From assembly GCF_029227855.1 (NCBI RefSeq), contig NZ_CP074356.1: a stretch of 64,000 bases of DNA. The stretch is one strand, 5' to 3'. The notes beneath the pieces are model-generated. The model was not told the origin of the DNA, did not search any database, and was given only the letters and a program-made list of their open reading frames with translations. This document shows positions 1 to 64,000 of the stretch, piece by piece. This DNA comes from Escherichia coli (lineage in GTDB: Bacteria > Pseudomonadota > Gammaproteobacteria > Enterobacterales > Enterobacteriaceae). Both the position numbers and the translations under genes were made by a program. Within the stretch, counting starts at the first letter, position 1, and each line of letters opens with the position of its first letter.

Positions 1-672
1 CGAAAGCGTGGCTGGTTTGGCGACAATCTCCTGATGTTCGCTGACCAGATCCGGCGTCTTAACCTGCAACACCGCACGCGCAATAACCGGTTCGCTGTCC
101 GGCACTTTTTCCGTTTTACGCTCGACCTGCGGGCGCGCGTTCACACGGGTTAGTTCAGGTTTCGGGCGAGCTGGCTGTGTTGAGACGCGCGGCTGCGTCG
201 GTGCAATGGCATGTAAATCTTCACTGGCGTAAGTCGCCAGTCTGGCCTGCTGTTCAGGTTTCGCCTGCGGCAACTGACTGATCAGCTCCTGCAACTGCGG
301 CGGCAACGGCGTGAGTTCCTGCTGCTGCGTCGGGCGTTGCGCCGCGTTTTGCACCACCGCTTTCGTCAATTGCTGGATAACCGGCGATGTTGCGACGTTT
401 CGCGGCTGCGGCGTGTCCTGATGCGGCGCGGCAGGTTGCGGAAGTAACAGCGCCATTAGCGCCTGCATCGCCACCGGATCGTTCTCCTGCGGGCGCGTCG
501 CCTGTTGCTGACTGGTTTTTGCGCTATGAACGCGCTCCGCCACCGCCGCGACCGCCATTTTCGGCAGGGTAAACGCGGGCGCGTTTTCACCGCTCACCGG
601 CGGTAAAATATCCGCTTTCAGCGACGCTGTTTCCGCAAGCGTTCCGAGCGTGGCAAGCAATGCCGGATTCAT
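1..672 (-). CDS. lafE: hook-length control protein FliK-like (Flag-2 LafE), N-terminal part only; gene runs off the window start
   Basis: Hand translation of the minus strand from ATG at 672-670 (overlapping the TGA of the upstream fliT-like gene) is open for 224 codons to position 1 (MNPALLATLGTLAE...), Pro/Gln-rich as in FliK N-termini; not in the ORF track because no stop lies inside the window. Assignment by position after fliS/fliT and composition. Confidence 0.5.
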   Translation of the reverse strand, partial: MNPALLATLGTLAETASLKADILPPVSGENAPAFTLPKMAVAAVAERVHSAKTSQQQATRPQENDPVAMQALMALLLPQPAAPHQDTPQPRNVATSPVIQQLTKAVVQNAAQRPTQQQELTPLPPQLQELISQLPQAKPEQQARLATYASEDLHAIAPTQPRVSTQPARPKPELTRVNARPQVERKTEKVPDSEPVIARAVLQVKTPDLVSEHQEIVAKPATLS

Positions 673-980
673 GACTTCTCCGAAAGTAAATTAACAATTG
701 AGTAGGCGAGCACACCTTCCTGATGCCGCTGATGCTGTTCCATACGCGCTTTCAACACTTCTGCGCGCTGCTCGCGCCGTTTAATCAGGGCATTAAACGC
801 GCCGTACAGCTGTGCCTTCACCGCATCCAACTGCGCCGCGTCGGTTTCCGCCGCCGCGTAATCGTGAAACTGGCGCATCAACTGCTGATGCAGTGCCGGA
901 AGGCGTCGCCAGCGTTGCTTGTCGAGGGCTTCATTCATCGCCTCGACCAATGCGAAAAGTTGCCTGCGTTGTTTTTCCAT
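669..980 (-). CDS. lafD: FliT-like flagellar export chaperone (Flag-2 LafD), 103 aa
   Basis: ORF track; small helical protein immediately downstream of fliS in the fliD-fliS-fliT order; start/stop overlap with neighbours. Assignment mainly positional. Confidence 0.45.
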   Translation of the reverse strand: MEKQRRQLFALVEAMNEALDKQRWRRLPALHQQLMRQFHDYAAAETDAAQLDAVKAQLYGAFNALIKRREQRAEVLKARMEQHQRHQEGVLAYSIVNLLSEKS

Positions 981-984
981 CGTC

Positions 985-1377
985 TTAACCCAGCTTGCCC
1001 GAAAGCCCTTCCCAGCCTTCGCGCAGGTTGCTTAAGATCAGCATCACTTCATCGATTTTCTCTGCCGACAATTCGCCGCTGGCTTCATACAATCGGTAAA
1101 CGCAGTGGTCATAGAGTCGCGAAAGGTTCACCACCAGCTCGCCGCCAGTTTCAAACTCCAGCGAACTGGTGAGCGCATTGAGAATGTCGATGCATTTATT
1201 GATGCTCTGGGCTTTCTTCTCGAAACGCCGCCCTTCAATATGGCTTTTGGCGCGTTCCAGCTCGTCCATCAGGCCAGAAAACAGCACCAGCACCAGTTCC
1301 AGAGGCGATGCCGCCGCAGTACGCGCCGCGAGATCGATCTCTTTATATTGCGAATAGCCGTCCTGTACTTGGTACAT
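985..1377 (-). CDS. lafC: flagellin-specific chaperone FliS (Flag-2 LafC), 130 aa
   Basis: ORF track protein MYQVQDGYSQYKEIDLAARTAAASPLELVLVLF... matches the FliS family by eye; located after fliD. Confidence 0.85.
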   Translation of the reverse strand: MYQVQDGYSQYKEIDLAARTAAASPLELVLVLFSGLMDELERAKSHIEGRRFEKKAQSINKCIDILNALTSSLEFETGGELVVNLSRLYDHCVYRLYEASGELSAEKIDEVMLILSNLREGWEGLSGKLG

Positions 1378-1399
1378 CTTTAGGGATATTCCTTCTGAG

Positions 1400-2716
1400 T
1401 TACGCGAATGCCGCCATGCTGGCTTTCATGGTGTACACCTCGACCAGCGTGTTGGTGTACTCCTCGAGATAACGGTCGTAGTTGGCGTTATAGGTATCAG
1501 TAAGCTGATCGCCTTCGTCCTGAATTTTGCTCATCTGATCGTCAATGTTCTGCTGGCGCAGGGTGATGATGCCGTTGCTGGAGTCCGTGTAGGTGTTAAT
1601 CAGGTCGTCCATCTGCGCTACCATGCTGTTGTCGCCAACGAAAATAGAGGTCAGACCGTCAGGATTTTTCGCCATTTCGTCGTTGAACTGGTCGGAGTCA
1701 ATCTGTAAGTGGCCGTGAGAATCGAGGGTGATGCCATAGTCAACAATCGACACGCCGTTGTAGCTGACATGGGCGATGTCATCGAGCTGGTTCGCCAGTG
1801 AACTGAGTCCGGCGTCGCCTGCAAATACCCCGGCGCTGGTACTGTCATCACCGTGAGTGGTTAGCGAATCAACCGTATCGATCAGGGTGTTATAGGCATC
1901 GACAAAGGTCTGCACTTTCTCCTGGCTGGCGCTGGAATCTTCGCTAATGTTAAAGGTAGTGAGGTCGCTGTCAGAATCGCTGACTTCGGTGAAAGTCATG
2001 GTGACGCCGGGGATCACATCATCAAACGTATTGCTGCTGTTTGTGATCTCAGGCCCCGTGGCGCTGCCAAGATGAATAATCGCGTCCTGAGCGGAGGAAA
2101 CATCCGTGGCAACGGGCGCGCTGGTGCTATCGTTGCTGCCGTCATGCCCCGTTACGCTCACCGAAAATGCGCTCTGCGCCCCGGTGCTATCGGAGGTGAG
2201 CATAATCGTGGTGGTGCCGTCGGTTTTTACCAGTGCCGCCGACACGCCCGGATTGTCATCAGAGTCGTTAATCGCATTCACCAGCTCGCTGGCGTCGATA
2301 AAACCGTCGCCGTCACCGTTCTGATCTGCCGCCGACAGATCAATATCCATGGTGCTGTCGCCCATCGTCAGTTCAAAAGTGCCGGTGGCGGAAAAGGTGT
2401 CGTCGCCCATACTGAACGTGGTTTGCTGCCCCTGCGCCAGTTGCTCAACGAAAAACGAGTAGCTTCCCGCCTGTGCCTGCGAGTTAGCGGAAACGGTCGC
2501 CGAGTCATTATTGCTGGTGGCGGCAAACGTCACCGGGCCGTCAGTATCGCTGTTCAGCGCGTCAACGGCGCTCTGAAAATCGCTCAACGCTGAGCTGAGC
2601 GAGTCCAGGCCGCTGCTTTCAGCGTCCAGCTCGGTCTGCTTCTCCTGCAAATTTGCCGCCTGGGTGGCGACATCCGCATAAGCAATTTCTTGCGCAATGG
2701 TTCTTGGGTTAATCAT
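1400..2716 (-). CDS. lafB: filament cap protein FliD/HAP2 (Flag-2 LafB), 438 aa
   Basis: ORF track; N- and C-terminal axial-protein heptads, Ser/Thr/Asp-rich central domain; GGAG Shine-Dalgarno before ATG at 2716. Confidence 0.8.
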   Translation of the reverse strand: MINPRTIAQEIAYADVATQAANLQEKQTELDAESSGLDSLSSALSDFQSAVDALNSDTDGPVTFAATSNNDSATVSANSQAQAGSYSFFVEQLAQGQQTTFSMGDDTFSATGTFELTMGDSTMDIDLSAADQNGDGDGFIDASELVNAINDSDDNPGVSAALVKTDGTTTIMLTSDSTGAQSAFSVSVTGHDGSNDSTSAPVATDVSSAQDAIIHLGSATGPEITNSSNTFDDVIPGVTMTFTEVSDSDSDLTTFNISEDSSASQEKVQTFVDAYNTLIDTVDSLTTHGDDSTSAGVFAGDAGLSSLANQLDDIAHVSYNGVSIVDYGITLDSHGHLQIDSDQFNDEMAKNPDGLTSIFVGDNSMVAQMDDLINTYTDSSNGIITLRQQNIDDQMSKIQDEGDQLTDTYNANYDRYLEEYTNTLVEVYTMKASMAAFA

Positions 2717-2747
2717 TGATGACTCCGGGTAACGATGTCAGGTTAAT

Positions 2748-2763
2748 GGCAAAAGGCGTGCCA
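2748..2763 (-). promoter_or_regulatory. candidate sigma54 (-24/-12) promoter for the lafB (fliD) operon
   Basis: Minus-strand sequence TGGCACGCCTTTTGCC matches TGGCACG-N4-TTGC; lies about 30 nt upstream of the lafB start codon. Confidence 0.5.
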
Positions 2764-2850
2764 ATATTTTTTATGTGAATAATCAATAGATTGAAAAACA
2801 GGCGGAAATGACGTTTCCGGTCTGGCGGAAAAAAGCCTGCCGCAGAAAGC

Positions 2851-2876
2851 ACAACACCGCCTGCAGGCGGTGTTGT
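2851..2876 (-). terminator. hairpin downstream of flagellin gene (possible intrinsic terminator)
   Basis: Perfect 11-bp inverted repeat acaacaccgcc/ggcggtgttgt with 4-nt loop; on the minus strand a T6 run follows about 14 nt after the stem, so the U-tract is not immediately adjacent. Confidence 0.4.
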
Positions 2877-2920
2877 TCGTGGCCGGGTAAGGCGTTTACG
2901 CCGCATCGGCAAGTCCGCCA

Positions 2921-3835
2921 TTACTGCAGCAGGCTGGAAACCATGCTGGACATGCTGTTGGACTGTTTCAGCATGGTGATGCCGGTCTGCATCAGCACCT
3001 GTTGTTTGGTCATGTTGGACGCTTCCGTCGCGTAGTCGGTATCCATGATGTTACCGATAGCAACTTCGGTGTTGTCCTGCATGCTGGTCAGGTTATTAGC
3101 CGTGTCGTTCAGACGGTTGATAGACGCACCCAGTTTGGACTGGATCTGAGACACGTCATCCATCGCGGTAGAGATGCTGGTGATCATCTGGTTAGCCGAG
3201 CCAGACGCAGTCAGCTCAGTACCGCCAGAAACGCCTGCGGTGCCCGTGGTGTCAGCCTGATCCGCACTAAAGGAGCTGCTGATAGCAGAAAGATCAGTCA
3301 CCAGGGTATTCAGCTGGCTTGAAATATTCACGGTCATGGTGTCGGAAGATTCCGCGCCCACCTGGAAAGTTACCGCGCTCTGGAACAGACCGTCAGTACC
3401 GGTGTTGCTGGTGCCGGAAACACCGAACAGGTTGGTGCCGCCGTAAGTGGTGTTTTGCAGCATGTCAGACATCTGCTGGCCCAGTTCGTCGTATTCGTCC
3501 TGCATCGCCTGCAGGTCGTCGTCGCTGTAGGTGCCGTTCGCTGCCTGAGTTGACAGGTCTTTCATACGACCCAGCACGTCAGACATTTCGTCGAACATGC
3601 TGTCAGCGGTTTGCAGCATCGCGGTGGCATCATTGATGTTGCTCAGCGCCACCCCCATACCGCTGGACTGTGCTGTCAGACGGTTAGCAATTTGTTTGCC
3701 TGCGGCGTCATCGGCAGAAGAGTTAATCCGGTTACCTGTCGCCAGGCGTTCCATAGATGTAGACAGAGAAGAGCTGCTTTTGCTGATTGCATTAACGGCG
3801 GCCATTGAGGCGTTATTGGTGTTAATAGATAACAT
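2921..3835 (-). CDS. lafA: lateral-type flagellin (Flag-2 LafA), 304 aa
   Basis: ORF track; start placed at internal ATG giving MLSINTNNASMAAVNAI... (flagellin N-terminus) with AGGAG Shine-Dalgarno; ends ...SSLLQ; the longer track ORF (from 3901) is an upstream in-frame extension. Confidence 0.9.
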   Translation of the reverse strand: MLSINTNNASMAAVNAISKSSSSLSTSMERLATGNRINSSADDAAGKQIANRLTAQSSGMGVALSNINDATAMLQTADSMFDEMSDVLGRMKDLSTQAANGTYSDDDLQAMQDEYDELGQQMSDMLQNTTYGGTNLFGVSGTSNTGTDGLFQSAVTFQVGAESSDTMTVNISSQLNTLVTDLSAISSSFSADQADTTGTAGVSGGTELTASGSANQMITSISTAMDDVSQIQSKLGASINRLNDTANNLTSMQDNTEVAIGNIMDTDYATEASNMTKQQVLMQTGITMLKQSNSMSSMVSSLLQ

Positions 3836-4271
3836 GATACTGCTCCTTGGGATTAATCGTTTTCGTTTCGATACCCTGTAAAAACGACACCTCGGGAGCA
3901 AACTTAAAACCGCCGTTAAAATTTTTTCGCCACGTATTATCCGATGCCACTTTTAGCTAAAAAAAAACAGAGTTTAAATTCAGATAAAAAGATTATTAGC
4001 AATATCTGCCACATGGCCAGGTATCAAAATATGTCTTTATCAATTGCTTGATATAGTTAAGATTATCATCAATTACCGCGTTTTCTTATCAATGTACTGA
4101 TGCCAAAATTTACATTGCGTTGCAAATAGTACACATTTGGCTATTGTACCTGTCCTGTCATTTCGTTACATTTCCACGCTATATAGTGATTAAGAATAAT
4201 CTTATCACCATAAAATTATTAATTATCACGCAGAAAAATCATCTTCTCAGGGACGTATAAGACTGTGCTTT

Positions 4272-5165
4272 ATGCAAAGCACTATCAGGAAACATTTATC
4301 CCTTGCTAAGGTAAACTCAACTATGAGTATTATTATCAACAACTGGCGGATGGACCCGTCGCTTAATGCCTTAATACATTGCGAAACGGGTGAAACACGT
4401 CGTCTCGGCGAATACCATTTTATTTTGCTGGAAACATTAGCAAAAAATGCCGATGTGGTTTTATCGCGATCTTATTTATGTGCCGAAGTATGGAAGAACC
4501 GCATTGTCGGCGGTAACAGCCTGCCGACGGCGATCCACGCTCTGCGCGTTGCCATTGATGATGACGGCAAGCAACAGAACATTATTAAAACTATCCCGAA
4601 AAAAGGGTACCTGTGCAATAAAGAGTATGTGTCTTTGCCGGAGTCATCGCCTGCGGAAGCGCTGATTATTACCGACCAGATACAGGAAACAGTACCAGAA
4701 GAGATATCTTCTACAACACCGCCTGTGCCTGTTAGAAAAAAACATAAAGGACTGATGGGGTTAGCGTTGACCGCGGCTGTTATATTTATTGGCTCGACCG
4801 TGGGGTATTCACACTTGAAAAGTACACCTGACGCCCCGCAACTGGTAAAAGAGTCAATTAACAGTCCAAGAATAAAAATATTTCATCTTAGTTCTGGAAA
4901 AGAAAATAATTCCGCACCGTTACTGTCACAAACCCTCGCACCAGGAAAAGACAAACTCGATAATTTATTGTCAGCGCATAATATGACAATGACAACCTAT
5001 TATAAATATGTTCGTAACCGACTGGAGAGTGATATTGTTCTGCGCAACCAGTGCAATGGTAGCTGGCAATTAACCTTTAATGTGGATGAGTGGCAGAATA
5101 GCGATATTAATAGCGCGATGTATCAGAATTTAGAGAAGTTGTTAAATACTGTGCAGAAATGCTGA
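4272..5165 (+). CDS. ToxR/CadC-like membrane-anchored transcriptional regulator (winged-helix OmpR-type DNA-binding domain, one TM segment, periplasmic domain); possibly the Flag-2 lafZ
   Basis: ORF track; N-terminal region ...YLCAEVWKNRIVGGNSLPTAIHALRVAIDD... resembles trans_reg_C winged helix; hydrophobic stretch GLMGLALTAAVIFIGSTVGY; AT-rich gene and upstream region. The true start may be the ATG at 4323. Confidence 0.6.
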   Translation: MQSTIRKHLSLAKVNSTMSIIINNWRMDPSLNALIHCETGETRRLGEYHFILLETLAKNADVVLSRSYLCAEVWKNRIVGGNSLPTAIHALRVAIDDDGKQQNIIKTIPKKGYLCNKEYVSLPESSPAEALIITDQIQETVPEEISSTTPPVPVRKKHKGLMGLALTAAVIFIGSTVGYSHLKSTPDAPQLVKESINSPRIKIFHLSSGKENNSAPLLSQTLAPGKDKLDNLLSAHNMTMTTYYKYVRNRLESDIVLRNQCNGSWQLTFNVDEWQNSDINSAMYQNLEKLLNTVQKC

Positions 5166-5180
5166 CGAGTGCCAATATCA

Positions 5181-5213
5181 GCCGGATGCGACGCTAAAGG
5201 CGTCTTATCCGGC
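5181..5213. repeat. REP (repetitive extragenic palindromic) element
   Basis: gccggatgcgacgctaaaggcgtcttatccggc, close to the enterobacterial REP consensus; sits between convergent genes. Confidence 0.6.
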
Positions 5214-5219
5214 TGATAA

Positions 5220-6197
5220 TTACCCCAATAAATTCCTCACCGTCTGACTGGAAATTCGCGCCTGACCATTCACCGCCTGCAATAAAACTTGATAGTTATG
5301 ATTGGCGCTATCCAGCACGCCGCCGAGATTTTCCGACGCCTGCACGGCGCTTTCCGTTTGCGGGAAGCGCGACATGCCGTCGATCAACTGCCGCGCCTTT
5401 TCCTGCTGTACCGCCATCTGCACACGCTGCTGATTAATGCTTTCTAACGTCTGAGAAATCCCCGCTCCGCCCTGTTGCAGGCTTTGCACTAAGCGGTCCG
5501 CCTGCGACGGTTCGGCAAAGGTTTTTAGTGGCATAAACGCTGATTTATCACCATCGGTGCGCACGCTTAGGGTGCTTTCAATGTTGGGCCACTGTTTTTC
5601 AGTGGTGGAGAAACTTATACCATCGGCGTTTTGATGCATCTGCACGCCCACGCGGCGCAGGGCGTTGGTCAGCCGCGTCTGGTACTGCCCAGCGCTGTCA
5701 TCCTCAGACAGCATCACCGCCGAAAGCTGAGTCTGCCGCCCGTCAGAGACGCTGAACATGCGCGTTCCCGGCGTGGGATTGTGTACGAGATTCGCCAGAT
5801 CCGGCGAGTGAAAAGTCACCCGCGCTTCCCCCTGCAACACTGGCTGCAACTGGCGGTCCACCGCACCGCCGGAAAGCGCGGTGCGTTTGTCCAGCATCTG
5901 CATCAGCGCCGAACTCTGCGCCTGCCCGCCCTTACGCTGGCTATGACGATAATCGAGCAACTGCTGCTCCAGTTGCCCGAGATAGTGATCCGCCTGCTGC
6001 AACGTGGTGAGCTGGTCGTTAAGCTGCACGCTGTAACGCTGCGGGCGAGTGGTAATCAGCGGCGAGGCCGGATATTCACTCGCCGTCGCCGGGAGTTTTT
6101 GCCGCACCTCCTGAGTGGGCGCAACGGTTGACGACGATACCGCAACGCTATGCGCGCCGCCGGTGGCGAGTGACGAAGATGTAAATCCGACCTGCAT
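5220..6197 (-). CDS. hypothetical Flag-2 protein, 325 aa, with flagellar axial-protein-like C-terminus (possibly lafW)
   Basis: ORF track; C-terminus ...NHNYQVLLQAVNGQARISSQTVRNLLG resembles the C-terminal helix of flagellar export substrates; directly downstream of flgL in the same orientation. Confidence 0.4.
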   Translation of the reverse strand: MQVGFTSSSLATGGAHSVAVSSSTVAPTQEVRQKLPATASEYPASPLITTRPQRYSVQLNDQLTTLQQADHYLGQLEQQLLDYRHSQRKGGQAQSSALMQMLDKRTALSGGAVDRQLQPVLQGEARVTFHSPDLANLVHNPTPGTRMFSVSDGRQTQLSAVMLSEDDSAGQYQTRLTNALRRVGVQMHQNADGISFSTTEKQWPNIESTLSVRTDGDKSAFMPLKTFAEPSQADRLVQSLQQGGAGISQTLESINQQRVQMAVQQEKARQLIDGMSRFPQTESAVQASENLGGVLDSANHNYQVLLQAVNGQARISSQTVRNLLG

Positions 6198-6213
6198 ACT
6201 GTTCCTGAAAGAG

Positions 6214-7143
6214 TTAGAGAACGCTGAACAAATTCAACTCACTCACTTTCGAGTAAGTCTTGAGGGTAGCTTCCATTGCTACTTCCAGTCCGGTAAAGGT
6301 GATCGACGCCGGGCCGTAATCGAGATCCTGTAATGAACCAATCAGCTCATCATTAGAGGTAGAGATATCGGTCTGCGCATCGCTCAACATCGACATGGTG
6401 TTCTGCGTCTCGCCGAGCGACGCAATCGAGGCGTTGAGGTTATCCGAGGCGGTGTCCACCACATCAACGGCGTTCTGAATATCGCTCTGCACCTGCGGAT
6501 CGGCCGGGTCAACGTTTGGGTCTTGCAACTCCTGGGAGAGCGAATTGAGCGTGTTGAGCACATCTAAATTGCTGCCGAAGAAATCGCTCGCCGCCACGTT
6601 GGTATCCACTTCCACGCCGTTCGACACCGTGGTCTGGCGGTGGTCGCTGTTGCCCTGATAGCTGTAGCTATCGGTCACGCCGTCGCCGTCATCGTCCACC
6701 GCCACAATCGGCGGCTGATCGTTGATAGTGCCGCCAAACACGTAGTGCCCGTCTTCGTCCTGATAGTTCAGCGCCGCGACCATTGATTCGGTGAGCGACT
6801 CAATATCCTGCCCGAGACTTGCGAGCGAATCGGCGGTATTGGTGCCATTCGCCGCTTCCAGCAGGTCGTCGCGCACCGCCAGCAGGCTGTTGTTGACGCC
6901 ATCAAGGATTGATTCCTGCTGACTTAACCCCGCCGACGCGGAGTCGATATTGCTCTGATACTGCTCAATCGCCGACTGTTGGCGGTTCAACTGGGTGATG
7001 CGCGTGGCGGCGATCGGGTCATCCGACGGCTGCAAAATCTGCTTGCCGGTTGCCATCTGCTCGACCACATGCGCCAGATCGCCGGAGAGATTATTAAAAC
7101 TTTGCGTCATCGAGACGTAGGTTTGTTGGGTGGTTACTTGCAT
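6214..7143 (-). CDS. lfgL: hook-associated protein FlgL/HAP3 (Flag-2 LfgL)
   Basis: ORF track; start moved to the internal ATG (MQVTTQQTYVSM...) preceded by a GGGAG Shine-Dalgarno, 14 bp after the flgK stop. Confidence 0.8.
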   Translation of the reverse strand: MQVTTQQTYVSMTQSFNNLSGDLAHVVEQMATGKQILQPSDDPIAATRITQLNRQQSAIEQYQSNIDSASAGLSQQESILDGVNNSLLAVRDDLLEAANGTNTADSLASLGQDIESLTESMVAALNYQDEDGHYVFGGTINDQPPIVAVDDDGDGVTDSYSYQGNSDHRQTTVSNGVEVDTNVAASDFFGSNLDVLNTLNSLSQELQDPNVDPADPQVQSDIQNAVDVVDTASDNLNASIASLGETQNTMSMLSDAQTDISTSNDELIGSLQDLDYGPASITFTGLEVAMEATLKTYSKVSELNLFSVL

Positions 7144-7157
7144 TTTCGCGCTCCCGC

Positions 7158-8534
7158 TTAGCTGCACATTTCCAGCACCGAATCGAAAATCTCGGCCCCG
7201 GCGGAAATGACTTTCAGATTGGCTTCATAAATTTGTTGATAGGTGATCAGGTTAACCGCCTCTTCGTCCATGCTGACGCCGCTGACGCTGCTCTGCTGGT
7301 TTTGCGCTGCGGAATAGACATTGGACGCGGCATCGACTTCCGTCTGGTTTTGCTGGCTGTAAATGCCGATATTGCTGATGATTGACGAGCACGCCTGCCC
7401 GACCGTCACGCTGCCGAGGTTGGCTATTTCCAGCGGTTCGGTGGAGATATTGATCAGCGCCTGGAGGTTGTCGCTGTTGCCGCTTTCGTCCGGCGAACTG
7501 GAGAACGCCAGCTCATCGGCGGTGATATCCGGGTTAACGGTCAGCGGGCCATCGGCGTTGCTGGCGTCATAAATAAACAGCGGCTCGCCGGGGTTACCGT
7601 TGAGATCGTAGCCCTGCGCCAGCTGGTTGTTAACCGCATCGGCGAACTGCGACGCCATACTGTTGATGGTGTCGGTCAGCGGCGTCAGCACGTCGTTTTG
7701 ATAATCAAACAGTGCGCCTAATGAACCGCCGGTGTCGGTAGTCATCGTCGAGGTGGTGCCAGCGAAAGTCAGCGACATGGTCGGCGTGCCGTCGGCGTTG
7801 GTTTCCAGCTCGATGGTCGAGCTTTGCTGCCCGCTCACCAGCGGTTGACCGTTTTTCAGGGTAACGTTGTAGTTGCCCTGGTCGTCGATATTGACCTGCA
7901 CATCCATCATGCCGCTCAGTTCTTCCACCATCTGATCGCGGGCGTCGTACAGCGCGGAGGCGTTATCGCCGTTGGCTTCGGCCTGAGCGATTTGCTGGTT
8001 ATAGCTGGCGATGCCGCTGGTGAGCGTGTTGATTTGCGACACCATTGCCTGCTGCTGGCTGATGAGTTCCGTGCTTTGCGAGTCGATGTAATCCAGCGTG
8101 TTGTCGATACGCAGCGACAGCGCCCCGGCTTCGCTGATCACCTGCTCGCGCAGGGCGGAATCATCGGGGCTGGTGGTCGCTTCGTTAAGGGCGGCGAAGA
8201 AGTTATCGAACCCGCCGCTCAGGCTGCTGTTATCGTCGTTCAGTACCGCTTCCAGTTGCGTGAGATACCCCTGCTGGGTGCTGTAATAGCCGTAATCACT
8301 GGCGGCATACCACACCTGATTCACCTGATACTGGTTAGAGACGCGGCGAATGCTGTCGACCTGCACGCCGTTACCGGCGCTGTTCGGCGAACCACCGCTG
8401 GCGCCGATGGTGCTGATCTCCGCCACCTGGCGGGTGTAGCCCGTGGTCATGGCGTTGGCGGTGTTTTGCGCCGTGACGTTCAGCTCCACCTGCGCGGTTG
8501 ATGCGCCGCTGTAGCCGATGTTAATCATATCCAT
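7158..8534 (-). CDS. lfgK: hook-associated protein FlgK/HAP1 (Flag-2 LfgK)
   Basis: ORF track, 458 aa; axial-protein N-terminus (...GASTAQVELNVTAQNTANAMTTGY) and C-terminal heptads. Confidence 0.85.
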   Translation of the reverse strand: MDMINIGYSGASTAQVELNVTAQNTANAMTTGYTRQVAEISTIGASGGSPNSAGNGVQVDSIRRVSNQYQVNQVWYAASDYGYYSTQQGYLTQLEAVLNDDNSSLSGGFDNFFAALNEATTSPDDSALREQVISEAGALSLRIDNTLDYIDSQSTELISQQQAMVSQINTLTSGIASYNQQIAQAEANGDNASALYDARDQMVEELSGMMDVQVNIDDQGNYNVTLKNGQPLVSGQQSSTIELETNADGTPTMSLTFAGTTSTMTTDTGGSLGALFDYQNDVLTPLTDTINSMASQFADAVNNQLAQGYDLNGNPGEPLFIYDASNADGPLTVNPDITADELAFSSSPDESGNSDNLQALINISTEPLEIANLGSVTVGQACSSIISNIGIYSQQNQTEVDAASNVYSAAQNQQSSVSGVSMDEEAVNLITYQQIYEANLKVISAGAEIFDSVLEMCS

Positions 8535-8610
8535 GTTGGATCCTTACCGGTAAATCGTGCCGGTTAAAAGCGGCGTTAGGTTGGGGATTCTTAAGTGGGA
8601 GGTGGTGCCC

Positions 8611-8910
8611 TCATTTATGCTTCGGCGACAACTGCTTCACAATCATCGCCGCGATCCCAATCCCGTGCTGCTGCGCCAGGGTGTTACACAACTCATCGTC
8701 ATAAAACCCCTGCATCATGCGCGCCGAATCGCTGTTAAACGGGTTATCTTTTGAATCAAACAACTCGTTGGTTTTACGCATCTCTTTGAGCATATTGCGT
8801 AAAAAAATCGCCTCAAACTGTTCGGCGGCCTGCCTGATATCATTGGCCTGAACCTTCGGCCCCATTAACGCATCGCTGCCGTCAATCCCGCCGCTGCCGT
8901 TAACTTTCAT
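8611..8910 (-). CDS. lfgJ: FlgJ rod-binding domain only (Flag-2 LfgJ), 99 aa; no muramidase domain
   Basis: ORF track; ...FEAIFLRNMLKEMRKT...MMQGFYDDELCNTLAQQHGIGIAAMIVKQL matches the FlgJ N-terminal rod-binding domain. Confidence 0.7.
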   Translation of the reverse strand: MKVNGSGGIDGSDALMGPKVQANDIRQAAEQFEAIFLRNMLKEMRKTNELFDSKDNPFNSDSARMMQGFYDDELCNTLAQQHGIGIAAMIVKQLSPKHK

Positions 8911-10025
8911 CAGATCACCTCCAGGTCGGCATCCAGCGCGCCCGCCTCATGCAGCGCCTGCAAAATCGACATAATGTCATCCGGCGTCGCGCCTAAACTG
9001 TTCAGCGCATTGACCAGCGTTTTCAGGCTGCTCGACTCCGGCAAACTCACCACGCCCGGACGGGCATGATTCACCGCGATATTGCTCTGCGGCGTTACCG
9101 CCGTGCGCCCGCCCGCAAACGCATTCGGCTGGCTGACGTTGCTGGTTTCGTTAATCGAGACGGTCAAACTGCCGTGCGACACCGCCGCCGCGTGCAGCGC
9201 GACGCCATCGCCCATCACCACCGTGCCGGTACGCGAGTTAAACACCACGCGGGCGTGGATTTTCTCCGCCTGCACCTGTACGTCATCCAGTTGCGACATA
9301 AACGCCACCCGCGCGCCGGGGCTGGTCGGCGCACGCACAGTAACGTTGGTGGAACTCTGCGCCGTGGCAATGCCGCCAAACGAGGCGTTGATCGCCGCCG
9401 CAATGTTGTTGGCGTCTTTAAACGACGGGCGTTTCAGGTTGAGGGTGATGGTATCGCCCATCTGAAAATCGCTGGGGATCTCGCGCTCCACCGTTGCGCC
9501 GTTAGGAATTAACCCGGCGGTTGGTGTATTAACCGTTACGCTCGAGCCGCTTGCCCCGGTGGCATTCATCCCACCCACCACCACGCTGCCCTGCGCCAGG
9601 GCATATACTTCGCCATCCGCGCCGTGCAACTGCGTAAGCAATAAAGTGCCGCCGCGAATACTTTTGGCATCTCCAATCGACGAAACGGTGACATCAATAG
9701 TCTGCCCGCGCGAGTACATCGGCGGCAATGTGGCGCTCACCGCCACTGCGGCGACGTTTTTCACCTTCGGGTCGATTTTATTCGGCAACTGCACGCCAAA
9801 CTGGCGCAGCATATTGGTGATGGTCTGGTTGGTGAATTTGACCTGGTTTTTATCACCGGTACCGTCGAGGCCGACCACCAGGCTGTAGCCGACCAGTTGG
9901 TTTTCACGCACGCCCTGTACGTTAACCAGCGACTCCAGCGATTGCGCCAGCGCCACGCCGGGCAGCGTCAGACTTACGGCGATCGCTGCGGCCTTTATCC
10001 AGTTTTGCATTGCACTCTCCGGCAT
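8910..10025 (-). CDS. lfgI: flagellar P-ring protein FlgI (Flag-2 LfgI)
   Basis: ORF track, 371 aa with signal peptide; FlgI family by eye; start/stop overlaps with neighbours. Confidence 0.9.
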
Positions 10026-10690
10026 TAAATCGGGAACAGAGGATGGTTAAACAACCGCGTCAGCCAGCCTGCGGCGTTGGCGTCGCTTAACGCGCCGCGT
10101 CCGGCATAGGAGATGCGGGCGTCGGCGATCCGCTGGGAGGAAACCGAGTTATCGTTCTGGATATCATCGGCGCGCACAAGGCCGCTTAAACGGATGTACT
10201 CATCGCCCTGGTTGAGGGTGAGCCATTTTTCGCCGCGAATTTCCAGGATGCCGTTGGGCTGCACCGCATGGACGGAAACAGTGATCTCCCCGCGCAGGCT
10301 GTTCTGCTGCTGGGAAGTGGCGCTGCCGTCAAAGTCGCGGTTCGCGTCGATGGAGCCGGAAAGCTTATCTTTGGTGTGACCAAAAATCGTCGGCGCGCCG
10401 ATGTTGACGGTGTTGTTTTTGCCGAAGTTGGTTTTCGCCTGTTTGCTCGACTGGGTGGATTCTTCGAGGATCACCGTCAGGATATCGCCCACGCGGTAAG
10501 CTCGCCGGTCGGCGGTGAGCGACCAGTTGTAGCCGGTTTCAAACACGCCCCCGGCACGCCCGTCTGCCGGAGGCGGCTCTTCGGTTTTCGGTGGCGCAAA
10601 GTATGCGTCGTCTTTTTTGACCAGAATGGCCTGCGATTCACACCCGCTAAGCAGGGGAAACAGCGCCACCAGCCAGAGATAATTTTTCAC
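10025..10690 (-). CDS. lfgH: flagellar L-ring lipoprotein FlgH (Flag-2 LfgH)
   Basis: ORF track, 221 aa; lipobox LLSGC; FlgH family. Confidence 0.9.
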
Positions 10691-10731
10691 GTTCTGCCTG
10701 TTTTAAATACAGTGAGTTATGCGCTTTTGTA

Positions 10732-10763
10732 GGTCGGATAAGACGCGTCAGCGTCGCATCCGA
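10732..10763. repeat. REP-like palindromic element in the flgG-flgH intergenic space
   Basis: ggtcggataagacgcgtcagcgtcgcatccgac; reverse complement resembles the REP consensus. Confidence 0.5.
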
Positions 10764-10772
10764 CATTTCGCC

Positions 10773-11558
10773 TTACAGCGTCTGGCTGATGTACTGCAAC
10801 ATATCGTCCGCCGCCGACACCATTTTGGCGTTCATCTCGTACGCGCGTTGCACCGTAATCATCGCCACCATTTCGTTGACGATATCCACGTTCGATCCTT
10901 CCAGCGCGTTGTCCTGCAAGGTGCCAAGCCCATCTTCACCCGGCACCCCTTCGGTCGGCTGGCCGCTGGCGGCGGTTTCCAGATAGAGGTTGTCACCCTC
11001 GGCAGAAAGCCCCGCCGGGTTAGCGAAGTTAACCAGCGTCAGTTGCCCTAACTCGGTCACGTCGCTGTCGCCAGGTAAGATCGCCGTCACCGTGCCGTCC
11101 TCACCAAAAGCAACATTAGTCGCCCCCGCCGGAACGTCGATTTCCGGCTGTAACGGCAAGCCTTGCGAGTTGGTCAGCACGCCGTCGGCGTTCACCTGCA
11201 AGTTGCCGTCGCGGGTATAGGCGATATCGCCGTTGGCCTTTTGCACCTGCAAAAACCCCTGCCCCATAATGGCGACATTCATCGCGTTGTCGGTGGTTTC
11301 AACGTTGCCTTCGGTGAAGGTTTTCTGAGTGCCGACAATGCGCACGCCGCTACCGAATTGCAGCCCGGTCGGCATGATGTTGTTCTGGTCGAGCATCGCG
11401 CCCGGCGCTTCCTGGGTCTGGTAGAACAGATCCTGAAACATCACCCGGTCGCGCTTGAAGCCGGTGGTGTTAACGTTGGCGATGTTGTTGGCAATCGCGC
11501 TCATTTCAGCATCCTGCGCCGAGAGGCCGGTTTTGCTGATCCATAATGCTGCGTTCAT
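10773..11558 (-). CDS. lfgG: distal rod protein FlgG (Flag-2 LfgG)
   Basis: ORF track, 261 aa; MNAALWISKTGLSAQDAEMSAIANNIANVNTTGFK... typical FlgG. Confidence 0.9.
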   Translation of the reverse strand: MNAALWISKTGLSAQDAEMSAIANNIANVNTTGFKRDRVMFQDLFYQTQEAPGAMLDQNNIMPTGLQFGSGVRIVGTQKTFTEGNVETTDNAMNVAIMGQGFLQVQKANGDIAYTRDGNLQVNADGVLTNSQGLPLQPEIDVPAGATNVAFGEDGTVTAILPGDSDVTELGQLTLVNFANPAGLSAEGDNLYLETAASGQPTEGVPGEDGLGTLQDNALEGSNVDIVNEMVAMITVQRAYEMNAKMVSAADDMLQYISQTL

Positions 11559-11584
11559 GGTGGTTTATTCCCTGGTGTCTGTTA

Positions 11585-12322
11585 TCACGAGCCGCGCAAT
11601 AAGCGGTTGCCCGCGTCGCTGATATCTTCGGCGGTTTTCATCATCTTGATCTGCGCCTCAAACTGGCGGTTCATGGCGATGGACGACATCATTTCGCTCA
11701 CCGCCGAGACGTTGCTGCCTTCGAGAAAACCGCCACTGACTTTGATATTTTCATCGCGCTGGGCCGGAACGCCGTCGGCAGTTATCAGCATCCCTTCAGG
11801 ATTTTTCGCCAGGTTAGCAACCGGAATATCCACCAGCTTCAGGCGGTCGATATCCATCGTCGCGGTCACGTCGCCGTCATCGGGCGTCACCGACAGCGTG
11901 CCGTCGCTGCCAAACGAGGCGATGGCGTTCGGCGGCAGAATGATCGGCCCGTTATCCCCCAGCACCAGATTGCCGTCGATGGTCAGTTGCCCCTGGTCAT
12001 CCTGCTGAATGTTGCCGTTGCGGGTGTAGACTTCGTTGCCGTTTTTATCCTGCACCGCAATGTAACCCGCGCCCTGAATCGCCACGTCCAGCGGGCGTTC
12101 GGTTTTCTCCGCAACACCGGTGCTGTCGTTCACGCCGCTGGCCCCTTCCTGCGCCATATAGCGCGTGTCGAAGCCGCCGCCTTTCACCTTGTCGTTGGTC
12201 GCCATCGCCATATCGGCACGAAAACCATTGGTGTTGACGTTCGCCAGGTTATTGGCGCTAATTTGCTGCTCGTACAGAGTCTGAGAAGCCCCACTCAGGG
12301 CGGTATAAATCAGGCGATCCAT
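11585..12322 (-). CDS. lfgF: proximal rod protein FlgF (Flag-2 LfgF)
   Basis: ORF track, 245 aa; rod-protein N-terminal motif. Confidence 0.85.
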   Translation of the reverse strand: MDRLIYTALSGASQTLYEQQISANNLANVNTNGFRADMAMATNDKVKGGGFDTRYMAQEGASGVNDSTGVAEKTERPLDVAIQGAGYIAVQDKNGNEVYTRNGNIQQDDQGQLTIDGNLVLGDNGPIILPPNAIASFGSDGTLSVTPDDGDVTATMDIDRLKLVDIPVANLAKNPEGMLITADGVPAQRDENIKVSGGFLEGSNVSAVSEMMSSIAMNRQFEAQIKMMKTAEDISDAGNRLLRGS

Positions 12323-13524
12323 TACATTGCCTGGAACAGCGCGTCATCGAGCTGCGTGCTGGTAGCGATAACTTTGGTGTTGGCCTGATAGTTACGCTGG
12401 GCGGTCATCAGGTTGACCAGTTCGCTGGTGATATCGACGTTAGAGCTTTCGAGCACGCCGGACGACAGCGTGCCGCAGGTGCCGGAGCCGGGAACGCCAA
12501 TCAGCGGGGTGCCGGACTCGCCCGTTTGTACCCACGCGGTGCCGCTCACTGCCTCCAGGCCGTTTTCATTCGGGAAAGTCGCCAGCACCACCTGCCCCTG
12601 CAACATGCGCTCGCCGTTGCTGTAGGTGGCGTAAACTTTGCCATCGTCATCAACCTGCACACCGTTTTGCGTTGCGGAGGCGTAGCCGTTGGCAGCGTTG
12701 GTGGTGACCGAGAAGTCCGAGCCGTATTGCGTACAAGTGGTGTAATCGACGGTTAAGTCGATGGGTGCGGCGGCGTCGGTCTGAAACTCAATGGTCTGTG
12801 GCGTGGTTGGCGAGGTCAGCTTCCCGGTATTCGGGTCGAAAGTTAAGGTCGTCGCCGGAACGCCAGTCTGCTGCTGACCGTCGAAGGTGTACTGCACTTC
12901 CCAGGTGTTTTCGCTGGTTTTGGTGAAATACTGGCATACCGAGTGTTCGTTACCTAATGAGTCATACACCGTGGTGGTGTAGCTGTCGGTGTACGAGCTG
13001 CTGTTGGTGGCGTCGAACGGTACGGTTGTACGGTCGATAGCTTCATCGCTGGCGTTGAAGTTAGCGGTAAAGGTCAGGCTGCTGCTGGCCTGCGCCGGGA
13101 TATTGCCGGTTTTGATCTGGATATCGGTGACCGTACCGGTTTGCAAAGTGCCGCTGTCATCGACCGGATACCCCTGCAAATAAGCGCCCGAGGCGTTGAC
13201 GATATAGCCGTTTTTGTCGGTTTCAAACGATCCGGCGCGGGTATAAGAAATGTTGCCCGCGCTGTCGCAGGTAACAAAAAAGCCATCGTTGTTAATCGCT
13301 AAATCGAGCGCGTTACCGGTGGAGACCAGCGAACCGCCACGCGAAATGCTCTGCGCGGTGCCTGCCACGCTGACGCCCATCGCCTGACTTCCGGCATACA
13401 TGGCGGAAAACTGGGTGGTCATCGACTTATAGCCCACCGTTCCGGCGTTGGCGATGTTGTTACTGATCCCGTCCAGCTGTTCGTTAACGGCATTCAGCCC
13501 CGTTGCGGCAATTTCATAACTCAT
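12322..13524 (-). CDS. lfgE: hook protein FlgE (Flag-2 LfgE)
   Basis: ORF track, 400 aa; axial N/C termini; position between flgD and flgF. Confidence 0.85.
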   Translation of the reverse strand: MSYEIAATGLNAVNEQLDGISNNIANAGTVGYKSMTTQFSAMYAGSQAMGVSVAGTAQSISRGGSLVSTGNALDLAINNDGFFVTCDSAGNISYTRAGSFETDKNGYIVNASGAYLQGYPVDDSGTLQTGTVTDIQIKTGNIPAQASSSLTFTANFNASDEAIDRTTVPFDATNSSSYTDSYTTTVYDSLGNEHSVCQYFTKTSENTWEVQYTFDGQQQTGVPATTLTFDPNTGKLTSPTTPQTIEFQTDAAAPIDLTVDYTTCTQYGSDFSVTTNAANGYASATQNGVQVDDDGKVYATYSNGERMLQGQVVLATFPNENGLEAVSGTAWVQTGESGTPLIGVPGSGTCGTLSSGVLESSNVDITSELVNLMTAQRNYQANTKVIATSTQLDDALFQAM

Positions 13525-13547
13525 TGTTTCGTCCTGTTAATTGATTC

Positions 13548-14261
13548 TTACGCCACATCACTGTCGGCATCGGGTACGCCAAACTGGCTAATCATGGTGA
13601 ACGGCACTTCGCCCACGCCTGCAACATTGAGCACCGGAGAGCTGCCGTCGAGCGGGATGCGTACATCTTCCACTTCGCCGGAAACTTCAATCGGCACCTC
13701 TTCTTCCCCGGTGTTGGTCACCACCGAGACGTCGTAATCACCCGGCGGGATACCGTAATCCGCCGGATTAATCGAGAAATCCACCTGGCCTGGCCCGACG
13801 GACGAACTGCCTTCCGGGATCAGCGACACCGTATAGTCATCGCCTGCGGCATCGGTAAAGTGGAGATCGGCGGTGGTACAGGCGTCGTCAAGCGTGGCGC
13901 GACCATTAATGGTCTGGTCGCTCACCTGCAAGGCGGTGGTCTGCACCATAATGTCGTCACCCACCAGGTTGCCGAGCGCCATTACCTGAATGTTGCTCAT
14001 CAGCACCGCGTTGGTGTTGGCCTGCACGCTCATCTCTTCCATCATCGCCACCTGCGCCATCGACGAAAGCTGGTCGATGTATTCGGTGGCGTCAGTCGGG
14101 TCGGTCGGGTCCTGGTTTTGGATCTCGGCGACAAACAGCGTCAGGAAGGTATCGACGGGCGAGCTATCGCTGCTGCTTGTCGTGTCGCTGGCCGCCACGT
14201 TGTTGCTTTCCGCCGTGGCGGTCGGCTGCGGCGATTGCGCATTCAGCGCCAGGGTATTCAT
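13548..14261 (-). CDS. lfgD: hook capping/assembly protein FlgD (Flag-2 LfgD)
   Basis: ORF track, 237 aa; FlgD-like N-terminus (…FLTLFVAEIQNQDPTDP…). Confidence 0.8.
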   Translation of the reverse strand: MNTLALNAQSPQPTATAESNNVAASDTTSSSDSSPVDTFLTLFVAEIQNQDPTDPTDATEYIDQLSSMAQVAMMEEMSVQANTNAVLMSNIQVMALGNLVGDDIMVQTTALQVSDQTINGRATLDDACTTADLHFTDAAGDDYTVSLIPEGSSSVGPGQVDFSINPADYGIPPGDYDVSVVTNTGEEEVPIEVSGEVEDVRIPLDGSSPVLNVAGVGEVPFTMISQFGVPDADSDVA

Positions 14262-14692
14262 CAGGCTTCTCCCAGTTTCAGCAGGCTTTGCTGCATACTT
14301 TTCACGTTGTTGAGCACATCGACGTTGGTTTCAAAATCGCGCGAGGCCGACATCATGTCCGCCATCTGTTCCACCACGTTGACGTCGGGATACCAGACAT
14401 CTCCGTTAGCATCCGCCAGCGGCGAATGCGGTTCATAGCGTTTCACCGCCCCGCCGGTTTGCAGCACGTCCTGCACCTGCACGCTGGCACCGTCAATGGC
14501 ATGGCGATGTGTACCCGCCAGCAAGCTGTGGTGATACACCGCCGCAAACACCGGGCTGCGCGCTTTATACGCCTGCGCCTCGCTGCTGGCGGGTGCATTG
14601 GCATTCGCCAGGTTACTGGCAACGGTATTCAGACGTAGCGTTTGCGCTGTCATCGCCGAACCGGAAATCTGATAGATATCAGTAAATGACAT
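14261..14692 (-). CDS. lfgC: rod protein FlgC (Flag-2 LfgC), apparently intact
   Basis: ORF track, 143 aa, MSFTDIYQISGSAMTAQTLRLNTVASNLANA...; no frameshift visible. Confidence 0.9.
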   Translation of the reverse strand: MSFTDIYQISGSAMTAQTLRLNTVASNLANANAPASSEAQAYKARSPVFAAVYHHSLLAGTHRHAIDGASVQVQDVLQTGGAVKRYEPHSPLADANGDVWYPDVNVVEQMADMMSASRDFETNVDVLNNVKSMQQSLLKLGEA

Positions 14693-14694
14693 GC

Positions 14695-15030
14695 TTATTT
14701 CCCTTCAATGGCCTCTCTGATGCCGCTGATTTGCAGATTCAGGAAGGTCAGACTGCTTTGATAATCCATACTATTTTGTGAAAACCGCGCCTGTTCGCTG
14801 TTCAGCTCCACGGTGTTGCCATCTTCCGACGGCTGCATCGGCACGCGGTACTGGACATCCACCGCCGCGTTATTTGCCCGTTGCATCTCCCTGGCAAAAT
14901 CAATATCTTTAGCCTTGAAATTTGGCGTATCGACGTTCGCCAGATTCGCAGTCAGTAGCTCGGTCCTCTCAAGACGTAACTTCACTGCCTGCGGATGTAC
15001 TCCCAATGCCTGTTGAAAACTGATCCCCAT
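14695..15030 (-). CDS. lfgB: rod protein FlgB (Flag-2 LfgB)
   Basis: ORF track; start moved to the internal ATG at 15030 (MGISFQQALG...) because the predicted sigma54 promoter would place the transcription start near the first ATG at 15060. Confidence 0.8.
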   Translation of the reverse strand: MGISFQQALGVHPQAVKLRLERTELLTANLANVDTPNFKAKDIDFAREMQRANNAAVDVQYRVPMQPSEDGNTVELNSEQARFSQNSMDYQSSLTFLNLQISGIREAIEGK

Positions 15031-15066
15031 TTCCTGCGTCACTCCTGCTTCAATCCGCATACGCTA

Positions 15067-15082
15067 GGCAATTACCGTGCCA
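15067..15082 (-). promoter_or_regulatory. candidate sigma54 (-24/-12) promoter for the flgB operon
   Basis: Minus-strand sequence TGGCACGGTAATTGCC matches TGGCACG-N4-TTGC; in the short divergent flgB/flgA intergenic region. Confidence 0.55.
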
Positions 15083-15111
15083 TTTTTTAAGTGACTGATG
15101 AGAAAGGGTTT

Positions 15112-15849
15112 ATGAGTTTTCAATTTTGCAGGCGGAAGTTTTATTTCCTCCTGGCGCTGGCCTTACCGGGCTACGCCGCCGTCTACCCCGTGCAACACAG
15201 CGCGCGGGAACAAGTCAACGCCCAGGTGCTGAATGCCGCGAGCCAGCAGATTGAATCGCTGGCGCAGCAGCGGCAGTGGCATGACTATCGCTACACCTTT
15301 AAGGTCTACATTCCCTCGCAGATTGCGACCGCTGCGCCCTGTGCTGCGGCACCCGGCGTCACGCTGACGTCGCCTGTGGACATCGCCCTCAACCGCATGA
15401 ACTTCACCGTCAGTTGCCCGCAAAGCTGGCAGATGAACGTGGCGGTGCGCCCGGATGTGCTGGTGCCGGTGGTGATGACAAAGTCACTGGTTGCCCGCGA
15501 TACGCCGCTCACGGCGAATGATGTGGAGCTGAAGCCCTACAACGTCAGCGCCCAGCGTCGCGATGTGTTGATGGAGCTTGATGACGCAATTGGTTTAAGC
15601 AGTAAGCACGCGCTGCAGCCGGGCAGGCCAATCACCAAAGAAGAGCTGGTCTCTCCGGTACTGATCGAGCGCGATCAGCCGGTGATGATTGTTTACCAGA
15701 ACGCGGGGATCACCGCCTCGATGCCCGGCGTGGCGCTGAAAAATGGCCGCAAAGGCGAGATGGTGAAAGTACGTAACGCAAGCAGCCAGCGGGTCATCAG
15801 CGCGATGGTGGCGGAAAGCGGCGTGGTGACAACGGTAAGCGCGGAGTAA
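15112..15849 (+). CDS. lfgA: P-ring assembly chaperone FlgA (Flag-2 LfgA)
   Basis: ORF track; start set at the ATG at 15112 (MSFQFCRRKFYFLLALALPGYAA, signal-like); divergent from flgB. Confidence 0.7.
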   Translation: MSFQFCRRKFYFLLALALPGYAAVYPVQHSAREQVNAQVLNAASQQIESLAQQRQWHDYRYTFKVYIPSQIATAAPCAAAPGVTLTSPVDIALNRMNFTVSCPQSWQMNVAVRPDVLVPVVMTKSLVARDTPLTANDVELKPYNVSAQRRDVLMELDDAIGLSSKHALQPGRPITKEELVSPVLIERDQPVMIVYQNAGITASMPGVALKNGRKGEMVKVRNASSQRVISAMVAESGVVTTVSAE

Positions 15850-15929
15850 TTTGCGCAGGCGATTAAAGTTTTGCCGCCTGTTAACCGCTTTACCGGAGTA
15901 ACACACCTTCAAACAGAGACGAGGTTGCG

Positions 15930-16205
15930 ATGAAAATCACCCCGACTATGCCAGGCAATCGCCCGACAGCCACAACGGCAGGCTCCAGCCAGCCGAGCAA
16001 AACTACGGCGACCACCACGACGCTGAGCGCCGACGACATTACCCAGGCGGGATTGCAGTCTGCCCAGCAAACGCTGAACGACCAGCAAGAGAGCGATATC
16101 GACAGCGATAAAGTGGCGCAAATGCAGGCGATGCTGGCCTCCGGCAGCCTGCAAGTGGACACCGAACAGTTAGCCAGCGACATGCTGAGTTTTTTCCAGA
16201 ACTAA
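15930..16205 (+). CDS. lfgM: anti-sigma-28 factor FlgM (Flag-2 LfgM)
   Basis: ORF track, 91 aa, Thr/Ser-rich N-terminus and FlgM-like C-terminus; between flgA and flgN. Confidence 0.75.
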   Translation: MKITPTMPGNRPTATTAGSSQPSKTTATTTTLSADDITQAGLQSAQQTLNDQQESDIDSDKVAQMQAMLASGSLQVDTEQLASDMLSFFQN

Positions 16206-16217
16206 GAGGCCGATGAA

Positions 16218-16646
16218 GTGAGTATCCGGTTACAACAGGTGAAGGCGTTGTTGCAGGGAATTCGTGACGATGACGCGCTGTATGATTCCCTGCGCGAACT
16301 TCTCCAGCGTCAGCGGATCTGCATGATTCGCCGCGCCAGCGAAGAGCTGCTGGCGGTAAACGAGGAGATAACCCATCACTATGAGCAGTTGCATGGGCAT
16401 AGCCATCAGCGGCACAGCCTGCTGAAAATGCTTAATGTCAGTGTAAATCGTGACGGTCTGGCGCAGGTTTTTGCCTGGCTTCCGGCGGTACAAAAAGCGG
16501 CAGCACAACAGTTGTGGCAACGCCTTGAGCAAAAAGCGGAACGCTGCAAAGCCTACAACGACAAAAACGGCGAGCTGTTGATTCGCCAGTATGAATTTAT
16601 TCAGTCTTTTTTAGGTAGCGAAGCTGATTTTCTCTATCAGGAATAA
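16218..16646 (+). CDS. lfgN: FlgN-like export chaperone (Flag-2 LfgN)
   Basis: ORF track, 142 aa; GTG start 9 nt after an AAGAGG Shine-Dalgarno; helical, positioned after flgM. Confidence 0.7.
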   Translation: MSIRLQQVKALLQGIRDDDALYDSLRELLQRQRICMIRRASEELLAVNEEITHHYEQLHGHSHQRHSLLKMLNVSVNRDGLAQVFAWLPAVQKAAAQQLWQRLEQKAERCKAYNDKNGELLIRQYEFIQSFLGSEADFLYQE

Positions 16647-16773
16647 CGCGAATACCTTCCCCCATCGCGGAAATGGATTTTCCGCCTGATTCACAATCCT
16701 TTGTTTTTGATTATAAAAATTCCCGGCACGCTTATTGCACATTCCGCAAAGTAATAAAGACTGGAAGCCACCT

Positions 16774-17703
16774 ATGAGTTTTATTGAATGTTACGAACCG
16801 GAATACGTGCGCAATTTTATGACGCAATATCCCGATTCGCCTTTGTACATCCGCAAGGTGTGGAAAAACGAGATTCGCCAGAGCCTGATGCTGACAGAGC
16901 CAGAAAGCTGCGAAGCGGTGCTCAACGATGCCAGGGCCTTTGATTTACAGCTCACCTACCGCCCGGCGGAAGATAATGCCGCAGAACTCTCCGCGCGCGA
17001 TGCGATAGTAAACCAGGTCATTTTGAGCACCCTTACGCTCCCCGATTTACCCCCGGAGCTTTCACTGTACGCCGTCGGGATTTTGCTCTCCCGCGCCAGC
17101 AAAATGCCGGGCAGAGACGGAGATATTCTTGCCCGCTTGACGACGCTGCCACAGGCGCTGGCCGCTCATGCACAAAAAGGCACGCTACAGGCACAGTTCG
17201 CCCAGTTGCCGCCTGTACCACAGCTGGCGCGCCAACTGGTGACGCTGCTCGGCAGTTGTGCGTTTGACTGGTCGATTCTGCCGGAAAGCCCGCGCAAAAC
17301 TTCCCTGCCGTTGCAGATGCCTTTGCTGGCGCTACATGACGCCAACAGCGAAGCCCTGTTGCAACAGCAGCTTCAGGCACAGTGGCAAACCACCTGGCAA
17401 CAGCATTTTGCCACCGCGCCCTGGATGATGTGTAACTGGCTGATTTACCGCGTTTACCATGAGGTGATTGGACAGGCAGACGGAGCAGATTATTGCCCGC
17501 TGGTGTGCGATTTTTATTTTATCCGCACGTTAATCAGTTTATGGACGCTGGATGGTTCTCCGCTGCGGAAGGAGGATATTTTCGCCCTTTTTGCGGTGTT
17601 TGAACGCTGGCGAGAGAGTGAAAATGCGCTGTTTATTCGCCAGCAAATTCAGTCGTTATGTGCCGCCGACCCGCTGCTTTCAGCGTTTTCGCTGCTGACG
17701 TGA
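16774..17703 (+). CDS. hypothetical protein, about 309 aa, in the flgA-flgM-flgN operon context
   Basis: ORF track (16735-17703); start placed at the ATG at 16774 (MSFIECYEPEY...) with a GGAAG Shine-Dalgarno; I recognise no family. Confidence 0.5.
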   Translation: MSFIECYEPEYVRNFMTQYPDSPLYIRKVWKNEIRQSLMLTEPESCEAVLNDARAFDLQLTYRPAEDNAAELSARDAIVNQVILSTLTLPDLPPELSLYAVGILLSRASKMPGRDGDILARLTTLPQALAAHAQKGTLQAQFAQLPPVPQLARQLVTLLGSCAFDWSILPESPRKTSLPLQMPLLALHDANSEALLQQQLQAQWQTTWQQHFATAPWMMCNWLIYRVYHEVIGQADGADYCPLVCDFYFIRTLISLWTLDGSPLRKEDIFALFAVFERWRESENALFIRQQIQSLCAADPLLSAFSLLT

Positions 17704-17717
17704 AGCCGCTCTCGATC

Positions 17718-17753
17718 GGTCCCCTCGCCCCTTCGGGGAGAGGGTGAGGGGCA
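17718..17753. repeat. GC-rich imperfect palindromic intergenic repeat, copy A
   Basis: ggtcccctcgccccttcggggagagggtgaggggca; its reverse complement aligns closely with the copy at 27433-27474. Confidence 0.6.
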
Positions 17754-17809
17754 AAGCACGCACAGCCCTCCTTACCCATCAAATTAACCCCTTAACTCAC
17801 CTAAACACC

Positions 17810-20281
17810 ATGCCAACACCAACCCTCATCAAAACACTCGCCACTCACCGCGAAAAACCGTTCGTCAGCGTCGTCACGCCCACATGGAACCGTAGCGCAT
17901 TCCTGCCGTACCTGCTCTATATGTACCGCTATCAGGATTACCCGGCAGACCGCCGCGAACTGGTCATCCTCGACGACTCGCCGCAAAGCCATCAACACAT
18001 CATCGACCGCCTGACCAATGGCACACCGGAAGCCTTTAACATCCGCTATATTCATCACCCGGAAAAACTGCCACTGGGCAAAAAACGCAACATGCTCAAC
18101 GAACTGGCGAGCGGCGAATACATCCTCTGCATGGACGATGACGACTACTACCCGGCAGATAAAATCTCTTACGCCATCGCCATGATGCAAAAACACCGGG
18201 CGCTCATCTCCGGTTCCGACCAGATCCCCATCTGGTACAGCCACATCAATCGCATCTTCCAAAGCCGCAGCTTTGGCTCACATAACATCCTCAACGGCAC
18301 CTTTTGCTATCACCGTAACTACCTGAAAAAGCACCGTTACGACGATGATTGTAATTTAGGCGAAGAGAAAAGTTTCACCAACAATTTCAGCGTTAACCCG
18401 CTACAACTGCCCGGCGAGCGCACGATTCTGTGTATCTCGCACAGTCACAACACCTTTGATAAAGATTTTATTCTCGGGGCTAGCACGCCAGTAAACGCGG
18501 CGCTTACGGATATCGTCCGCGATCCGCTGCTGCGCAATGCTTATCTGAGTCTGCATAACGCCACTCATCACCAGGCGATCGATCAGGTCGTACTGATCAA
18601 TCTGGATAAACGCCCGGATCGCTTACAGCAGATCCGTGAAGAACTCACATTGCTGTATATTCCGCCTGAGAAGATCACCCGCCTTGCCGCCAGTGAAAAT
18701 GAAAACGGTCAACGGGGTCGCCGCCAGTCACACTTGCAGGCGCTGCGCCTGGCGCAACAGCACGGCTGGCAAAACTACCTGCTGCTGGAAGATGACGCAG
18801 TTATTCTCAAGCAGGAGAAACATATTCAGGTACTGAACACGCTGCTCGCGAGCCTGGCGAAAATTCCCTGGCAGGTGATGATCCTTGGCGGCGAAATTTC
18901 GCAGGGAACGATGCTAAAAAGTTTGCCGGGGCTGGTGCACGCGCGGGACTGCCGCAAAGTGTGCGCTTATCTGGTGAACAGTCGCTACTACCCGCAACTG
19001 GCGCAGCAGATGAGCCACAATGAACACTCGCTGGAAGACGGCTGGCAGCCGCTGCTACGCGCCGACAAATGGCTGGCCTGTTACCCGAGCCTTAGTTATC
19101 AGCGACCGGGCTTTAGTGATATCGAGAAAAAAGTGACCGACAACATTGCTCACTATTTCAATAAGTTACCCGTTATCACAAAGCCATCCGCATTACCCAT
19201 CGCCGACACCATCGGCTTTTTTATGGAAACCTCCTTCCACTACGCGCTCTACCGCCCAATCATCACTGCTCTACAGGTGCAGGGGCAGAGCTGCACGCTG
19301 GTGATCAATGACCGCGTGTTTAAACCGTTTCTTGATGAGATGCTGGAAACACTGAAAAACATCGACGATCCGCAGCTTAAAGGAATGCGCTTATCTGAAA
19401 TGCAGGCACACGGTCAGCGGGTGAAATGCCTGGTCAGCCCCTACCACACGCCCGCGCTCAATGGCCTGGCAGCGGTGAACGTTCGCGCCATGTACGGCTT
19501 AGCCAAAGAGACGTGGAACCACGCCGACTGGAACCGTTTTTATCAACGCATTTTGTGTTACAGCCACTACAGCCAGCGGGCGCTGGCGCATTTCGGCAAT
19601 GCAAAAGCAGTCGGCAACCCGCGCTTCGACGCCTGGCATAACGGCACGTTTGCCCGCACTCTGCCGGAAAATATTCAACCCGATTCCCGTAAACCTACGG
19701 TGCTCTATGCCCCCACGTTTGGCGCATTAAGCTCCCTGCCCCACTGGGCAGAAAAATTAGGCCGCTTAAGTGGCAATGTGAATCTGATTTGCAAACTGCA
19801 CCACGGCACCTGCTCGCGCCCGGAAGAAGCGGCATCGCTGGCCCTGGCGCGCAGGCATTTAAAACAGCGCACCGACTCCGCCCGCCACACGCTGGCGCTG
19901 CTGGCAAAGGCCGATTACGTGCTGACCGATAACAGCGGCTTTATTTTCGATGCTATTCACGTTGATAAGCGGGTGATCCTGCTCGACTTTCCGGGCATGG
20001 CAGCGTTGCTCGACGGTGAGAAAAGTTACTCCACGCCGGAGAGCGCCGATCAGCAAATCCGCGAAATATTGCCGGTGGCTCATGATATGGCAGAGTTGCG
20101 TTACTTGTTGTCAGAGGCGTTTGACTGGGGGGCGGTGCAGGCGCGGCTTACGAAGATTCGCCATCACTATTGCGATGCGTTTATGGATGGCAAAGCGGGA
20201 GAACGGGCGGCGATGGTGATTGTGGAGGCGCTGGCGGACAAGGAATCGTCAGGGATATGTCGATATAATTCGATTTTTTAA
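17810..20281 (+). CDS. multidomain glycosyltransferase, about 823 aa: N-terminal GT2-like, central GT25-like, C-terminal CDP-glycerol glycerophosphotransferase (TagB/TagF-like)
   Basis: ORF track (17744-20281); start set at ATG 17810 (MPTPTLIK...). N-terminus VSVVTPTWNRSAFLP...LDDSP...CMDDDDYY (DXD motif); middle VVLINLDKRPDRLQQI...LLLEDDAVI; C-terminus TVLYAPTFG...KLHHGT...VLTDNSGFIFDAIHVDKRVI. Domain calls by eye, unverified. Confidence 0.7.
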   Translation: MPTPTLIKTLATHREKPFVSVVTPTWNRSAFLPYLLYMYRYQDYPADRRELVILDDSPQSHQHIIDRLTNGTPEAFNIRYIHHPEKLPLGKKRNMLNELASGEYILCMDDDDYYPADKISYAIAMMQKHRALISGSDQIPIWYSHINRIFQSRSFGSHNILNGTFCYHRNYLKKHRYDDDCNLGEEKSFTNNFSVNPLQLPGERTILCISHSHNTFDKDFILGASTPVNAALTDIVRDPLLRNAYLSLHNATHHQAIDQVVLINLDKRPDRLQQIREELTLLYIPPEKITRLAASENENGQRGRRQSHLQALRLAQQHGWQNYLLLEDDAVILKQEKHIQVLNTLLASLAKIPWQVMILGGEISQGTMLKSLPGLVHARDCRKVCAYLVNSRYYPQLAQQMSHNEHSLEDGWQPLLRADKWLACYPSLSYQRPGFSDIEKKVTDNIAHYFNKLPVITKPSALPIADTIGFFMETSFHYALYRPIITALQVQGQSCTLVINDRVFKPFLDEMLETLKNIDDPQLKGMRLSEMQAHGQRVKCLVSPYHTPALNGLAAVNVRAMYGLAKETWNHADWNRFYQRILCYSHYSQRALAHFGNAKAVGNPRFDAWHNGTFARTLPENIQPDSRKPTVLYAPTFGALSSLPHWAEKLGRLSGNVNLICKLHHGTCSRPEEAASLALARRHLKQRTDSARHTLALLAKADYVLTDNSGFIFDAIHVDKRVILLDFPGMAALLDGEKSYSTPESADQQIREILPVAHDMAELRYLLSEAFDWGAVQARLTKIRHHYCDAFMDGKAGERAAMVIVEALADKESSGICRYNSIF

Positions 20282-20359
20282 ACATGTCGTTGGAATACGT
20301 TTATGCCATCGACATGTTTTAGGGATATGTCGAAAAAACGCGATTTTTTAAACATATTT
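20251..20359. other. structured intergenic element: two ~39-bp direct repeats bracketing a 10-bp-stem hairpin, between convergent glycosyltransferase and cytidylyltransferase genes
   Basis: Direct repeats agggatatgtcga...cgattttttaaacat at 20251-20289 and 20321-20359; inverted repeat aaacatgtcg (20280-20289) / cgacatgttt (20310-20319) with 20-nt loop. Confidence 0.6.
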
Positions 20360-20410
20360 AACATAGCCAAACGGCAGACGGCATCATCTTCTCTCACCGC
20401 GGGAATTAAA

Positions 20411-20815
20411 TCAGTAGGTGGCTGATTTACCCCTAATCACCTCAATGATCCCCGTCGTCGATACCGATGGCGTACGGGGAAAATAGACCACCTCACAGAC
20501 ACACGAGAAATCGTCAAACTTCCCCGCCCAGTCATCGCCCATCACCAAAATATCCGCACCGTACCCCCGCAAATACTCCGCTTTCTGCTCCAGCGATTCC
20601 TCCAGAAATACGCCCTCCACGCACGCCAGCCCGGCGATAATCGCCATGCGGTCATCCTGATGGTAAACCGGTGCCCTGCCCTTTTTGGCGATGTTCAAGG
20701 CATCGGACGATACGCCGACCAGCAACCGTTCGCCCAGCGTGCGGGCGCGTTGTAAAAGGCGCAGATGACCGACGTGAAACACATCAAAGGTGCCGAAGGT
20801 GATGACCGTTTTCAT
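20411..20815 (-). CDS. glycerol-3-phosphate cytidylyltransferase (TagD-like), 134 aa
   Basis: ORF track; MKTVITFGTFDVFHVGHLRLL... (HxGH motif) and ...MGDDWAGKF...CEVVYFPRT..STTGIIE closely resemble TagD-type cytidylyltransferases; last gene of the fliE-fliJ operon. Confidence 0.8.
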   Translation of the reverse strand: MKTVITFGTFDVFHVGHLRLLQRARTLGERLLVGVSSDALNIAKKGRAPVYHQDDRMAIIAGLACVEGVFLEESLEQKAEYLRGYGADILVMGDDWAGKFDDFSCVCEVVYFPRTPSVSTTGIIEVIRGKSATY

Positions 20816-20817
20816 CG

Positions 20818-21252
20818 CTACTCCGCTAATTTATGCCGTAGCCAGCACTGAACGGCAATGTCATCCACCGCTTTTTGCGCTTTCGCCGTGGCGCTTTCCT
20901 GCTGCTCGCGGCGTTTGTCGTCCAGCGTCAGGACCACCACTTTCTCTTCGCACGCCGCCGCCGTCAGGTTTTTCTGCATTCGCGTGGCTTTGATGTTAGC
21001 CAGCGTTTTTTCCTGTTCCTGCCAGGCGATCACCTTGCGCAGGGTGCCTTTGTAGCCGCTGACGTTTTTCAGTGATTCCACCGACGCCGCCGCGCCCGCA
21101 GACGTTTTCTCTACCAGGTAGCCTAACGCCTTGATATTGTTGTCATAGCCCGCGCAGATCTGTTTTTGCTTTGCCAGCTCGACAGTTTTGTCTTTGACCG
21201 ATTTATCCCGCAGGCGCTGCAACTGCGCCAGGGTGTCGATGATTTGTCGCAT
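20818..21252 (-). CDS. lfiJ: FliJ-like export apparatus protein (Flag-2 LfiJ)
   Basis: ORF track, 144 aa coiled-coil protein downstream of fliI. Confidence 0.65.
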   Translation of the reverse strand: MRQIIDTLAQLQRLRDKSVKDKTVELAKQKQICAGYDNNIKALGYLVEKTSAGAAASVESLKNVSGYKGTLRKVIAWQEQEKTLANIKATRMQKNLTAAACEEKVVVLTLDDKRREQQESATAKAQKAVDDIAVQCWLRHKLAE

Positions 21253-21254
21253 GG

Positions 21255-22592
21255 TTACTGTTCTGCCTTTTTGGCACCAGGAAAGAGGATTTGCAGGCGG
21301 CTTTGCACCAGTTCCAGGGAGGCGGGTTCGCGCATCTCCTGGCGCAAAAATCGCTCGATAGCCGGGAACATTTTTACCGCTTTGTCGACGCTGGCGTCGG
21401 CACCTGCCACGTAGCCGCCGAGCGGGATCAGCGGTTTGATCTCCATATACGCGGCGTAGTTTTGCTTTAACGCACGGGCGGATTGCTGATGTTCCAGGCT
21501 GGTCACCTGATTCATGCAGCGGCTGATCGACTGGCCGATATCAATGGCCGGATAGTGCCCCGCTTCCGCCAGTTTGCGGGTTAATACGATATGCCCGTCC
21601 AGCACCGCACGGGCGCAGTCGACAATCGGATCTTGCTGGTCGTCGCCTTCCGCCAGCACGGTGTAGATTGCGGTCATCGATCCCGTGCTTTCGTTGTTGC
21701 CTGCGCTTTCGACCAGCTTGGGGATCATGCCGAATGCCGATGGCGGATAACCTTTGGTGGCGGGCGGTTCGCCGAGCGAGAGGGCAATTTCCCGCTGCGC
21801 CATCGCGTAGCGGGTCAGGGAATCCACCAGCAGTAAAACGTGATGCCCACGGTCGCGAAACCAGGCGGCGATGGAGTGGCACAGTTCGGTGGCTTTCAGG
21901 CGCATCAGCGGCGATTCATCGGCGGGCGCGACAACAACGATAGACTTTGCCAGCCCGTCCGCGCCCAGCGAGTGGTCGATAAACTCTTTCACTTCGCGCC
22001 CGCGTTCGCCAATCAGCCCGACCACCACAATGCCGGCTTTGGTCTGGCGGGTGATCATCCCCAGCAGCACGCTTTTCCCGACGCCACTGCCCGCCATCAG
22101 CCCGACGCGCTGGCCTTTGCCGATGGTCAGTAGGCCGTTGATCGCTTTCACGCCCACGTCCAGCGGTTCGTCCACTGAACGGCGGGTTAAGGGATTAACC
22201 GAGGGCGGTAGCGGCGGCAGAAGGTCGTTGCCGTTCAGGCGGCCTTTGCCATCCAGCGGTTCGCCGAGGCCATTCACCACGCGGCCTAACCAGCTTTCGC
22301 CAATCAGGATGTCGTGGGCTTTTTCTTCCGGGAAGACGCGCGCCCCCGCCATCAGGCCGACCGGCTGTTTAAAGGGCATTAAGTAGGTGATATCGCGATT
22401 AAAGCCCACGGCCTGCGCGTCGATAAGCGTGTGATTGGCGCTTTCGATGCGGCACAGCTGCCCGGTCATTAGCGGGCAGCCGACACTCTCCAGCAGGATG
22501 CCGTTTAGGCGCACCAGCCGCCCGGCGACGCGGGCCAGCGGGATCGACTCCAGCGAGCGCAGCGCGTTATCGAAAGCGGAAAAATCACTCAC
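21255..22592 (-). CDS. lfiI: flagellar export ATPase FliI (Flag-2 LfiI)
   Basis: ORF track, 445 aa; Walker A GSGVGKS and F1/T3SS-ATPase-like sequence. Confidence 0.9.
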   Translation of the reverse strand: MSDFSAFDNALRSLESIPLARVAGRLVRLNGILLESVGCPLMTGQLCRIESANHTLIDAQAVGFNRDITYLMPFKQPVGLMAGARVFPEEKAHDILIGESWLGRVVNGLGEPLDGKGRLNGNDLLPPLPPSVNPLTRRSVDEPLDVGVKAINGLLTIGKGQRVGLMAGSGVGKSVLLGMITRQTKAGIVVVGLIGERGREVKEFIDHSLGADGLAKSIVVVAPADESPLMRLKATELCHSIAAWFRDRGHHVLLLVDSLTRYAMAQREIALSLGEPPATKGYPPSAFGMIPKLVESAGNNESTGSMTAIYTVLAEGDDQQDPIVDCARAVLDGHIVLTRKLAEAGHYPAIDIGQSISRCMNQVTSLEHQQSARALKQNYAAYMEIKPLIPLGGYVAGADASVDKAVKMFPAIERFLRQEMREPASLELVQSRLQILFPGAKKAEQ

Positions 22593-23295
22593 CCTGAGAC
22601 TCCGGCGTTAGGGTTTCTTTCAGTGCGGTCATGCACTGTTCCAGGCGATGCTCGCAGCCGATATCCAGTTCTGATTTATCAGTGATCACCCGGCATTCCC
22701 CCGGCGGCAGATCCGGCGAAGGCGTCAGCCCCCATTCACTGACCTTTTCCGGCACCGCGTCGCGCAGGCGGTTAAATTCTTCCGTGCTCAGCATTACTTG
22801 CAGGGTCTCCGGCATCGCCGGGAAGGCCGCCAGTGCCTCTTCCACCAGCGCCAGCAACTGCGTCGGTTGCAGCGCCAGTTCGCAGCGGATCACCTGGCGG
22901 GTGACTTTTTCCACCAGTTGCAACAAATCTTCCCGCTGTTTACGTTCGATATGGGCGAGGAAGTCGTTCACTTTTCCGGTGATGGCTTCCAGCGGCTGCG
23001 CCGCCTCAACAAACTGTTTGCGCCCTTCATGCTGCCCGGCGAGGCTGCCTTCGGTGTAACCCTGGCGTCGCCCCTCGGCAAAACCTTGCTGATGACCTTC
23101 GCTAAAGCCCTGCTCCTGACCTTCGGTCATTCCCTGAGCAAAGCCTTTTTGCAGCCCTTCCTGAAAACCGTCCATCAACTGGCGCTGGTAATCGGCGGCG
23201 CTGATGCTGGCGGTGAGCGGTTCTCCGGTCACCGCACGCTGGCGCGGCGGGAAACGATGCAGGCGATAGCGCCCGCGCAGTGTTTCAATGGTCAT
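22585..23295 (-). CDS. lfiH: FliH export regulator (Flag-2 LfiH)
   Basis: ORF track, 236 aa; contains GFxEG-type repeats (GFQEGLQKGFAQGMTEGQEQGFSEGHQQGFAEG) typical of FliH; overlaps the fliI start. Confidence 0.7.
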   Translation of the reverse strand: MTIETLRGRYRLHRFPPRQRAVTGEPLTASISAADYQRQLMDGFQEGLQKGFAQGMTEGQEQGFSEGHQQGFAEGRRQGYTEGSLAGQHEGRKQFVEAAQPLEAITGKVNDFLAHIERKQREDLLQLVEKVTRQVIRCELALQPTQLLALVEEALAAFPAMPETLQVMLSTEEFNRLRDAVPEKVSEWGLTPSPDLPPGECRVITDKSELDIGCEHRLEQCMTALKETLTPESQGE

Positions 23296-23298
23296 GGG

Positions 23299-24309
23299 TT
23301 ACTCCGCCGTCTGTTCCGCAAAGAGCTGTAGCTGAATTTCGCCCGCCTCTTCCAGTTCACGGGCGATGCCCATGATTTCGCGGCGGATCTGTTCGATACG
23401 GCTGACCGGTACCGGCCCCAGACGCGCGGTAATGGCTTCCAGTTGCTGCGCCTGACGTTTTGGCATTACCGCGTAAATCGAGCGGCGCAGCAGGGCTTCG
23501 GTGCCTTTCAGCGCCACCGCCCAGTCTTCCATCGGCACTTCGTCAAGCAGACGTCGACGCACCTCTTCGTTCTGGCGGCTGAGGATAAAGAAGTCGTACA
23601 TCTCATCCTGAAGCTGCTCCAGCACCTCTTCGTCGCGCTCGCGCATCTGGTCGAGGATCACCTGCTGGTTGCCCTGGAAGCGGTTGACGATATCCGCCGC
23701 CTGTTTGATGCCTTTCACCTTCGAGCCGTGTTCCGAAAGCACCGACAGGCCGCGTTCGATCAGCCTGTCCAGTTCATCCACCACGTCGCGGTTGACGTCG
23801 TTGAGTTTCGCCACCCGATAGAGAATTTCGTTTTGCACCGATTCATTGAGATACGAGAGCACCGCCGCCGAGATTTCCGGCGTCAGAAACGCGAGGAACA
23901 CCGCCTGCAATTGCAGATGCTCTTCGGAAATCAGCATCGCTAACTGGCGCGGTTCCACCCATTGCAGGCGCGCCATCCGCGAGCGGATCTCATCGCCGTA
24001 GATGCCATTGATCACGCTGCTGGCGATCTCGGTGCCGAGGGCTTTGTTAAGAATGCCCTGCAACATGGATCGCGATGCGCCGTTGATCCCGCTCTGTTCG
24101 CGGAACTCGTCAAAGAAGTTATTGATCACTTTGCGCGCCATGCTGGTTTTAACGCCGGAAAGCCGCGCCATGTTTTCGCTCAGGCGCACCACTTCTTCGC
24201 GGCTGAGTTTTTGCATCACCGTCGCCGCCGCTTCTTCGCCAAGGCACAGCAGCAGGATCGCCGCCTGTTCCAGGTAGCTGTTGCTCTTATTTGTTGTCAA
24301 TTCGCTCAT
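23299..24309 (-). CDS. lfiG: rotor/switch protein FliG (Flag-2 LfiG)
   Basis: ORF track, 336 aa; FliG family by eye; overlaps the fliF end. Confidence 0.85.
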   Translation of the reverse strand: MSELTTNKSNSYLEQAAILLLCLGEEAAATVMQKLSREEVVRLSENMARLSGVKTSMARKVINNFFDEFREQSGINGASRSMLQGILNKALGTEIASSVINGIYGDEIRSRMARLQWVEPRQLAMLISEEHLQLQAVFLAFLTPEISAAVLSYLNESVQNEILYRVAKLNDVNRDVVDELDRLIERGLSVLSEHGSKVKGIKQAADIVNRFQGNQQVILDQMRERDEEVLEQLQDEMYDFFILSRQNEEVRRRLLDEVPMEDWAVALKGTEALLRRSIYAVMPKRQAQQLEAITARLGPVPVSRIEQIRREIMGIARELEEAGEIQLQLFAEQTAE

Positions 24310-25933
24310 TGCTGGTGATCCATTGTCTGAGAACTTCGGCTACGCGATCGGTGTCGCTCATGGCCAGTTTTTGCAGGAACTCGAGTTTCACTTCGAGGCC
24401 GGAACTCTGGGACGGCAGGCTGTCATCGCCGGGCAGCGACGGCAGGTCGACGTTTTTGCGCTCCTCTTCCGGCATGGCAATCCACGGTTCGCTGACAGCT
24501 TCCGGTTCTGGTGTGATAACCGGCGCACGCACCGCCGTCAGGCGTTTCATTACCGGGCGCACCACAAAGAACAGCAACAACAGCGCCAGCAGGCCGCAGC
24601 CAATCAGGCGTACCCAGGCCAGCACGCTGTCATCTTTCCACAGCGGAATAATTGGTTCGACCGGCACCGCCTGCGGGACAAAGTTAAGCAGCGATAAGGT
24701 GAGATTGTCACCGCGCTGGACGTCGATCCCGGCGGCATTGTTCAGCAACGCGGTCAGTTGCGCAGTCTGCTCCGGCTTCCAGTTTTTCAGCGCCGGGGCG
24801 TTTTGATTGAGCACCACCGCCACGTTGAGGCGTTTCACCGCAAAACCAGGATGCTGAATATGCTGGACGCTGCGGTCGTAAGAGTAATCGCGCTTGCTTT
24901 CGCTGTGTTTGGATAACGCTTCCGGTGAGCGGTTTTCTTCCGTACCGTTGGTCATCTGATTCGCCGCAACTGGCGGACGGTTGCTGAGTGAACCGGGCAC
25001 GCCCATCGCCACCTGATTGGTGTCGCTGTCCAGCACGCTCTCTTCGCGGTTGATTTTCGGCGCGTCGCCGTAGTGTTCCTGGGTTTCGTCGATGGTACTG
25101 AGGTCGAGATCCGGCATCACGCTGACGCGGTAATTCCCCGTACCAACCAGCGAATCCAGCACGTTCGCCACGCTGGCGCGGGTTTTGTCCTGAATATCTT
25201 TGAGGATCTGATCGCGTTTACGGGTTGCGGCAGAAACCGCCTCGCCTGCGCCAATGCCGTCGGTCAGCAGATTTCCCGCCTGATCGACGACGCTGACTTT
25301 GCTGGCCTGTAGCCCCGGAATACTGCCGGACACCAGATGCATAATGGCGTTGACCTGGTCCATATTCAGCTTCGCGCCATAGTGCAGGCGCACCACTACC
25401 GAGGCGCTGTTTTGTGGCTCATCGCTGACCACAAACGAGCTTTCTTCGTTGAGCGCCAGATGCACCCGTGCGCTCTCCACCGCGTCCAGCGACATAATGC
25501 TCTGCGCCAGCTCCCCTTCGAGGCTGCGTTTGTAGCGCACGTTCTGCACGAACTGGCTGCTGCCGAGCACTTCGTCTTTGTCCATCAGCTCGTAGCCGCT
25601 GGGCAATATCGCCTGCACACCTTTGGCGGCAAGGGTCATGCGCGTTTTCGACAGTTCACCTTCCGGCACCAGTATCTGCCCGCTCTGCGGGTCGATGCGA
25701 TAGCTGAGCTTTTCGCCGTCCAGCACGGTGACAATCTGCGACACGGGCAGATTTTCCTGGCGTCCGTAGAGCGAGACGTAGCCGCGATTACCGGTCCACA
25801 GCACACTAACGATAATCGCCGTTGCCGCCACGGCAAGCCCCACTCCCGCCATCAACGCCCAGCGTTTGTTATCTGCGAGGCGCAGTCGAAACGCCGGAAA
25901 CGCCTGGGTTAACTTCTTTATTTGTGCATTCAT
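24287..25933 (-). CDS. lfiF: MS-ring protein FliF (Flag-2 LfiF)
   Basis: ORF track, 548 aa; N-terminal TM segment, FliF family. Confidence 0.9.
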   Translation of the reverse strand: MNAQIKKLTQAFPAFRLRLADNKRWALMAGVGLAVAATAIIVSVLWTGNRGYVSLYGRQENLPVSQIVTVLDGEKLSYRIDPQSGQILVPEGELSKTRMTLAAKGVQAILPSGYELMDKDEVLGSSQFVQNVRYKRSLEGELAQSIMSLDAVESARVHLALNEESSFVVSDEPQNSASVVVRLHYGAKLNMDQVNAIMHLVSGSIPGLQASKVSVVDQAGNLLTDGIGAGEAVSAATRKRDQILKDIQDKTRASVANVLDSLVGTGNYRVSVMPDLDLSTIDETQEHYGDAPKINREESVLDSDTNQVAMGVPGSLSNRPPVAANQMTNGTEENRSPEALSKHSESKRDYSYDRSVQHIQHPGFAVKRLNVAVVLNQNAPALKNWKPEQTAQLTALLNNAAGIDVQRGDNLTLSLLNFVPQAVPVEPIIPLWKDDSVLAWVRLIGCGLLALLLLFFVVRPVMKRLTAVRAPVITPEPEAVSEPWIAMPEEERKNVDLPSLPGDDSLPSQSSGLEVKLEFLQKLAMSDTDRVAEVLRQWITSNERIDNK

Positions 25934-25937
25934 AGGG

Positions 25938-26279
25938 TTAGATCGACATACTCATCAGATCGTTAAATCCGGTGGCGATTTTGTTGCGCACCTGCACCAG
26001 CGCGGAGAACGAGAGCGACGCCTGCTGGCTGGCGATCATCGCACCTGCCAGGTCATCACTTTTGCCCGTGTCGACAGCCGTTTGCTGCTGCTCTGCCACC
26101 TGCTGGAACTGGTCTACGTGACCGAGCGCGCCACTCATAATGCGGTTAAACGAAACGTCAGGATTGGTGGAACTGAAGGTCATGGCGGGCAGCACCGGCG
26201 CCTGGGCGTTGGCCTGCATCCGCTGCACGTCCTGCATGATTTGCGCCTGCATGGTGCTGTTGATTGTGGTAATGCTCAT
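25938..26279 (-). CDS. lfiE: hook-basal body protein FliE (Flag-2 LfiE)
   Basis: ORF track, 113 aa; position upstream of fliF; FliE-like C-terminus. Confidence 0.75.
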   Translation of the reverse strand: MSITTINSTMQAQIMQDVQRMQANAQAPVLPAMTFSSTNPDVSFNRIMSGALGHVDQFQQVAEQQQTAVDTGKSDDLAGAMIASQQASLSFSALVQVRNKIATGFNDLMSMSI

Positions 26280-26293
26280 TTTTAACTTCCGGG

Positions 26294-27280
26294 TCAGGAG
26301 AAAACTTCGATACCTTGCTTGCGCATGGAGGCCAGTCGATAGCGCAGTGCGCGCGGGGTAATGCCTAACAGGTTGGCGATTTTGCTGCGGTTGCCCTGAT
26401 ATTTACGCATCAGGTCGGCGATATATTGATATTGCGCGCTTCGTCCGTGCTGGCCTAAATCGCAGGTTTCAGCAATGTGGACGGCGGGCTGAACAGGCCA
26501 TTGCAGTTCGCTGCGGTCGGCAACGTCCGTTTCCGGCAGGCCTAAGGCGTCCGGGTAAATTACGCCGTCGCGGTTTAAAATCATTCCCCGCTGAATGGCG
26601 TTCTCCAGCTGGCGCACGTTGCCGGGCCAGCGGTAATTGAGCAGCGCCCGGCGGGTAGATTCTGAAAGGGTGATATTTTTCACCAGCACCGTGGAGTATT
26701 TTTTAATAAATGACTCTGCCAGCGGAATAATATCGTTCAGACGTTCACGCAGCGGCGGCATGGTAATAGGGATTACCGCAAGACGATAATAGAGATCTTC
26801 ACGAAAACGCCCTTCGGCGACTTCCTGCTCAAGGTTTTTATTGGTACAGGCAATCAGGCGAAAATTGAGTTTAATTTGTCGGTTGCTGCCTAATCGCTCA
26901 ACCTGCTGTTCCTGCAATACGCGTAATATTTTGACCTGTAGCGCCAGCGGCATATCGCCAATTTCATCGAGCAATAAGGAGCCGTTATTCGCCAGTTCCA
27001 TTTTTCCTGGCACGCTGGCAATTGCGCCGGTAAATGCACCTTTGTCGTAGCCAAATAAGGTAGATTCCAGCATATTTTCCGGGATCGCCGCGCAGTTCAC
27101 GCCGACATAGGGTGCGCTTTCATTTTCACCAAAGGCTACGGTGTGAATATATTTTGCCACGCACTCTTTGCCCGCGCCGGTTTCGCCCTGAATGAGCACC
27201 GGCACGTTAAAGGCGGCGACACGCTTTGCCAGAGTAAAAGCGTTAATGCTGGAAGCGGCAGTTGCAATAAGTTCAGACAT
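26294..27280 (-). CDS. lafK: sigma54-dependent transcriptional activator without receiver domain (LafK-like)
   Basis: ORF track, 328 aa; AAA+ sigma54-interaction domain (GETGAGKE Walker A, GAFTGA-type loop) and C-terminal HTH; divergent from the fliM operon. Confidence 0.85.
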   Translation of the reverse strand: MSELIATAASSINAFTLAKRVAAFNVPVLIQGETGAGKECVAKYIHTVAFGENESAPYVGVNCAAIPENMLESTLFGYDKGAFTGAIASVPGKMELANNGSLLLDEIGDMPLALQVKILRVLQEQQVERLGSNRQIKLNFRLIACTNKNLEQEVAEGRFREDLYYRLAVIPITMPPLRERLNDIIPLAESFIKKYSTVLVKNITLSESTRRALLNYRWPGNVRQLENAIQRGMILNRDGVIYPDALGLPETDVADRSELQWPVQPAVHIAETCDLGQHGRSAQYQYIADLMRKYQGNRSKIANLLGITPRALRYRLASMRKQGIEVFS

Positions 27281-27432
27281 AGGGTGAACGATATAAGTAG
27301 CGACAGAAAACAGGATGTTCTGAAGCGTATCACCGGCGGGATTAACAAGTTCGAATTAAACGATAATAAAAATATTATTTGATGGTAAACAATGAGTTAG
27401 ATATTAATACTGTTAATTGCGACATCTGTGAT

Positions 27433-27474
27433 GCCCCCTCACCCTAACCCTCTCCCCGGATGGGGCTAGGGGAC
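27433..27474. repeat. GC-rich imperfect palindromic intergenic repeat, copy B (inverted relative to copy A)
   Basis: gccccctcaccctaaccctctccccggatggggctaggggac aligns with the reverse complement of 17718-17753, with small insertions. Confidence 0.6.
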
Positions 27475-27652
27475 AGACCGCAGACTGATTGGCGAAAATC
27501 ACTCCCATTAAGCAATTAATCGATTAATTATTTTTTCATCCTATTAATAATTTGCCCCTTTCACTCCCCCTCTATTTAATACCTCACCTTGTGTCACTGC
27601 CGGATTTGCGTGCACAAAATCGCCCATACCATTACAGCAGAGAAAGTAAGCC

Positions 27653-28504
27653 ATGCTGAAGTACAGTAAAACGCCAGGCATCTTTAAATTAGAAGGTAAT
27701 CGGCTCGGACGCCCCTACCATCGCCTGCCGACCCTGTTTACGGGGAATTTTGACGTGATTGATTCGCATCTGGGCAGCTACTTTCTCAAAAAGCATCGCA
27801 GCAATATCACCTTAAAAAAGATTGGCTGCGAAATGGATATTATTAATAAAAACGCCGAACTGATGGTTTCCCAGGTCGGGCATCTGGCGTTTGATATTGA
27901 TCGCTCCTTGCTGTTAATGCTGCTGGGCAATTTTTATGGTCTGGAGTCGTCTCTTGAAGAGGCGAAAGCCCATAACGGGTTGCCGACCAAAACCGAAACG
28001 CGTTTAAAAAACCGTCTGGCGCTGGATATCTGCACGCTGATATTTAATCTGCAAACCTCCGGTATTGCGCTGAAATTAAAACTGGACAGCAGCACGGTGA
28101 TTACCCACTGGGCGTATCAATTAACCTTTACCCTTGCGGACGATGAAGAGAGCAGTTTTCGTATTTTGCTCGACGACGCCCACACCGATTTTATTTTGAA
28201 TCTGATCCGCCACAGCGAGCACAGTAAACCGCAGCAGGTGGCGAAATCCGTTAATAAACCGGCCCTGATTAAAGAAATCATCCGCTCCCTGCCGCTGACC
28301 CTGAACGTCAAAATCGCCGAACTGTCGCTGAATGTCGCGGATCTCACGCAGATAAAAGCCGGGGATATTTTACCCATCTCGCTGGGAGAAACGTTCCCGG
28401 TGGCGATTGGGCAATCTGAATTATTTAGCGCCCTGATTGTGGAAGACAAAGACAAACTGTTTTTGTCGGAGCTGGCGGGCAAAAATGAGAATAGCCATGA
28501 GTAA
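27653..28504 (+). CDS. lfiM: flagellar switch protein FliM-like (Flag-2 LfiM), 283 aa
   Basis: ORF track; precedes fliN with an 8-bp overlap; C-terminal SpoA-like segment; shorter than E. coli FliM. Confidence 0.65.
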   Translation: MLKYSKTPGIFKLEGNRLGRPYHRLPTLFTGNFDVIDSHLGSYFLKKHRSNITLKKIGCEMDIINKNAELMVSQVGHLAFDIDRSLLLMLLGNFYGLESSLEEAKAHNGLPTKTETRLKNRLALDICTLIFNLQTSGIALKLKLDSSTVITHWAYQLTFTLADDEESSFRILLDDAHTDFILNLIRHSEHSKPQQVAKSVNKPALIKEIIRSLPLTLNVKIAELSLNVADLTQIKAGDILPISLGETFPVAIGQSELFSALIVEDKDKLFLSELAGKNENSHE

Positions 28505-28868
28505 GCAAGAAGATATTTTAGCCGGGGATTTTGGCCTCACCGATGAAGTTGCGCCTGTCGCGAAATCCGCCGACGCTGAAACGCTGGTCACCCGCCTGGA
28601 AGACCGCTTTTCCGACTCGATGACGCTGTTGAAACGCATTCCGGTGACCTTAACGCTGGAAGTGTCGTCGGTGGAAATTATGTTAGCCGACCTGCTAAAC
28701 ATCGACGACGACACGGTGATTGAGCTGGATAAACTCGCCGGGGAGCCGCTGGATATTAAAGTGAACAATATCCTGCTGGGCAAAGCAGAAGTGGTGGTGG
28801 TCAACGAGAAGTACGGCCTGCGCGTGCTGGAGTTTAACACCCGCGATATCAACGACCTGGCACCATGA
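28497..28868 (+). CDS. lfiN: flagellar switch protein FliN (Flag-2 LfiN), 123 aa
   Basis: ORF track (28437-28868); start set at ATG 28497 (MSKQEDILAG...); SpoA domain ...VELDKLAGEPLDIKVNNILLGKAEVVVVNEKYGLRV. Confidence 0.8.
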   Translation: MSKQEDILAGDFGLTDEVAPVAKSADAETLVTRLEDRFSDSMTLLKRIPVTLTLEVSSVEIMLADLLNIDDDTVIELDKLAGEPLDIKVNNILLGKAEVVVVNEKYGLRVLEFNTRDINDLAP

Positions 28869-29617
28869 AACGCCGCACTCAACTGACGCTCGGCCTTGGG
28901 CTGCTGGCGCTTGCGCCGCTGGCGTTAGCCCAGGGTGGCGATATTGCGCTGCTTAACGTGGTCACCCACGGCAACACTCAGGAGTACAGCGTCAAAATCC
29001 AGGTGCTGATTCTGATGACCCTCGTCGGTTTGCTGCCGACGATGGTGCTGATGATGACCTGCTTTACGCGCTTTATTATCGTGCTGTCGCTGCTGCGCCA
29101 GGCGCTGGGGCTGCAACAAACGCCGCCAAACCGCATTCTGATTGGTATTGCGCTCTCCCTCACCATGCTGGTGATGCGCCCTATTTGGCTCAATATTTAC
29201 GACCACGCGGTGGTGCCGTTTGAAAACGATCAGATTACCCTAACCGATGCGTTAAACACCGCCGCGACGCCGCTGAAACGCTTTATGCTGGCGCAGACCG
29301 ACAAAAAAGCGATGGCGCAAATCATGACCATCGGCGGCGCGAAGGGCAATGCCGCCGACCAGGATCTCACGATTGTGGTGCCTGCCTATGTGTTGAGCGA
29401 ACTGAAAACCGCTTTCCAGATTGGCTTTATGATTTACATCCCGTTTCTGGTTATCGACCTGATTGTCGCCAGCGTACTGATGGCGATGGGGATGATGATG
29501 CTGTCGCCGCTGATTGTTTCGCTGCCCTTTAAACTGATGCTGTTTGTGCTGATCGACGGCTGGTCGCTGACCATCGGCACGCTCACCACCAGCATTCGCG
29601 GGCTGGGGCTGGGCTGA
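28865..29617 (+). CDS. lfiP: export apparatus protein FliP (Flag-2 LfiP)
   Basis: ORF track, 250 aa; signal peptide plus conserved FliP transmembrane regions. Confidence 0.9.
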   Translation: MKRRTQLTLGLGLLALAPLALAQGGDIALLNVVTHGNTQEYSVKIQVLILMTLVGLLPTMVLMMTCFTRFIIVLSLLRQALGLQQTPPNRILIGIALSLTMLVMRPIWLNIYDHAVVPFENDQITLTDALNTAATPLKRFMLAQTDKKAMAQIMTIGGAKGNAADQDLTIVVPAYVLSELKTAFQIGFMIYIPFLVIDLIVASVLMAMGMMMLSPLIVSLPFKLMLFVLIDGWSLTIGTLTTSIRGLGLG

Positions 29618-29619
29618 TT

Positions 29620-29892
29620 ATGTTGACCGTAGACGTAGCCGCCGACATTGTCGCCAGCGGCATTAAAGTAGTGATTTTGCTGGTTTCGGTACTGGTAGTG
29701 CCAAGCTTGCTGGTTGGCCTGCTGGTGAGCGTGTTCCAGGCGGTGACGCAGATTAACGAACAGACCCTGAGTTTTTTGCCGAGGCTGATTGTCACGCTGG
29801 TGGTGCTGGGCGTGTGCGGTAAATGGATGATTATCCAGTTGCATGATCTGTGCATTCATCTGTTTACCCAGGCCGCCCTGCTGGTGCATTAA
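29620..29892 (+). CDS. lfiQ: export apparatus protein FliQ (Flag-2 LfiQ)
   Basis: ORF track, 90 aa, two TM helices; between fliP and fliR. Confidence 0.85.
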   Translation: MLTVDVAADIVASGIKVVILLVSVLVVPSLLVGLLVSVFQAVTQINEQTLSFLPRLIVTLVVLGVCGKWMIIQLHDLCIHLFTQAALLVH

Positions 29893-29893
29893 G

Positions 29894-30676
29894 ATGCGCA
29901 CAAGCGACGTTACGCAACTGATGGATCTGGCGCTGGGGCTGTGGTTTCCCTTCGTGCGCATTATGGCGTTTCTGCGCTATGTGCCGGTGCTGGATAACAG
30001 CGCCCTGACCGTGCGCGTGCGGATTATTTTGTCGCTGGCGCTGGCAATCATCATCACGCCGTTGATCCCCCATCCCATTCCCCACGATCTGCTTTCACTC
30101 AACAGCCTGATCCTGACGGTGGAGCAAATTTTATGGGGCATGTTGTTCGGGCTGATGTTTCAGTTTCTGTTTCTCGCGCTACAACTGGCCGGACAAATTC
30201 TCTCGTTCAATATGGGGATGAGCATGGCGGTGATGAACGACCCGAGCAGCGGCGCATCGACCACCGTGCTGGCGGAGTTAATCAACGTCTATGCGATCCT
30301 GCTGTTTTTTGCCATGGACGGGCATCTGCTGCTGGTAAGCGTGCTGTATAAGGGCTTCACCTACTGGCCGATTGGTAACGCGCTGCATCCGCAAACCCTG
30401 CGCACCATCGCGCTGGCCTTTAGCTGGGTGCTGGCGTCCGCATCACTGCTGGCGCTGCCGACCACCTTCATCATGCTGATTGTGCAGGGCTGCTTTGGCC
30501 TGCTCAACCGCATCGCGCCGCCGCTGAACCTCTTTTCGCTCGGCTTTCCCATCAACATGCTGGCGGGGCTGGTTTGCTTTGCCACCCTGCTCTACAACCT
30601 GCCGGATCACTATCTGCATCTGGCGAATTTTGTGTTGCAGCAACTCGACGCGCTGAAAGGTCACTATGGCGGATAG
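29894..30676 (+). CDS. lfiR: export apparatus protein FliR (Flag-2 LfiR)
   Basis: ORF track (29843-30676); start at ATG 29894 immediately after the fliQ stop; polytopic membrane protein. Confidence 0.85.
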   Translation: MRTSDVTQLMDLALGLWFPFVRIMAFLRYVPVLDNSALTVRVRIILSLALAIIITPLIPHPIPHDLLSLNSLILTVEQILWGMLFGLMFQFLFLALQLAGQILSFNMGMSMAVMNDPSSGASTTVLAELINVYAILLFFAMDGHLLLVSVLYKGFTYWPIGNALHPQTLRTIALAFSWVLASASLLALPTTFIMLIVQGCFGLLNRIAPPLNLFSLGFPINMLAGLVCFATLLYNLPDHYLHLANFVLQQLDALKGHYGG

Positions 30677-31805
30677 CAGCAGCGAAGAAAAAACAGAGAA
30701 ACCCTCGGCGCAAAAGCTGCGTAAAGCGCGTGAAGAGGGGCAACTGCCGCGCTCGAAGGATATGGGGCTGGCAGCGAGCCTGTTTGCAGCGTTTGTGGTG
30801 ATCTCCAGCAGTTTTCCGTGGTATGCCGATTTTGTGCGCGAGAGTTTTATCAGCGTGCATCAGTACGCGCAGGAGATTAATAACCCGCAGGTGATCGGTC
30901 AGTTTCTGCGCCACCACCTGTTAATTCTCGGCAAGTTTATCCTTACGTTGCTGCCGATGCCCGCCGCCGCGCTGCTCTCTTCGCTGGTGCCGGGCGGCTG
31001 GCTGTTTCTGCCGAAAAAAATCCTCCCGGATTTCAGCAAAATTAGCCCGTTAAAAGGCATTGGGCGTCTGTTTTCCAGTGAACATCTGGCGGAAACGGGA
31101 AAGATGACGGTGAAGTCTGCCGTGGTGCTGGTGATGCTGTGGGTAAGCCTGCGCAATAACTTTGCCGCCTTTCTCGGCCTGCAGGCGCTGCCGTTCAAAC
31201 TGGCGATGAATGACGGTTTGTCGCTCTACGCCAGCGTGATGCGCAACTTTGTCATCCTGTTTATTTTCTTTGCGCTTCTCGACGTGCCGCTGGCGAAAGC
31301 CCTGTTCACCAAAGGGCTGAAGATGACCAAACAAGAACTGAAAGAAGAGTACAAAAATCAGGAAGGCAAGCCGGAAGTGAAGGCGCGCGTGCGGCGGCTG
31401 CAACGGCAGCTGGCGATGGGGCAAATTCGCAAAGTGGTGCCAAAGGCCAACGTGGTGATCACCAACCCGACCCACTACGCCGTGGCGTTGCAGTATGACC
31501 AGTCGCGTGCCGCCGCGCCGTTTGTGGTGGCGAAAGGCACCGATGAAATCGCCCTCTATATTCGCCAGGTCGCTGCTGAAAGTCAGGTGGAAGTGGTCGA
31601 GTTCCCGCGGCTGGCGCGCTCGGTTTACTATACCACTCAGGTGAATCAGCAAATTCCTTTTCAGCTTTACCGGGCTATCGCCCACGTTCTGACCTACGTC
31701 CTGCAAATGAAACACTGGCGCGAGGGCGCACAGCCGCGCCCGGCCCTGAACAGACATATTTCCATTCCCAAAGAGGTGCTTAAACTGGATGGCGAAAACA
31801 ACTAA
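30666..31805 (+). CDS. lfhB: export apparatus protein FlhB (Flag-2 LfhB)
   Basis: ORF track, 379 aa; conserved NPTH autocleavage motif (…VVITNPTHYAVAL…). Confidence 0.9.
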   Translation: MADSSSEEKTEKPSAQKLRKAREEGQLPRSKDMGLAASLFAAFVVISSSFPWYADFVRESFISVHQYAQEINNPQVIGQFLRHHLLILGKFILTLLPMPAAALLSSLVPGGWLFLPKKILPDFSKISPLKGIGRLFSSEHLAETGKMTVKSAVVLVMLWVSLRNNFAAFLGLQALPFKLAMNDGLSLYASVMRNFVILFIFFALLDVPLAKALFTKGLKMTKQELKEEYKNQEGKPEVKARVRRLQRQLAMGQIRKVVPKANVVITNPTHYAVALQYDQSRAAAPFVVAKGTDEIALYIRQVAAESQVEVVEFPRLARSVYYTTQVNQQIPFQLYRAIAHVLTYVLQMKHWREGAQPRPALNRHISIPKEVLKLDGENN

Positions 31806-33882
31806 ATCGTTCCTCGCGCTGCTGCGCGGCGGCAATCTCGGCGTGCCGCTGGTCATTCTATGCATTCTGGCAATGGTTATTCTGCCGCTGCCGCCTGCGC
31901 TGCTGGATATTCTGTTCACCTTCAACATTGTGCTGGCGGTGATGGTGCTGCTGGTGGCGGTGTCAGCGAAAAGGCCGCTGGAATTCAGCCTGTTCCCGAC
32001 CATTTTGCTGATCACCACCTTAATGCGCCTGACGCTCAACGTTGCTTCTACGCGCGTGGTGTTGCTGCACGGGCATCTCGGCGCGGGCGCGGCGGGTAAG
32101 GTGATTGAGTCATTTGGTCAGGTGGTGATTGGCGGCAACTTTGTCGTCGGCTTCGTGGTGTTTATCATCCTGATGATCATCAACTTTATCGTCGTCACCA
32201 AAGGGGCCGAGCGTATTTCCGAGGTTTCTGCCCGCTTTACCTTAGACGCGATGCCTGGCAAACAGATGGCGATTGACGCCGATCTTAACGCCGGGTTGAT
32301 CAACCAGGCGCAGGCGCAAACCCGGCGCAAAGATGTTGCCAGCGAGGCCGATTTCTACGGCGCGATGGACGGGGCATCGAAGTTTGTGCGCGGGGATGCC
32401 ATCGCCGGGATGATGATTCTGGCGATCAACCTGATCGGCGGCGTCTGTATCGGGATCTTCAAATACAACCTGAGCGCCGACGCCGCCTTCCAGCAGTATG
32501 TACTGATGACCATCGGCGACGGGCTGGTGGCGCAGATCCCTTCTCTGCTGCTCTCCACCGCAGCGGCGATTATCGTCACCCGCGTCAGCGACAACGGCGA
32601 TATCGCCCATGATGTGCGCCACCAGCTGCTGGCAAGCCCGTCGGTGCTCTACACCGCCACCGGGATCATGTTTGTGCTGGCGGTTGTGCCGGGGATGCCG
32701 CATCTGCCGTTTTTGCTGTTCAGCGCCCTGCTTGGTTTTACCGGCTGGCGGATGAGCAAACGCCCGCAGGTGGCGGAGGCGGAAGAGAAAAGCCTCGAAA
32801 CACTGACCCGAACCATCACCGAAACCAGCGAGCAACAGGTCAGTTGGGAAACTATTCCGCTGATCGAGCCCATCAGCTTAAGCCTCGGCTACAAGCTGGT
32901 GGCGCTGGTGGACAAAGCACAGGGTAACCCGCTCACCCAGCGGATTCGCGGCGTGCGGCAGGTGATTTCTGACGGCAACGGCGTGCTGCTGCCGGAGATC
33001 CGCATTCGGGAAAACTTCCGCCTCAAGCCCAGCCAGTACGCCATTTTCATCAATGGCATTAAGGCTGATGAAGCGGATATTCCGGCGGATAAACTGATGG
33101 CCCTGCCCTCCAGCGAAACCTACGGCGAGATTGACGGCGTGCTGGGGAACGACCCGGCGTACGGGATGCCGGTGACCTGGATCCAGCCCGCGCAGAAAGC
33201 GAAGGCGCTGAATATGGGGTATCAGGTGATCGACAGCGCCAGCGTGATTGCCACCCATGTGAACAAGATTGTCCGCAGCTATATTCCTGATTTGTTTAAC
33301 TATGATGACATCACGCAGTTGCATAACCGTTTGTCGTCGATGGCACCGCGCCTGGCGGAAGATTTGAGCGCGGCGCTCAATTACAGCCAATTGCTGAAAG
33401 TGTACCGGGCGCTGCTGACCGAAGGCGTTTCCCTGCGCGATATTGTCACCATCGCCACCGTGCTGGTCGCCAGTAGTGCGGTGACCAAAGATCATATTCT
33501 GCTGGCGGCAGATGTGCGCCTGGCGCTGAGGCGCAGCATTACCCATCCGTTCGTTCGCAAGCAGGAGCTGACGGTGTATACGCTGAATAATGAGCTGGAA
33601 AATCTGCTGACCAACGTAGTGAATCAAGCGCAACAGGCCGGCAAAGTGATGCTCGACAGTGTGCCGGTGGACCCGAATATGCTTAACCAGTTCCAGAGCA
33701 CGATGCCGCAGGTAAAAGAGCAGATGAAAGCGGCGGGGAAAGACCCGGTGCTGCTGGTGCCGCCGCAACTGCATCCATTGCTGGCGCGCTATGCAAGGTT
33801 GTTTGCGCCGGGGCTGCATGTGCTGTCGTATAACGAAGTGCCGGATGAGCTGGAGTTGAAGATTATGGGGGCGCTGAGTTGA
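31789..33882 (+). CDS. lfhA: export apparatus protein FlhA (Flag-2 LfhA), full length
   Basis: ORF track, 697 aa; FlhA family N-terminal TM region and cytoplasmic domain. Confidence 0.9.
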   Translation: MAKTTKSFLALLRGGNLGVPLVILCILAMVILPLPPALLDILFTFNIVLAVMVLLVAVSAKRPLEFSLFPTILLITTLMRLTLNVASTRVVLLHGHLGAGAAGKVIESFGQVVIGGNFVVGFVVFIILMIINFIVVTKGAERISEVSARFTLDAMPGKQMAIDADLNAGLINQAQAQTRRKDVASEADFYGAMDGASKFVRGDAIAGMMILAINLIGGVCIGIFKYNLSADAAFQQYVLMTIGDGLVAQIPSLLLSTAAAIIVTRVSDNGDIAHDVRHQLLASPSVLYTATGIMFVLAVVPGMPHLPFLLFSALLGFTGWRMSKRPQVAEAEEKSLETLTRTITETSEQQVSWETIPLIEPISLSLGYKLVALVDKAQGNPLTQRIRGVRQVISDGNGVLLPEIRIRENFRLKPSQYAIFINGIKADEADIPADKLMALPSSETYGEIDGVLGNDPAYGMPVTWIQPAQKAKALNMGYQVIDSASVIATHVNKIVRSYIPDLFNYDDITQLHNRLSSMAPRLAEDLSAALNYSQLLKVYRALLTEGVSLRDIVTIATVLVASSAVTKDHILLAADVRLALRRSITHPFVRKQELTVYTLNNELENLLTNVVNQAQQAGKVMLDSVPVDPNMLNQFQSTMPQVKEQMKAAGKDPVLLVPPQLHPLLARYARLFAPGLHVLSYNEVPDELELKIMGALS

Positions 33883-33918
33883 TGCCTTTTAAGAAACACA
33901 ATACGATGACATCAATTT

Positions 33919-34314
33919 ATGACGTCAGGGATTGATAAGATGATGAAAACGCGTTTATTAATATCTCAAGCATCGAACATTATCACCATTAAAGGTCAAC
34001 CAGCCGCAGTGACATTTGAAGCCGATATCAACGCATTTCGCGGCAAATTTCTCAATGTAAATGGTTATTGCGACTTTGTAGCGACAAGCATTGAGGCGTT
34101 ATACCGGGAAGGTGAAAGTGCGCTGGATGAGTGGATGGCGGATTGTGAAGAGGACGGCATTGCCCCTTTTCGTGAAGAAGAGCAAAAACGCCTGACGCTT
34201 CGTGTTCCTCATCACATCGATTCACGACTGACCATTGTCGCCAGACAACATTCCATTTCAAAAAATCAGCTCATTGTTGATGTATTAGAACGTGAGTTTT
34301 CATCCCAGATGTAA
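33919..34314 (+). CDS. HicB-like/ribbon-helix-helix small protein (orphan antitoxin-like), 131 aa
   Basis: ORF track; C-terminal ...RLTLRVPHHIDSRLTIVARQHSISKNQLIVDVLERE resembles RHH (CopG/Arc) DNA-binding motifs fused to a HicB-like fold; no HicA-like partner seen nearby. Confidence 0.45.
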   Translation: MTSGIDKMMKTRLLISQASNIITIKGQPAAVTFEADINAFRGKFLNVNGYCDFVATSIEALYREGESALDEWMADCEEDGIAPFREEEQKRLTLRVPHHIDSRLTIVARQHSISKNQLIVDVLEREFSSQM

Positions 34315-34319
34315 ACAGG

Positions 34320-34348
34320 TCGGATGCCGTGTGGCATCCGATTTTTTT
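34320..34348 (+). terminator. Rho-independent terminator
   Basis: Hairpin tcggatgcc-gtgt-ggcatccga followed by ttttttt directly after the 131-aa ORF stop. Confidence 0.8.
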
Positions 34349-34370
34349 CCTGATCGTCAGTATTCTCCGT

Positions 34371-35129
34371 TTACAAAATCGTCTCTTCCGTCAAAATCCT
34401 GCGCGCGCCTAAAAAATGATCCTGCCAGAAAGGCTCAGCTAACCGACTTACCCGAATGGTTTCCCCCGTGCGCGGCGACTCGATAAACTGACCGTCTCCC
34501 AGATACACGCCCATATGATCGGCTATCTCGCGGCTGTGGATATGGAAAAACAGCAAATCTCCCCGGCGCAGGTCGTTGTTCGCCACAATCGTTGCCCGAT
34601 GGTAGTGATACATCTCATTAGCCGTACGCGGGAGCTTCGCCTCGAGGATCTTGTTGTAGGCATAAAAAACCAACCCGCTACAGTCGAAGCCTTGATCAGG
34701 CCGCGTGCCGCCCCAGACGTAAGGTTTGCCAAGCTGCTGCTCCAGGCGGTGAATCGCCACTTCGGTGATGTTGTGTAGATGGTCGCTGCTTAAGAAATGG
34801 TTGTTCTCCGCCAGCGCCTGCCAGCGTCTGTCACTCGCCTTGAGCGGCGCAGGAAACCATTCTGGATGCTGTTTTATCTGTTCGCGGTTGTGCTGGCGCA
34901 GCGCCTTTCTGCTTTCGGCATTGCCTTCCACAATGTAGCTGGCCTGCTTTTTCAGATGGGTTTGGTACTGTTTTAATAAACGCGCCCGGTTTTGCATCCG
35001 CTGGCGGGCGGCGTAGCTGAAAGAGATATGTGATGTGGTGGCGCTGGCGAGTAAAGGGAGCAAAACGCATAACGAAAACACGCCTGGATGCAGAAATCTG
35101 CCGTGAAAGAACGAAGACATGAAGGACAT
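34371..35129 (-). CDS. yafL: NlpC/P60-family peptidase YafL
   Basis: ORF track, 252 aa; signal peptide; NlpC/P60 catalytic region with Cys motif ...GFDCSGLVFYAY... Confidence 0.8.
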   Translation of the reverse strand: MSFMSSFFHGRFLHPGVFSLCVLLPLLASATTSHISFSYAARQRMQNRARLLKQYQTHLKKQASYIVEGNAESRKALRQHNREQIKQHPEWFPAPLKASDRRWQALAENNHFLSSDHLHNITEVAIHRLEQQLGKPYVWGGTRPDQGFDCSGLVFYAYNKILEAKLPRTANEMYHYHRATIVANNDLRRGDLLFFHIHSREIADHMGVYLGDGQFIESPRTGETIRVSRLAEPFWQDHFLGARRILTEETIL

Positions 35130-35420
35130 AAACTAGCTGAATGAAGGAGAGAATTTTAAAAGGTTGGGGGAGTAAACGGGATTATTAATTGCTTATTTGC
35201 ATATTAGTTACGAGGTTTCATAATCTTAGGAAATAAGTGATACATGCGCTTTTCGGACTAATGAAAACTGCCCCTGTGCTAAATTTGTAAACCCTGCGCC
35301 GACAGGCTTGCGTAAAACTCTTTTGGTGATAATGTGAGCCTTCCAAATCCAGACTATTCCGATTTGGGATCCATTTTGCCGTCCTGGCGTGTGTAACCGT
35401 TTTATCAAGGAATAAGCAGT

Positions 35421-36161
35421 ATGCGTAAAATCGCATTAATTCTTGCGATGTTGTTGATCCCGTGCGTTTCGTTTGCCGGTTTGCTGGGCAGCAGTAGCTC
35501 AACCACGCCAGTGAGCAAAGAGTATAAGCAGCAGTTGATGGGATCCCCTGTCTACATCCAGATCTTCAAGGAAGAACGTACGCTCGATCTCTACGTCAAA
35601 ATGGGCGAGCAATATCAGCTGCTCGACAGTTATAAAATCTGTAAATATTCCGGCGGCTTAGGGCCAAAACAGCGTCAGGGCGATTTCAAAAGCCCGGAAG
35701 GGTTTTATAGCGTCCAGCGTAATCAGTTAAAACCAGACAGCCGTTACTACAAAGCAATTAATATTGGATTCCCCAATGCCTATGACCGTGCGCATGGTTA
35801 TGAAGGGAAATACCTGATGATCCACGGCGATTGTGTTTCCATCGGCTGCTACGCGATGACCAATCAGGGTATTGATGAGATCTTCCAGTTCGTTACTGGT
35901 GCGCTGGTTTTTGGTCAGCCGAGCGTGCAAGTGAGTATTTACCCGTTCCGCATGACCGACGCCAATATGAAGCGCCATAAATATTCCAACTTTAAGGACT
36001 TCTGGGAGCAGCTGAAGCCAGGTTACGACTACTTTGAGCAAACCCGTAAGCCACCGACCGTTTCTGTGGTCAATGGTCGTTACGTGGTCAGCAAGCCGTT
36101 AAGCCACGAAGTTGTGCAGCCACAGCTGGCATCAAACTACACGCTCCCCGAGGCAAAATAA
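35421..36161 (+). CDS. yafK: L,D-transpeptidase-family periplasmic protein YafK
   Basis: ORF track, 246 aa, [20 protein letters not shown]...; YkuD-like catalytic region (…[14 protein letters not shown]…). Confidence 0.9.
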
Positions 36162-36899
36162 GCGCCATTCGCCTGGCATAATCTTTTGCCAGGTTTCATT
36201 GCCCGTCAGCGGCTGTGTTGCAATCACCGTGACCACATCATTCGGTGTGGTCTGCGAGCTGAAGTCGATTTCCACATCCTGATCCAGCAACGTTGCCACG
36301 CCAAACGGCGCACGACGGGTGATCCAGTGTAAATTAGTCGAGCAATACGCCATTACATAGCGCCCGTCAGAAAGCAGCATGTTGAAAACGCCCTTCTGCC
36401 GCAGTTCATCCGCCAGTGAGGCGATATATTTAAACACTGCCGCCATGTTGCCCGGTGTGCGCGGGTAACGCTGCGTTAATTTATGCAGGAGCCAGCAGAA
36501 GGCTTTTTCGCTGTCGGTTTCACCGACCGGGCGGAAGTTGCCGGTTTCCAGTGATTTATAGCCCGTCAGTTGCCCATTATGGGCATAAGTCCAGTTACGC
36601 CCCCATAACTCGCGGGTAAACGGGTGAGTATTTTCCAGCGCCACCTCGCCCCGATTCGCCTGGCGAATATGAGCCACCACCGAACAGGATTTTATCGGGT
36701 AGTCCTGGACAAGTTTGGCGATGGGGGAATTAAAGCTGGGTTGCGGATCTTTAAATGTGCGACAGCCTTTACCTTCGTAAAAGGTAATGCCCCAGCCATC
36801 TTTATGTGGCCCGGTTCCACCACCACGCTGTACAAGTCCGGTGAAACTAAAGCAGATATCGGTAGGGACGTTGGCGCTCATCCCGAGCAATTCGCACAT
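36132..36899 (-). CDS. yafJ: class II glutamine amidotransferase YafJ
   Basis: ORF track (36132-36914); start set at MCELLGM (N-terminal Cys nucleophile after Met); 3' end overlaps yafK convergently. Confidence 0.85.
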
Positions 36900-36960
36900 G
36901 GGTAACCTCCACAACAGCGGGAGCGCATGGCCCCCGGCGAAGATTGATTTAAGTATTTTC

Positions 36961-36997
36961 AGGTCGGATGCGGCGTAAACGCATTATTCGGCCTACG
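36961..36997. repeat. REP-like element
   Basis: aggtcggatgcggcgtaaacgcattattcggcctacg, close to the REP consensus; in the yafJ-gmhA intergenic region. Confidence 0.6.
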
Positions 36998-37003
36998 CCA
37001 GAC

Positions 37004-37582
37004 TTACTTAACCATCTCTTTTTCAATTAACTGGATCAGGATATGGATAACTTTAATGTGGATCTCCTGAATGCGGTCGGCATAACCAAAGTGCGGTACG
37101 CGAATTTCGATATCCGCTGTGCCAGCCATTTTACCGCCGTCTTTACCGGTCAGGGTGATCACTTTCATCCCCTTCTCACGCGCCGCCGCGATCGCTTTGA
37201 TCACGTTTGCAGAGTTACCGGAGGTGGAGATCCCCAGCAGTACATCGCCTTCGCGACCTACCGCTTCAACGTAACGGGAGAAAATATCATTGAAACCAAA
37301 ATCGTTACCGACGCAGGAAATATGACTAACGTCAGAAATGGCAATCGCCGGGTAGCCCGGACGGTTTTCACGGTAGCGACCGGTCAACTCTTCGGCAAAG
37401 TGCATAGCGTCGCAATGGGAGCCGCCGTTGCCACAGGAAAGCACCTTGCCACCGGCTTTAAAGCTGTCTGCTAACAGGACCGCCGCGCGCTGAATGGCGT
37501 GAATATTGGCGTCATCTTTTAAAAAGTTAGCCAGCGTTTCCGCCGCTTCGTTCAGTTCGTTACGAATAAGATCCTGGTACAT
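37004..37582 (-). CDS. gmhA: phosphoheptose isomerase GmhA
   Basis: ORF track (37004-37744); start set at [17 protein letters not shown]... (192 aa), SIS domain; the upstream in-frame extension is not real. Confidence 0.9.
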
Positions 37583-37821
37583 GAGGATATCCTTCAGCAT
37601 AAATGTAATAGACAAAATGCAGTGTACCGGATACCGCCAAAAGCGAGAAGTACGGGCAGGTGCTATGACCAGGACTTTTTGACCTGAAGTGCGGATAAAA
37701 ACAGCAACAATGTGAGCTTTGTTGTAATTATATTGTAAACACATTGCTAAATGTTTTTACATCCACTACAACCATATCATCACAAGTGGTCAGACCTCCT
37801 ACAAGTAAGGGGCTTTTCGTT

Positions 37822-40266
37822 ATGATGATTTTGAGTATTCTCGCTACGGTTGTCCTGCTCGGCGCGTTGTTCTATCACCGCGTGAGCTTATTTATCAGCA
37901 GTCTGATTTTGCTCGCCTGGACAGCCGCACTCGGCGTTGCTGGTCTGTGGTCGGCGTGGGTACTGGTGCCTCTGGCCATTATCCTCGTGCCATTTAACTT
38001 TGCGCCTATGCGTAAGTCGATGATTTCCGCGCCGGTATTTCGCGGTTTCCGTAAGGTGATGCCGCCGATGTCGCGCACTGAGAAAGAAGCGATTGATGCG
38101 GGCACCACCTGGTGGGAAGGCGATTTGTTCCAGGGCAAGCCGGACTGGAAAAAGCTGCATAACTATCCGCAGCCGCGCCTGACCGCAGAAGAGCAAGCGT
38201 TTCTCGACGGCCCGGTAGAAGAAGCCTGCCGGATGGCGAATGATTTCCAGATTACTCATGAGCTGGCGGATCTGCCGCCGGAGTTGTGGGCGTACCTTAA
38301 AGAGCATCGTTTCTTCGCGATGATCATCAAAAAAGAGTACGGCGGGCTGGAGTTCTCGGCTTATGCCCAGTCTCGCGTGCTGCAAAAACTCTCCGGCGTG
38401 AGCGGGATCCTGGCGATTACCGTCGGCGTGCCAAACTCATTAGGTCCGGGCGAGCTGCTGCAACATTACGGCACTGACGAGCAGAAAGATCACTATCTGC
38501 CGCGTCTGGCGCGTGGTCAGGAAATCCCTTGCTTTGCACTGACCAGCCCGGAAGCGGGTTCCGATGCAGGCGCTATCCCGGATACCGGGATTGTCTGCAT
38601 GGGCGAATGGCAGGGCCAGCAGGTGCTGGGAATGCGTCTGACCTGGAACAAACGCTACATTACGCTCGCACCGATTGCGACCGTGCTTGGTCTGGCGTTT
38701 AAACTCTCCGACCCGGAAAAACTGCTGGGTGGCGCAGAAGATTTAGGTATTACCTGTGCGCTGATCCCGACCACCACGCCGGGCGTGGAAATTGGTCGTC
38801 GCCACTTCCCGCTAAACGTACCGTTCCAGAACGGACCGACGCGCGGTAAAGATGTCTTCGTACCGATCGATTACATTATCGGCGGACCAAAAATGGCCGG
38901 GCAAGGCTGGCGGATGCTGGTGGAGTGCCTCTCGGTAGGCCGCGGCATCACCCTGCCTTCCAACTCAACCGGCGGCGTGAAATCGGTAGCGCTGGCAACG
39001 GGTGCGTATGCGCACATTCGCCGTCAGTTCAAAATCTCTATCGGTAAGATGGAAGGGATTGAAGAGCCGCTGGCGCGTATTGCCGGGAATGCCTACGTGA
39101 TGGATGCTGCGGCATCGCTGATTACCTACGGCATTATGCTCGGTGAAAAACCCGCCGTGTTGTCGGCTATCGTTAAGTATCACTGTACCCACCGGGGGCA
39201 GCAATCGATTATTGATGCGATGGATATCACTGGTGGCAAAGGCATTATGCTCGGGCAGAGCAACTTCCTGGCGCGTGCTTACCAGGGCGCACCGATTGCC
39301 ATAACCGTTGAAGGGGCTAACATTCTGACCCGCAGCATGATGATCTTCGGACAAGGAGCGATTCGTTGCCATCCGTACGTGCTGGAAGAGATGGAAGCGG
39401 CGAAGAACAATGACGTTAACGCGTTCGATAAACTGCTGTTCAAACATATCGGTCACGTCGGCAGTAACAAAGTTCGCAGCTTCTGGCTGGGCCTGACGCG
39501 CGGTTTAACCAGCAGCACGCCAACCGGCGATGCCACTAAACGCTACTATCAGCACCTGAACCGCCTGAGCGCCAACCTCGCCCTGCTTTCTGATGTCTCG
39601 ATGGCTGTGCTGGGCGGCAGCCTGAAACGTCGCGAGCGTATCTCGGCACGTCTGGGGGATATTTTAAGCCAGCTTTACCTCGCCTCTGCCGTTCTGAAGC
39701 GTTATGACGACGAAGGCCGTAATGAAGCCGATCTGCCGCTGGTGCACTGGGGCGTACAGGATGCGCTGTATCAGGCTGAACAGGCGATGGACGATTTACT
39801 GCAAAACTTCCCGAACCGCGTGGTTGCCGGGCTGCTGAATGTAGTGATCTTCCCGACCGGACGTCATTATCTGGCACCGTCTGACAAGCTGGATCATAAA
39901 GTGGCGAAGATTTTACAAGTGCCGAACGCCACTCGCTCACGTATTGGTCGCGGTCAGTACCTGACGCCGAGCGAGCATAATCCGGTTGGCTTGCTGGAAG
40001 AGGCGCTGGTGGATGTGATTGCCGCCGACCCGATTCATCAGCGGATCTGTAAAGAGCTGGGTAAAAACCTGCCATTTACCCGTCTGGATGAACTGGCGCA
40101 CAACGCGCTGGCGAAGGGGCTGATTGATAAAGATGAAGCCGCTATTCTGGTGAAAGCTGAAGAAAGCCGTCTGCGCAGTATTAATGTTGATGACTTTGAT
40201 CCGGAAGAGCTGGCGACGAAGCCGGTAAAGTTGCCGGAGAAAGTGCGGAAAGTTGAAGCCGCGTAA
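37822..40266 (+). CDS. fadE: acyl-CoA dehydrogenase FadE
   Basis: ORF track (37744-40266); start set at [20 protein letters not shown]... (814 aa). Confidence 0.9.
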
Positions 40267-40274
40267 TTGAATAA

Positions 40275-40299
40275 CGGAGCCGAAAGGCTCCGTTTCTTT
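40275..40299 (+). terminator. Rho-independent terminator after fadE (between convergent fadE and ivy)
   Basis: Hairpin cggagcc-gaaa-ggctccg followed by tttcttt. Confidence 0.75.
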
Positions 40300-40308
40300 A
40301 TCCGCTAA

Positions 40309-40782
40309 TTATTTAAAATTAAAGCCATCCGGATGGTTTTCCAGGCTGCCGGTCAACGCCGCGAACAGCACCGTTTTACCATCAATCGAAAGCGCATCGT
40401 TCACATTCAACCAGGTGAGTTTCTCTTGCGACGTTTTCTCATCAATGGTCGAGAACAGCCCCGTCATCTGATTAGATTTCTCGGACCACATCACAGCGAT
40501 ACGTTGCGAGCCACAGTCATGCGGTTTGCACGCGCTCATCACCTGATACGTCTCATCTCCCAACGTTACGGTTTGTGCAGGGGTATAAGTACCGCCTTTC
40601 ATCACCCAGGCAGGCAGCTTATGCCCTTGCACCATCTGATTAAACGCAGCTTTGGTGGTTTCGCCCTTTGCAAGGCTGCTAATGGTTAAATCATCCTGCG
40701 CCATTGCACTGGTGGCGATGACCAGAGCGGCGACTGTCGTTATTGCCTTAAACATCATTCCTCCCGAGCTTATCCTGCCCAT
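40309..40782 (-). CDS. ivy: inhibitor of vertebrate lysozyme Ivy
   Basis: ORF track, 157 aa, MGRISSGGMMFKAITTVAALVIATSAMA... with the CKPHDC motif. Confidence 0.85.
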   Translation of the reverse strand: MGRISSGGMMFKAITTVAALVIATSAMAQDDLTISSLAKGETTKAAFNQMVQGHKLPAWVMKGGTYTPAQTVTLGDETYQVMSACKPHDCGSQRIAVMWSEKSNQMTGLFSTIDEKTSQEKLTWLNVNDALSIDGKTVLFAALTGSLENHPDGFNFK

Positions 40783-40935
40783 GTTATTAACCTCCTAAAG
40801 CCTGGCGATAACACGATAATTTGCAAATCAGATATTTCCAATATCAGCATTTGTTATCAATTTATTCTGCGCTAAGGCAACTGCCTGATAAGGTGTTAGA
40901 GTTATAAAACCCTTCGCATAAAGGAGTTGTACACC

Positions 40936-41706
40936 GTGTCTGGTTTGAAGATTACGCTTTTACAGCAACCACTGGTGTGGATGGATGGTCCTGCCAACCT
41001 GCGTCATTTTGATCGTCAACTGGAAGGTATTACCGGACGCGATGTGATCGTTCTACCGGAGATGTTTACCAGCGGCTTTGCCATGGAAGCGGCAGCTTCG
41101 TCGCTAGCACAAGATGACGTAGTGAACTGGATGACAGCCAAAGCGCAGCAGTGCAATGCGCTGATTGCAGGCAGTGTTGCATTACAAACGGAGTCTGGTT
41201 CGGTTAACCGCTTTTTGCTGGTTGAGCCGGGCGGCACGGTACATTTTTATGATAAGCGTCATCTGTTCCGCATGGCAGATGAGCATCTACATTATAAAGC
41301 GGGCAATGCGCGAGTGATTGTGGAATGGCGCGGCTGGCGTATTTTGCCGCTGGTGTGCTACGACTTACGTTTTCCGGTGTGGTCGCGCAATCTCAACGAT
41401 TATGACCTCGCCATCTACGTTGCCAACTGGCCTGCTCCGCGCTCTCTGCACTGGCAGGCATTGCTGACGGCCCGCGCGATTGAGAATCAGGCGTATGTGG
41501 CGGGATGCAATCGCGTCGGCAGCGATGGCAACGGCTGCCATTATCGCGGTGACAGCCGGGTGATTAATCCACAGGGCGAGATTATCGCTACTGCCGACGC
41601 GCATCAGGCAACGCGCATTGATGCGGAGCTGTCGATGGTGGCATTGCGGGAATATAGAGAAAAGTTTCCGGCATGGCGGGATGCGGATGAGTTTAGGTTG
41701 TGGTGA
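40936..41706 (+). CDS. yafV: nitrilase-superfamily omega-amidase YafV
   Basis: ORF track (40927-41706); GTG start at 40936 nine nt after AAGGAG; carbon-nitrogen hydrolase family by eye. Confidence 0.8.
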   Translation: MSGLKITLLQQPLVWMDGPANLRHFDRQLEGITGRDVIVLPEMFTSGFAMEAAASSLAQDDVVNWMTAKAQQCNALIAGSVALQTESGSVNRFLLVEPGGTVHFYDKRHLFRMADEHLHYKAGNARVIVEWRGWRILPLVCYDLRFPVWSRNLNDYDLAIYVANWPAPRSLHWQALLTARAIENQAYVAGCNRVGSDGNGCHYRGDSRVINPQGEIIATADAHQATRIDAELSMVALREYREKFPAWRDADEFRLW

Positions 41707-41744
41707 GTGGGTGTTGTGTTTAGGGGCGGGGTAAGACTACGGGT

Positions 41745-41767
41745 CAGGGCAAGATTACGAAAGCCCG
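41745..41767. repeat. 23-bp direct repeat, left copy, flanking the IS256-family fragment
   Basis: cagggcaagattacgaaagcccg; 22/23 identical to 42121-42143. Confidence 0.6.
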
Positions 41768-41800
41768 GAGCCTGTCCATCATTCTGTGTAAATGCCTTTC

Positions 41801-42043
41801 TCAGAAGTGACCGTCAAGGCGGTCACCGAACTCGATAATAAAGCGACTCATCCCTATCCGCCAGTCCTGAAGTGGCATCGTCCATTTTTGCGACGCTGAC
41901 TGGAAAGCCAGCCACACCACTTTTTTCACCGACTCATCTGTCGGGAACACTTTCCGTTTCTTTATCGCATGTGTGATGATGCTATTCAGCGATTCGATTG
42001 CGTTAGTGGTGTAGATAACCTTGCGGATCGCCTCCGGGTACAC
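41801..42043 (-). pseudogene. C-terminal fragment of an IS256-family (Mutator-type) transposase
   Basis: ORF track 80 aa ...YTTNAIESLNSIITHAIKKRKVFPTDESVKKVVWLAFQSASQKWTMPLQDWR... matches the conserved C-terminus of IS256-family transposases; the N-terminal ~300 aa are absent. Confidence 0.6.
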
Positions 42044-42120
42044 GAAGAATGTGGCAACATTCGGCCAGTTTGCCCGCCAGCTGCGACTTATCTGCGGGTA
42101 CCGTGCATCCCATTCCTTCC

Positions 42121-42143
42121 CAGGGAAAGATTACGAAAGCCCG
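42121..42143. repeat. 23-bp direct repeat, right copy
   Basis: cagggaaagattacgaaagcccg. Confidence 0.6.
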
Positions 42144-43263
42144 CTCCCCGCAAGGACTGACGCCAGATAGTTTCTGTCCATGGCTGCTTTTCGCATCTTA
42201 CGTCTTAACCCTGCCTTGAATACCTTATCATTCGTCAAAATATTAATAGCGATGTGCCGTATCCCTGAAAATAATTCTGCTGCATTTCCTCTTCTTATTT
42301 TGCAGTCGTCTTCATTCATTACCACGTCCAGACGCCAGTGCAGCTTATTCTCCACGTGCCAGTGGTTTCGGATTGCTGTGGCGAACTTCTCTGCGGTTAA
42401 ATCAGCAGAACTAATATAATATCTGACCGCCATTTCTGGCTCTTTCTTTTGTTCTGCTATTATTGACCGAAAGGAGACTGCCACGCATAATTTCTTCAGA
42501 CCTTTCCATTCAAACGTGAAATCAATAAGTTCATCAGGGACATCGCAAACAATGTGAAGACGGATTTCTTCTCTGCCGTGACTCTTTTCACTCATTGCGT
42601 AACTGTCATGCTCTGGATTATTTAATTCTTTCAGCGGAAATTCTCGAAGGCTTTATTTAGCCGCCCCTGGTTTCCTTTTACAGCGAATAAATAATCACCT
42701 CCCTGTTTTTGTATCTTCTCTGCAATATCTTTCTGGCAACCCATCGCATCAGTTGTGATGATTTTTCCTTTAATATCCAGCATGTTAAGAAGTTCTGGGA
42801 TAGCTGTAATTTCATTGGATTTCTCATCCGTCCTGATCTGTCCGATGACCAGACTGTGCATTGTTGAGAACGCACTAATGACATGAATCGCTCCCTTGCG
42901 GCGACTCTTGTCATAAGAATGCCGGAGTGTTTTTCCATCAATTGCGATGACGTCTTTATCATCTGAAGTATGGCAATCTCGCATCCAGTTAATAAAGCAC
43001 TCGTGAAATTTTGCAGGACTGATACAGGATACAACTCTGGCGATGGTATCGTGAACAGGAATACCATTTTAAAAATCACCGTATTGTTTTAAAAAATCGA
43101 GATGTGTTTCCCCAAAATCCTCTATATCTTCCCAACCTTCCGCACCCGAAATAACAGCACAAATAGTCAACAGTAGAATATCCGATAATTTATGTTCCAC
43201 TTTCCAGGCTTGTCTGTAATCGGGGATAATAGAAATATGCCCCATCAATTTTTTAAGTTCTAT
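42131..43263 (-). mobile_element. ISAs1-family (H-repeat) transposase gene, inactivated
   Basis: Track ORFs 42631-42984 and 42131-42595 are consecutive parts of an ISAs1/H-rpt transposase in different frames; hand translation of 43263-42985 gives the N-terminus with ATA in place of the first ATG (an in-frame Met codon remains at 43245-43243), and an in-frame TAA at 43071-43069. Confidence 0.8.
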
Positions 43264-43483
43264 TTTGTTCTCCTTAATTATGTAAGGAGTATTTGATCAT
43301 GTATAAGCAATAAAAAACAGCTTTAGGTAATGAGGAATATCTCAATTTTTAAGCATAAAATGCGAATTATTTAGTACAAAAAAGCAGCGTTACGTGATCT
43401 TTCCCTGCACTTCACCCTAACTTTAATTTAACTTCAAGAAGTATTAAGGCCTCAATAGCGAACTTAATACTTCTTAAAGAATA

Positions 43484-43861
43484 TCACTCCTGACCAAAAT
43501 CTTTCCACACTAATGCATGAGACTTTGATTTATCACCCAAAAATTTACTTACATCTTTCCAAAGTAAAGAATTGCTATCGGTCGCAGTGACTATTGCCTC
43601 TATAAGCCCTGTAGCTACAACTGTGGCCAATTCATCATCAATCGAGACCATACCATCTTCGACATGTTTAAATATTTTTTCTCTTTCAATATCACCCATT
43701 TCATAAAAATTTTTTACAATCGTTTTTCCAATCTGAGAGAACAACATAACCACCGGTGGAGTTTCTGGATGCCAGTATTCATTAGCTAATGAGACTGTCT
43801 CAGACAAAACAGTGGAAAACGATGCCATTTTTTCTATATAATTAGCAATATATTGGTTCAT
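43484..43861 (-). CDS. putative immunity protein for the Rhs C-terminal toxin, 125 aa
   Basis: ORF track; small AT-rich ORF whose ATG overlaps the rhs stop codon; classic effector-immunity arrangement; family unknown. Confidence 0.5.
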   Translation of the reverse strand: MNQYIANYIEKMASFSTVLSETVSLANEYWHPETPPVVMLFSQIGKTIVKNFYEMGDIEREKIFKHVEDGMVSIDDELATVVATGLIEAIVTATDSNSLLWKDVSKFLGDKSKSHALVWKDFGQE

Positions 43862-46800
43862 TACTTGCCTCCCAAAGCATTCTGTAAATCCTGAAGAACG
43901 TTTTCTGCTGCTGCTCGATCCCCTGGAGATGCTGTTGGATTCTTATCCAACCAATCCTGTAAAGCCCTTGTATAATCCTGTGCTTTCAATACATGTCCTC
44001 TACCACCAACTTTTTCACCTGTGGCCAATTCATAACGAACAGCATCTGCTGTGCTTCCACTTCCTACTTTTGCATTTGGCCGATAAAGATCGTCTATAAT
44101 ATTTTTCAAATTTGAATCTGTAACGTCAGGTTTTCCCATCTTCTGTCGCAATTCATCTTTATACCGTTCATGCTGCATACGATCTCTTGCGCTATTCTCA
44201 TCTTCTGGTCCCCATCCTCCCGGGCTTCCCGTACTGCCACCACCCAGGCAGTTCTTCTCTTCCTCCGTCAAATCCTTCCCGACATTTGGATTCTCTTTTG
44301 ATGAATCATCATTTCCAAACACGCTGGAAAAAGCACCATAGGGATCTCGCCAGAATTCCATTTGACTTTGTGCATTTAATAATTCGGCTTCACCCTGCAT
44401 CTCCATACTTTTCTCAATCGCGTCCCCAACAGCCTCGCGATTGTTGTATATTATTATACCACCACCAATAACCACCGTACCGACTGCCGCACCGACTAAC
44501 ATCCCCGGAGGGCCTCCTACCGAACCGATCTCTGTACCTACTTCAGAACCAGTTCCCATGGCAGTTAATGCTCCTGCGCCCAACGCCGCACTTAATCCCA
44601 GCGGATCCAGCCGTTGCACCGGGTTCAGTGGATACGCATACAGGTTCCATCCCCCCTTCAGCCCAATCGGATCCTGGGTGATATACCTCCCCTGTAGCGG
44701 GTCATAGTACCGGTGACGGTTGTAGTACAGCCCCGACTCCTCATCATACTGCTGCCCCGGCAGACGGAGTGACTGTTGAAGGTGCTGCGTGCTTTCCTCT
44801 CCCAGCAGGTTTCCCCACTCGTCATACTCCCCGCGCCACGCCGTTTCCCCTTCCGGGCTGATAAGCGCCTGCGGCAGCCCACGGTGGTCACAGTGGTAAA
44901 GATGAAGTTTCCTCTCCGGGATGTATTCCGCCTCCAGTTGCGCCGCCATCTGTTCCGCCGTCAACCCACACTGTGCAAGCCACTGCTGGCTTTCTTCACT
45001 CACGCTGCCCTGCCGCAGTTCCCGCTCCAGCCTCCCCAGCATCACCGCCAGCTCCGCCGGTAGCGTCACACCCGTGTCCTCCTGCAACACCTCCGCCAGG
45101 CTACGGTGCCGCGCCTTCGCCTGTTCGCCATTCTCTGTTTCGATTCTCAGGAGCGGCGTGAAGCTCCCCGGCTGGTATACCGTCTGGATACGCGTGGTGT
45201 CGGTCTGTACCGTCGTCAGCCTGTCGCCGTCCCACCCGTACCAGGTCACCTCCGGTTTACGCGACAGCGACATCCACCCCGTCAGGTCACGCTCCCGCCG
45301 CCACACCCGTTTTCCCGTCCGGCGGCCCAGCGGGTCATAGAGGTAGCGGCTCTCCACCTGTGGCTCGCCGTGCTGTATCCGCGTGTAGAACACCAGGCGG
45401 TGCTGGCTGTCGTAATGGTAGTGGTGCGTCCGCTCGTCGTGCATCCGTATCACCCCTTCCGGGATACGGTCCGTCTTCTCCGCCAGCCTGCCGTATTCAT
45501 CGTAGCGGTAGACATAGTGCGCATCTTCCGTGATGCGGTTATCCGGCCACGCCGTGAGGGTGCTGTCCGGGTGCAGTTCCGGGTCCGGCAGCCGGTTTCC
45601 TGCCGGGTCCGTCGCATACGGGATATCAATGTCCAGGTTCGCTGCCGTGGTGTGGACGCCCGTCAGCCTTCCCGTGTCGCTGTAACGGTACTCCCGGCTC
45701 TCCTGCGGGCCGCTGATGCGAATTAGCTGTCCGTTGTCGTTCCAGTCGTAGTCACGGTCAAGCTGCGGAAGGTTCAGGTGCCTGCTCCGGAGCTGGCCGC
45801 TGGTATTCCAGGCGGTGGCAAGCTCATATGCCTCCCCGCCGAAGCTGCGGGCCGTCTCACGGTGCAGCCGGTCCCGCGTGTACTCGACCAGTGGCGTACC
45901 ACCCAGCTTCATTCCCGCAAGATAACCGCTGCCATACGTCAGCCACTCCACCGGCGGCAGACCGTCCAGCTCCTGACGGGTCGCCAGCCCCTGTTCGCTG
46001 TACGCGTGCTTCGTCTCATGCTCCCACAGCATCTCCCCCGTCTCCGGGTTCTCCACCGTCTGCCGTTCGCCCGTCAGGCGGCCTTTATCGTCGTGGCCGT
46101 AGTGGACCGCCACACGGTGGCCTTCGCTGATATGGCTGATTTCTGTCAGCCAGCCGTGCTCATCATACTGCCACTGCTCCGCCGGGTCGCCGTTCACCGT
46201 CCGGTGCGTGATGCGGTCCGACGCATCGTAATGCCAGAGGGTGATAAGTCCCTCGTCTTCACTGTGGACAAGCTGCCCTGTGGCGCTGTACCGGTAACGC
46301 TGCGTCCTGCCGTCAAAGCCGCGCTGCTCCGTCAGCCTGTCCACCGGGTCATACCGGAACGTGGACTGGCTGCCGTTCTCGTTGGTCAGCACGGTGATGC
46401 GCCCGGCAGCGTCATACCCCATGCTGCGCGTCAGACCGCCTTCCGTCACACTCACCGGACGCCCGCGTTTATCATATTCGATGGTGCTGCGTTTACCGTC
46501 CGGTGATATCGTTGCTGTCAGGTCGCCTGCGGCGCTGTACTCATAACGGGTTTCACGCCCCTGCGCATCCTTCTGACTGACCAGTTGGCCTCGCGGGTTA
46601 TAACTGCTGTAAGTGCTGATGCCTTCCTCCCGGTGAACGGCGATTTGTTGACCGTACCGGTCATACTCATACCGCGTCATGTACCCCGAGCAGTCCGTGA
46701 AGGCCCGAAGCTGACCGTACCGGTTTCGCGTTATTCTCCGCGTCACCCCGATTCCGTCTTCCACCGCGCCGGGCAGGCTACTGCGGGGGGAGTCATAAAA

Positions 46801-48360
46801 CCAGCGCGTAATGTTACCGTTGCGCGAGATCTCTTCTGCCAGTCGGCCCTGACGGTCATATTTCCGGCTGCTGCGTAAACCATCCGGATATGTCACTGAA
46901 GTCAGTTGCAACTGGCTGTTGTAACCATACCGTACCGTCCTGCCGTCCGGCAGTATCACTGAAGTCAGCTTTCCAGACGCCATATGCAGCCGGTACTCCG
47001 TCCGCCGTCCTGCCGCATCCGTCTGCGCCTTCAGCCTCCCCGCCTCATCATACTCGCTGCGGGTGATGCTCCCGTCGGCATGCTCCTTCTTCACCACACG
47101 CTTCAGGCCACCCCCGCCTTCCGTGTACAGCACCTCCCGCCGGTTCAGGCTGTCCGTGATGGTCACACGGTCCTGCCCGTACTCAAAGCGGTAGTCCAGC
47201 CCCTCCGGGTTGACCTGCTCCGTCACCCGCCCGGTATCATCATACCGGTAGCGGCTCTCCGGCCTCCCTGCATAATGGTGCGCCACCATCCGCCCGGCGT
47301 GCTCCGCATCATAAGTAAACCCGCGCACCTGCGTCCCGCTGCGGTCATACACCGCCCGCAGTTCTCCGCTGGCCGTGTACGTATAGCGCGCCAGCGGCGC
47401 AGTCGGCTGTTCATCCGGGTATGCCGGGTCGTGTGTCAGCCACACCGCCTCCAGCCGGATACCGTTATCGGCACCGTATTCTGTACCGGCGGGCAGCGTA
47501 TCGGGGAAAACCTGAGAAGAGGAAACAGAACGGGGACCGGCTGGAGAAGATAAAGAAGAGGCGCGCTGTTTACGGAAGGCTTCCGCCCGCTGCGCCTGCG
47601 TGCTCAGCGCCAGGTGAAAACAGCGGCCCGCGCCGTCCGTCACCCCCGTCACCGCACCCGCCACGTCACCCTCTGCCGCCCGGTGGAAGGCCAGCGTCCG
47701 CCCGAAGCCGTCCACCACGCCCGTCAGCACCCGGTATGCGGGCGGCTCCGGCGGCAGCACCTCGTCCGCCCCCGGCACCCGCTCCGGCCAGCCGAGCACC
47801 AGCCACTGCCCGGTTGTGCTGGCAGCCATCATATAGATGTGTGGACTCAGACGGACCGCTTCCGGCAACGCCCGCCAGAGCCGCGCAAGCGGGTGGCCTT
47901 TGTGCTGTTTCAGCACCCCGCACCGCGCCAGCCAGAACGACTCGCTGCGGCTGTAGCTTATCTCGCCGGGAAACAGGGGTTCAAAGTGAATGCTCCTGCC
48001 GCCGCTGTCGTTGAGTATCAGGCCTTCATCGCGTATCTGTAAGCGGATATCGAAGGGGGCTTTCCAGCCGGGACCAAACACCCCCACCGGCGCGGGCGTC
48101 CTGGTCCGGTAGCTGCTGTAGGCGCGGAAAAGAACAAACGGCAGCGGGCCGGACAGTGCCAGGTCGGTTTCAGCAGGCAGCACCTTCGCTCCCAGCAGCG
48201 GGTTTACCGGATTGCCATATTTCGGCGTGGCTTCCCCTGTGGGACACACCGAGCAGGCCACACCGGTTGGCGCACCTATCAGCACCCCTGCTGAACCCTG
48301 CACAATATCCAGTCCCTTGCGGGTCATGTCACCCTGCCGCGCCGCCGGTTTTCCACCCAT
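43861..48360 (-). CDS. rhs: PAAR-domain Rhs (YD-repeat) polymorphic toxin, 1499 aa, with variable C-terminal toxin domain
   Basis: ORF track; N-terminal PAAR motif ([11 protein letters not shown]...), long YD-repeat core, DPLGL core-end motif at 44593-44607 followed by a ~243-aa C-terminal domain of lower GC. Confidence 0.9.
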
Positions 48361-48435
48361 GAATCAATTCCTTCTGCTTTTAATATGGTTTATCTGGTCA
48401 CTGCACCAGTTCCGTTTTAATTTTTTGCACCTGAC

Positions 48436-50577
48436 TCAAAATTGCCGCATATCCGGCATTCCGGGGGGTAAATCTTTCGGCACAGGCGCATCCGGTACAG
48501 GTTGTGTGGCACCACAGTTCCAGTTAATCACCGGCGCATCACCGTTCACATCCGACTCTCCTTCCAGATGAATGTGCGTACCATTGAGAAATATGCTTCC
48601 GTCCTTCGTCAGCACCAACCTTGCCTTACCGCAGCAGAGTTCCAGATGCTCACCGGCAGAATAAACTGCTGTTTGTCCGGTGTTTTCCTTCATCGTCTTG
48701 CCCACCGAGAAGGTGACGTTATTCCCTACATTGACGCTGTAGCCCATTCCCACCATCAGTGATTTATGCAGCCCTACCTGTGAGGACTGCAACAACGCCA
48801 CCGAGGTATTCATGATGCCGCCTACCGTCGTCTGGTAAGCCACGCCCACCGTCAGCGCACGAATGATCCCCACCTTTTCAACCTGGTTTGAACCCACTTT
48901 GACAATCTGGTTGCTGCCTACCGTTTCCACCTGGTTGACACCAACCGTCTGTATCTGATTAACGCCAATGTTCTGGATCTGGTTATTGGTAACGGTGATC
49001 GCCTGGTTGTTACCTATTTTTTCGGCATGGTTGTTTATCACATCAGTGGTACGGTTATTCAGCACCTCGGTGTTCATGTTCTTCTGCGCGTGGATGTAGA
49101 CCTGTTCTTTCCCTGTCGCATCGTCAAACTTCAGTTCATTAAACCCGCTGCCCTTATAGGTTTTTGAACGAATGGTCATCTGCGTCTTTGTTCCCGGCAG
49201 GCTGCCGGGGGTGCGGTTTTCCTGGTGGTAGGTGCGCCCCATAATAATCGGCTGGTCCGGATCGCCGTTGAGGAAGTCCACAATGACTTCCTGACCCACA
49301 CGCGGTATCGCCAGGTTGCCAAAGCCGGTGCCTGCCCACGCCTGTGCCACACGGATCCAGCATGAACTGTCCTGGTTTGACGGGTTATAGCGGTCCCAGT
49401 TAAATTTCACCCGCACGCGGCCATGTTCATCACAGAAGATTTCTTCTCCTGCCGGTCCCGTCACGACGGCGCTCTGCGGGCCGTCCACCAGCGGTTTCAG
49501 CAACGGCTGTGGCCGCCATGTTCTGTCTGCCGGTATTACCGCAAAGTGGTTATTCAGCGTGGTACCTGAACCCCTGCGTCCCGGCACCGCCTGCGGCTGC
49601 TCGCCGTGCAGTTCACTTGCCACCACCTGCCATTCCCGGTTCAGGTTCGCCTGCGGATGCCCCGTCAGCGCAATTCGCCGTCCCGGCCATATCTCCGGCG
49701 AACGGCTTGTTCCGCGCGCCACTTCTGCGTTGTTTCGCCAGCCATCCATCTGCCAGCAGGCAAAGTTCTGCCCGTGGGCACCCTTGAAACGTCCGGGGTA
49801 GTCATACACTTCATACTGTGTGCGCTGGTAATCCTGGTGCTGGCCTTCCTGATCAAAACGCCCTGCCCAGCCGGGTCGTTTAAAGGTGTAGTCTTTGGTC
49901 ACCACGGAAGATGGGCGGATTTGTGCGCTGTAGAGGAACTGGCTGATGCATAGGGTGCTCACCTCGGTACGGGTGTTCGGATTCCAGGGGATCTCAAAGG
50001 ACTCCGGCAGATAACGCACGGTGTCGCACAGGACCAGGCTCTGGTCGGTACTTTTTTGCGCGTGCTCCTCATAAAAGAAGATGCCTTCCTCCGCCGCCAT
50101 CCGGCACAGGAAATCGTAATCGGTTTCGCCGTACTGGACACAAAACTCACGGGAAGGATGCGGCTCGCTGAACAGCGGACTCCACTCGGTCACCCCGTTT
50201 TCTTTCAGGATCGTCGCGAGTATGCTTTCGATGTCCTCATTCTGGAAGATACGGAAGTTCTGGCGCAGCCCTGTGCGCCACAGCGGTGGGCACACCTTCA
50301 TGCTGTACAGCATCTGGTTTTTGTCGTTCTCCCCCAGTTCAAACCAGGTCACCACACCTTTCACCCGGCGCTGTACGTCATCGCCCTGCCATACCGTCAG
50401 GTAGGCCATTTTGTCCAGCACCTGCGCAAATTCAAGGGAGAGAAACTGCTGGCTGACCAGAGAGAGATCGAGGGAAAAGAGCGAAGAGAGTGACTGGTTC
50501 AGATGAAAGGAGACCACCGCAAACGCGTCCGGTGGCAGGCCGTCCACTTCCAGCGTGAAACGTAATCCGGTTGACAT
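48436..50577 (-). CDS. vgrG: T6SS spike protein VgrG (TssI)
   Basis: ORF track, 713 aa; gp27/gp5-like sequence and beta-helix repeats (…VGSNQIVKVGSNQVEKVG…). Confidence 0.9.
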   Translation of the reverse strand: MSTGLRFTLEVDGLPPDAFAVVSFHLNQSLSSLFSLDLSLVSQQFLSLEFAQVLDKMAYLTVWQGDDVQRRVKGVVTWFELGENDKNQMLYSMKVCPPLWRTGLRQNFRIFQNEDIESILATILKENGVTEWSPLFSEPHPSREFCVQYGETDYDFLCRMAAEEGIFFYEEHAQKSTDQSLVLCDTVRYLPESFEIPWNPNTRTEVSTLCISQFLYSAQIRPSSVVTKDYTFKRPGWAGRFDQEGQHQDYQRTQYEVYDYPGRFKGAHGQNFACWQMDGWRNNAEVARGTSRSPEIWPGRRIALTGHPQANLNREWQVVASELHGEQPQAVPGRRGSGTTLNNHFAVIPADRTWRPQPLLKPLVDGPQSAVVTGPAGEEIFCDEHGRVRVKFNWDRYNPSNQDSSCWIRVAQAWAGTGFGNLAIPRVGQEVIVDFLNGDPDQPIIMGRTYHQENRTPGSLPGTKTQMTIRSKTYKGSGFNELKFDDATGKEQVYIHAQKNMNTEVLNNRTTDVINNHAEKIGNNQAITVTNNQIQNIGVNQIQTVGVNQVETVGSNQIVKVGSNQVEKVGIIRALTVGVAYQTTVGGIMNTSVALLQSSQVGLHKSLMVGMGYSVNVGNNVTFSVGKTMKENTGQTAVYSAGEHLELCCGKARLVLTKDGSIFLNGTHIHLEGESDVNGDAPVINWNCGATQPVPDAPVPKDLPPGMPDMRQF

Positions 50578-50746
50578 AGCAACCTCCGGGTTTAAGGAAA
50601 AACAGACAGTTCGCTGTTAAAGCGGCTGTAACAGTACAGTGTTACGCTTGCGTTCAGGCACGCTACCGCCGAAGTTTCCGGCATCCGCCATCTCCCGTGA
50701 ACGTAACCCCTTACTGACAACCTTTCTTTTTACGGCGTAATACAAA

Positions 50747-50778
50747 AACAGCATCCGGCCTAATAGCCGGATGCTGTT
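50747..50778 (-). terminator. Rho-independent terminator downstream of hcp
   Basis: 13-bp perfect inverted repeat aacagcatccggc / gccggatgctgtt with loop ctaata; on the minus strand it is followed by a T-rich run. Confidence 0.7.
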
Positions 50779-50786
50779 GGCTTAAC

Positions 50787-51305
50787 TTATGCTTCCAGCG
50801 GTGCGCGCCAGTCGTCGGCACCGGAGGTGCCAGACTTGACGTGTTCCCACTCTATTTTGCGGTAGGCCAGTGAAACTTCGAGCAACTGGGTGAACTCGCG
50901 TTTCGCCGGATCCTGGCAATGCGGCATATGCAGTTTCATATCGACAATCGTCGAATCGGTCAGGCGGGTGGTGAAATAATGCTCCTGTTTGCCTTCCACA
51001 GAGGTACGCCACCAGTGAAGTTCAGTGGTTGGCAGCATTTCGCCGGAGGCCAGTGCGTTGTACATCAGCGGAACAGCTTTGTTCAGCGCCACGGTAAAAA
51101 TGAACGGCTTGTGAGCACGCTGACCCGCAGGCTGGCCGGACTGAGGATCGGTCGGGACAGTAACGTTATGCAGGAATTCCTGCACCAGCATCTCGTCTTC
51201 GTGCCCCTGCACATAGATGTTGCCGACAGAATCAGCGGTAAATGCACCTGCAGTAATATTTCCCTGGGTCTGACCAGTGATGGAGATATAACACGGTGTT
51301 GGCAT
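50787..51305 (-). CDS. hcp: T6SS tube protein Hcp (TssD)
   Basis: ORF track, 172 aa, MPTPCYISITGQTQGNITAGAF... Confidence 0.9.
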   Translation of the reverse strand: MPTPCYISITGQTQGNITAGAFTADSVGNIYVQGHEDEMLVQEFLHNVTVPTDPQSGQPAGQRAHKPFIFTVALNKAVPLMYNALASGEMLPTTELHWWRTSVEGKQEHYFTTRLTDSTIVDMKLHMPHCQDPAKREFTQLLEVSLAYRKIEWEHVKSGTSGADDWRAPLEA

Positions 51306-52001
51306 TTGTAAACTCCTTGTTAACGTGGTTAATTACTACTTACAATGACCTGCCGTTAATCCCAGACAGGCAGATGCAGCTCACTTCACGGAACCGCATC
51401 ATTTTTCAGTATTTTTTACATACAAACCGAGCTAGAATTTACGGTTGTCGTAAAAACTATTTTTAAAATCATTAAATCTCTTATTCAGCAATAAGTTAAT
51501 AATATATATCTGGATAACCACACCCAACTATTCAAAGTCCGTATTGCCTCCATAAAATGGCCAAAGCTGAATCATGAATAAATATTGTATTTATCCTTTC
51601 TGAATTATCATTTTGATAATTTTTGAGATATTCCTTAAAAATACCCACTTAATCAATCACAAAACAAATATATAAACAAGCAATCATCAGATTAGCTTAT
51701 GTTTAATGAAATTATTTTATAATTCAATAAGTTACACAAAGTCTCTGTATTTAAATTATTGCCATAATACACCTGACGCGAATTGCACAGGTTCACACAA
51801 TCTATTTAACGCTTGCAGAATACCCCTCTTTACGATCGATAAAAAGTCCTTTTCTTATTTATTTTGAAGCGTAGAATGCGGGGTGATGAAGGAGTGGTGA
51901 TTTTATTTTCACCGCCATTATGGCGGCATTGCCGATATTTTTTTGCGGTACAAATATGCCGTGTTCATGGCCTGTACGAGATAACATGACGGATCACTTT
52001 T
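51306..52001. promoter_or_regulatory. AT-rich divergent control region between hcp and tssB
   Basis: About 700 bp, strongly AT-rich, between divergently transcribed hcp and tssB; GATC sites at 51835 and 51991; specific promoter elements not resolved. Confidence 0.4.
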
Positions 52002-52502
52002 ATGAGCAAAAAATTTGAAGGCAGCGTCGCGCCTCGCGAGCGTATTAATATATCGTATGTCCCAAAAACAGATGGCCAGACGGCTGAAGTTGAACTTCCG
52101 CTTAACATGCTCGTTGTCGGCGATACCGGAAATACGCAGGAAACATCCCCACTGGATGAACGTCAGGCAGTTTCCGTTAACAAGCACAATTTCGGTGCAG
52201 TGATGGCTGAAGCAGCCATTGGCCTCAATTTTACTGTCCCCGCCACGCTGAAGGGAAGCACAACAGACGATGAACTGAATGTGGCGCTGAATATCAAATC
52301 ACTGGATGATTTTTCACCAGATAGCGTGGCCCGGCAGGTTCCGGAAGTGAATAAATTGCTGGAACTGCGTGAAGCACTGACTGCACTGAAGGGGCCGATG
52401 GGTAACCTTCCGGCATTCCGTACCCAGCTCCAGGCATTGCTGGAAAATGAAGAGTCCCGCGAGCAGTTGCTCAAAGAAATCGGCCAGGTGAGCAATAAAT
52501 AA
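52002..52502 (+). CDS. tssB: T6SS sheath small subunit TssB (VipA)
   Basis: ORF track, 166 aa, MSKKFEGSVAPRERINISYVP... Confidence 0.9.
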   Translation: MSKKFEGSVAPRERINISYVPKTDGQTAEVELPLNMLVVGDTGNTQETSPLDERQAVSVNKHNFGAVMAEAAIGLNFTVPATLKGSTTDDELNVALNIKSLDDFSPDSVARQVPEVNKLLELREALTALKGPMGNLPAFRTQLQALLENEESREQLLKEIGQVSNK

Positions 52503-52537
52503 CCACCACTATTTCATTAAACAGGGGTTATCCAGGC

Positions 52538-52762
52538 ATGACGGCACACAAAAATATCTCCGGGACATACCACCTCTCTGTTGCAGACATTCTGCAGGTG
52601 GTTTACCAGGTATGTTTCAGCCCGTCCGTTGAAATCAACCAGGATGGTGTGGCTGCGCTGATTACAACACTGGATCGCCGTATCAGTGATCTATTGGATG
52701 AGATTATCCATTTTTGTGAGTTTCAGCAGAGCGCGTCGCACTGGCAGCGCGTACTTCACTGA
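52538..52762 (+). CDS. 74-aa ORF resembling the N-terminal segment of TssC (possible gene fragment or small paralog)
   Basis: ORF track; ...ITTLDRRISDLLDEIIHFCEFQQSASHWQRV parallels tssC ...IADIDERISRQMDVIIHAPAFQQVESFWRSL; weak Shine-Dalgarno; coding status uncertain. Confidence 0.3.
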   Translation: MTAHKNISGTYHLSVADILQVVYQVCFSPSVEINQDGVAALITTLDRRISDLLDEIIHFCEFQQSASHWQRVLH

Positions 52763-52812
52763 TGGCGAAAAGCCGGTTTCAGAAACACAGCTAAAACAGA
52801 AGGATTTTCAGT

Positions 52813-54288
52813 ATGTCTTTACAGGAAGAGGAACTCGTTTCCAGTCATGCCGGGCAGCCTGAGCAGGCATCGTCGCTGCTTGATCAAATCATGGCACAGA
52901 CCCGTATTCAGCCCGGTTCGGAAGGTTATGACGTTGCCCGCCAGGGTGTGACAGCCTTTATTGCCAGCATCCTGCAATCCACTGCATCTGCCGAACCGGT
53001 CAATAAACTGGCCGTGGACAGCATGATTGCAGATATTGATGAACGCATCAGCCGCCAGATGGATGTCATCATCCATGCGCCTGCCTTTCAGCAGGTCGAG
53101 TCGTTCTGGCGCTCACTGAAAACCATGGTGGATCGCGTTGATTTCCGTGAAAACATCAAGGTCAACGTGCTTCATGTCACCAAGCAGGAACTTCTGGAAG
53201 ACTTTGAGTTTGCGCCAGAAATTATTCAGTCCGGATTTTATAAGCACGTTTATTCGTCCGGTTTCGGACAGTTTGGCGGTGAACCCATCGCTGCCGTGCT
53301 GGGCGCTTATGAGTTCAAAAATACCGCGCCTGACATGAAACTGCTGCAATACGTCAGTGCCGTGGGCGCAATGGCGCACGCACCGTTCCTGTCCTCCGTT
53401 TCCCCGGAGTTTATGGGGCTGAACTCGTGGACCGAACTGCCTAATATCAAAGATCTTTATGCCATCTTTGAAGGTCCGGCCTACACCAAATGGCGCGCCC
53501 TGCGAGACTCGGAAGATTCGCGCTATTTAGGGCTTACGGCACCCCGCTTCCTGCTTCGCCAGCCTTATTCACCAACAGATAACCCTATTAAGAACTTTAA
53601 CTATCACGAAGATGTCAGCCGGAACCACGAAGATTATCTGTGGGGTAATACGGCCTGGATGCTGGCGTGCAATGTCGCAGACAGTTTTGCCAAATACCGC
53701 TGGTGTCCAAATATCATCGGTCCGCAAAGCGGCGGCGCAGTGAAAGATCTGCCGGTGCATCTGTTCGAAACGATGGGTCAGATTCAGGCCAAAATCCCAA
53801 CCGAGGTGCTGGTCACCGATCGCCGCGAATTTGAACTGGCTGAAGAGGGTTTTATCACCCTTACCATGCGTAAAGACTCTGATAATGCAGCCTTTTTCTC
53901 TGCAAACTCTGTACAAAAACCGAAGCACTTTCCGGGCAAAGACGCAGAAACCAACTATAAGTTGGGTACGCAGCTTCCTTATCTCTTCATCATCAATCGG
54001 TTAGCGCACTACATCAAGGTGTTGCAGCGTGAACAACTGGGGTCATGGAAAGAAAGGAGCGACTTAGAGAGGGAGCTTAATACCTGGATCCGTCAGTATG
54101 TTGCCGACCAGGAAAACCCGCCTGCGGACGTGCGCAGCCGCAAGCCTCTGCGTGCTGCCAGAGTTGAGGTTATGGATGTGGAAGGCGAACCCGGCTGGTA
54201 CCAGGTCGCGCTGAGCGTGCGGCCCCATTTTAAATTTATGGGGGCAAACTTTGAGCTTTCCCTGGTTGGCCGGTTAGACAGGGAGTAA
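52813..54288 (+). CDS. tssC: T6SS sheath large subunit TssC (VipB)
   Basis: ORF track, 491 aa. Confidence 0.9.
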   Translation: MSLQEEELVSSHAGQPEQASSLLDQIMAQTRIQPGSEGYDVARQGVTAFIASILQSTASAEPVNKLAVDSMIADIDERISRQMDVIIHAPAFQQVESFWRSLKTMVDRVDFRENIKVNVLHVTKQELLEDFEFAPEIIQSGFYKHVYSSGFGQFGGEPIAAVLGAYEFKNTAPDMKLLQYVSAVGAMAHAPFLSSVSPEFMGLNSWTELPNIKDLYAIFEGPAYTKWRALRDSEDSRYLGLTAPRFLLRQPYSPTDNPIKNFNYHEDVSRNHEDYLWGNTAWMLACNVADSFAKYRWCPNIIGPQSGGAVKDLPVHLFETMGQIQAKIPTEVLVTDRREFELAEEGFITLTMRKDSDNAAFFSANSVQKPKHFPGKDAETNYKLGTQLPYLFIINRLAHYIKVLQREQLGSWKERSDLERELNTWIRQYVADQENPPADVRSRKPLRAARVEVMDVEGEPGWYQVALSVRPHFKFMGANFELSLVGRLDRE

Positions 54289-54294
54289 CACGCC

Positions 54295-54708
54295 ATGATA
54301 CCGGATCGGGAAAGAACCACAGGTTCTCTTTTTGAGCGTATGGAAGCCTCACCGGCCAGAAACTGGCAAGGAAGCAGTATTCATGCGCTCAGGCAGTCCA
54401 TTCGCCAGAACCTGCGAAACATTCTTAATACCCGATCCGGTAGTTGCCGGGGTGCGCCTGAACTGGGCATTGATGAACCTGAAGGGGCTGAAAACTTCCG
54501 CGAATCAATGAGTCTGGCCATCGCGCAATGTATAGAACGCTATGAACCCCGGATCTCACACGCTGAAGTGCAGGCTGTGGTTTCATCCGCCGCCAGCCCG
54601 CTGGATATGACGTTTCGTATTACAGCCTGGGTGACATTTAACGAAACGCATGAGGTGCTTGAATTTGATATGGCACCGAATGGCAGCCAGCATTACCGGG
54701 TGGACTGA
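54295..54708 (+). CDS. tssE: T6SS baseplate protein TssE (gp25-like)
   Basis: ORF track, 137 aa; position after tssC. Confidence 0.8.
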   Translation: MIPDRERTTGSLFERMEASPARNWQGSSIHALRQSIRQNLRNILNTRSGSCRGAPELGIDEPEGAENFRESMSLAIAQCIERYEPRISHAEVQAVVSSAASPLDMTFRITAWVTFNETHEVLEFDMAPNGSQHYRVD

Positions 54709-54711
54709 CAA

Positions 54712-56562
54712 ATGGAATTTGAAGAACGCTATTTCCGGGAAGAACTCGATTACCTGCGCCAGCTTAGCAAGCTGCTGGCAACGGAAAAACCCCATCTGGC
54801 CCGCTTCCTGGCCGAAAAAGATGCAGATCCGGATATTGAACGCCTGCTGGAAGGGGTGGCTTTTCTTACCGGCAATCTCCGCCAGAAAATTGAGGATGAA
54901 TTCCCAGAACTGACGCACGGGCTTATTAAGATGCTATGGCCTAATTACCTGCGTCCGGTTCCGGCAATGACCCTTATTGAATATACGCCGGATATGGATA
55001 AGTCTTCTGTACCGGTGTTAATCCCCCGTAATGAGCAGTTTACAACCAACGCCGGGGAAATCAGAGTTGATGAAGTGCTGCCCTCTGATGCTAAAAAGGA
55101 GGAGCCTCCTCCCTGTACCTTCACCCTCTGCCGGGATATCTGGCTGCTGCCCGTTCGCCTGGAGCAGATTGAAAACCGCAGTACGCCCCGTAATGGTGTT
55201 ATCAACATCACCTTTTCGGTCGCACCGGGAACGGACTTCCGCACGCTGGATCTGAACAAACTTCGCTTCTGGCTCGGCAATGACGACAACTATACCCGTG
55301 ACCAGCTTTATTTATGGTTCTGTGAATACTTGCAGGGTGCCGACCTGACTGTGGGTGAACAGCATATTCGCCTGCCTGAGTTTATGCTGAAAGCTGTCGG
55401 TTTTGAGCCGCAGGATGCCATGCTGCCCTGGCCGAAAAACGTCCACAGCGGCTACCGGATCCTTCAGGAGTATTTCTGTTACCCCGATGCGTTTCTCTTT
55501 TTTGATCTTTGTGGTTGTCCGGCTTTGCCTGACGGATTGCAGGCGGAATTCTTTACCCTGCAACTGCGTTTTTCGCGCCCTTTGCCCGTGGACATCCGGC
55601 TGCGCCGCGATTCCCTGCGCCTGTATTGCGCACCTGCCATTAATTTATTTATCCACCATGCAGAAGCCATCACGCTGGACAACCGGCGGGCAGACTATCC
55701 GCTGGTTCCCAGCCGCCATTACCCACAACATTACGATGTATTTTCCGTTAACAGTGTGGTGAGCCAGGTCCAGGATATGTTCAGGAAAAAAGATCTGGGG
55801 CGTCCTGTTTCGACGCAGGCCGCGCGCCAGTGGCCAGCCTTTGAAAGTTTCAGCCATCAGATGGAATACAGCCGGAAGCGGGAAGTGGTGTACTGGCATC
55901 ACCGGACCAAAACATCCCTGTTCCATCGCGGCTTTGATCATACTCTTGCCTTTATACATGCTGATGGCAGTTATCCGTCAGATGAATCTCTGCTCAGTAA
56001 TGAAGTGGTTTCGGTATCGCTGACCTGTACCAACCGTGAGCTTCCGTCACAAATTCGTTCCGGCGATATCACCGGCACAACCGGTAAAAATGCGGCTGTT
56101 GCTTCATTTCGCAACATTACCCGCCCGACGCAACCACTCTGGCCGGTCATTGATGGCAGCCTGCACTGGTCCCTACTCTCCGCCATGAACCTGAATTATC
56201 TGTCATTACTGGATACGGACGCGCTGAAGCAGGTCATCGCCAACTTTGATCGCCACGCAATCCATCATCCGCAGACGGCGCGGCTGTCACAACAAAAGCT
56301 GGATGCCATTGAGCGTCTGGAGACTCGCCCTGTCGACCGCCTGTTTACGGGCATTCCCGTCCGGGGGCTGGCCTCCACGCTGTATCTGCACCCGGAGCCG
56401 TTTGTCTGTGAAGGGGAAATGTATCTGCTCGGTACGGTGCTTTCGCATTTTCTGTCGCTGTACGCCAGCGTTAACTCATTCCACATGCTGACCGTTGTGA
56501 ACACAGAAAGCCAGGAGACATGGAAATGGACGGAAAGAACCGGGCAGCATCCTCTTATCTGA
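54712..56562 (+). CDS. tssF: T6SS baseplate protein TssF
   Basis: ORF track, 616 aa. Confidence 0.85.
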   Translation: MEFEERYFREELDYLRQLSKLLATEKPHLARFLAEKDADPDIERLLEGVAFLTGNLRQKIEDEFPELTHGLIKMLWPNYLRPVPAMTLIEYTPDMDKSSVPVLIPRNEQFTTNAGEIRVDEVLPSDAKKEEPPPCTFTLCRDIWLLPVRLEQIENRSTPRNGVINITFSVAPGTDFRTLDLNKLRFWLGNDDNYTRDQLYLWFCEYLQGADLTVGEQHIRLPEFMLKAVGFEPQDAMLPWPKNVHSGYRILQEYFCYPDAFLFFDLCGCPALPDGLQAEFFTLQLRFSRPLPVDIRLRRDSLRLYCAPAINLFIHHAEAITLDNRRADYPLVPSRHYPQHYDVFSVNSVVSQVQDMFRKKDLGRPVSTQAARQWPAFESFSHQMEYSRKREVVYWHHRTKTSLFHRGFDHTLAFIHADGSYPSDESLLSNEVVSVSLTCTNRELPSQIRSGDITGTTGKNAAVASFRNITRPTQPLWPVIDGSLHWSLLSAMNLNYLSLLDTDALKQVIANFDRHAIHHPQTARLSQQKLDAIERLETRPVDRLFTGIPVRGLASTLYLHPEPFVCEGEMYLLGTVLSHFLSLYASVNSFHMLTVVNTESQETWKWTERTGQHPLI

Positions 56563-57608
56563 GTCCGGGAAATCCCCCGGCAGATAAAGAGCAGAATGAT
56601 CCGCTGGCACAGGTTTTTCATAACGCCTGCTCTTACAATTTTTTTGCGATGGCGGAGCTGTTGCACCGCCTGGCACAGGGTGAAAAGGGGACGCCGGAAT
56701 TATCCCTGCGCGACGATCCGGCACAGGAAACCCTGCGTTTCAGCGCCGATGCCAGCCTTGCGTTTCCCCTGAGTGATATAAGTGCGCTGAAACGGGATAC
56801 GTCAGGGGCATTCAGGATGACCACTACCTTTATGGGGTTACAGGGGAGCCAGTCGCCTCTCCCCGGTTATTACCTCGATCACCTGGCCTGGAAAGCGGTA
56901 CATGAACAAAGTCCGGTAGGTGATTTTCTGGATATGTTCAGCCACCGCCTGACCCAGTTTGTCTGGCATATCTGGCGTAAGTACCGCTATCACATCAGTT
57001 TTCGTAACGGCGGTGTGGATGCGTTCTCGCAGCGCATGTACTCCCTTGTTGGGCTGGGCCACCGCCAGCTTCGCGATAAGCTGGCGATTAATCACAGCAA
57101 AATGCTGGCGTATTCCGGGATCCCGGCAAATCCGGGACGATCCCCGGAAATAATCTGCGGTCTGGTGTCCCACTGTTTTGATTTGTCAGACGTGACGCTG
57201 CAAAACTGGCAACGTCGCAAGGTGGATATTGAACCGGATCAGCAAAATAGCCTGGGGAGTTATTCACTTAAAAATGGCGAAAAACTGGCAGGAAGATCGG
57301 TACTGGGCAACTTTGTTCTGGGTACACGGGTGCCCGATCTCAGCGGAAAATTCCAGCTCAGTATTACCAGCCTGACCCGAAAACAGTTCCTCTCTTTTCT
57401 GCCGTCCGGCGAAAACTTCCTGCCACTGACGATGTTTGTGTCCTTCATCCTGCGCGATCAGCTTGCCTGGGACTTACATCTGGGGCTGGCGCCGGAGCAG
57501 GTGGGCGCAATGCGCCTGGGCGATAACAAAAGTGCGCTGCTGGGCTGGACCAGCTTCCTCGGCACACCGGAAGAACGACCTTCAGTCACCATCAGGGTAC
57601 GGTCGTAA
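56520..57608 (+). CDS. tssG: T6SS baseplate protein TssG
   Basis: ORF track, 362 aa; overlaps the tssF 3' end; exact start uncertain. Confidence 0.8.
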   Translation: MEMDGKNRAASSYLSPGNPPADKEQNDPLAQVFHNACSYNFFAMAELLHRLAQGEKGTPELSLRDDPAQETLRFSADASLAFPLSDISALKRDTSGAFRMTTTFMGLQGSQSPLPGYYLDHLAWKAVHEQSPVGDFLDMFSHRLTQFVWHIWRKYRYHISFRNGGVDAFSQRMYSLVGLGHRQLRDKLAINHSKMLAYSGIPANPGRSPEIICGLVSHCFDLSDVTLQNWQRRKVDIEPDQQNSLGSYSLKNGEKLAGRSVLGNFVLGTRVPDLSGKFQLSITSLTRKQFLSFLPSGENFLPLTMFVSFILRDQLAWDLHLGLAPEQVGAMRLGDNKSALLGWTSFLGTPEERPSVTIRVRS

Positions 57609-57632
57609 ATTATGATAATCACGGAGCAGAAT

Positions 57633-58913
57633 ATGCCGGAAGAGAAACTACAGACGCTTTCATTGCAGGTCATTAACGGCAGTGAGCTGGAAAGCGGGCG
57701 GGCGGCGCGCTGTCTGTTCACACAGCAGGGAAATGTCGGCCATGGCCCCGAATGCCACTGGTCGGTACAGGATCGTCAGCAGAGCATTCCGGCTCAGGCT
57801 TTTACCGTTATCCTGCACGATGGCACATTTTGTCTGCGCCCGCAGACGGCACAACTGTGGCTGAACCAAGCAAAAGTCACAGCAACATCAGACCTGATAC
57901 AGCTGCGCCAGGGCGATGAGATCCAGATAGGGCGTCTGATGGTGAGGGTTCATCTGAACCGGGGAGATATCCCCCATTACGATGAGGAAATGGCCACTCC
58001 CGAAACCATCGTCACCAATCGCGATATGCTCACGGATACCCTGCTGTCAACGGAGGGTGCGCCACACTATCCGGGAATGACTCACCGGCATCAGCTTGCA
58101 GACACCGTGGTAAACGGTTTTTCTGCCGATCCACTCCAGGCTCTTCAGTCCGAAAGCCTGATTACCACGGGCGATCCGCTTTCAGGCATTGCGGCTGTCC
58201 GGCCATCGGCACCGCTGTCCGATCCGGCAAGTAATGGGGGGATCAATACGCCGTTTATGGATCTGCCGCCCATTTATGCCAGCCCCGGCGATCGTAATGA
58301 TGACGTCTCTGTGGCAGAAATGGCGCAACGCCACCTTGCGGTCACCCCCTTACTGCGCGGTCTCGGCGGTTCGCTTACCGTGAGCAATTCCGACGATGCG
58401 GATGATTTTCTGGAAGAGGCCGGACGAACGTTACAGGCCGCAATAAAAGGTCTGCTCGATTTGCAGCAACAGCGTAACAGCCTCTCAGACAAACATTTGC
58501 GCCCGCTGGAAGATAACCCGCTGCGCCTGAACATGGATTACGCCACCGCGCTCGACGTGATGTTTGCCGAAGGTAAAAGTCCGGTACATCTGGCGGCTCC
58601 CGCCGCTGTCAGTGAAAGCCTGCGCAATGTCCGCCACCACGAAGAAGCTAACCGGGCAGCGATTGTGGAGTCGCTTCGTGTCCTGCTGGATGCTTTCTCA
58701 CCACAAAATCTGCTGCGCCGCTTTGTGCAGTACCGCCGCAGCCATGAACTGCGCCAGCCGCTGGATGATGCCGGAGCATGGCAAATGTACAGCCATTATT
58801 ACGAAGAACTGGCCTCCGATCGCCAGCAGGGGTTTGAGATGCTGTTTAACGAGGTCTACGCCCAGGTCTATGACCGGGTGCTTCGTGAAAAACAGCGGGA
58901 GCCGGAAGCATGA
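57633..58913 (+). CDS. tagH: T6SS-associated FHA-domain protein (TagH/Fha)
   Basis: ORF track (57612-58913); start set at ATG 57633 after GGAG; N-terminal FHA-like domain. Confidence 0.7.
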   Translation: MPEEKLQTLSLQVINGSELESGRAARCLFTQQGNVGHGPECHWSVQDRQQSIPAQAFTVILHDGTFCLRPQTAQLWLNQAKVTATSDLIQLRQGDEIQIGRLMVRVHLNRGDIPHYDEEMATPETIVTNRDMLTDTLLSTEGAPHYPGMTHRHQLADTVVNGFSADPLQALQSESLITTGDPLSGIAAVRPSAPLSDPASNGGINTPFMDLPPIYASPGDRNDDVSVAEMAQRHLAVTPLLRGLGGSLTVSNSDDADDFLEEAGRTLQAAIKGLLDLQQQRNSLSDKHLRPLEDNPLRLNMDYATALDVMFAEGKSPVHLAAPAAVSESLRNVRHHEEANRAAIVESLRVLLDAFSPQNLLRRFVQYRRSHELRQPLDDAGAWQMYSHYYEELASDRQQGFEMLFNEVYAQVYDRVLREKQREPEA

Positions 58914-59434
58914 ACAGGAAGGCGTTTCTGGCCTGCGTGCTGATGTGCGTCATATTAACCGGCTGCGAAACGGCGAAAAAAATCAGCGAGGTGATCAAAA
59001 ACCCGGATATCCAGGTCGGGAGCCTGAAGGAGCAACCTTCGGAAATAACCGTCACCCTGCTGACCGAACCGGACACCAATACCAATGCGGAGGGTGAATC
59101 AGCCGCCGTGGATGTGCAACTGGTGTACCTGACTGACGACTCAAAATTGCTGGCAGCCGACTATGACCAGATAGCCAGTACGCCGCTACCGGATGTGTTG
59201 GGTAAAAACTATATCGACCACCAGGATTTCAACCTGTTGCCGGACACCATCAAAACCCTGCCGCCGGTAAAGCTGGATGAGAAAACGCAGTTTATTGGTG
59301 TCGTGGCCTATTTCTCCGATGACCAGGCCACTGAATGGAAACAAATCGAGACGGTGGAAGGAACCGGCCACCATTACCGCCTGCTGGTGCATGTACGTCA
59401 AAGCAGCATCGAAATGAAAAAAGAGGATGAATAA
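58910..59434 (+). CDS. tssJ: T6SS outer-membrane lipoprotein TssJ
   Basis: ORF track, 174 aa; lipobox LTGC; ATGA overlap with the upstream gene. Confidence 0.75.
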   Translation: MNRKAFLACVLMCVILTGCETAKKISEVIKNPDIQVGSLKEQPSEITVTLLTEPDTNTNAEGESAAVDVQLVYLTDDSKLLAADYDQIASTPLPDVLGKNYIDHQDFNLLPDTIKTLPPVKLDEKTQFIGVVAYFSDDQATEWKQIETVEGTGHHYRLLVHVRQSSIEMKKEDE

Positions 59435-59436
59435 TT

Positions 59437-60768
59437 ATGGCAACCACCCGCAACAAGGTGATGTGGCAGGAAGGGATGCTGATGCGCCCACACCATTTCC
59501 AGCAACAGCAGCGTTACAACGACTACCTGGATAACCAGCGTTTCCGGGCCATGAATGATTTATCCTGGGGATTTACCGAACTCACCCTCAACAATGAACT
59601 GCTGGCGCAGGGTAAGATCATGATTGACAGCGCGTCAGGCACACTGCCCGACGGCACCGTCTTTTCTATCCCCGACCAGGACGCACTGCCCGATCCGCTG
59701 CACCCGCAACATTTTCCGGACGAAAGAAGCCGCAATATTTACCTCGCTCTGCCGGTCGCCAGTGATGTGAGAAATGAAATCAGCGACGGGCGGCGAATCG
59801 GGCGTTACCGGCTGAATTATGCCGATGTCCGGGATCTGCATTCAGAAGAAGGTGACGCGCGAACACTGACGCTGGGTCAACTGACGCCGCGCATTATGAG
59901 CGGTGCAGAAGATATGAGCGCCTATATTACGCTCCCGCTTTGCCGTATCAGCGATCGCCATGCCGACGGCTCCCTGACGCTGGATGACGATTTTATCCCC
60001 TCCTGCCAGAATATTCAGGTCAGTAAGAAACTGCGTGTTTATCTCAAAGAGGTACAGGGGGCCATTGGCGGACGGGCAAGCGATCTGGCAAACCGCATTG
60101 GCTCTCCGGCGCAGAGCGGCATCGCGGATGTGGCGGAATTTATGATGTTGCAGTTACTTAACCGTAACCAGACCCGGTTTACCCATCGCGCTCGTCGATC
60201 CCAGCTCCACCCGGAAGATTTCTACCTTGATCTTGCCGGGTTGCTGGGTGAACTGATGACCTTTACCGAGCCGTCGCGCCTGCCCTGCCCGCTTGATGTG
60301 TATGATCATCATGACCTGACCAAAACATTTAAAACGCTGTTACCGGAAGTCAAACGGGCGCTGCATACCGTACTGTCGCCAAGAGCCGTTAATCTGCCGC
60401 TGCATCTGCGTGACGGTATCTGGCAGGCCGATATCCATGACACAGAACTGCTGCAATCTGCCACCTTTGTGCTGGCCGTGGCGGCAAACATGCCGGTCGA
60501 TCAGATCCAGCGCCAGTTTATCCAGCAGTCGAAAATTTCCTCGCCGGAAAAAATCCGCAATATGGTCAGTGTGCAGATACCCGGCATTCCATTGCGTGCC
60601 CTGATGGTGGCTCCCCGCCAGCTTCCTTACCATTCCGGGTTCAGCTATTTCGAACTCGACAAGAGCGGCCAGGCCTGGACAGAAATGGCTGCCGCCGGGG
60701 CCGTTGCACTGCATGTATCCGGCAGTTTCCCGGATCTGAACATGCAACTGTGGGCGATAAGAGGGTAA
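59437..60768 (+). CDS. tssK: T6SS baseplate protein TssK
   Basis: ORF track, 443 aa. Confidence 0.85.
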   Translation: MATTRNKVMWQEGMLMRPHHFQQQQRYNDYLDNQRFRAMNDLSWGFTELTLNNELLAQGKIMIDSASGTLPDGTVFSIPDQDALPDPLHPQHFPDERSRNIYLALPVASDVRNEISDGRRIGRYRLNYADVRDLHSEEGDARTLTLGQLTPRIMSGAEDMSAYITLPLCRISDRHADGSLTLDDDFIPSCQNIQVSKKLRVYLKEVQGAIGGRASDLANRIGSPAQSGIADVAEFMMLQLLNRNQTRFTHRARRSQLHPEDFYLDLAGLLGELMTFTEPSRLPCPLDVYDHHDLTKTFKTLLPEVKRALHTVLSPRAVNLPLHLRDGIWQADIHDTELLQSATFVLAVAANMPVDQIQRQFIQQSKISSPEKIRNMVSVQIPGIPLRALMVAPRQLPYHSGFSYFELDKSGQAWTEMAAAGAVALHVSGSFPDLNMQLWAIRG

Positions 60769-60772
60769 GACG

Positions 60773-61534
60773 ATGGATGAGGGGTCACTGTCTCTGCCAC
60801 CATTTACCGGACACCACGAAAAAAGCCAGCGCGACTATCATCTCGCGCTTCGTGGCAACAGCCTGAATCCGATGATCGACGCAGCCACGCCGCTCCTCGG
60901 TATGGTGATGCGCCTTTCAACCATGAACAGTCAGACGATGCCGGAGCATCTTTTTGCTCAGGTGGTGACAGATGTTCAGGCCGTGGAGCAACTGCTTCAG
61001 GAGCAGGGCTACGAACCGGGCGTGATTATCTCGTTTCGCTACATCCTCTGCACGTTTATTGATGAAGCGGCGCTCGGTAACGGCTGGTCGAACAAGAACG
61101 AGTGGATCAAGCAGTCATTGCTGGTCCATTTCCACAACGAAGCCTGGGGTGGAGAGAAAGTTTTCATCCTGCTGGAGCGCCTGATCCGTGAACCCAAACG
61201 TTACCAGGATCTGCTGGAATTTCTCTGGATCTGTTTTTCTCTGGGATTTCGCGGGCGCTACAAAGTGGCAGCACAGGATCAGGGGGAATTTGAGCAGATC
61301 TACCGCCGTCTGTACCACGTTCTGCATAAACTGCGCGGCGATGCCCCTTTCCCGCTGTTACACCAGGACAAAAAAACCCAGGGCGGGCGTTATCAGCTCA
61401 TCAGTCGCCTGACTGTTAAACATATTTTTTGTGGTGGCGTTGTCGTGCTGGCGTTGTTTTACCTGTTCTATCTGTTGCGGCTGGACAGCCAGACGCAGGA
61501 CATCCTGCACCAGCTAAACAAATTACTTCGATAA
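60773..61534 (+). CDS. tssL: T6SS membrane complex protein TssL (DotU-like)
   Basis: ORF track, 253 aa; C-terminal TM anchor. Confidence 0.8.
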   Translation: MDEGSLSLPPFTGHHEKSQRDYHLALRGNSLNPMIDAATPLLGMVMRLSTMNSQTMPEHLFAQVVTDVQAVEQLLQEQGYEPGVIISFRYILCTFIDEAALGNGWSNKNEWIKQSLLVHFHNEAWGGEKVFILLERLIREPKRYQDLLEFLWICFSLGFRGRYKVAAQDQGEFEQIYRRLYHVLHKLRGDAPFPLLHQDKKTQGGRYQLISRLTVKHIFCGGVVVLALFYLFYLLRLDSQTQDILHQLNKLLR

Positions 61535-61542
61535 GGACGTTT

Positions 61543-64000
61543 ATGATCCAGATTGATCTTCCCACGCTGGTAAAACGGCTGAACCTGTTCTCCCGCCAGG
61601 CGCTGGAGATGGCCGCCTCTGAATGTATGAGTCAGCAGGCAGCGGAAATTACCGTCAGCCATGTGCTTATTCAGATGCTCGCCATGCCACGCAGCGACCT
61701 GCGGGTTATTACCCGCCAGGGCGATATTGGCATGGAAGAGTTGCGCCAGGCGCTGACGGTGGAGAACTACACAACTGCCCGTTCTGCGGACAGCTACCCG
61801 GCATTTTCCCCGATGCTGGTTGAGTGGCTGAAAGAGGGCTGGCTGCTGGCGTCGGCTGAGATGCAGCACAGCGAATTGCGTGGCGGCGTGTTGCTGCTGG
61901 CCCTGCTGCATTCGCCGCTGCGTTATATACCGCCTGCTGCCGCCCGGTTGTTGACCGGCATTAACCGTGACCGTCTGCAACAGGACTTTGTACAGTGGAC
62001 ACAGGAGTCGGCGGAATCAGTCGTGCCGGATGCAGACGGTAAAGTCGCAGGCACACTGACGGACGCTGCTGACACCCTGCTTGCCCGCTACGCCAAAAAC
62101 ATGACCGCAGACGCCCGTAACGGCAGGCTTGACCCGGTACTGTGCCGCGACCACGAAATCGACCTGATGATCGACATTCTCTGCCGCCGCCGCAAGAACA
62201 ACCCGGTGGTGGTGGGCGAAGCAGGCGTGGGTAAAAGTGCCTTAATCGAAGGGCTGGCGCTGCGCATCGTGGCAGGCCAGGTGCCGGACAAACTGAAAAA
62301 CACCGATATCATGACCCTTGACCTAGGCGCATTGCAGGCCGGGGCGTCGGTGAAGGGCGAATTCGAAAAACGCTTCAAGGGGCTGATGGCGGAGGTCATT
62401 TCCTCTCCGGTGCCGGTCATTCTGTTTATTGACGAAGCACATACCCTGATTGGCGCGGGCAACCAGCAGGGCGGGCTGGATATCTCCAACCTGCTCAAAC
62501 CGGCGCTGGCGCGCGGCGAACTGAAAACCATCGCCGCCACCACCTGGAGCGAATACAAAAAATACTTCGAGAAAGATGCCGCCCTGTCGCGCCGCTTCCA
62601 GCTGGTGAAGGTCAGCGAACCCAACGCCGCCGAAGCCACCATTATTCTGCGTGGTCTGTCGGCGGTCTATGAACAGTCTCACGGCGTGCTGATTGATGAT
62701 GACGCCTTGCAGGCCGCAGCAACGCTGAGCGAACGTTATCTCTCCGGGCGTCAGTTGCCGGACAAAGCCATTGATGTGCTGGATACCGCCTGCGCCCGCG
62801 TCGCCATTAACCTTTCCTCGCCGCCGAAGCAAATCTCGGCGCTGACCACTCTGAGCCACCAGCAGGAGGCGGAAATTCGCCAGCTTGAGCGCGAGCTTCG
62901 CATCGGGCTGCGTACCAACACCTCACGGATGACCGAGGTGCTGGTGCAGTACGATGAAACGCTGACGGCGCTGGATGAACTGGAAGCGGCCTGGCATCAG
63001 CAGCAGGCGCTGGTCCGGGAGATTATCGCGCTGCGCCAGCAGTTGCTGGGCGTGGCAGAAGACGATGCGGCGTCGTTGCCGGACGCAGATGCCGCGGAGG
63101 ATACGCCGCCAGAGTCAGAGTCAGAGTCAGAGTCAGAGTCAGAGTCAGAGTCAGAACAGGATAATACCGGTGCCGTACCGGCTGATGAGGCCGACAGAGA
63201 ACAGCCGGAAGAGACCGCTGAAACAGTTTCCCCGGTACAGCGGCTGGCCCAGCTCACTGCCGAACTGGACGCCCTGCATAACGACCGGTTGCTGGTCTCC
63301 CCGCACGTCGATAAAAAACAGATTGCGGCGGTGATTGCCGAATGGACCGGCGTGCCGCTCAACCGCCTGTCGCAGAATGAAATGTCGGTCATCACCGACC
63401 TGCCGAAATTGCTGGGCGACACCATCAAAGGCCAAGACCTGGCGATTGCCAGCCTGCATAAGCATCTACTGACCGCACGCGCCGACCTGCGTCTTCCGGG
63501 ACGCCCGCTCGGTGCGTTCCTGCTGGCTGGCCCCAGCGGTGTGGGTAAAACCGAAACCGTCCTGCAACTGGCAGAGCTGCTCTACGGCGGTCGCCAGTAC
63601 CTGACCACCATCAATATGTCCGAATTCCAGGAGAAACACACCGTCTCGCGGCTGATTGGTTCGCCTCCGGGCTACGTTGGCTACGGTGAAGGCGGCGTAC
63701 TGACCGAAGCGATTCGCCAGAAACCCTACTCGGTAGTACTGCTCGATGAAGTGGAAAAAGCGCACCCGGATGTGCTCAACCTGTTCTACCAGTCGTTCGA
63801 TAAGGGCGAAATGGCAGACGGTGAAGGCCGCCTGATTGACTGCAAAAATATCGTCTTCTTCCTGACGTCCAACCTCGGCTACCAGGTAATAGTCGAGCAC
63901 GCCGATGACCCGGAAACCATGCAGGAAGAACTGTATCCGGTGCTGGCCGACTTCTTCAAACCTGCCCTGCTGGCGCGTATGGAAGTGGTGCCGTATCTGC
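61543..64000 (+). CDS. clpV: T6SS AAA+ ATPase ClpV (TssH), 5' part; gene runs off the window end
   Basis: ATG at 61543 after AAGGA; hand translation begins MIQIDLPTLVKRLNLFSRQALEMAA...; Walker A motifs GEAGVGKSA (~62215) and GPSGVGKTE (~63530); not in the ORF track because no stop lies in the window. Confidence 0.85.
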   Translation, partial: MIQIDLPTLVKRLNLFSRQALEMAASECMSQQAAEITVSHVLIQMLAMPRSDLRVITRQGDIGMEELRQALTVENYTTARSADSYPAFSPMLVEWLKEGWLLASAEMQHSELRGGVLLLALLHSPLRYIPPAAARLLTGINRDRLQQDFVQWTQESAESVVPDADGKVAGTLTDAADTLLARYAKNMTADARNGRLDPVLCRDHEIDLMIDILCRRRKNNPVVVGEAGVGKSALIEGLALRIVAGQVPDKLKNTDIMTLDLGALQAGASVKGEFEKRFKGLMAEVISSPVPVILFIDEAHTLIGAGNQQGGLDISNLLKPALARGELKTIAATTWSEYKKYFEKDAALSRRFQLVKVSEPNAAEATIILRGLSAVYEQSHGVLIDDDALQAAATLSERYLSGRQLPDKAIDVLDTACARVAINLSSPPKQISALTTLSHQQEAEIRQLERELRIGLRTNTSRMTEVLVQYDETLTALDELEAAWHQQQALVREIIALRQQLLGVAEDDAASLPDADAAEDTPPESESESESESESESEQDNTGAVPADEADREQPEETAETVSPVQRLAQLTAELDALHNDRLLVSPHVDKKQIAAVIAEWTGVPLNRLSQNEMSVITDLPKLLGDTIKGQDLAIASLHKHLLTARADLRLPGRPLGAFLLAGPSGVGKTETVLQLAELLYGGRQYLTTINMSEFQEKHTVSRLIGSPPGYVGYGEGGVLTEAIRQKPYSVVLLDEVEKAHPDVLNLFYQSFDKGEMADGEGRLIDCKNIVFFLTSNLGYQVIVEHADDPETMQEELYPVLADFFKPALLARMEVVPYL
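63112..63153 (+). repeat. in-frame hexanucleotide tandem repeat (GAGTCA)x7 inside clpV, encoding (Glu-Ser)7
   Basis: Seven perfect GAGTCA units, in frame with clpV from 61543. Confidence 0.9.

What the first reader, a model, noticed from the sequence alone, without database searches (positions are those of the whole stretch)
8611..8910. FlgJ reduced to the rod-binding domain
The flgJ-position gene encodes only 99 aa matching the FlgJ N-terminal rod-capping domain, with no muramidase domain. The peptidoglycan-cleaving activity needed for rod penetration must therefore come from another gene, inside or outside this locus.
Basis: partly seen in the sequence, partly recalled or inferred. Interest (0 to 1): 0.3.

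Follow-up and report, generated by a model that had tools for sequence, protein, structure and literature searches.

The report
Flagellar rod cap lacking wall-cutting domain
In the second (Flag-2, lateral-type) flagellar gene cluster of E. coli, the gene in the flgJ position encodes only the 99-residue rod-cap part. This is a conserved and already annotated state; what is new is a testable candidate for the lost cell-wall-opening job, the orphan endopeptidase YafL at the edge of the cluster.

Summary
Window 8611-8910 (-) is lfgJ of the E. coli Flag-2 locus. It encodes 99 aa with one Pfam domain (Rod-binding, PF10135), its start overlaps the lfgI stop, and only 76 bp separate it from lfgK. No GH73 or SLT remnant occurs anywhere in the 64 kb. 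The same short gene is in 1273 of 5426 complete E. coli genomes and in all Enterobacterales Flag-2 loci sampled. It is under purifying selection, and PGAP already names it 'rod-binding protein'. So the finding itself is known and ordinary.

Related lateral-type clusters each carry one wall-hydrolase module of varying type:
- GH73 fused to FlgJ (Plesiomonas)
- SLT fused to FlgJ (Pseudomonas otitidis, Parazoarcus)
- a stand-alone GH73 gene after flgN (beta-proteobacteria)

Enterobacterales Flag-2 has none of these. Instead a YafL-type NlpC/P60 endopeptidase (window 34371-35129, -) lies at the cluster border in 8 of 8 genera sampled and 11 of 11 informative metagenome loci. Its paralogue MepH is never placed there (0 of 24, plus one genome control). 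In several genera the gene runs on directly from lafU.

I propose that YafL opens the wall for Flag-2. This rests on gene neighbourhood only. I found no paper making the link.

The parts
8611..8910 (-). lfgJ: 99-aa stand-alone rod-binding (rod cap/scaffold) protein of Flag-2. It has a disordered N-terminus (1-16) and three helices (17-49, 61-80, 86-94).
   Evidence: ORF; Pfam PF10135 only; PGAP 'rod-binding protein'; AF2 model pLDDT 72; conserved length in homologues; purifying selection.
8918..8922 (-). Shine-Dalgarno GGAGG, 7 nt before the lfgJ ATG and inside the end of lfgI. The ATG overlaps the lfgI TGA by one base, which suggests translational coupling.
   Evidence: Read directly from the sequence. 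K-12 flgI/flgJ have the same 1-nt overlap.
8910..10025 (-). lfgI, P-ring protein, immediately upstream of lfgJ in the same operon.
   Evidence: Pfam FlgI E 9e-134; annotation.
7158..8534 (-). lfgK, hook-associated protein 1. It starts 76 bp after the lfgJ stop, which bounds the space available for any lost domain.
   Evidence: Pfam FlgK_D1; sequence.
1..33882 (.). The part of the Flag-2 (lateral-type) flagellar locus held in the window, running from within lafE to lfhA. All genes are intact, including lfgC and lfhB. None encodes a peptidoglycan glycosidase.
   Evidence: Pfam and annotation; lfhB 379 aa with NPTH motif; tblastn negative for GH73/SLT.
34371..35129 (-). yafL: Sec-signal-bearing NlpC/P60 (C40) endopeptidase, convergent with lfhA. 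It is the proposed wall-opening partner of Flag-2. Catalytic C150, H205 and E217 are conserved, and a family-specific helical N-terminal region spans about residues 39-87.
   Evidence: Pfam NLPC_P60 E 3e-33. Adjacent to Flag-2 in 8/8 genera and 11/11 informative metagenome loci, against 0/24 MepH-type loci. Clade sister to MepH. Invariant residues. AF2 model.
15067..15082 (-). Sigma-54-type promoter-like site (TGGCACGGTAATTGCC) just upstream of lfgB, the likely start of the lfgB-L operon that contains lfgJ.
   Evidence: Pattern search with 1 mismatch. The total number of matches in the window is not above chance, so only the position is suggestive.

Best explanation
LfgJ is the rod cap/scaffold of the E. 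coli Flag-2 (lateral-type) flagellum. It is a small three-helix protein with a disordered N-terminus. I infer, by homology with the N-terminal half of FlgJ, that it is exported by the Flag-2 type III apparatus and sits on the growing rod. It has no enzyme activity of its own.

The ancestral GH73 muramidase half was lost in the lineage leading to the Enterobacterales Flag-2 systems. The peptidoglycan gap for the rod is therefore made in trans by a periplasmic enzyme exported through Sec, as in other single-domain FlgJ systems.

The best candidate is YafL (window 34371-35129), an NlpC/P60 endopeptidase related to the cross-link-cleaving enzyme MepH. It would widen the mesh by cutting peptide cross-links rather than glycan strands.

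Shown here: domain content, conservation, the phylogenetic pattern of hydrolase modules, and tight genomic linkage of yafL with Flag-2.
Inferred: export route, rod capping, YafL enzymatic specificity, and YafL's role in rod passage.

Sub-confidences: LfgJ is a hydrolase-less rod cap, 0.9. yafL belongs functionally to Flag-2, 0.75. YafL is the enzyme that lets the rod through, 0.4.
For: LfgJ. It has the Rod-binding domain only and occupies the flgJ position. Its length is conserved under purifying selection. The model has a disordered N-terminus and three helices.

One hydrolase module per cluster. Related lateral-type clusters each carry one wall-hydrolase module of interchangeable type:
- fused GH73 in Plesiomonas
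- fused SLT in L040 and L043
- a stand-alone GH73 gene after flgN in 12 beta-proteobacterial loci
- none of these in 32 Enterobacterales Flag-2 loci within +-10 kb, nor in the whole E. coli locus

Flag-1 cannot be the general supplier. Tatumella ptyseos, Budvicia and Pragia lack Flag-1 yet are described as motile (PMC6993521).

Linkage of yafL to Flag-2:
- In Tatumella the YafL-like gene starts on the lafU stop codon.
- It follows lafU within 12-100 nt in Rosenbergiella, Cedecea and a Serratia sp..
- It lies beside lfhA in E. coli, Dryocola and Leminorella, and beside the lfhA'-lafU' scar in Atlantibacter and K-12.
- The outer flanks differ in every genus.
- In metagenome locus L104 it is squeezed between lafU and a convergent lfhA, with overlapping stop codons.
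- In the metagenome sample, 11/11 YafL-type loci but 0/24 MepH-type loci are next to Flag-2 genes.
- A Y. pestis MepH control lies next to grxD/sodB.
- The GH73-bearing Plesiomonas cluster has no P60 gene after lafU.

YafL as an enzyme. YafL-likes keep Cys/His/Glu and a signal peptide.
Against: - There is no experimental or expression evidence. No sigma-54-like site was found before yafL in E. coli.
- yafL is kept intact in 5405 of 5426 E. coli genomes although only 1273 have lfgJ. Its mature part is under purifying selection even against the Flag-2-less K-12 (dN/dS 0.03). That suggests a role not restricted to Flag-2.
- An endopeptidase is an unusual choice. The flagellar wall enzymes I know of are glycosidases or lytic transglycosylases.
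- Because yafL shares an operon with the stator genes lafT and lafU, it could equally serve stator anchoring.
- Every E. coli genome but one also has the two-domain Flag-1 FlgJ (5425 of 5426).
- Yersinia, Hafnia, Budvicia and Pragia Flag-2 loci were not checked for yafL.
- The lfhA end of the Plesiomonas cluster was not seen.
Confidence: 0.5

Rival explanations
1. LfgJ is a hydrolase-less rod cap, but the wall is opened by enzymes encoded elsewhere. In E. coli that would be the GH73 domain of the Flag-1 FlgJ or housekeeping lytic transglycosylases and endopeptidases (Slt70, MltA-G, MepS/M/H). YafL is linked to Flag-2 for another reason, for instance remodelling peptidoglycan where the LafT/LafU stator anchors.
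For: - Flag-1 flgJ is in 5425 of 5426 E. coli genomes.
- yafL is retained in Flag-2-less genomes, so it can act independently of Flag-2.
- In four genera yafL is the gene after the stator genes lafT-lafU.
- In other single-domain FlgJ organisms the partner is a lytic transglycosylase (PMC8517470).
- From my own knowledge, housekeeping Slt/MltD affect flagellar function in Helicobacter.
Against: - Flag-1 is absent from motile Flag-2-only taxa (PMC6993521), so it cannot be the general answer.
- Sister lateral clusters always encode their own hydrolase module, which argues that a dedicated enzyme matters.
- In the beta-proteobacterial clusters the stand-alone GH73 also lies in the string after lafU-flgN. 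Position next to stator genes therefore does not exclude a role in rod passage.
Confidence: 0.33
2. No dedicated wall opening is needed, either because Flag-2 is a cryptic, unexpressed relic in E. coli or because rods pass through gaps created by normal wall turnover. On this view the short lfgJ has no functional consequence.
For: - Flag-2 function has not been shown in E. coli. Strain 042 carries a frameshift mutation and most strains a deletion (PMC6993521).
- From memory, Salmonella FlgJ without its C-terminal half still gives weak motility.
Against: - All Flag-2 genes in the window are intact.
- lfgJ dN/dS is 0.04-0.12 in most unsaturated comparisons.
- Flag-2-only taxa are described as motile.
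- Related clusters conserve a hydrolase module.
Confidence: 0.12
3. The 99-aa ORF is a truncated pseudogene or an assembly or sequencing artefact of a full-length flgJ.
For: None found.
Against: - The lfgJ gene is present full length, at 90-100% nucleotide identity, in 1273 complete genomes.
- The short form is present in all 32 Enterobacterales loci sampled.
- There is a 76-bp gap to lfgK.
- No GH73 or SLT remnant occurs in any frame.
- The gene is under purifying selection.
Confidence: 0.01

Closest known systems
Two-domain FlgJ of Salmonella / E. coli Flag-1 (TIGR02541; Rod-binding PF10135 + Glucosaminidase PF01832)
   Same: Same gene position (after flgI with a 1-nt overlap, before flgK). 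The N-terminal rod-binding part is homologous: 35% identity to K-12 FlgJ residues 30-102.
   Different: LfgJ stops after the rod-binding part. It has no linker and no GH73 domain, and it fails the equivalog cut-off (68 vs 193 bits).
Single-domain FlgJ with a separately encoded, Sec-exported lytic transglycosylase: Rhodobacter sphaeroides FlgJ/SltF, Borrelia burgdorferi FlgJ/BB0259
   Same: FlgJ lacks the enzyme domain and a separate periplasmic wall hydrolase is needed (PMC8517470). From my own knowledge, sltF lies in the flagellar cluster of R. sphaeroides. YafL likewise has a signal peptide and lies at the cluster border.
   Different: The candidate partner is an NlpC/P60 cysteine endopeptidase, which cuts peptide bonds, not a lytic transglycosylase. 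No interaction or phenotype is known. The system is a gamma-proteobacterial lateral-type flagellum.
MepH (YdhO) and MepS (Spr), E. coli NlpC/P60 murein endopeptidases
   Same: The YafL catalytic domain is about 51% identical to MepH. The YafL clade is sister to MepH, and the Cys and His residues are conserved. The fold matches MepS structures.
   Different: YafL-likes have their own conserved helical N-terminal region (invariant R44, R48, L51, R82) and Glu as the third catalytic residue. They are always next to Flag-2 genes, whereas MepH never is.
Lateral flagellar FlgJ of Plesiomonas shigelloides (FlgJL, 328 aa) and, per the literature, Vibrio parahaemolyticus VPA0272
   Same: Same kind of flagellar system and the same gene order, including the LafW-like extra hook-associated protein.
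   Different: Plesiomonas FlgJL keeps the GH73 domain and has no P60 gene after lafU. E. coli LfgJ has lost the domain.

Membership tests
Rod-binding protein family (Pfam PF10135) | Match to the family profile above the curated gathering score | tested here: met
   53.6 bits vs cut-off 25.1, E 3e-14, residues 42-93 cover profile positions 1-51 of 51.
FlgJ, flagellar assembly peptidoglycan hydrolase (NCBIfam TIGR02541 equivalog) | Full-length match above the curated cut-off, i.e. both the rod-binding and glucosaminidase halves | tested here: not met
   68 bits vs cut-off 193. Only profile positions 21-91 of 294 are matched.
FlgJ, flagellar assembly peptidoglycan hydrolase (NCBIfam TIGR02541 equivalog) | Glucosaminidase (GH73, PF01832) domain present in the gene or directly downstream | tested here: not met
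   No Pfam hit. Only 76 bp lie before lfgK. tblastn with GH73 queries found nothing in the 64 kb.
FlgJ orthologue by position (rod cap gene of a flagellar cluster) | Located between flgI and flgK in a flgB-L operon | tested here: met
   lfgI 8910-10025, lfgJ 8611-8910, lfgK 7158-8534, all on the - strand. The same order holds in all related loci.
FlgJ orthologue by position (rod cap gene of a flagellar cluster) | Export by the flagellar type III system and binding to rod proteins | not testable with these tools
   Only indirect evidence: no signal peptide, and a disordered N-terminus of 16 residues in the model.
Single-domain FlgJ plus dedicated separately encoded wall hydrolase (SltF/BB0259 type) | FlgJ without an enzyme domain | tested here: met
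Single-domain FlgJ plus dedicated separately encoded wall hydrolase (SltF/BB0259 type) | A wall hydrolase gene genomically linked to the flagellar cluster | tested here: met
   YafL-type NlpC/P60 gene lies at the Flag-2 border in 8/8 genera and 11/11 metagenome loci. The paralogue MepH is so placed in 0/24 metagenome loci, plus 1 genome control.
Single-domain FlgJ plus dedicated separately encoded wall hydrolase (SltF/BB0259 type) | The hydrolase is a lytic transglycosylase (SLT fold) | tested here: not met
   YafL is NlpC/P60 (Pfam E 3e-33; fold matches). No SLT gene lies in the locus.
Single-domain FlgJ plus dedicated separately encoded wall hydrolase (SltF/BB0259 type) | Physical interaction of hydrolase with FlgJ and a flagellar assembly defect in its mutant | not testable with these tools
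   Needs pull-down or two-hybrid assays and mutant analysis.
NlpC/P60 (C40) peptidoglycan endopeptidases (for YafL) | Profile match above cut-off and a conserved catalytic Cys-His-polar triad | tested here: met
   114 bits vs cut-off 23. C150, H205 and E217 are invariant in 27 YafL-likes. The catalytic domain model has pLDDT >90 and matches MepS, LytE and CwlO structures.

The most novel reading that the evidence does not exclude
YafL, an E. coli K-12 'y-gene' of unknown function, is the dedicated peptidoglycan-opening enzyme of the Flag-2 flagellum. It replaces the lost GH73 half of FlgJ and acts with or near the stand-alone rod cap LfgJ. This would be, to my knowledge, the first flagellar system whose rod passes the wall by cleavage of peptide cross-links by an NlpC/P60 endopeptidase rather than by cleavage of glycan strands. 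It would also explain why K-12 keeps yafL next to the lfhA'-lafU' scar.
Probability: 0.35. Interest if true: 0.65.

Novelty: new variant of a known kind. Interest (0 to 1): 0.42.

Why it matters
The short LfgJ by itself changes nothing. Single-domain FlgJ proteins are well known, and this one is already annotated as a rod-binding protein.

What matters is the comparison across lateral-type clusters. The wall-hydrolase module is interchangeable (fused GH73, fused SLT, split GH73). In the Enterobacterales version the only wall enzyme that travels with the cluster is the NlpC/P60 endopeptidase YafL.

If YafL serves Flag-2, three things follow:
- An uncharacterised E. coli K-12 gene gets a function.
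- There is a direct genetic handle on how flagella with a hydrolase-less FlgJ cross the wall in gamma-proteobacteria.
- A peptide-cutting enzyme joins the list of enzymes that open the wall for envelope-spanning machines.

A yafL knockout in a Flag-2-motile species would test this.

Tried and rejected
- Hidden or frameshifted hydrolase. tblastn of K-12 FlgJ, Plesiomonas FlgJL, three stand-alone GH73 proteins and two SLT-fused FlgJs against the window found only the N-terminal match at 8617-8868.
- Other unknown Flag-2 genes as disguised hydrolases. LafD (669-980) and LafW (5220-6197) have no Pfam hit. The others are a methylase, a glycosyltransferase and a cytidylyltransferase. LafW is also present in clusters that keep GH73, so it is not a replacement.
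- Solved structure of the rod-binding domain. None is in the PDB by sequence.
- Co-regulation of yafL. A FliA-type pattern had no match. Sigma-54-like sites lie before lfgB, lafB and the methylase gene but not before yafL. The sigma-70 scan was uninformative.
- PGAP's 'frameshifted' flhB in strain JNEC-KY178. It does not apply to the window, whose lfhB is an intact 379-aa ORF colinear with an intact allele.
- P0419 (Y. pestis), first taken as a possible Yersinia YafL. It is MepH next to grxD/sodB and served as a negative control.
- A single-sequence SLT seed found no further SLT genes in the fetched loci. Its sensitivity is low.
- Ren et al. 2005 (PMC545627) and Garcia-Ramos et al. 2018 (PMC6153662) are not held, so I could not check whether they comment on LfgJ or yafL.
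- The De Maayer 2020 Flag-2 survey mentions neither FlgJ nor NlpC/P60.
- No searchable paper links yafL to flagella.

Full report
WHAT THE WINDOW IS. Window bases 5000-16000 are 100% identical to the chromosome of E. coli JNEC-KY178, and 1268 of 5426 complete E. coli genomes hold at least 80% of that stretch. The annotation of that record, together with Pfam scans, shows that window 1-33882 is the Flag-2 (lateral-type, secondary) flagellar locus. It runs from within lafE through lafD-A, lafW, lfgL-B, lfgAMN, a flagellin-modification block, lfiJ-E, lafK and lfiM-R to lfhB and lfhA. After it come a hicB-like gene, yafL, dpaA, yafJ, gmhA, fadE, ivy and a type VI secretion island. K-12 has the known lfhA'-lafU' deletion scar at this site.

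THE OBSERVATION. The ORF at 8611-8910 (-) encodes 99 aa. Its ATG shares one base with the lfgI stop codon and is preceded by GGAGG. lfgK starts 76 bp after its stop. The flgI/flgJ junction of K-12 has the same 1-nt overlap.

Pfam finds only PF10135 Rod-binding (E 3e-14, above cut-off). The two-domain FlgJ equivalog is matched only over its N-terminal 21-91 positions and fails its cut-off. K-12 FlgJ residues 30-102 align at 35% identity. Its GH73 half, stand-alone GH73 proteins and SLT-fused FlgJs find nothing in any frame of the 64 kb.

The gene is present full length in 1273 of 5426 E. coli genomes, always annotated 'rod-binding protein'. All full-length homologues in seven enterobacterial genera are about 99-106 aa. 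dN/dS against orthologues is 0.04-0.12 in most comparisons where dS is measurable. An AlphaFold model (pLDDT 72) shows a disordered N-terminus (1-16) and three helices. No solved structure of this domain exists.

It is also already known: PGAP names it correctly, and single-domain FlgJ proteins are an established class (PMC8517470).

WAS IT 'REDUCED'? A scan of one genome per species with LfgI returned 76 loci. I classified the flgJ-position gene in each:
- All 32 Enterobacterales Flag-2 loci have a 99-124-aa rod-binding-only protein and no GH73 or SLT gene within +-10 kb.
- Twelve beta-proteobacterial lateral-type loci (Comamonas, Aquincola, Ideonella, Craterilacuibacter, Methyloversatilis and others) have a short FlgJ plus a stand-alone ~250-aa GH73 gene directly after flgN. 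That gene has no signal peptide.
- Pseudomonas otitidis and Parazoarcus have a Rod-binding+SLT fusion.
- Plesiomonas lateral FlgJ (328 aa) and locus L050 have the Rod-binding+GH73 fusion.

These are true lateral-type clusters. They share LafW, LafS, LafT and LafU with E. coli Flag-2.

I built a neighbour-joining tree of six concatenated proteins (1588 columns), rooted on K-12 Flag-1. L050 and then Plesiomonas lateral fall outside a clade of Enterobacterales Flag-2 plus the beta and SLT groups (184/200 bootstraps). The Enterobacterales clade is recovered 200/200 times. The simplest reading is an ancestral fused GH73 that was lost or replaced in this clade. Distance trees are crude, so this is indicative only.

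WHERE DOES THE WALL-OPENING ACTIVITY COME FROM? Nothing inside the classical Flag-2 limits is a wall hydrolase. The Flag-1 FlgJ is present in 5425 of 5426 E. coli genomes and could in principle help. However, De Maayer et al. report that Tatumella ptyseos, Budvicia and Pragia have Flag-2, lack Flag-1 and are described as motile (PMC6993521).

I therefore walked along the T. ptyseos cluster. Its last gene, starting on the stop codon of lafU (motB), is a 248-aa NlpC/P60 protein. It is 40% identical over its full length to E. coli YafL. YafL is the gene that abuts the lfhA end of Flag-2 in the window (34371-35129, -; Pfam NLPC_P60 E 3e-33).

TESTING THE LINK. I picked full-length YafL-like proteins from homologue lists without knowing their context and looked at their neighbours:
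- Rosenbergiella, Cedecea and a Serratia sp.: directly after lafU on the same strand, with gaps of 12, 19 and 100 nt.
- Dryocola: beside lfhA.
- Leminorella: 7 kb from lfhA, across an inserted toxin/immunity island.
- Atlantibacter, which has no Flag-2: beside an lfhA'-lafU' scar like that of K-12.

The chromosomal genes on the outer side differ in every genus, so yafL travels with Flag-2 and not with a chromosomal neighbourhood.

A partial-coverage hit from Y. pestis proved to be MepH next to grxD/sodB. The GH73-bearing Plesiomonas cluster has no P60 gene after lafU.

An independent metagenome scan with the YafL alignment gave the same answer. Eleven YafL-type loci had usable flanks, and all eleven lie next to Flag-2 genes. 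Of 24 MepH-type loci of at least 6 kb, none do. By my own calculation the Fisher exact probability is about 2e-9.

In locus L104 the gene sits between lafU and a convergent lfhA with overlapping stop codons. This layout could give rise to both observed arrangements by a break on either side of yafL.

YafL-likes form one clade sister to MepH. They keep Cys150, His205 and Glu217 and have a signal peptide. They also share an invariant N-terminal helical region that MepH lacks. Only the catalytic domain has structural relatives.

CAVEATS. All of this is gene-neighbourhood evidence.
- yafL is intact in 5405 of 5426 E. coli genomes, far more than carry Flag-2. Its mature part is under purifying selection even against K-12 (dN/dS 0.03). 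Its synonymous divergence (0.33-0.40) is four times that of the neighbouring dpaA, yafJ and ivy, so it belongs to the old Flag-2-linked haplotype block.
- I found no promoter evidence tying yafL to Flag-2 in E. coli.
- Its position after the stator genes is equally compatible with a role in stator anchoring.
- No paper I could search links YafL or any NlpC/P60 enzyme to Flag-2. Two relevant papers were not available.

VERDICT. The added value is the pattern of interchangeable hydrolase modules in lateral-type clusters and the strong, apparently unreported linkage of the orphan endopeptidase YafL to Flag-2.

Noticed in passing
L036:3016-3828, L041:3570-4328, L044:3418-4188 (and 9 further beta-proteobacterial loci among L035-L049): 'Split FlgJ': lateral-type clusters of Comamonas, Aquincola, Ideonella, Craterilacuibacter, Methyloversatilis and others have a short rod-binding FlgJ plus a stand-alone ~250-aa GH73 gene right after flgN. 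That protein has an Ala/Pro-rich N-terminus and no signal peptide, which hints at type III rather than Sec export.
   Followed up: partly
L040:11057-12031 (Pseudomonas otitidis), L043:11053-12069 (Parazoarcus communis); also P0178, P0187, P0224: FlgJ proteins in which the rod-binding domain is fused to an SLT lytic transglycosylase domain instead of GH73.
   Followed up: partly
L104:1334-5934: Metagenome contig in which lafT, lafU and a YafL-like gene run straight into a convergent lfhA, with the two stop codons overlapping. This layout could give both the E. coli-type and the Cedecea-type positions of yafL.
   Followed up: yes
window 34371-35129 versus K-12 (L097:6713-7462): yafL differs from the K-12 allele at dS 0.33-0.40, whereas the adjacent dpaA, yafJ and ivy differ at 0.07-0.10. 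The signal-peptide region is replaced outright. In many genomes the last ~80 nt (the 5' end of the gene) do not align.
   Followed up: partly
window 15067-15082 (-), 2748-2763 (-), 16724-16739 (+): One-mismatch matches to the sigma-54 promoter consensus sit just upstream of lfgB, of lafB (fliD) and of the lysine-methylase gene. This fits LafK/sigma-54 control of these operons. The total number of matches in the window is not above chance.
   Followed up: no
window 33919-34344: A hicB-like antitoxin gene with no toxin gene annotated beside it lies between lfhA and yafL, where K-12 has rayT. It is followed by a 12-bp-stem hairpin at 34317-34344.
   Followed up: no
window 30666-31805: PGAP marks flhB (lfhB) of strain JNEC-KY178 as frameshifted. 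In the window lfhB is an intact 379-aa ORF with the NPTH autocleavage motif. The window is therefore not identical to that genome throughout. Its yafL is 100% identical only to strain 18KM2445.
   Followed up: yes
window 5220-6197: LafW ('flagellar hook-associated protein', 325 aa) has no Pfam domain. Yet it is conserved after flgL in most lateral-type clusters mapped here, including most beta-proteobacterial ones (a same-sized gene follows flgL in Plesiomonas). It is a marker of this flagellar lineage whose role is unknown.
   Followed up: partly
window 41700-64000: Beyond the Flag-2 and yafL region lie an ISAs1 remnant and a type VI secretion island: Rhs core protein 43861-48360, VgrG 48436-50577, Hcp, and tssB-K.
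   Followed up: no
L177:668-8363: In an unrelated metagenomic flagellar cluster with a long FlgJ-position ORF (343 aa; domains not checked), a distant NlpC/P60 gene lies two genes downstream of flgL. This may be coincidence.
   Followed up: no

Follow-up and report, generated by a model that had tools for sequence, protein, structure and literature searches.

The REP between malE and malF of E. coli reportedly stabilises mRNA (Newbury et al. 1987), its block to 3' exonucleases being said to favour the upstream segment of the message. REPs and BIMEs of this species bind gyrase, IHF and Pol I, and BIME/REP clusters are reported to attenuate transcription in a Rho-dependent manner (Espeli et al. 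2001). K-12, the strain in which REPs were catalogued, retains only remnants of the Flag-2 (lateral-type) flagellar gene cluster. The E. coli REP/PU elements are imperfect palindromes of about 37 bp that are extragenic, present in many copies and found inside operons (Higgins et al. 1982; Stern et al. 1984), and a REP whose distance from a stop codon is below 16 nt reportedly lowers translation of the gene upstream of it (Liang, Rudd and Deutscher 2015, as related in PMC12306157). Palindromes and intergenic regions go unmentioned in the main comparative paper on Flag-2 (PMC6993521), and the literature that we searched contains no paper linking flgG, flgH and a stem-loop in enterobacteria.

Here we analyse a REP-like palindrome between flgG and flgH of a Flag-2 cluster. 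The 64,000-nucleotide stretch of DNA in which it lies (the window) is a segment of an E. coli chromosome that carries a complete cluster of this type, and over 50 kb its sequence agrees with that of strain JNEC-KY178 at 99.95% identity.

The flgG-flgH spacer and its operon

The genes flgD, flgE, flgF, flgG, flgH, flgI, flgJ and flgK are consecutive on the minus strand of the window, and all match their own NCBIfam models above or near the cut-off. The distal rod protein gene flgG (lfgG; 10773–11558, minus strand; TIGR02488 FlgG, 2.3e-105) ends with a UAA stop codon at 10775–10773, and flgH (lfgH; 10025–10690, minus strand; NCBIfam FlgH NF009072, 2e-129), which encodes the L-ring lipoprotein, begins with GTG. 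The intergenic spacer between them (10691–10772, minus strand) is exactly 82 bp long, and the limits of both genes are identical in the RefSeq annotation of a 99.95%-identical strain. Just before flgH lies AACAGGCAGAAC (10691–10702, minus strand), which is likely the ribosome-binding region and is conserved from Escherichia to Citrobacter (alignment A1). The flgG-flgH spacer is one of just three real spacers in the flgB-L operon of Flag-2.

A pattern scan located a sigma54-like site, TGGCACGGTAATTGCC, upstream of flgB in the flgB/flgA divergent region (15067–15082, minus strand; one mismatch to TGGCAC-N5-TTGCW). This site is a candidate promoter of a flgBCDEFG-REP-HIJKL transcript, and its position fits a single LafK/sigma54-type transcript running through the REP. 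No match to the FliA (sigma28) consensus was found between 7000 and 15300. The gap itself contains no sigma70-like promoter on either strand and no sigma54-like site on its minus (coding) strand, and an internal flgH promoter was rejected on these scans. The earlier expectation that flgG and flgH are co-transcribed therefore agrees with a site upstream of flgB and a gap free of promoter- and terminator-like sites, and flgB-L looks like one sigma54-driven operon that contains the REP. Elsewhere in the cluster, flhB of Flag-2 (30666–31805) is an intact 379-codon open reading frame in the window and is frameshifted according to the RefSeq annotation of NZ_AP045174.1, a sequence that differs from the window by 7 mismatches and 3 indels over 50 kb.

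Identity of the REP element

The palindrome is a genuine copy of the common E. coli REP repeat, because the identical 37-mer is present outside Flag-2 in thousands of E. coli genomes. It is a single REP unit of 37 bp at 10729–10765 that reads GTAGGTCGGATAAGACGCGTCAGCGTCGCATCCGACA on the plus strand and UGUCGGAUGCGACGCUGACGCGUCUUAUCCGACCUAC in the sense of the minus-strand transcript. Inverted-repeat arms and RNA folds place the 5' arm of the transcript's hairpin, GUCGGAUGCGACGC, at 10751–10764, the 3' arm, GCGUCUUAUCCGAC, at 10733–10746 and a 4-nt loop at 10747–10750 (all minus strand), so the sequence-only reading, which had put a REP-like palindrome at 10732–10763, had the right structure and missed the arms (10733–10764) by one base. 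The arms are 14 nt each and 86% complementary, so that the palindrome is imperfect. The GTAG end of the unit lies at 10729–10732 on the plus strand, and the unit has the GATGCG...CTTATC core that is typical of the family. The core GATGCGACGC...GCGTCTTATC is the same in the REPs of sister loci. The whole unit is contained within the 82-bp spacer, 3' of a gene.

By megablast the 37-mer has a match in 4,215 of 5,426 complete E. coli genomes, only 1,270 of which have the flagellar junction; the 37-bp core alone, mostly at 100% identity, is found in about 3,000 further genomes without Flag-2, and the 37-mer is thus not confined to Flag-2 loci. Near-identical copies occupy a median of 2 places per genome, and a related REP that is presumably of the Y type occupies a median of at least 39 places per genome, these counts being lower bounds in 2,657 records. 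In a strain of the K-12 lineage (O16:H48) an identical 37-mer is found between phnK and phnL, and the REP in the gap is about 86% identical to copies in neighbouring Flag-2 spacers of sister strains that we take to be of the Z type. A chance palindrome is ruled out by these exact copies elsewhere together with the stability of the fold (z = -6.2, see below). Rfam gave no known RNA family other than a sub-threshold match to naRNA4 (REP325-derived, RF02564), which scored 34.1 bits against a gathering threshold of 59.5 bits (E = 3e-4). The gap of the window holds one REP only and is not a BIME; BIME-like arrays are present in other alleles and spacers (L002, L007, L012 and L015). The RefSeq record of MG1655 has no repeat features at its phn or flg regions, hence no official REP name is available. 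The element is in sum a previously uncatalogued but unremarkable REP that has every family feature that could be tested.

The REP could also act at the level of DNA, by binding gyrase, IHF or Pol I or by serving as a substrate of a RAYT. Binding of all three proteins by E. coli REPs and BIMEs, and the presence here of the GTAG end that RAYT transposases use, are in keeping with such a role, but the described binding concerns REPs in pairs (BIMEs), and there is a single unit here. The vicinity of the locus showed no RAYT gene; the candidate open reading frame at 33919–34314, whose position we take to be that of K-12 yafM, proved to be HicB-like. We regard a DNA-level role as very improbable.

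Two further hairpins of the window may be recorded here. The only other REP that regex scans found in it, CCGGATGCGACGCTAAAGGCGTCTTATCCGG at 5182–5212, lies between the convergent ends of a gene for a Trans_reg_C-type regulator (4323–5165, plus strand) and a hook-associated-like gene (5220–6197, minus strand). Directly 3' of the HicB-family open reading frame, at 34320–34348, is a hairpin, TCGGATGCC-GTGT-GGCATCCGA, followed by TTTTTTT; it looks like an intrinsic terminator, and its stem appears similar to the outer stem of the REP.

Fold of the spacer RNA

A 42-nt RNA around the REP folds into a 13-bp interrupted stem with a free energy of -20.8 kcal/mol (z = -6.2), and none of 200 shuffled sequences was as stable; the whole 82-nt spacer RNA has -25.6 kcal/mol (z = -3.8). 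The stem starts 8 nt past the UAA of flgG and ends 42 nt ahead of the GTG of flgH. On its 3' side the transcript reads CUACAAAAG, without a U-run, so the hairpin (CUACAAAAGCG follows it) is not an intrinsic terminator, and a terminator scan of the minus strand of the gap found no site. The suggestion that the palindrome is a partial terminator fails on these two results. A wider form of it holds that the element lowers flgHIJKL transcription as a partial terminator or Rho-dependent attenuator, as BIME/REP clusters reportedly do, and the 82-nt gap is indeed untranslated; but, besides the missing U-tract and the empty scan, the window has a single REP in place of a BIME, and only about 42 nt of unstructured RNA lie ahead of flgH. 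Such attenuation is, in our estimate, very improbable.

The position of the stem bears on translation as well. A ribosome terminating on flgG could collide with the hairpin and stall, and FlgG would then be lowered by way of tmRNA and mRNA cleavage. The 8 nt between UAA and stem can be read directly from the sequence, the hairpin is stable, and the spacing lies within the distance of less than 16 nt at which REPs were reported to lower upstream translation (Liang et al. 2015, via PMC12306157); that distance rule is second-hand, and we judge a translational brake on FlgG unlikely as the explanation of the element.

Repeats in the operon among E. coli strains

The census of spacer alleles, in which each allele with 100-bp flanks served as query, accounts for all 1,270 of the 5,426 E. 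coli genomes that have the junction. A repeat is present in the flgG-flgH spacer of all 1,270, no allele is repeat-free, and every allele is strongly structured. The REP-bearing allele is found in 1,077 genomes, 205 of which also have a 121-bp insert nested in it, and 193 genomes (15%) have an unrelated GC-rich repeat of 206–271 bp, CCCTCTCCC...GGGAGAGGG. The core of the 121-bp insert is single-copy and occurs at this site only, in the 205 E. coli genomes and in E. whittamii, so the insert is not a dispersed mobile element. A 21-bp direct repeat, GCGTCAGCGTCGCATCCGACA, which duplicates the right half of the REP, flanks the insert on both sides (L002 492–694; also L008 and L009). Within the insert lies an inverted REP-like unit with another palindrome, GTGGACGG...CCGTCCAC, in its loop. 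The window allele may derive by deletion from the allele with the insert, or vice versa. The GC-rich repeat, which we take to resemble the 'Box C' of E. coli, takes the place of the whole spacer, as one to several copies of CCCTCACCC...CCCTCTCCC-N-GGGAGAGGG...GGGTGAGGG (for example L003 492–697 and L004 492–762; also L007 and L012), and this palindromic repeat is itself dispersed across E. coli genomes.

Other spacers of the operon vary in a similar way. The two rod genes flgF and flgG are separated in the window by a REP-free spacer of 26 bp (11559–11584), which is a minority allele; of about 1,274 E. coli genomes with this junction, 1,159 (~91%) have one or three REPs there and a spacer of 78 or 178 bp. 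The flgJ-flgK spacer of the window (8535–8610) is free of repeats, and those of sister Escherichia loci (L006, L007 and L012) have two REPs or the GC-rich repeat. Since REPs are present in some loci and absent from others at flgF-flgG, flgG-flgH and flgJ-flgK, REP occupancy of this operon is fluid, and it is about as frequent at the rod-rod junction as at the rod-ring junction. One of these loci, L006, is from a metagenome-assembled genome named 'Citrobacter sp.' whose proteins are 99–100% identical to those of E. coli and whose REPs are of the E. coli type. A possible late promoter (sigma28/LafS-type), CTTAAGAA...CGCCGCT(C)TT, lies just upstream of flgK and is conserved from Escherichia to Citrobacter.

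Flag-2 loci of other species

Among species-representative genomes a scan found 80 loci of Flag-2, of which 79 allowed the flgG-flgH gap to be measured. The gap is short (8–39 bp, and 8–34 bp in all but two) and without stable structure in 46 of these, among them Yersinia, Kluyvera, most Enterobacter, C. koseri, Rosenbergiella and Tatumella, and this is likely the ancestral state. The other 33 have hairpins (minimum free energy of -11 kcal/mol or lower, the cut-off used at all junctions) of about ten unrelated sequence types, which include ERIC-like inserts. Hairpins were found at 41 of 76 flgJ-flgK and 9 of 79 flgF-flgG junctions, and at 0 of 76 flgE-flgF, 2 of 80 flgH-flgI and 2 of 78 flgI-flgJ junctions. 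At the last three the genes overlap or nearly abut, and large or structured gaps are confined to junctions without gene overlap, apart from the 0–2 loci at each other junction.

The nearest clade to E. coli, with FlgG identity of 92% or more, consists of the Citrobacter freundii group and C. amalonaticus, and both have a Citrobacter-type REP at the same flgG-flgH position. The Citrobacter and E. coli spacers have GAAATG[T/C]CGGAT...ATCCG in common, as well as the flgH ribosome-binding stretch AA[C/T]AGGCAGAAC (alignment A1), which argues that the REP site is orthologous in the two and older than E. coli. Comparison of orthologous loci had been proposed as one way to judge the element, its absence elsewhere counting against a role; absence holds in part, since 46 loci have an unstructured gap and 33 have hairpins, among them the orthologous Citrobacter REP.

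A second recurrent structure, GGGCGGAAG-loop-CTTCCGCCC, lies 5–12 nt past the flgG stop codon in seven Erwiniaceae-like loci (L053, L057, L058, L080, L081, L083 and L085, at about 1905–1965; Pantoea, Erwinia and Izhakiella-like). Its pairwise identity is 0.79–0.86 in the arms, 0.26 in the loop and 0.33–0.40 in the flanks. It occurs once per 4.6-kb locus, and its sequence is unrelated to REP.

Several individual loci deserve mention. The gap holds a structured insert of 118 bp in Yersinia alsatica and one of 235 bp, with an ERIC/IRU-like core, CCCCTGTCACTTACTTAAGTAAATGACGGGGG, in Enterobacter sp. R1 (L054 and L061). L020, which is titled Chryseobacterium sp. 18061, is an enterobacterial Flag-2 locus near-identical to that of Citrobacter sp. 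18056 (L019), and its assembly is probably mislabelled or contaminated. The flgG-flgH spacer of K-12 Flag-1 (L087 1513–1564, 52 bp) has a small hairpin, AACCGGTG-gcaggtt-CACCGGTT, followed by TACTGATTTTTG; this hairpin is not significant against shuffled sequences (z = -1.6).

Discussion

The measurements above describe a stable hairpin at a site that differs among strains and species, and the question is what, if anything, maintains it. In our judgement the flgG-flgH REP is quite probably an ordinary passenger repeat in a permissive spacer, with modest side effects at the RNA level. The different repeats found at flgG-flgH, flgF-flgG and flgJ-flgK look like the pattern of permissive sites, and tolerance of the spacer for repeat insertions would be the main reason that the REP persists. 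The REP, or a predecessor at the same position, would already have been present in the Flag-2 lineage common to Escherichia and the Citrobacter freundii group.

As for the side effects of such a passenger, transcription of the operon would produce the stable hairpin 8 nt past the flgG stop codon. By analogy with malE-malF, the hairpin may hinder 3'-to-5' exonucleases, which would protect the upstream flgB-G RNA after endonucleolytic cleavage, and an mRNA-stabilising or dosage role of the REP is in this sense plausible. The 8-nt distance between stop codon and stem suggests in addition a reduced translation of FlgG, if the spacing rule related in PMC12306157 applies. Protection from exonucleases and reduction of translation would have opposite effects on FlgG. 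The spacer would also uncouple translation of flgH from that of flgG, since a gap of 82 nt does not allow translational coupling of the kind possible with the 8-nt gaps of other genera.

Two observations run counter to a passenger repeat: all 1,270 E. coli alleles are structured, and the arms of the Erwiniaceae-like hairpin are conserved. Both appear to fit selection better than pure neutrality. As far as the sequence of the REP itself is concerned, selection and homogenisation by other REP copies cannot be separated as causes of its conservation. These observations also support a different explanation, in line with the idea of the sequence-only reading, according to which a stem-loop 3' of flgG is selected so that flgB-G RNA, which encodes type III-exported rod and hook proteins including the abundant FlgE, outlives flgH-L RNA after RNase cleavage; the REP would then be merely the local source of a hairpin. 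Besides the absence of any repeat-free allele in E. coli and the seven Erwiniaceae-like loci, in which arms are kept and loop and flanks are randomised, it draws on the roughly ten unrelated types of stable hairpin in 33 of 79 species-level loci, on the small hairpin after flgG in Flag-1 of K-12 and on the reported behaviour of the malE-malF REP. Against it, 46 of the 79 loci have unstructured gaps of 8–39 nt, REPs are about as frequent at flgF-flgG, where there is no rod/ring distinction, the K-12 Flag-1 hairpin is not significant, and any permissive spacer will accumulate hairpin-forming repeats. FlgG and FlgH are moreover needed in similar numbers, basal-body cryo-EM structures having about 24 copies of FlgG and 26 of FlgH. 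We consider such partition of the message doubtful.

A broader version would have the stem-loop 3' of flgG as a recurrently acquired and maintained feature of flgB-L operons that marks an RNA-processing boundary between type III-exported rod and hook genes and Sec-exported ring genes, with REPs co-opted for the purpose in E. coli. The forms of this boundary would be REP in Escherichia and Citrobacter, GGGCGGAAG/CTTCCGCCC in the Erwiniaceae-like loci and other hairpins elsewhere. We hold this to be less likely still than partition of the message as such.

The sequence-only reading thus stands in its description of the element as a REP in an apparent operon, and it lacks support in the role given to the element, a differentiation of rod and ring gene dosage. 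Against that role speak, besides the missing U-run, the REPs between the rod genes flgF and flgG in about 91% of the E. coli genomes, the unrelated repeat at flgG-flgH in 15% of the strains and the unstructured gaps in 46 of 79 loci of other species.

By itself one REP matters little: it adds a copy to the best-known family of intergenic repeats in bacteria, and it lies in a gene cluster that in E. coli is frequently cryptic. The strains nonetheless amount to a natural experiment of modest value, in which flgG-flgH of one and the same operon is filled by a REP (with or without a nested insert) or by another repeat. Together with flgF-flgG spacers with or without a repeat, these flgG-flgH alleles are a ready allele series with which to study how intercistronic REPs act on mRNA decay and on translation near termination. 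Selection of the recurrent hairpin 3' of flgG, if real, would point to a level of stoichiometry control not so far recognised in the operons of the flagellar basal body.

Comparison with known systems

The element in the flgG-flgH spacer agrees with the E. coli REP/PU elements (Higgins et al. 1982; Stern et al. 1984) in all the general properties given at the outset, in the GATGCG...CTTATC core, in the CCTAC/GTAG end and in the exact sequence of other chromosomal copies. It departs from the commoner units in its outer stem, GTCGGA/TCCGAC, which in neighbouring Flag-2 spacers is more often GCCGGA or GCCTGA, and this presumably Z-like variant has about 5 differences in 36 positions from the Z-type copy in L006. 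Compared with nrdA-nrdB type REPs, which lie less than 16 nt from a stop codon, the flgG REP at 8 nt is within the distance for ribosome stalling (Liang et al. 2015, via PMC12306157), whereas its Citrobacter orthologues lie at 16 nt. The naRNA4/REP325 system has the REP hairpin in common with this locus, but REP325 comprises several REPs and gives rise to a nucleoid-associated RNA, and here there is one unit. The REP between phnK and phnL of the K-12-lineage strain is a 37-mer of 100% identity that is likewise intra-operonic, in a different operon. At malE-malF, as at flgG-flgH, a REP without a U-tract lies between two cistrons of one operon; malE-malF has two REPs and experimental proof, whereas flgG-flgH has a single REP, and the products of flgG and flgH, unlike those of the malE-malF case, are needed in similar copy numbers.

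Follow-up and report, generated by a model that had tools for sequence, protein, structure and literature searches.

A compact region at positions 15056–15150 of the 64,000-nucleotide stretch of Escherichia coli DNA analyzed here (the window) very likely constitutes a complete enhancer-dependent sigma-54 promoter, which would drive the lfgBCDEFGHIJKL operon of a lateral-type flagellar locus. An outline of the process that we propose is as follows: initially, sigma-54 holoenzyme would bind the −24/−12 element at 15067–15082 as a closed complex. LafK, an activator with an AAA+ domain and a Fis-type HTH, would bind a dyad at 15132–15150, the center of which, at −85, shares a helical face with the dyads of all relatives and sits among the codons for the signal peptide of lfgA, the divergent gene. 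An IHF-like A/T block at −32 to −44 would bend the short spacer into a loop of about 60 bp so that LafK could contact sigma-54 and the open complex could form. Transcription would then start near 15056, and translation of FlgB would begin at the 15030 ATG, which is preceded by AGGAG as a Shine-Dalgarno sequence.

The identity of the locus is evident from its genes. NCBIfam profiles name the neighbors FlgB, FlgC, FlgA, FlgM, LafA, FliD and a sigma-54 activator, and the lateral flagellin encoded in the window scores 664 bits with the LafA-specific model, the cut-off of which is 440 bits. The annotated order is fliD-lafA ... flgL-flgB / flgA-flgM-flgN, methylase, glycosyltransferase, fliJ-fliE, sigma-54 activator and fliM-flhB. 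The locus is thus the E. coli Flag-2 (lateral-type) flagellar locus, in which the lfg/lfi/laf order is present, and its genes are named here according to the Flag-2 nomenclature (PMC6993521). Therefore, the genes flanking the control region are lfgB and lfgA and do not belong to the primary flagellar regulon; this identity was missed by an earlier sequence-only reading, which took them as flgB and flgA. The first gene of the lfgBCDEFGHIJKL operon, lfgB, occupies 14695–15030 on the minus strand and encodes the FlgB rod protein of 111 aa, as indicated by profiles, RefSeq and homologues, and the divergent lfgA occupies 15112–15849 on the plus strand and encodes the FlgA P-ring chaperone of 245 aa, as indicated by profiles and annotation. 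The cognate type of activator is also present: a LafK-type AAA+ enhancer-binding protein of 328 aa, recognized by its profile domains and by annotation, is encoded at 26294–27280 (minus strand) and is the sole sigma-54 activator encoded in the locus. It comprises an AAA+ Sigma54_activat domain (residues 6–172), an AAA lid and a Fis-type HTH_8 domain (residues 284–317), without an N-terminal regulatory domain.

The segment 14000–16700 is 100% identical to E. coli JNEC-KY178, and this Flag-2 segment is matched in 1279 of 5426 complete E. coli genomes. Several features were observed in these comparisons. The coordinate offset relative to JNEC-KY178 moves by 15 bp within the glycosyltransferase gene (window 17700–20300), and flhB, which carries a PGAP frameshift flag in that best-matching genome, is an uninterrupted ORF of 379 aa in the window (30666–31805). 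Another E. coli sequence, NZ_CP168949.1, matches the query on the flgB side only, and its annotation passes from a flagellar basal body protein into the T6SS gene tssG, which suggests a deletion joining Flag-2 to the adjacent T6SS cluster. Many Flag-2 loci are regarded as cryptic or degraded, and to our knowledge the regulation of Flag-2 in E. coli is essentially unstudied.

The −24/−12 element, TGGCACGGTAATTGCC, lies on the minus strand at 15067–15082, with its GG at 15081–15080 and its GC at 15069–15068. It matches TGGCAC-N5-TTGC at 10 of 10 positions with the canonical GG-N10-GC spacing, and its −12 C is 38 nt ahead of the ATG at 15030. Taken alone, the exact motif is weak evidence, as the 64 kb contain two copies where 0.39 would be expected and 7 of 100 shuffles reach that number, and no enrichment was seen in the 64-kb window when one mismatch was allowed. 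Both exact sites are correctly oriented, intergenic and directly 5′ of Flag-2 operons (lfgB and fliD/lafB). When the window was scored with a matrix built from 14 independent published Vibrio sites (PMC9817140, Table 2), fliD/lafB reached 18.4 bits and lfgB 17.8 bits, the third-ranked score being 13.2 bits.

A FlgB alignment scan of species-representative genomes provided a comparative set of 80 loci, one per other species, spanning Pseudocitrobacter, Citrobacter, Yersinia, Pantoea, Vibrio, Aeromonas, Photobacterium, Rheinheimera and Pseudoalteromonas. TGGCAY-N5-TTG[CT] is found in the flgB direction in all 80 other species, its −12 C being 36–91 nt before the flgB start, and the flgB-direction element exceeds the 99th percentile of background in 71 of them. 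Because of this conservation, together with the matrix rank and the orientation, the motif is far beyond chance. The sequence-only reading had placed a consensus sigma-54 promoter upstream of flgB on the minus strand at 15067–15082, and this is borne out by the exact motif, by a score among the top two and by retention across 80 species; it had also put the flgA start about 80 bp away, which agrees with an ATG at 15112 (not 15113) and a gap of 81 bp (15031–15111). As a whole that reading is supported in part, and the parts supported are TGGCACGGTAATTGCC as a sigma-54 promoter for lfgB and the second ATG as the real start.

The window carries a C at −11 (TTGCC), where most E. coli have TGGCATGGCGATTGCTT instead. 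This allele is rare: over 14960–15260, identity to the window is 99% or more in one E. coli genome and 95–99% in 1216. Differences between the alleles are concentrated at promoter position −21, in the spacer and at −11, and the GG and GC are invariant in the aligned E. coli alleles. The FlgB protein (WP_000512950.1) is the same in JNEC-KY178 and three other E. coli genomes fetched.

Evidence for promoters of this type has come from other lateral systems. The flgB2 (VPA0264) site of Vibrio parahaemolyticus, ATGGCACGTATCTTGTTTG, is bound by RpoN in EMSA, and flgB2 and its downstream genes (flgB2C2D2) are expressed less in the delta-rpoN strain (PMC9817140). In the Vibrio loci TGGCAYGNATCTTGT lies 39–42 nt ahead of flgB-L, in agreement with the published VPA0264 site. 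The PflgB promoter of Aeromonas hydrophila belongs to class II, which is up-regulated by LafK (PMC5013049). As judged from its sequence, the lfgB promoter is the E. coli Flag-2 orthologue of this LafK/sigma-54 class II flgB-L promoter of Vibrio and Aeromonas.

Upstream of the −24 element lies the IHF-like block, CATCAGTCACTTA, at 15088–15100 on the minus strand with its center at −38, which has two mismatches to the loose consensus WATCAANNNNTTR and overlaps the ribosome-binding region of lfgA. With up to one mismatch allowed, 61 of the 81 sequences contain WATCAANNNNTTR in the interval that separates the dyad from the −24 element, about 5% being expected, and exact matches occur at the flgB promoter in three loci (L005, L017 and L020). 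The center of the block is at −38/−39 on the promoter strand in Enterobacterales and at −50/−51 on the opposite strand in the marine groups; the lafB promoter in the window has an exact consensus at 2781–2793, also with its center at −50 and on the opposite strand.

How, then, is lfgA transcribed? With 29 bp between the −24 element and the start codon of lfgA, and with no gene preceding lfgA on its strand, the lfgA promoter either overlaps the lfgB promoter or fires from within lfgB. The earlier statement that the two promoters must overlap stands as far as geometry forces it over these 29 bp, but no lfgA promoter of any type is recognizable. A consensus scan of 14800–15400 gave no sigma-70-like promoter, and the best match of a lenient sigma-70 scan near lfgA was 7/12; a window pattern search gave no sigma-28-like promoter near lfgA, and a sigma-28 scan gave weak matches only. 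The best sigma-54 score in the flgA direction was 0.9 bits (within the 120 bp upstream of flgB), which is the background level. When structured RNA was sought in the region, nothing in Rfam came anywhere near its gathering score. The A/T bases at 15088–15100 could instead serve as the −10 element of an lfgA promoter that is weak or needs an activator and that has a very short leader, in which case the divergent promoters would overlap and compete. We consider this quite possible, although it is the less probable use of these bases, since a promoter is needed here for a gene without an upstream neighbor on its strand, the overlap is forced by the space available, and the block reads TTTAAG, TATAAC or TATAAA towards lfgA a few nucleotides from the −24 element. 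However, the E. coli version has no A at position 2 and no −35 element (hence the combined 7/12), the full 13-nt IHF pattern is position-specific and extends beyond a hexamer, and the same pattern recurs at the promoter of lafB, which lacks a divergent neighbor. The two readings of the block, as a −10 element and as an IHF site, are not mutually exclusive.

The control region probably reaches beyond the 81-bp gap into lfgA. There, a dyad that the earlier reading missed, GAGGAAATAAAACTTCCGC, occupies 15132–15150 (center −85), within lfgA codons 7–13 (RRKFYFL), and is a candidate LafK enhancer. The dyad, with the consensus GCGGAAR-N5-YTTCCGC, was spotted by eye and then tested by pattern searches; an inverted-repeat finder applied to the three promoter regions reported only the lafA terminator and not the dyad, because the arms of the latter are too short. 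Comparison of the regions upstream of lfgB and lafB gave GGAAA-N6-TTCCGCCTG as common to both. Perfect copies of GGAAA-N6-TTCCGCC number exactly three in 64 kb, at 2801–2818 (minus strand), 15131–15148 (minus strand) and 16669–16686 (plus strand), and each of them precedes a sigma-54 site that lies on its own strand (18.4, 17.8 and 10.2 bits, respectively). When up to two mismatches were allowed there were 20 matches against 7 expected, a number attained by none of 100 shuffles, and TTCCGCCTG by itself has five matches in the window against 0.74 expected. Another dyad-like sequence, GCTGAAGTTGAACTTCCGC, was noticed in tssB (52083–52101, one mismatch, codons AEVELPL) and was rejected as probably a coincidence, because it lacks a sigma-54 partner and the T6SS VipA peptide that it encodes looks conserved.

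Across species, the core GGAAR-N5-YTTCC is present with up to one mismatch in 78 of 81 flgB upstream regions, at −74 to −76, −85 to −88 or −95 to −99, the background being 7e-5 per position. These position classes (about −75, −86 and −97, with 19, 25 and 34 sites) are spaced by one helical turn, and they follow taxonomy: Vibrio has −75, Enterobacterales −86, and Photobacterium, Rheinheimera, Pseudoalteromonas and Aeromonas −97. In all 64 loci with an assignable flgA start the dyad is within the flgA ORF, but not always in the same frame, since 41 read xGG-AAR (Arg-Lys), 22 read G-GAA-G (Glu) and one uses the third frame. The dyad lies in the signal-peptide codons of lfgA at lfgB, and in non-coding DNA at lafB and the methylase gene. 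Its occurrence in two lfgA frames and in non-coding DNA indicates that the constraint is on the DNA and not on the protein. What the sequence comparisons show is the presence of the elements, how they are conserved and phased, and, by homology, where FlgB starts.

The two sister promoters have the same layout of dyad and sigma-54 site. The fliD/lafB promoter (2746–2843, minus strand) has its sigma-54 site at 2746–2764 (18.4 bits), the IHF-like site at 2781–2793 mentioned above, and two dyads at 2802–2820 (−74) and 2825–2843 (−97) with two helical turns between them; the region comes directly after the lafA terminator palindrome at 2851–2876. The methylase promoter (16667–16741, plus strand) has the dyad at 16667–16685 (−74), which is a perfect GCGGAAATGGATTTTCCGC, and the sigma-54 site CCGGCACGCTTATTGCACA at 16723–16741 (10.2 bits). 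It is located between flgN and the lysine-N-methylase/glycosyltransferase genes, with a leader of 24 nt to the ATG at 16774. This post-flgN pair is replicated in five other species (L002–L006), in which the dyad is 74–75 nt from the predicted start and is perfect in L002–L004 and L006, with two mismatches in L005. These findings suggest that the predicted regulon includes the flagellin-modification genes as well. In the divergent lafK/fliM-type (lfiM) intergenic region (27281–27652, 372 bp), no sigma-54 site of at least 9 bits was found, which fits the report that the fliM-L operon of V. parahaemolyticus is LafK-independent (PMC3930126).

What protein binds the dyad? The dyad is probably an enhancer for LafK, considering that LafK is the only sigma-54 activator of the locus and that the dyad accompanies its sigma-54 sites. 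In the searchable literature no LafK binding site or motif was found described, and a prior mention in key primary papers is possible. In E. coli, the dependence of the promoter on sigma-54 and LafK, the binding of LafK to the dyad, the use of IHF and the exact start site are what we infer. Plesiomonas lateral genes function without LafK, possibly via FlaK (PMC11242183). An alternative is that the dyad is a real cis-element bound by another protein, such as an lfgA repressor or activator or the LafZ-like transcriptional regulator encoded at 4272–5165, and that LafK acts from solution or from another site. The dyad starts 20 nt and ends 38 nt into lfgA, a classic roadblock position, some Enterobacterales have extra dyads without sigma-54 sites, and enhancer-independent flagellar activators such as FlgR exist (PMC3930126). 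Nevertheless, this alternative is unlikely, since the dyad keeps a fixed and helically phased distance to sigma-54 sites, both at three promoters of the window and in 78 of 81 species, the lafB and methylase dyads are non-coding with no divergent gene to regulate, and LafK has retained its Fis-type HTH. The extra dyads occur in one subgroup of Enterobacterales (L014, L016, L020–L022 and L026), at the flgA/flgM boundary and near the flgE start, about 890 nt 5′ and about 1750 nt 3′ of the flgB start, and no sigma-54 motif was found within 40–130 nt of them.

A single palindromic sigma-54 element might also serve both directions: on the plus strand, AGGCAATTACCGTGCC could drive lfgA from about 15092, as the C at −11 gives 15067–15080 a GG-N10-GC on that strand and the implied start would leave a leader of 20 nt including the lfgA ribosome-binding site. 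We rejected this highly improbable arrangement on the grounds that the flgA-direction score does not rise above background, while the flgB direction reaches 17.8 bits, and that the C at −11 is specific to the rare allele, being missing from the common E. coli allele and most species; among the 80 species no flgA-direction element is conserved, and the best scores are at background level. The flgAMN-L operon of A. hydrophila is also said, in work attributed to Wilhelms et al. (2013), not to be dependent on sigma-54 or LafK, which counts against a bidirectional element.

The lfgB promoter in its minus-strand reading also bears on the start of FlgB. At sigma-54 promoters the C of the GC doublet counts as −12, and by this rule the predicted +1 is at about 15056 (15054–15058, minus strand), which gives a leader of 26 nt up to the ATG at 15030. 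The long flgB ORF (14695–15060, minus strand, 121 codons) begins upstream of this point and contains the ATG at 15030 as an in-frame second ATG. Its first ATG (15058–15060, minus strand) is at −4 to −2 of the predicted +1, and would therefore fall outside the transcript. This upstream ATG, which is not the start, is kept in E. coli and Pseudocitrobacter only, and reading of the Citrobacter sequences shows an equivalent ATG followed by an in-frame stop. In the long ORF, the NCBIfam FlgB models begin aligning at residue 11; of the 120 best homologues, nearly all are 111–116 aa in length and span just its residues 11–121; and in an alignment of 14 homologues 13 open with M-G/S-I-S-F at the position of the second ATG. 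The Shine-Dalgarno-like AGGAGTGA (15039–15046, minus strand) is 8–11 nt before the ATG at 15030, its AGGAGTG block is also found in close relatives, and an SD-like tetramer precedes the homology-defined flgB start in 64 of 81 sequences. The argument made earlier that the real flgB start is the second ATG thus agrees with the predicted +1, the FlgB profiles, the homologue starts and RefSeq. It is right yet not new, since RefSeq/PGAP already annotates the 111-aa WP_000512950.1 from 15030. That the motif is a chance match, or that FlgB starts at 15060 from another promoter, is scarcely credible: the marginal enrichment of the exact motif and an in-frame upstream ATG conserved within E. coli would allow it, but it is effectively refuted by the conservation of position and strand in all 80 species, with homologues and profiles lacking the 10-residue extension, a Shine-Dalgarno sequence preceding the second ATG and no sigma-70-like promoter in 14800–15400.

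The layout may be compared with those of better-known systems. In the Flag-1 system of E. coli and Salmonella, the flgAMN and flgB operons likewise diverge from one short control region, and the flgA and flgB promoters there are sigma-70 promoters activated by FlhD4C2. In contrast, the lfgB/lfgA region has no sigma-70-like promoter and has a sigma-54 element and a candidate enhancer instead; it is unrelated to the FlhDC/sigma-70 region of the primary flgA/flgB genes. IHF-assisted sigma-54 promoters include nifH of Klebsiella pneumoniae, glnHp2 of E. coli and Pu of Pseudomonas. The order of upstream activator sequence (UAS), IHF site and −24/−12 element in these promoters, and the strict helical phasing of the UAS, resemble the predicted layout at lfgB, where the IHF site is a putative one, whereas the layout here is far more compressed (center of the candidate UAS at −74 to −98) and the candidate UAS of lfgB is in coding sequence. 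An enhancer inside the codons of a divergent gene is ordinary in kind.

The closest resemblance is to the lateral loci of Vibrio and Aeromonas, which have divergent flgAMN-L and flgB-L operons in orthologous order (PMC3658858) and a LafK-type activator encoded in the locus. The −24/−12 element is in the same place in E. coli as in flgB-L of V. parahaemolyticus (flgB2, VPA0264) and PflgB-L of A. hydrophila. The E. coli system differs in that its LafK of 328 aa lacks the N-terminal domain, its dyad is one helical turn further out than that of Vibrio (−85 versus −75), and the center of its IHF-like block is at −38, on the promoter strand, as against −50 on the opposite one. The known LafK/sigma-54 model is extended and not overturned, and the novelty, a modest one, is the phased dyad inside lfgA together with the IHF-like block.

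The Caulobacter FlbD/ftr system, in which a flagellar sigma-54 activator acts on promoter-proximal dyads, offers a possible model for the LafK site in lfgA. The same type of site activates a sigma-54 promoter and represses a neighboring early promoter there (ftr4 at fliF; PMC3930126). The motif and the protein subfamily are unrelated to those of Flag-2, however, and repression of lfgA is purely hypothetical; that LafK bound within lfgA gates lfgA is speculation by analogy. We put forward tentatively, and with more doubt than confidence, the wider proposal that the dyad is the LafK box of all lateral (Flag-2/Laf) systems, where LafK would activate flgB-L and gate or block flgAMN-L. The idea of such a double duty arises because the dyad is kept in the flgA-L signal-peptide codons in two reading frames. 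If it is true, LafK would activate flgB-L through an IHF-bent loop of 60 bp while performing the second task from the same codons, and transcription of flgAMN-L would be gated jointly by LafK and by the sigma-54 closed complex and IHF occupying the start region of flgA. An FlbD/ftr-like switch of this kind would order the expression of the chaperone and anti-sigma factor relative to that of the rod and hook.

The lfgB dyad offers a clean example of a candidate enhancer encoded within a signal-peptide coding sequence, and it provides a concrete candidate for the LafK site from E. coli to Vibrio and Aeromonas. The minimal predicted LafK regulon in the window would consist of lfgB-L, the operon beginning with lafB and the flagellin-modification genes. 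Flag-2, which is present in about a quarter of complete E. coli genomes and in many Enterobacterales, has often been taken to be cryptic; that three of its operons carry intact and conserved sigma-54 promoters, each with a matching predicted enhancer, speaks for selection on its regulatory wiring.

Follow-up and report, generated by a model that had tools for sequence, protein, structure and literature searches.

Many bacteria, E. coli among them, carry BoxC, a short dispersed repeat of intergenic DNA that numbers about 20-30 copies per E. coli genome. First described beside fabI/envM, it has been treated in the literature as BoxC, as the PIT element and as the TMECO triplex motif (Bergler et al. 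1992; Bachellier et al. 1999; Hoyne et al. 2000; Hoyne & Maher 2002; Holder et al. 2015, PMC4666352), and so has been known since 1992, with biophysical and genomic characterisation from 2000 to 2015. The unit consists of a C-rich block and a complementary G-rich block, which pair as a hairpin, followed by a second G-rich block that, in single-stranded DNA, can double back and supply the third strand of an intrastrand purine-motif triplex. The strict TMECO pattern is 5'-CCCTCNCCC-N3-6-GGGNGAGGG-N3-GGGNGAGGG-3', and mutated members are described as common (Holder et al. 2015, PMC4666352). Published counts for MG1655 stand at 23 strict copies and 32 BoxC. Isolated strands, as consensus type A and type B oligonucleotides, form a stable triplex in vitro by CD and NMR; no triplex footprint was seen in vivo at another BoxC copy than those treated here; tests of PIT elements detected neither promoter nor terminator activity, nor any effect on RNA polymerase; and variability at TMECO loci exceeds that at control intergenic sites (PMC4666352).

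The stretch of E. coli DNA analysed here, hereafter the window, is 64 kb long and carries a Flag-2 flagellar locus. Two copies of one repeat, copy A (17719-17752, plus strand) and copy B (27433-27474, minus strand), lie within 9.7 kb of each other and have a common core of 27-28 nt. A preliminary description of this DNA had reported two inverted copies of a single GC-rich repeat family at these places, with copy B matching the reverse complement of copy A apart from small insertions, and both points are borne out. The plus strand of copy A aligns to the reverse complement of copy B, the two being set apart by indels of 1 nt and 6 nt and by a few substitutions; loop 1 of copy B has one extra nucleotide (A), and copy B reads GGGTTAGGGT where copy A reads GGGT. 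The pattern GTCCCCTMGCCCC-N1-6-GGGGAGAGGGT matches exactly twice in the window, at 17719-17745 (plus) and 27447-27474 (minus), against a chance expectation of 0.00 from 100 shuffles. No third copy occurs in the window, either strictly or with up to three substitutions allowed. The word palindromic, also used in that description, needs qualifying: the whole element is no simple palindrome, as a third, G-rich block follows the hairpin. For uniform scatter of 17-30 copies per genome, the probability of at least two copies in a 64-kb window is about 0.02-0.06. Evidently the Flag-2 spacers are rich in repeats, and two copies are somewhat above the uniform-scatter expectation.

The core of copy A (17719..17752, plus strand) corresponds to BoxC/TMECO type A minus 6 nt (GGGTTA/TTAGGG). 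Its C-rich block, CCCTCGCCC, occupies 17722-17730, and the first G block, GGGAGAGGG, follows loop 1 at 17736-17744. Fusion has removed the second loop and most of the third block, and GGGTGAGGG at 17742-17750 overlaps block 2. With its flanks, GCCGCTCTCGATCGG on the 5' side and CAAAGCACGCACAG on the 3' side, the full BoxC-like extent is approximately 17706..17765 (plus strand) by alignment, beginning 3 nt past the stop codon of the lysine-N-methylase gene and ending 45 nt before the glycosyltransferase ATG. The orthologue in WP4-S18-ESBL-07 is full length (GGGGAGAGGGTTAGGGTGAGGGG), and TMECO no. 29 of O157 Sakai equals copy A except for the 6 nt. As DNA, copy A gives a 13-pair hairpin (-10.7 kcal/mol, z -2.45), the only fold that stands out, and counting of triads by base rules finds no intact third block. 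Copy A is a decayed type-A element, of the class that Holder et al. call TMECO mutated. A 6-nt slippage deletion between two AGGGT repeats would have left a plain hairpin where there had been three blocks.

Copy B (core 27433..27474, minus strand) is also of BoxC/TMECO type A, with TTA as its second loop, and reads on the minus strand GTCCCCTAGCCCC-ATCC-GGGGAGAGGG-TTA-GGGTGAGGGG-GC. On the plus strand the order is CCCTCACCC (27436-27444), TAA (27445-27447), CCCTCTCCC (27448-27456), a loop (27457-27462) and GGGCTAGGG (27463-27471); the full BoxC-like extent with flanks is 27424..27482 (minus strand), again an approximate, alignment-based figure. A C-to-A change in the C-rich block creates a second stem mismatch. 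Counted by base rules rather than by folding, copy B has 7/9 Watson-Crick pairs and 9/9 allowed triads, compared with 8/9 and 9/9 for the consensus. Folded as DNA, its hairpin does not surpass those of shuffled sequences (z +0.27). It is a full-length type-A element, slightly mutated, with one extra stem mismatch.

The preliminary description had not been able to place the repeat in any named family, but the family can be named: it is BoxC, the PIT element or TMECO triplex motif. A regular-expression scan of the window with the strict TMECO pattern returns zero matches. Copy B misses the pattern by one substitution (CCCTAGCCC), and copy A by three forced substitutions owing to its six missing nucleotides. 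Since the orthologous copies in SMS-3-5, 042 and WP4-S18 satisfy the strict pattern, the window copies are mutated members. In an alignment that sets copies A and B beside two orthologues and six BoxC copies of K-12, among them TMECO no. 9 upstream of fabI (envM), 30 columns do not vary. Similarity continues beyond the 37-nt core, with flanks CGRTCGGTCCCC and GGGG-AAAGCGCGCACAG common to the aligned copies. Both sites are already in the published catalogue: orthologous copies are listed in Table S8 of Holder et al. 2015 (PMC4666352) as nos. 153-155 for SMS-3-5 and nos. 507-508 for strain 042. By mapping onto annotated genes, nos. 153 (site B, that of copy B) and 154/155 (site A, that of copy A) were located in NC_010498, and nos. 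507/508 (site A) in NC_017626 (strain 042). The SMS-3-5 orthologue of copy B is no. 153, NC_010498 261597-261633, CCCTCGCCCCATCCGGGGAGAGGGTTAGGGTGAGGGG.

Both copies are intergenic, as the family requires. Site A (lafV/glycosyltransferase) is a 106-bp gap between co-directional cargo genes for a lysine-N-methylase (stop 17703) and a GT2 glycosyltransferase (ATG 17810). Site B is a 372-bp gap between the divergent genes lafK (sigma-54 activator, 26294-27280, minus strand) and the FliM-like lfiM (27653, plus strand), and copy B lies in mid-gap. Placement at operon junctions, as first described, is clear for site B but not for site A, a co-directional gap.

A 61-nt probe taken from copy B was searched against 5426 complete E. 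coli genomes. It matched in 5425 of them, at a median of 17 places per genome (maximum 29), and 83,035 of the 83,078 places are chromosomal, the other 43 being on plasmids. A scan of genome contigs with the strict TMECO pattern gave at least 120 matches over about five genomes, a sample that is anecdotal as to distribution. BoxC copies elsewhere occupy varied intergenic contexts, including spacers within operons such as pstA-pstB of K-12. The genome-wide search and the comparison with the catalogue identify a known repeat that is ubiquitous and shows no bias of position, its sites variably occupied, which is the outcome that the preliminary description had named as its own refutation. The particular link to flagellar operon junctions that was implied earlier falls away given the varied contexts elsewhere and the strain-variable occupancy.

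Other identities were considered. The REP consensus GCC(G/T)GATGCG(A/G)CG, or GCCKGATGCGRCG motif, is absent at copies A and B, which rules out REP/BIME elements at either. A Rho-independent terminator, a GC-rich stem-loop followed by a run of T, was rejected as well: no terminator-like site coincides with either copy, and the sequences after the copies are CAAAGCACG and CATCACAG. No sigma-70-like site was found at copy A or copy B, and the sigma-54-like sites found are located away from both repeats. A search of the whole window with the Rfam 15 families at the gathering threshold gave 0 matches.

Strains differ markedly at these spacers. At site B the variable part is a cassette of roughly 120 bp (27402..27522, approximate, from alignment) with BoxC at its center. 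In most Flag-2-bearing E. coli the cassette is replaced by a segment of roughly 139 bp with a REP pair (BIME), and at this site EC958, F5656C1 and 042 have alleles with REP consensus matches. With at least 80% query coverage required, the BoxC allele is counted in 57 genomes and the REP/BIME pair in 1213, so that the REP pair stands in place of BoxC in 95% of Flag-2 loci at this site. The BoxC allele is well conserved in its 57 carriers (98.4% identity over 61 nt among the matches listed). Site A carries from one to three copies according to strain, and orientation varies also: one truncated copy in the window strain, one full copy in WP4-S18, a collapsed pair in d1-58, an inverted type A plus type B pair in SMS-3-5, RM8385 and 042, and three copies, including a tandem array of 73-bp period, in EC1515. 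In the flgG-flgH spacer (10691-10772 in the window), strain 042 has a BoxC pair and the window a single REP. The window has BoxC where most strains have a BIME at lafK/lfiM, and a REP where 042 has a BoxC pair at flgG-flgH. Two other spacers, empty in the window, carry REPs in strain 042. A REP motif of the window also lies at 5181.

The reading we hold with considerable confidence is that both features are BoxC copies without a flagellar-specific function, neutral or selfish DNA that makes its spacers unstable. That the two copies lack any function specific to this locus is most likely, as judged from their polymorphism and from published tests on other copies. The copies occupy the few non-coding spacers that Flag-2 has, presumably because insertions there are tolerated, and would persist as neutral or selfish DNA. 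Slippage at replication, together with template switching from one near-identical G block to the other or from copy to copy, could then delete short stretches, duplicate units in tandem, collapse pairs and replace entire spacers. We infer both the neutral or selfish character and the slippage mechanism; a mobile selfish element is not demonstrated. No transposase or target-site duplication was identified for BoxC. No empty-site allele for a BoxC insertion was found, at lafK/lfiM among the sampled rows or otherwise; the flgG-flgH and lafK/lfiM alleles differ across the whole spacer, with no clean insertion.

The exchange of BoxC with REP/BIME at the same spacers could be given a more active meaning. 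The Flag-2 spacers might be shared landing pads where BoxC and REP/BIME displace each other either way, at which a common mechanism installs or swaps the two unrelated kinds of repeat, or at which selection keeps some structure-forming, supercoil-absorbing element between the transcription units. We consider this improbable.

An equally improbable proposal places the role of copy A in RNA, where, if copy A is part of a lafV-glycosyltransferase message, a REP-like hairpin would shield the upstream cistron from 3'-5' exonucleases or lower expression of the glycosyltransferase. The 106-bp gap between the co-directional genes has neither a promoter-like site nor a coincident terminator-like site, and the nearest sigma-54-like site, 16724-16739, is upstream of the methylase gene, which makes co-transcription of lafV and the glycosyltransferase gene plausible. 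The hairpin calculated for the RNA is -23.4 kcal/mol, and the K-12 copy at pstA-pstB provides a case of BoxC within an operon, pst. However, the RNA fold is no better than those of composition-matched shuffles (z -1.3), copy number from one to three and varied orientation among strains sit poorly with such a role, and PIT elements lacked terminator activity or any effect on RNA polymerase in the published tests.

Less probable again is a role of copy B in DNA topology, by which negative supercoiling driven by transcription from the divergent promoters would extrude a hairpin or an H-DNA-like triplex and so tune lafK and lfiM, with REP/BIME as a functional substitute. BIMEs are reported to bind gyrase and IHF. 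The mid-gap position between divergent genes agrees with the proposal, as do the triplex formed in vitro by the isolated strand and a site that is essentially always filled among the sampled rows, whether by BoxC (57 genomes) or BIME (1213). Yet copy B has two Watson-Crick stem mismatches and a DNA hairpin no better than shuffles, another copy showed no triplex footprint in vivo, published tests found no promoter effect, and a permissive spacer equally predicts occupancy by two unrelated repeats.

Chance resemblance, or a regulatory inverted repeat particular to this locus such as an enhancer site for LafK, can be dismissed almost entirely: both copies are indeed in non-coding parts of a locus under sigma-54 regulation, but the common core is expected 0 times by chance in shuffles, the same sequence recurs at about 17 unrelated places per genome, and site B holds a REP pair instead in 95% of Flag-2 loci.

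For BoxC copies of this kind the practical value of the result is in annotation, and its value as discovery is small. BoxC carries no annotation in RefSeq records, including that of K-12, at the sites examined; it is therefore rediscovered repeatedly as a palindrome without a family, and may wrongly be taken for a regulatory site. The Flag-2 locus offers a compact example of BoxC sites as hotspots for small rearrangements, a view already published, and it also shows BoxC and REP alternating at the same spacers.

Among known systems, H-DNA and mirror-repeat tracts resemble BoxC in having homopurine-homopyrimidine blocks that permit G*G:C, A*A:T and T*A:T triads. Classical H-DNA requires a mirror repeat in duplex DNA under supercoiling, whereas the BoxC design is intrastrand and its folding is shown only for the isolated single strand in vitro. 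ERIC/IRU and other enterobacterial MITE-like repeats are likewise dispersed, intergenic, hairpin-capable and strain-variable. ERIC, however, is about 127 bp long, with terminal inverted repeats and unrelated sequence, whereas BoxC, at about 56 bp, is built of three blocks with purine/pyrimidine asymmetry. REP/BIME elements come nearer: they too are short GC-rich imperfect palindromes, strictly intergenic and polymorphic for presence or absence, and they share Flag-2 spacers with BoxC, at site B in most strains and at flgG-flgH in the window. Their sequence is unrelated to that of BoxC, and a genome holds hundreds of REPs. A RAYT transposase is associated with REPs, and interactions with gyrase, IHF and Pol I are reported for them; nothing of this kind is known for BoxC. 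BoxC insertions adjoining BIMEs are said to have been reported in Genetics in 1997 by Bachellier et al. The closest relatives are the BoxC/PIT/TMECO elements themselves. Copy A differs from them in its six missing nucleotides and its lack of an intact third block, and copy B is one base off the strict pattern through its extra C-to-A change. In the three-block sequence, the type-A TTA loop, the conserved flanks and the intergenic position, the window copies agree with the family, and their sites show its arrangement as singles or inverted type A/type B pairs and its local instability.

Two inverted copies of one GC-rich repeat lie in the Flag-2 locus, which encodes a secondary, lateral-type flagellar system, at the positions where the preliminary description had placed them. 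Copy A (GTCCCCTCGCCCCTTCGGGGAGAGGGTGAGGGGC) occupies 17719-17752 on the plus strand, and copy B (GTCCCCTAGCCCCATCCGGGGAGAGGGTTAGGGTGAGGGGGC) is read on the minus strand from 27474 to 27433. Pairwise alignment gives a common core broken by a 1-nt and a 6-nt indel, which agrees with the earlier view of copy B as the reverse complement of copy A apart from small insertions. The pattern GTCCCCTMGCCCC-N1-6-GGGGAGAGGGT matches these two copies only in the 64-kb window, with 0.00 matches expected from shuffles, and a scan with the family's block motif, permitting up to three substitutions, found no third copy there.

Both copies are mutated members of the family known as BoxC, PIT or TMECO. A 61-nt probe around copy B finds matches in 5425 of 5426 complete E. 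coli genomes, at a median of 17 and a maximum of 29 places per genome, nearly all chromosomal. In K-12 the same element stands upstream of fabI (envM), the gene adjoining which "box C" was first reported by Bergler et al. 1992, as cited in PMC4666352. By the same source's summary of earlier work, BoxC was first reported in the 1990s and found again in 2000 by Hoyne et al. as a potential intrastrand triplex (PIT) element. Holder et al. 2015 introduced the name TMECO for the pattern CCCTCNCCC-N3-6-GGGNGAGGG-N3-GGGNGAGGG, with 23 strict copies in MG1655, invariably intergenic and without strand bias; type A has a TTA second loop and type B a CCG second loop, and inverted A/B pairs are common (PMC4666352). 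A separate survey (PMC2267715) gives BoxC a length of 56 bp and counts 32 copies in E. coli. An alignment of copies A and B, six K-12 copies and two orthologues has 30 invariant columns, with conservation reaching into the flanks (CGRTCGGTCCCC ... GGGG-AAAGCGCGCACAG).

Orthologous copies at both sites were already catalogued in Table S8 of Holder et al. 2015: no. 153 (NC_010498 261597-261633) is the SMS-3-5 copy between lafK and lfiM, the FliM-like gene, while nos. 154/155 of SMS-3-5 and nos. 507/508 of strain 042 are the same pair in the methylase/glycosyltransferase gap. The preliminary description could assign no named family; the K-12 MG1655 RefSeq record (NC_000913.3; L004 5200-5250, L130-L134) carries no repeat feature at the six BoxC sites examined, so a reader of sequence only was unable to name the element. 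The genome-wide search and comparison with catalogued families proposed there return a ubiquitous known repeat whose placement is not tied to this locus, the outcome under which that description was prepared to give up its claim. REP/BIME, ERIC, a terminator and any Rfam family were rejected as identities for the copies; Rfam gave 0 matches across the whole window.

Copy B is of type A and, relative to the SMS-3-5 orthologue, carries a single C-to-A substitution in its C-rich block. Because of this change its Watson-Crick stem has 7 of 9 pairs, against the family's usual 8 of 9, and it stands one base off the strict published pattern; by a base-rule count all nine purine-motif triads are still permitted. 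Copy A has 6 nt fewer than the full-length WP4-S18-ESBL-07 orthologue and O157 Sakai copy no. 29 (GAGAGGGTTAGGGTGAGG to GAGAGGGTGAGG). The missing unit is flanked by two AGGGT direct repeats, a probable signature of slipped-strand deletion. Copy A has no intact third block (the second G-rich block) and instead a longer plain hairpin, predicted as DNA to have 13 pairs at -10.7 kcal/mol (z -2.45). "TMECO mutated" and hairpin-forming derivatives are frequent (Holder et al., PMC4666352).

Copy A lies in a 106-bp gap between the stop of the lysine-N-methylase gene lafV (17703) and the ATG of the GT2 glycosyltransferase gene (17810), both on the plus strand; these are cargo genes of "variable region 1", the lfiJ-lfgN interval (PMC6993521). 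Copy B lies in a 372-bp divergent gap between lafK, a sigma-54 activator (26294-27280, minus strand), and the FliM-like gene (27653, plus strand). No sigma-70-like, sigma-54-like or terminator-like site coincides with either copy. Sigma-54-like matches are no more numerous across the window than chance; two with one mismatch each, just upstream of flgB (15082-15067, minus strand, TGGCACGGTAATTGCC) and 35 nt upstream of the methylase start (16724-16739, plus strand, CGGCACGCTTATTGCA), are consistent with LafK/sigma-54 control. Since the latter stands upstream of the methylase gene, copy A may lie inside a transcript. The earlier placement at operon junctions therefore fits copy B in its divergent gap, but perhaps not copy A. 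BoxC and REP occupy intra-operon spacers of Flag-2 as well as junctions, and in K-12 the gaps that hold BoxC are variously convergent, co-directional or intra-operon (tauD/hemB, adk-hemH, zntA/tusA, pstA-pstB, yjdP/phnP).

The window matches the Flag-2 locus of E. coli JNEC-KY178, its nearest complete genome, at 99.94% identity across 25.5 kb (1 mismatch, one 15-bp gap). At about 18571/18572, in the glycosyltransferase gene (17810-20281), the window is without one 15-bp in-frame unit, part of an imperfect tandem duplication (CAGGCGATCAACCAT / CAGGCGATCGATCAG); the sole other difference is a SNP at 6109. Because flgC and the glycosyltransferase are both annotated as intact in JNEC-KY178, the window's locus may be functional. 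RefSeq marks flgC as frameshifted in 042 (L135 17971-18404) and notes an internal stop in the glycosyltransferase of d1-58 (L009 358-608).

BoxC and REP swap at the same Flag-2 spacers in both directions, as the opposite occupancies of two spacers between strains reveal. At lafK/lfiM the window has a single BoxC in a cassette at about 27402-27522; this cassette occurs in 57 genomes at query coverage of at least 80%, a REP-pair (BIME) cassette holds the same position in 1213, and no empty allele appears among sampled rows. The flgG-flgH exchange runs the opposite way, with 82 bp and a single REP (GTAGGTCGGATAAGACGCGTCAGCGTCGCATCCGACA) in the window (10691-10772) and 206 bp with an inverted BoxC pair in 042 (Table S8 nos. 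509/510). Two further spacers are clean BIME presence/absence polymorphisms within the flagellar operon: flgF-flgG (11559-11584), 26 bp and repeat-free versus 178 bp with three REPs in 042 (L135 21072-21249), and flgJ-flgK (8535-8610), 76 bp and repeat-free versus 175 bp with two REPs (L135 24322-24496). At lafV/glycosyltransferase the window has one truncated copy, WP4-S18 one full copy, d1-58 a collapsed pair, SMS-3-5, RM8385 and 042 an inverted type A plus type B pair, and EC1515 three copies, including a tandem array of 73-bp period. Assuming 17-30 copies per genome, the probability of at least two in a 64-kb window is about 0.02-0.06; two within 9.7 kb are only mildly unexpected and fit a locus with generally repeat-rich spacers.

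On the best-supported reading, copies A and B belong passively to a repeat family that is neutral or selfish. They would have no role specific to Flag-2, and their tangible effect would be local instability. Holder et al. found TMECO loci to vary markedly more than control intergenic regions and put forward slippage and template switching to explain this (PMC4666352). These processes could yield the 6-nt deletion, the 73-bp tandem duplication, the collapsed pair and whole-spacer replacement, and the variants at Flag-2 spacers agree with that explanation. The isolated strand folds into a stable triplex in vitro; the duplex form gives none, and none was detected by DMS footprinting in vivo (PMC4666352). 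As summarized in that paper, a PIT element is a block to DNA polymerase in vitro, and in vivo PIT elements showed neither promoter nor terminator activity and left RNA polymerase unaffected. Copy A might conceivably act as a REP-like mRNA hairpin, and copy B might have a supercoiling or H-DNA role between divergent promoters; both roles are possible if weakly supported, and strain polymorphism and negative results in published assays tell against both.

The strict three-block pattern also occurs far beyond Enterobacteriaceae in a contig scan whose listed matches cover about five genomes (L010-L129). In Mitsuaria chitosanitabida NBRC 102408, a member of the Burkholderiales, strict copies number at least 130; among the matches listed, they have their own loop (GCTTGC) and a conserved 3' flank (tcttcgggct) and often form inverted pairs. 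The matches listed also include several copies in a Methylomirabilota MAG (JACPAT01) and copies in a Ca. Contendobacter MAG, one of them near-identical to E. coli type A. As regards the E. coli copies, the finding is already known, since the literature covers the family, its distribution and even both Flag-2 loci. Only one observation is mildly new, namely that BoxC and REP exchange reciprocally at identical Flag-2 spacers, and boxC insertions near BIMEs were reportedly already noted by Bachellier et al. in 1997.
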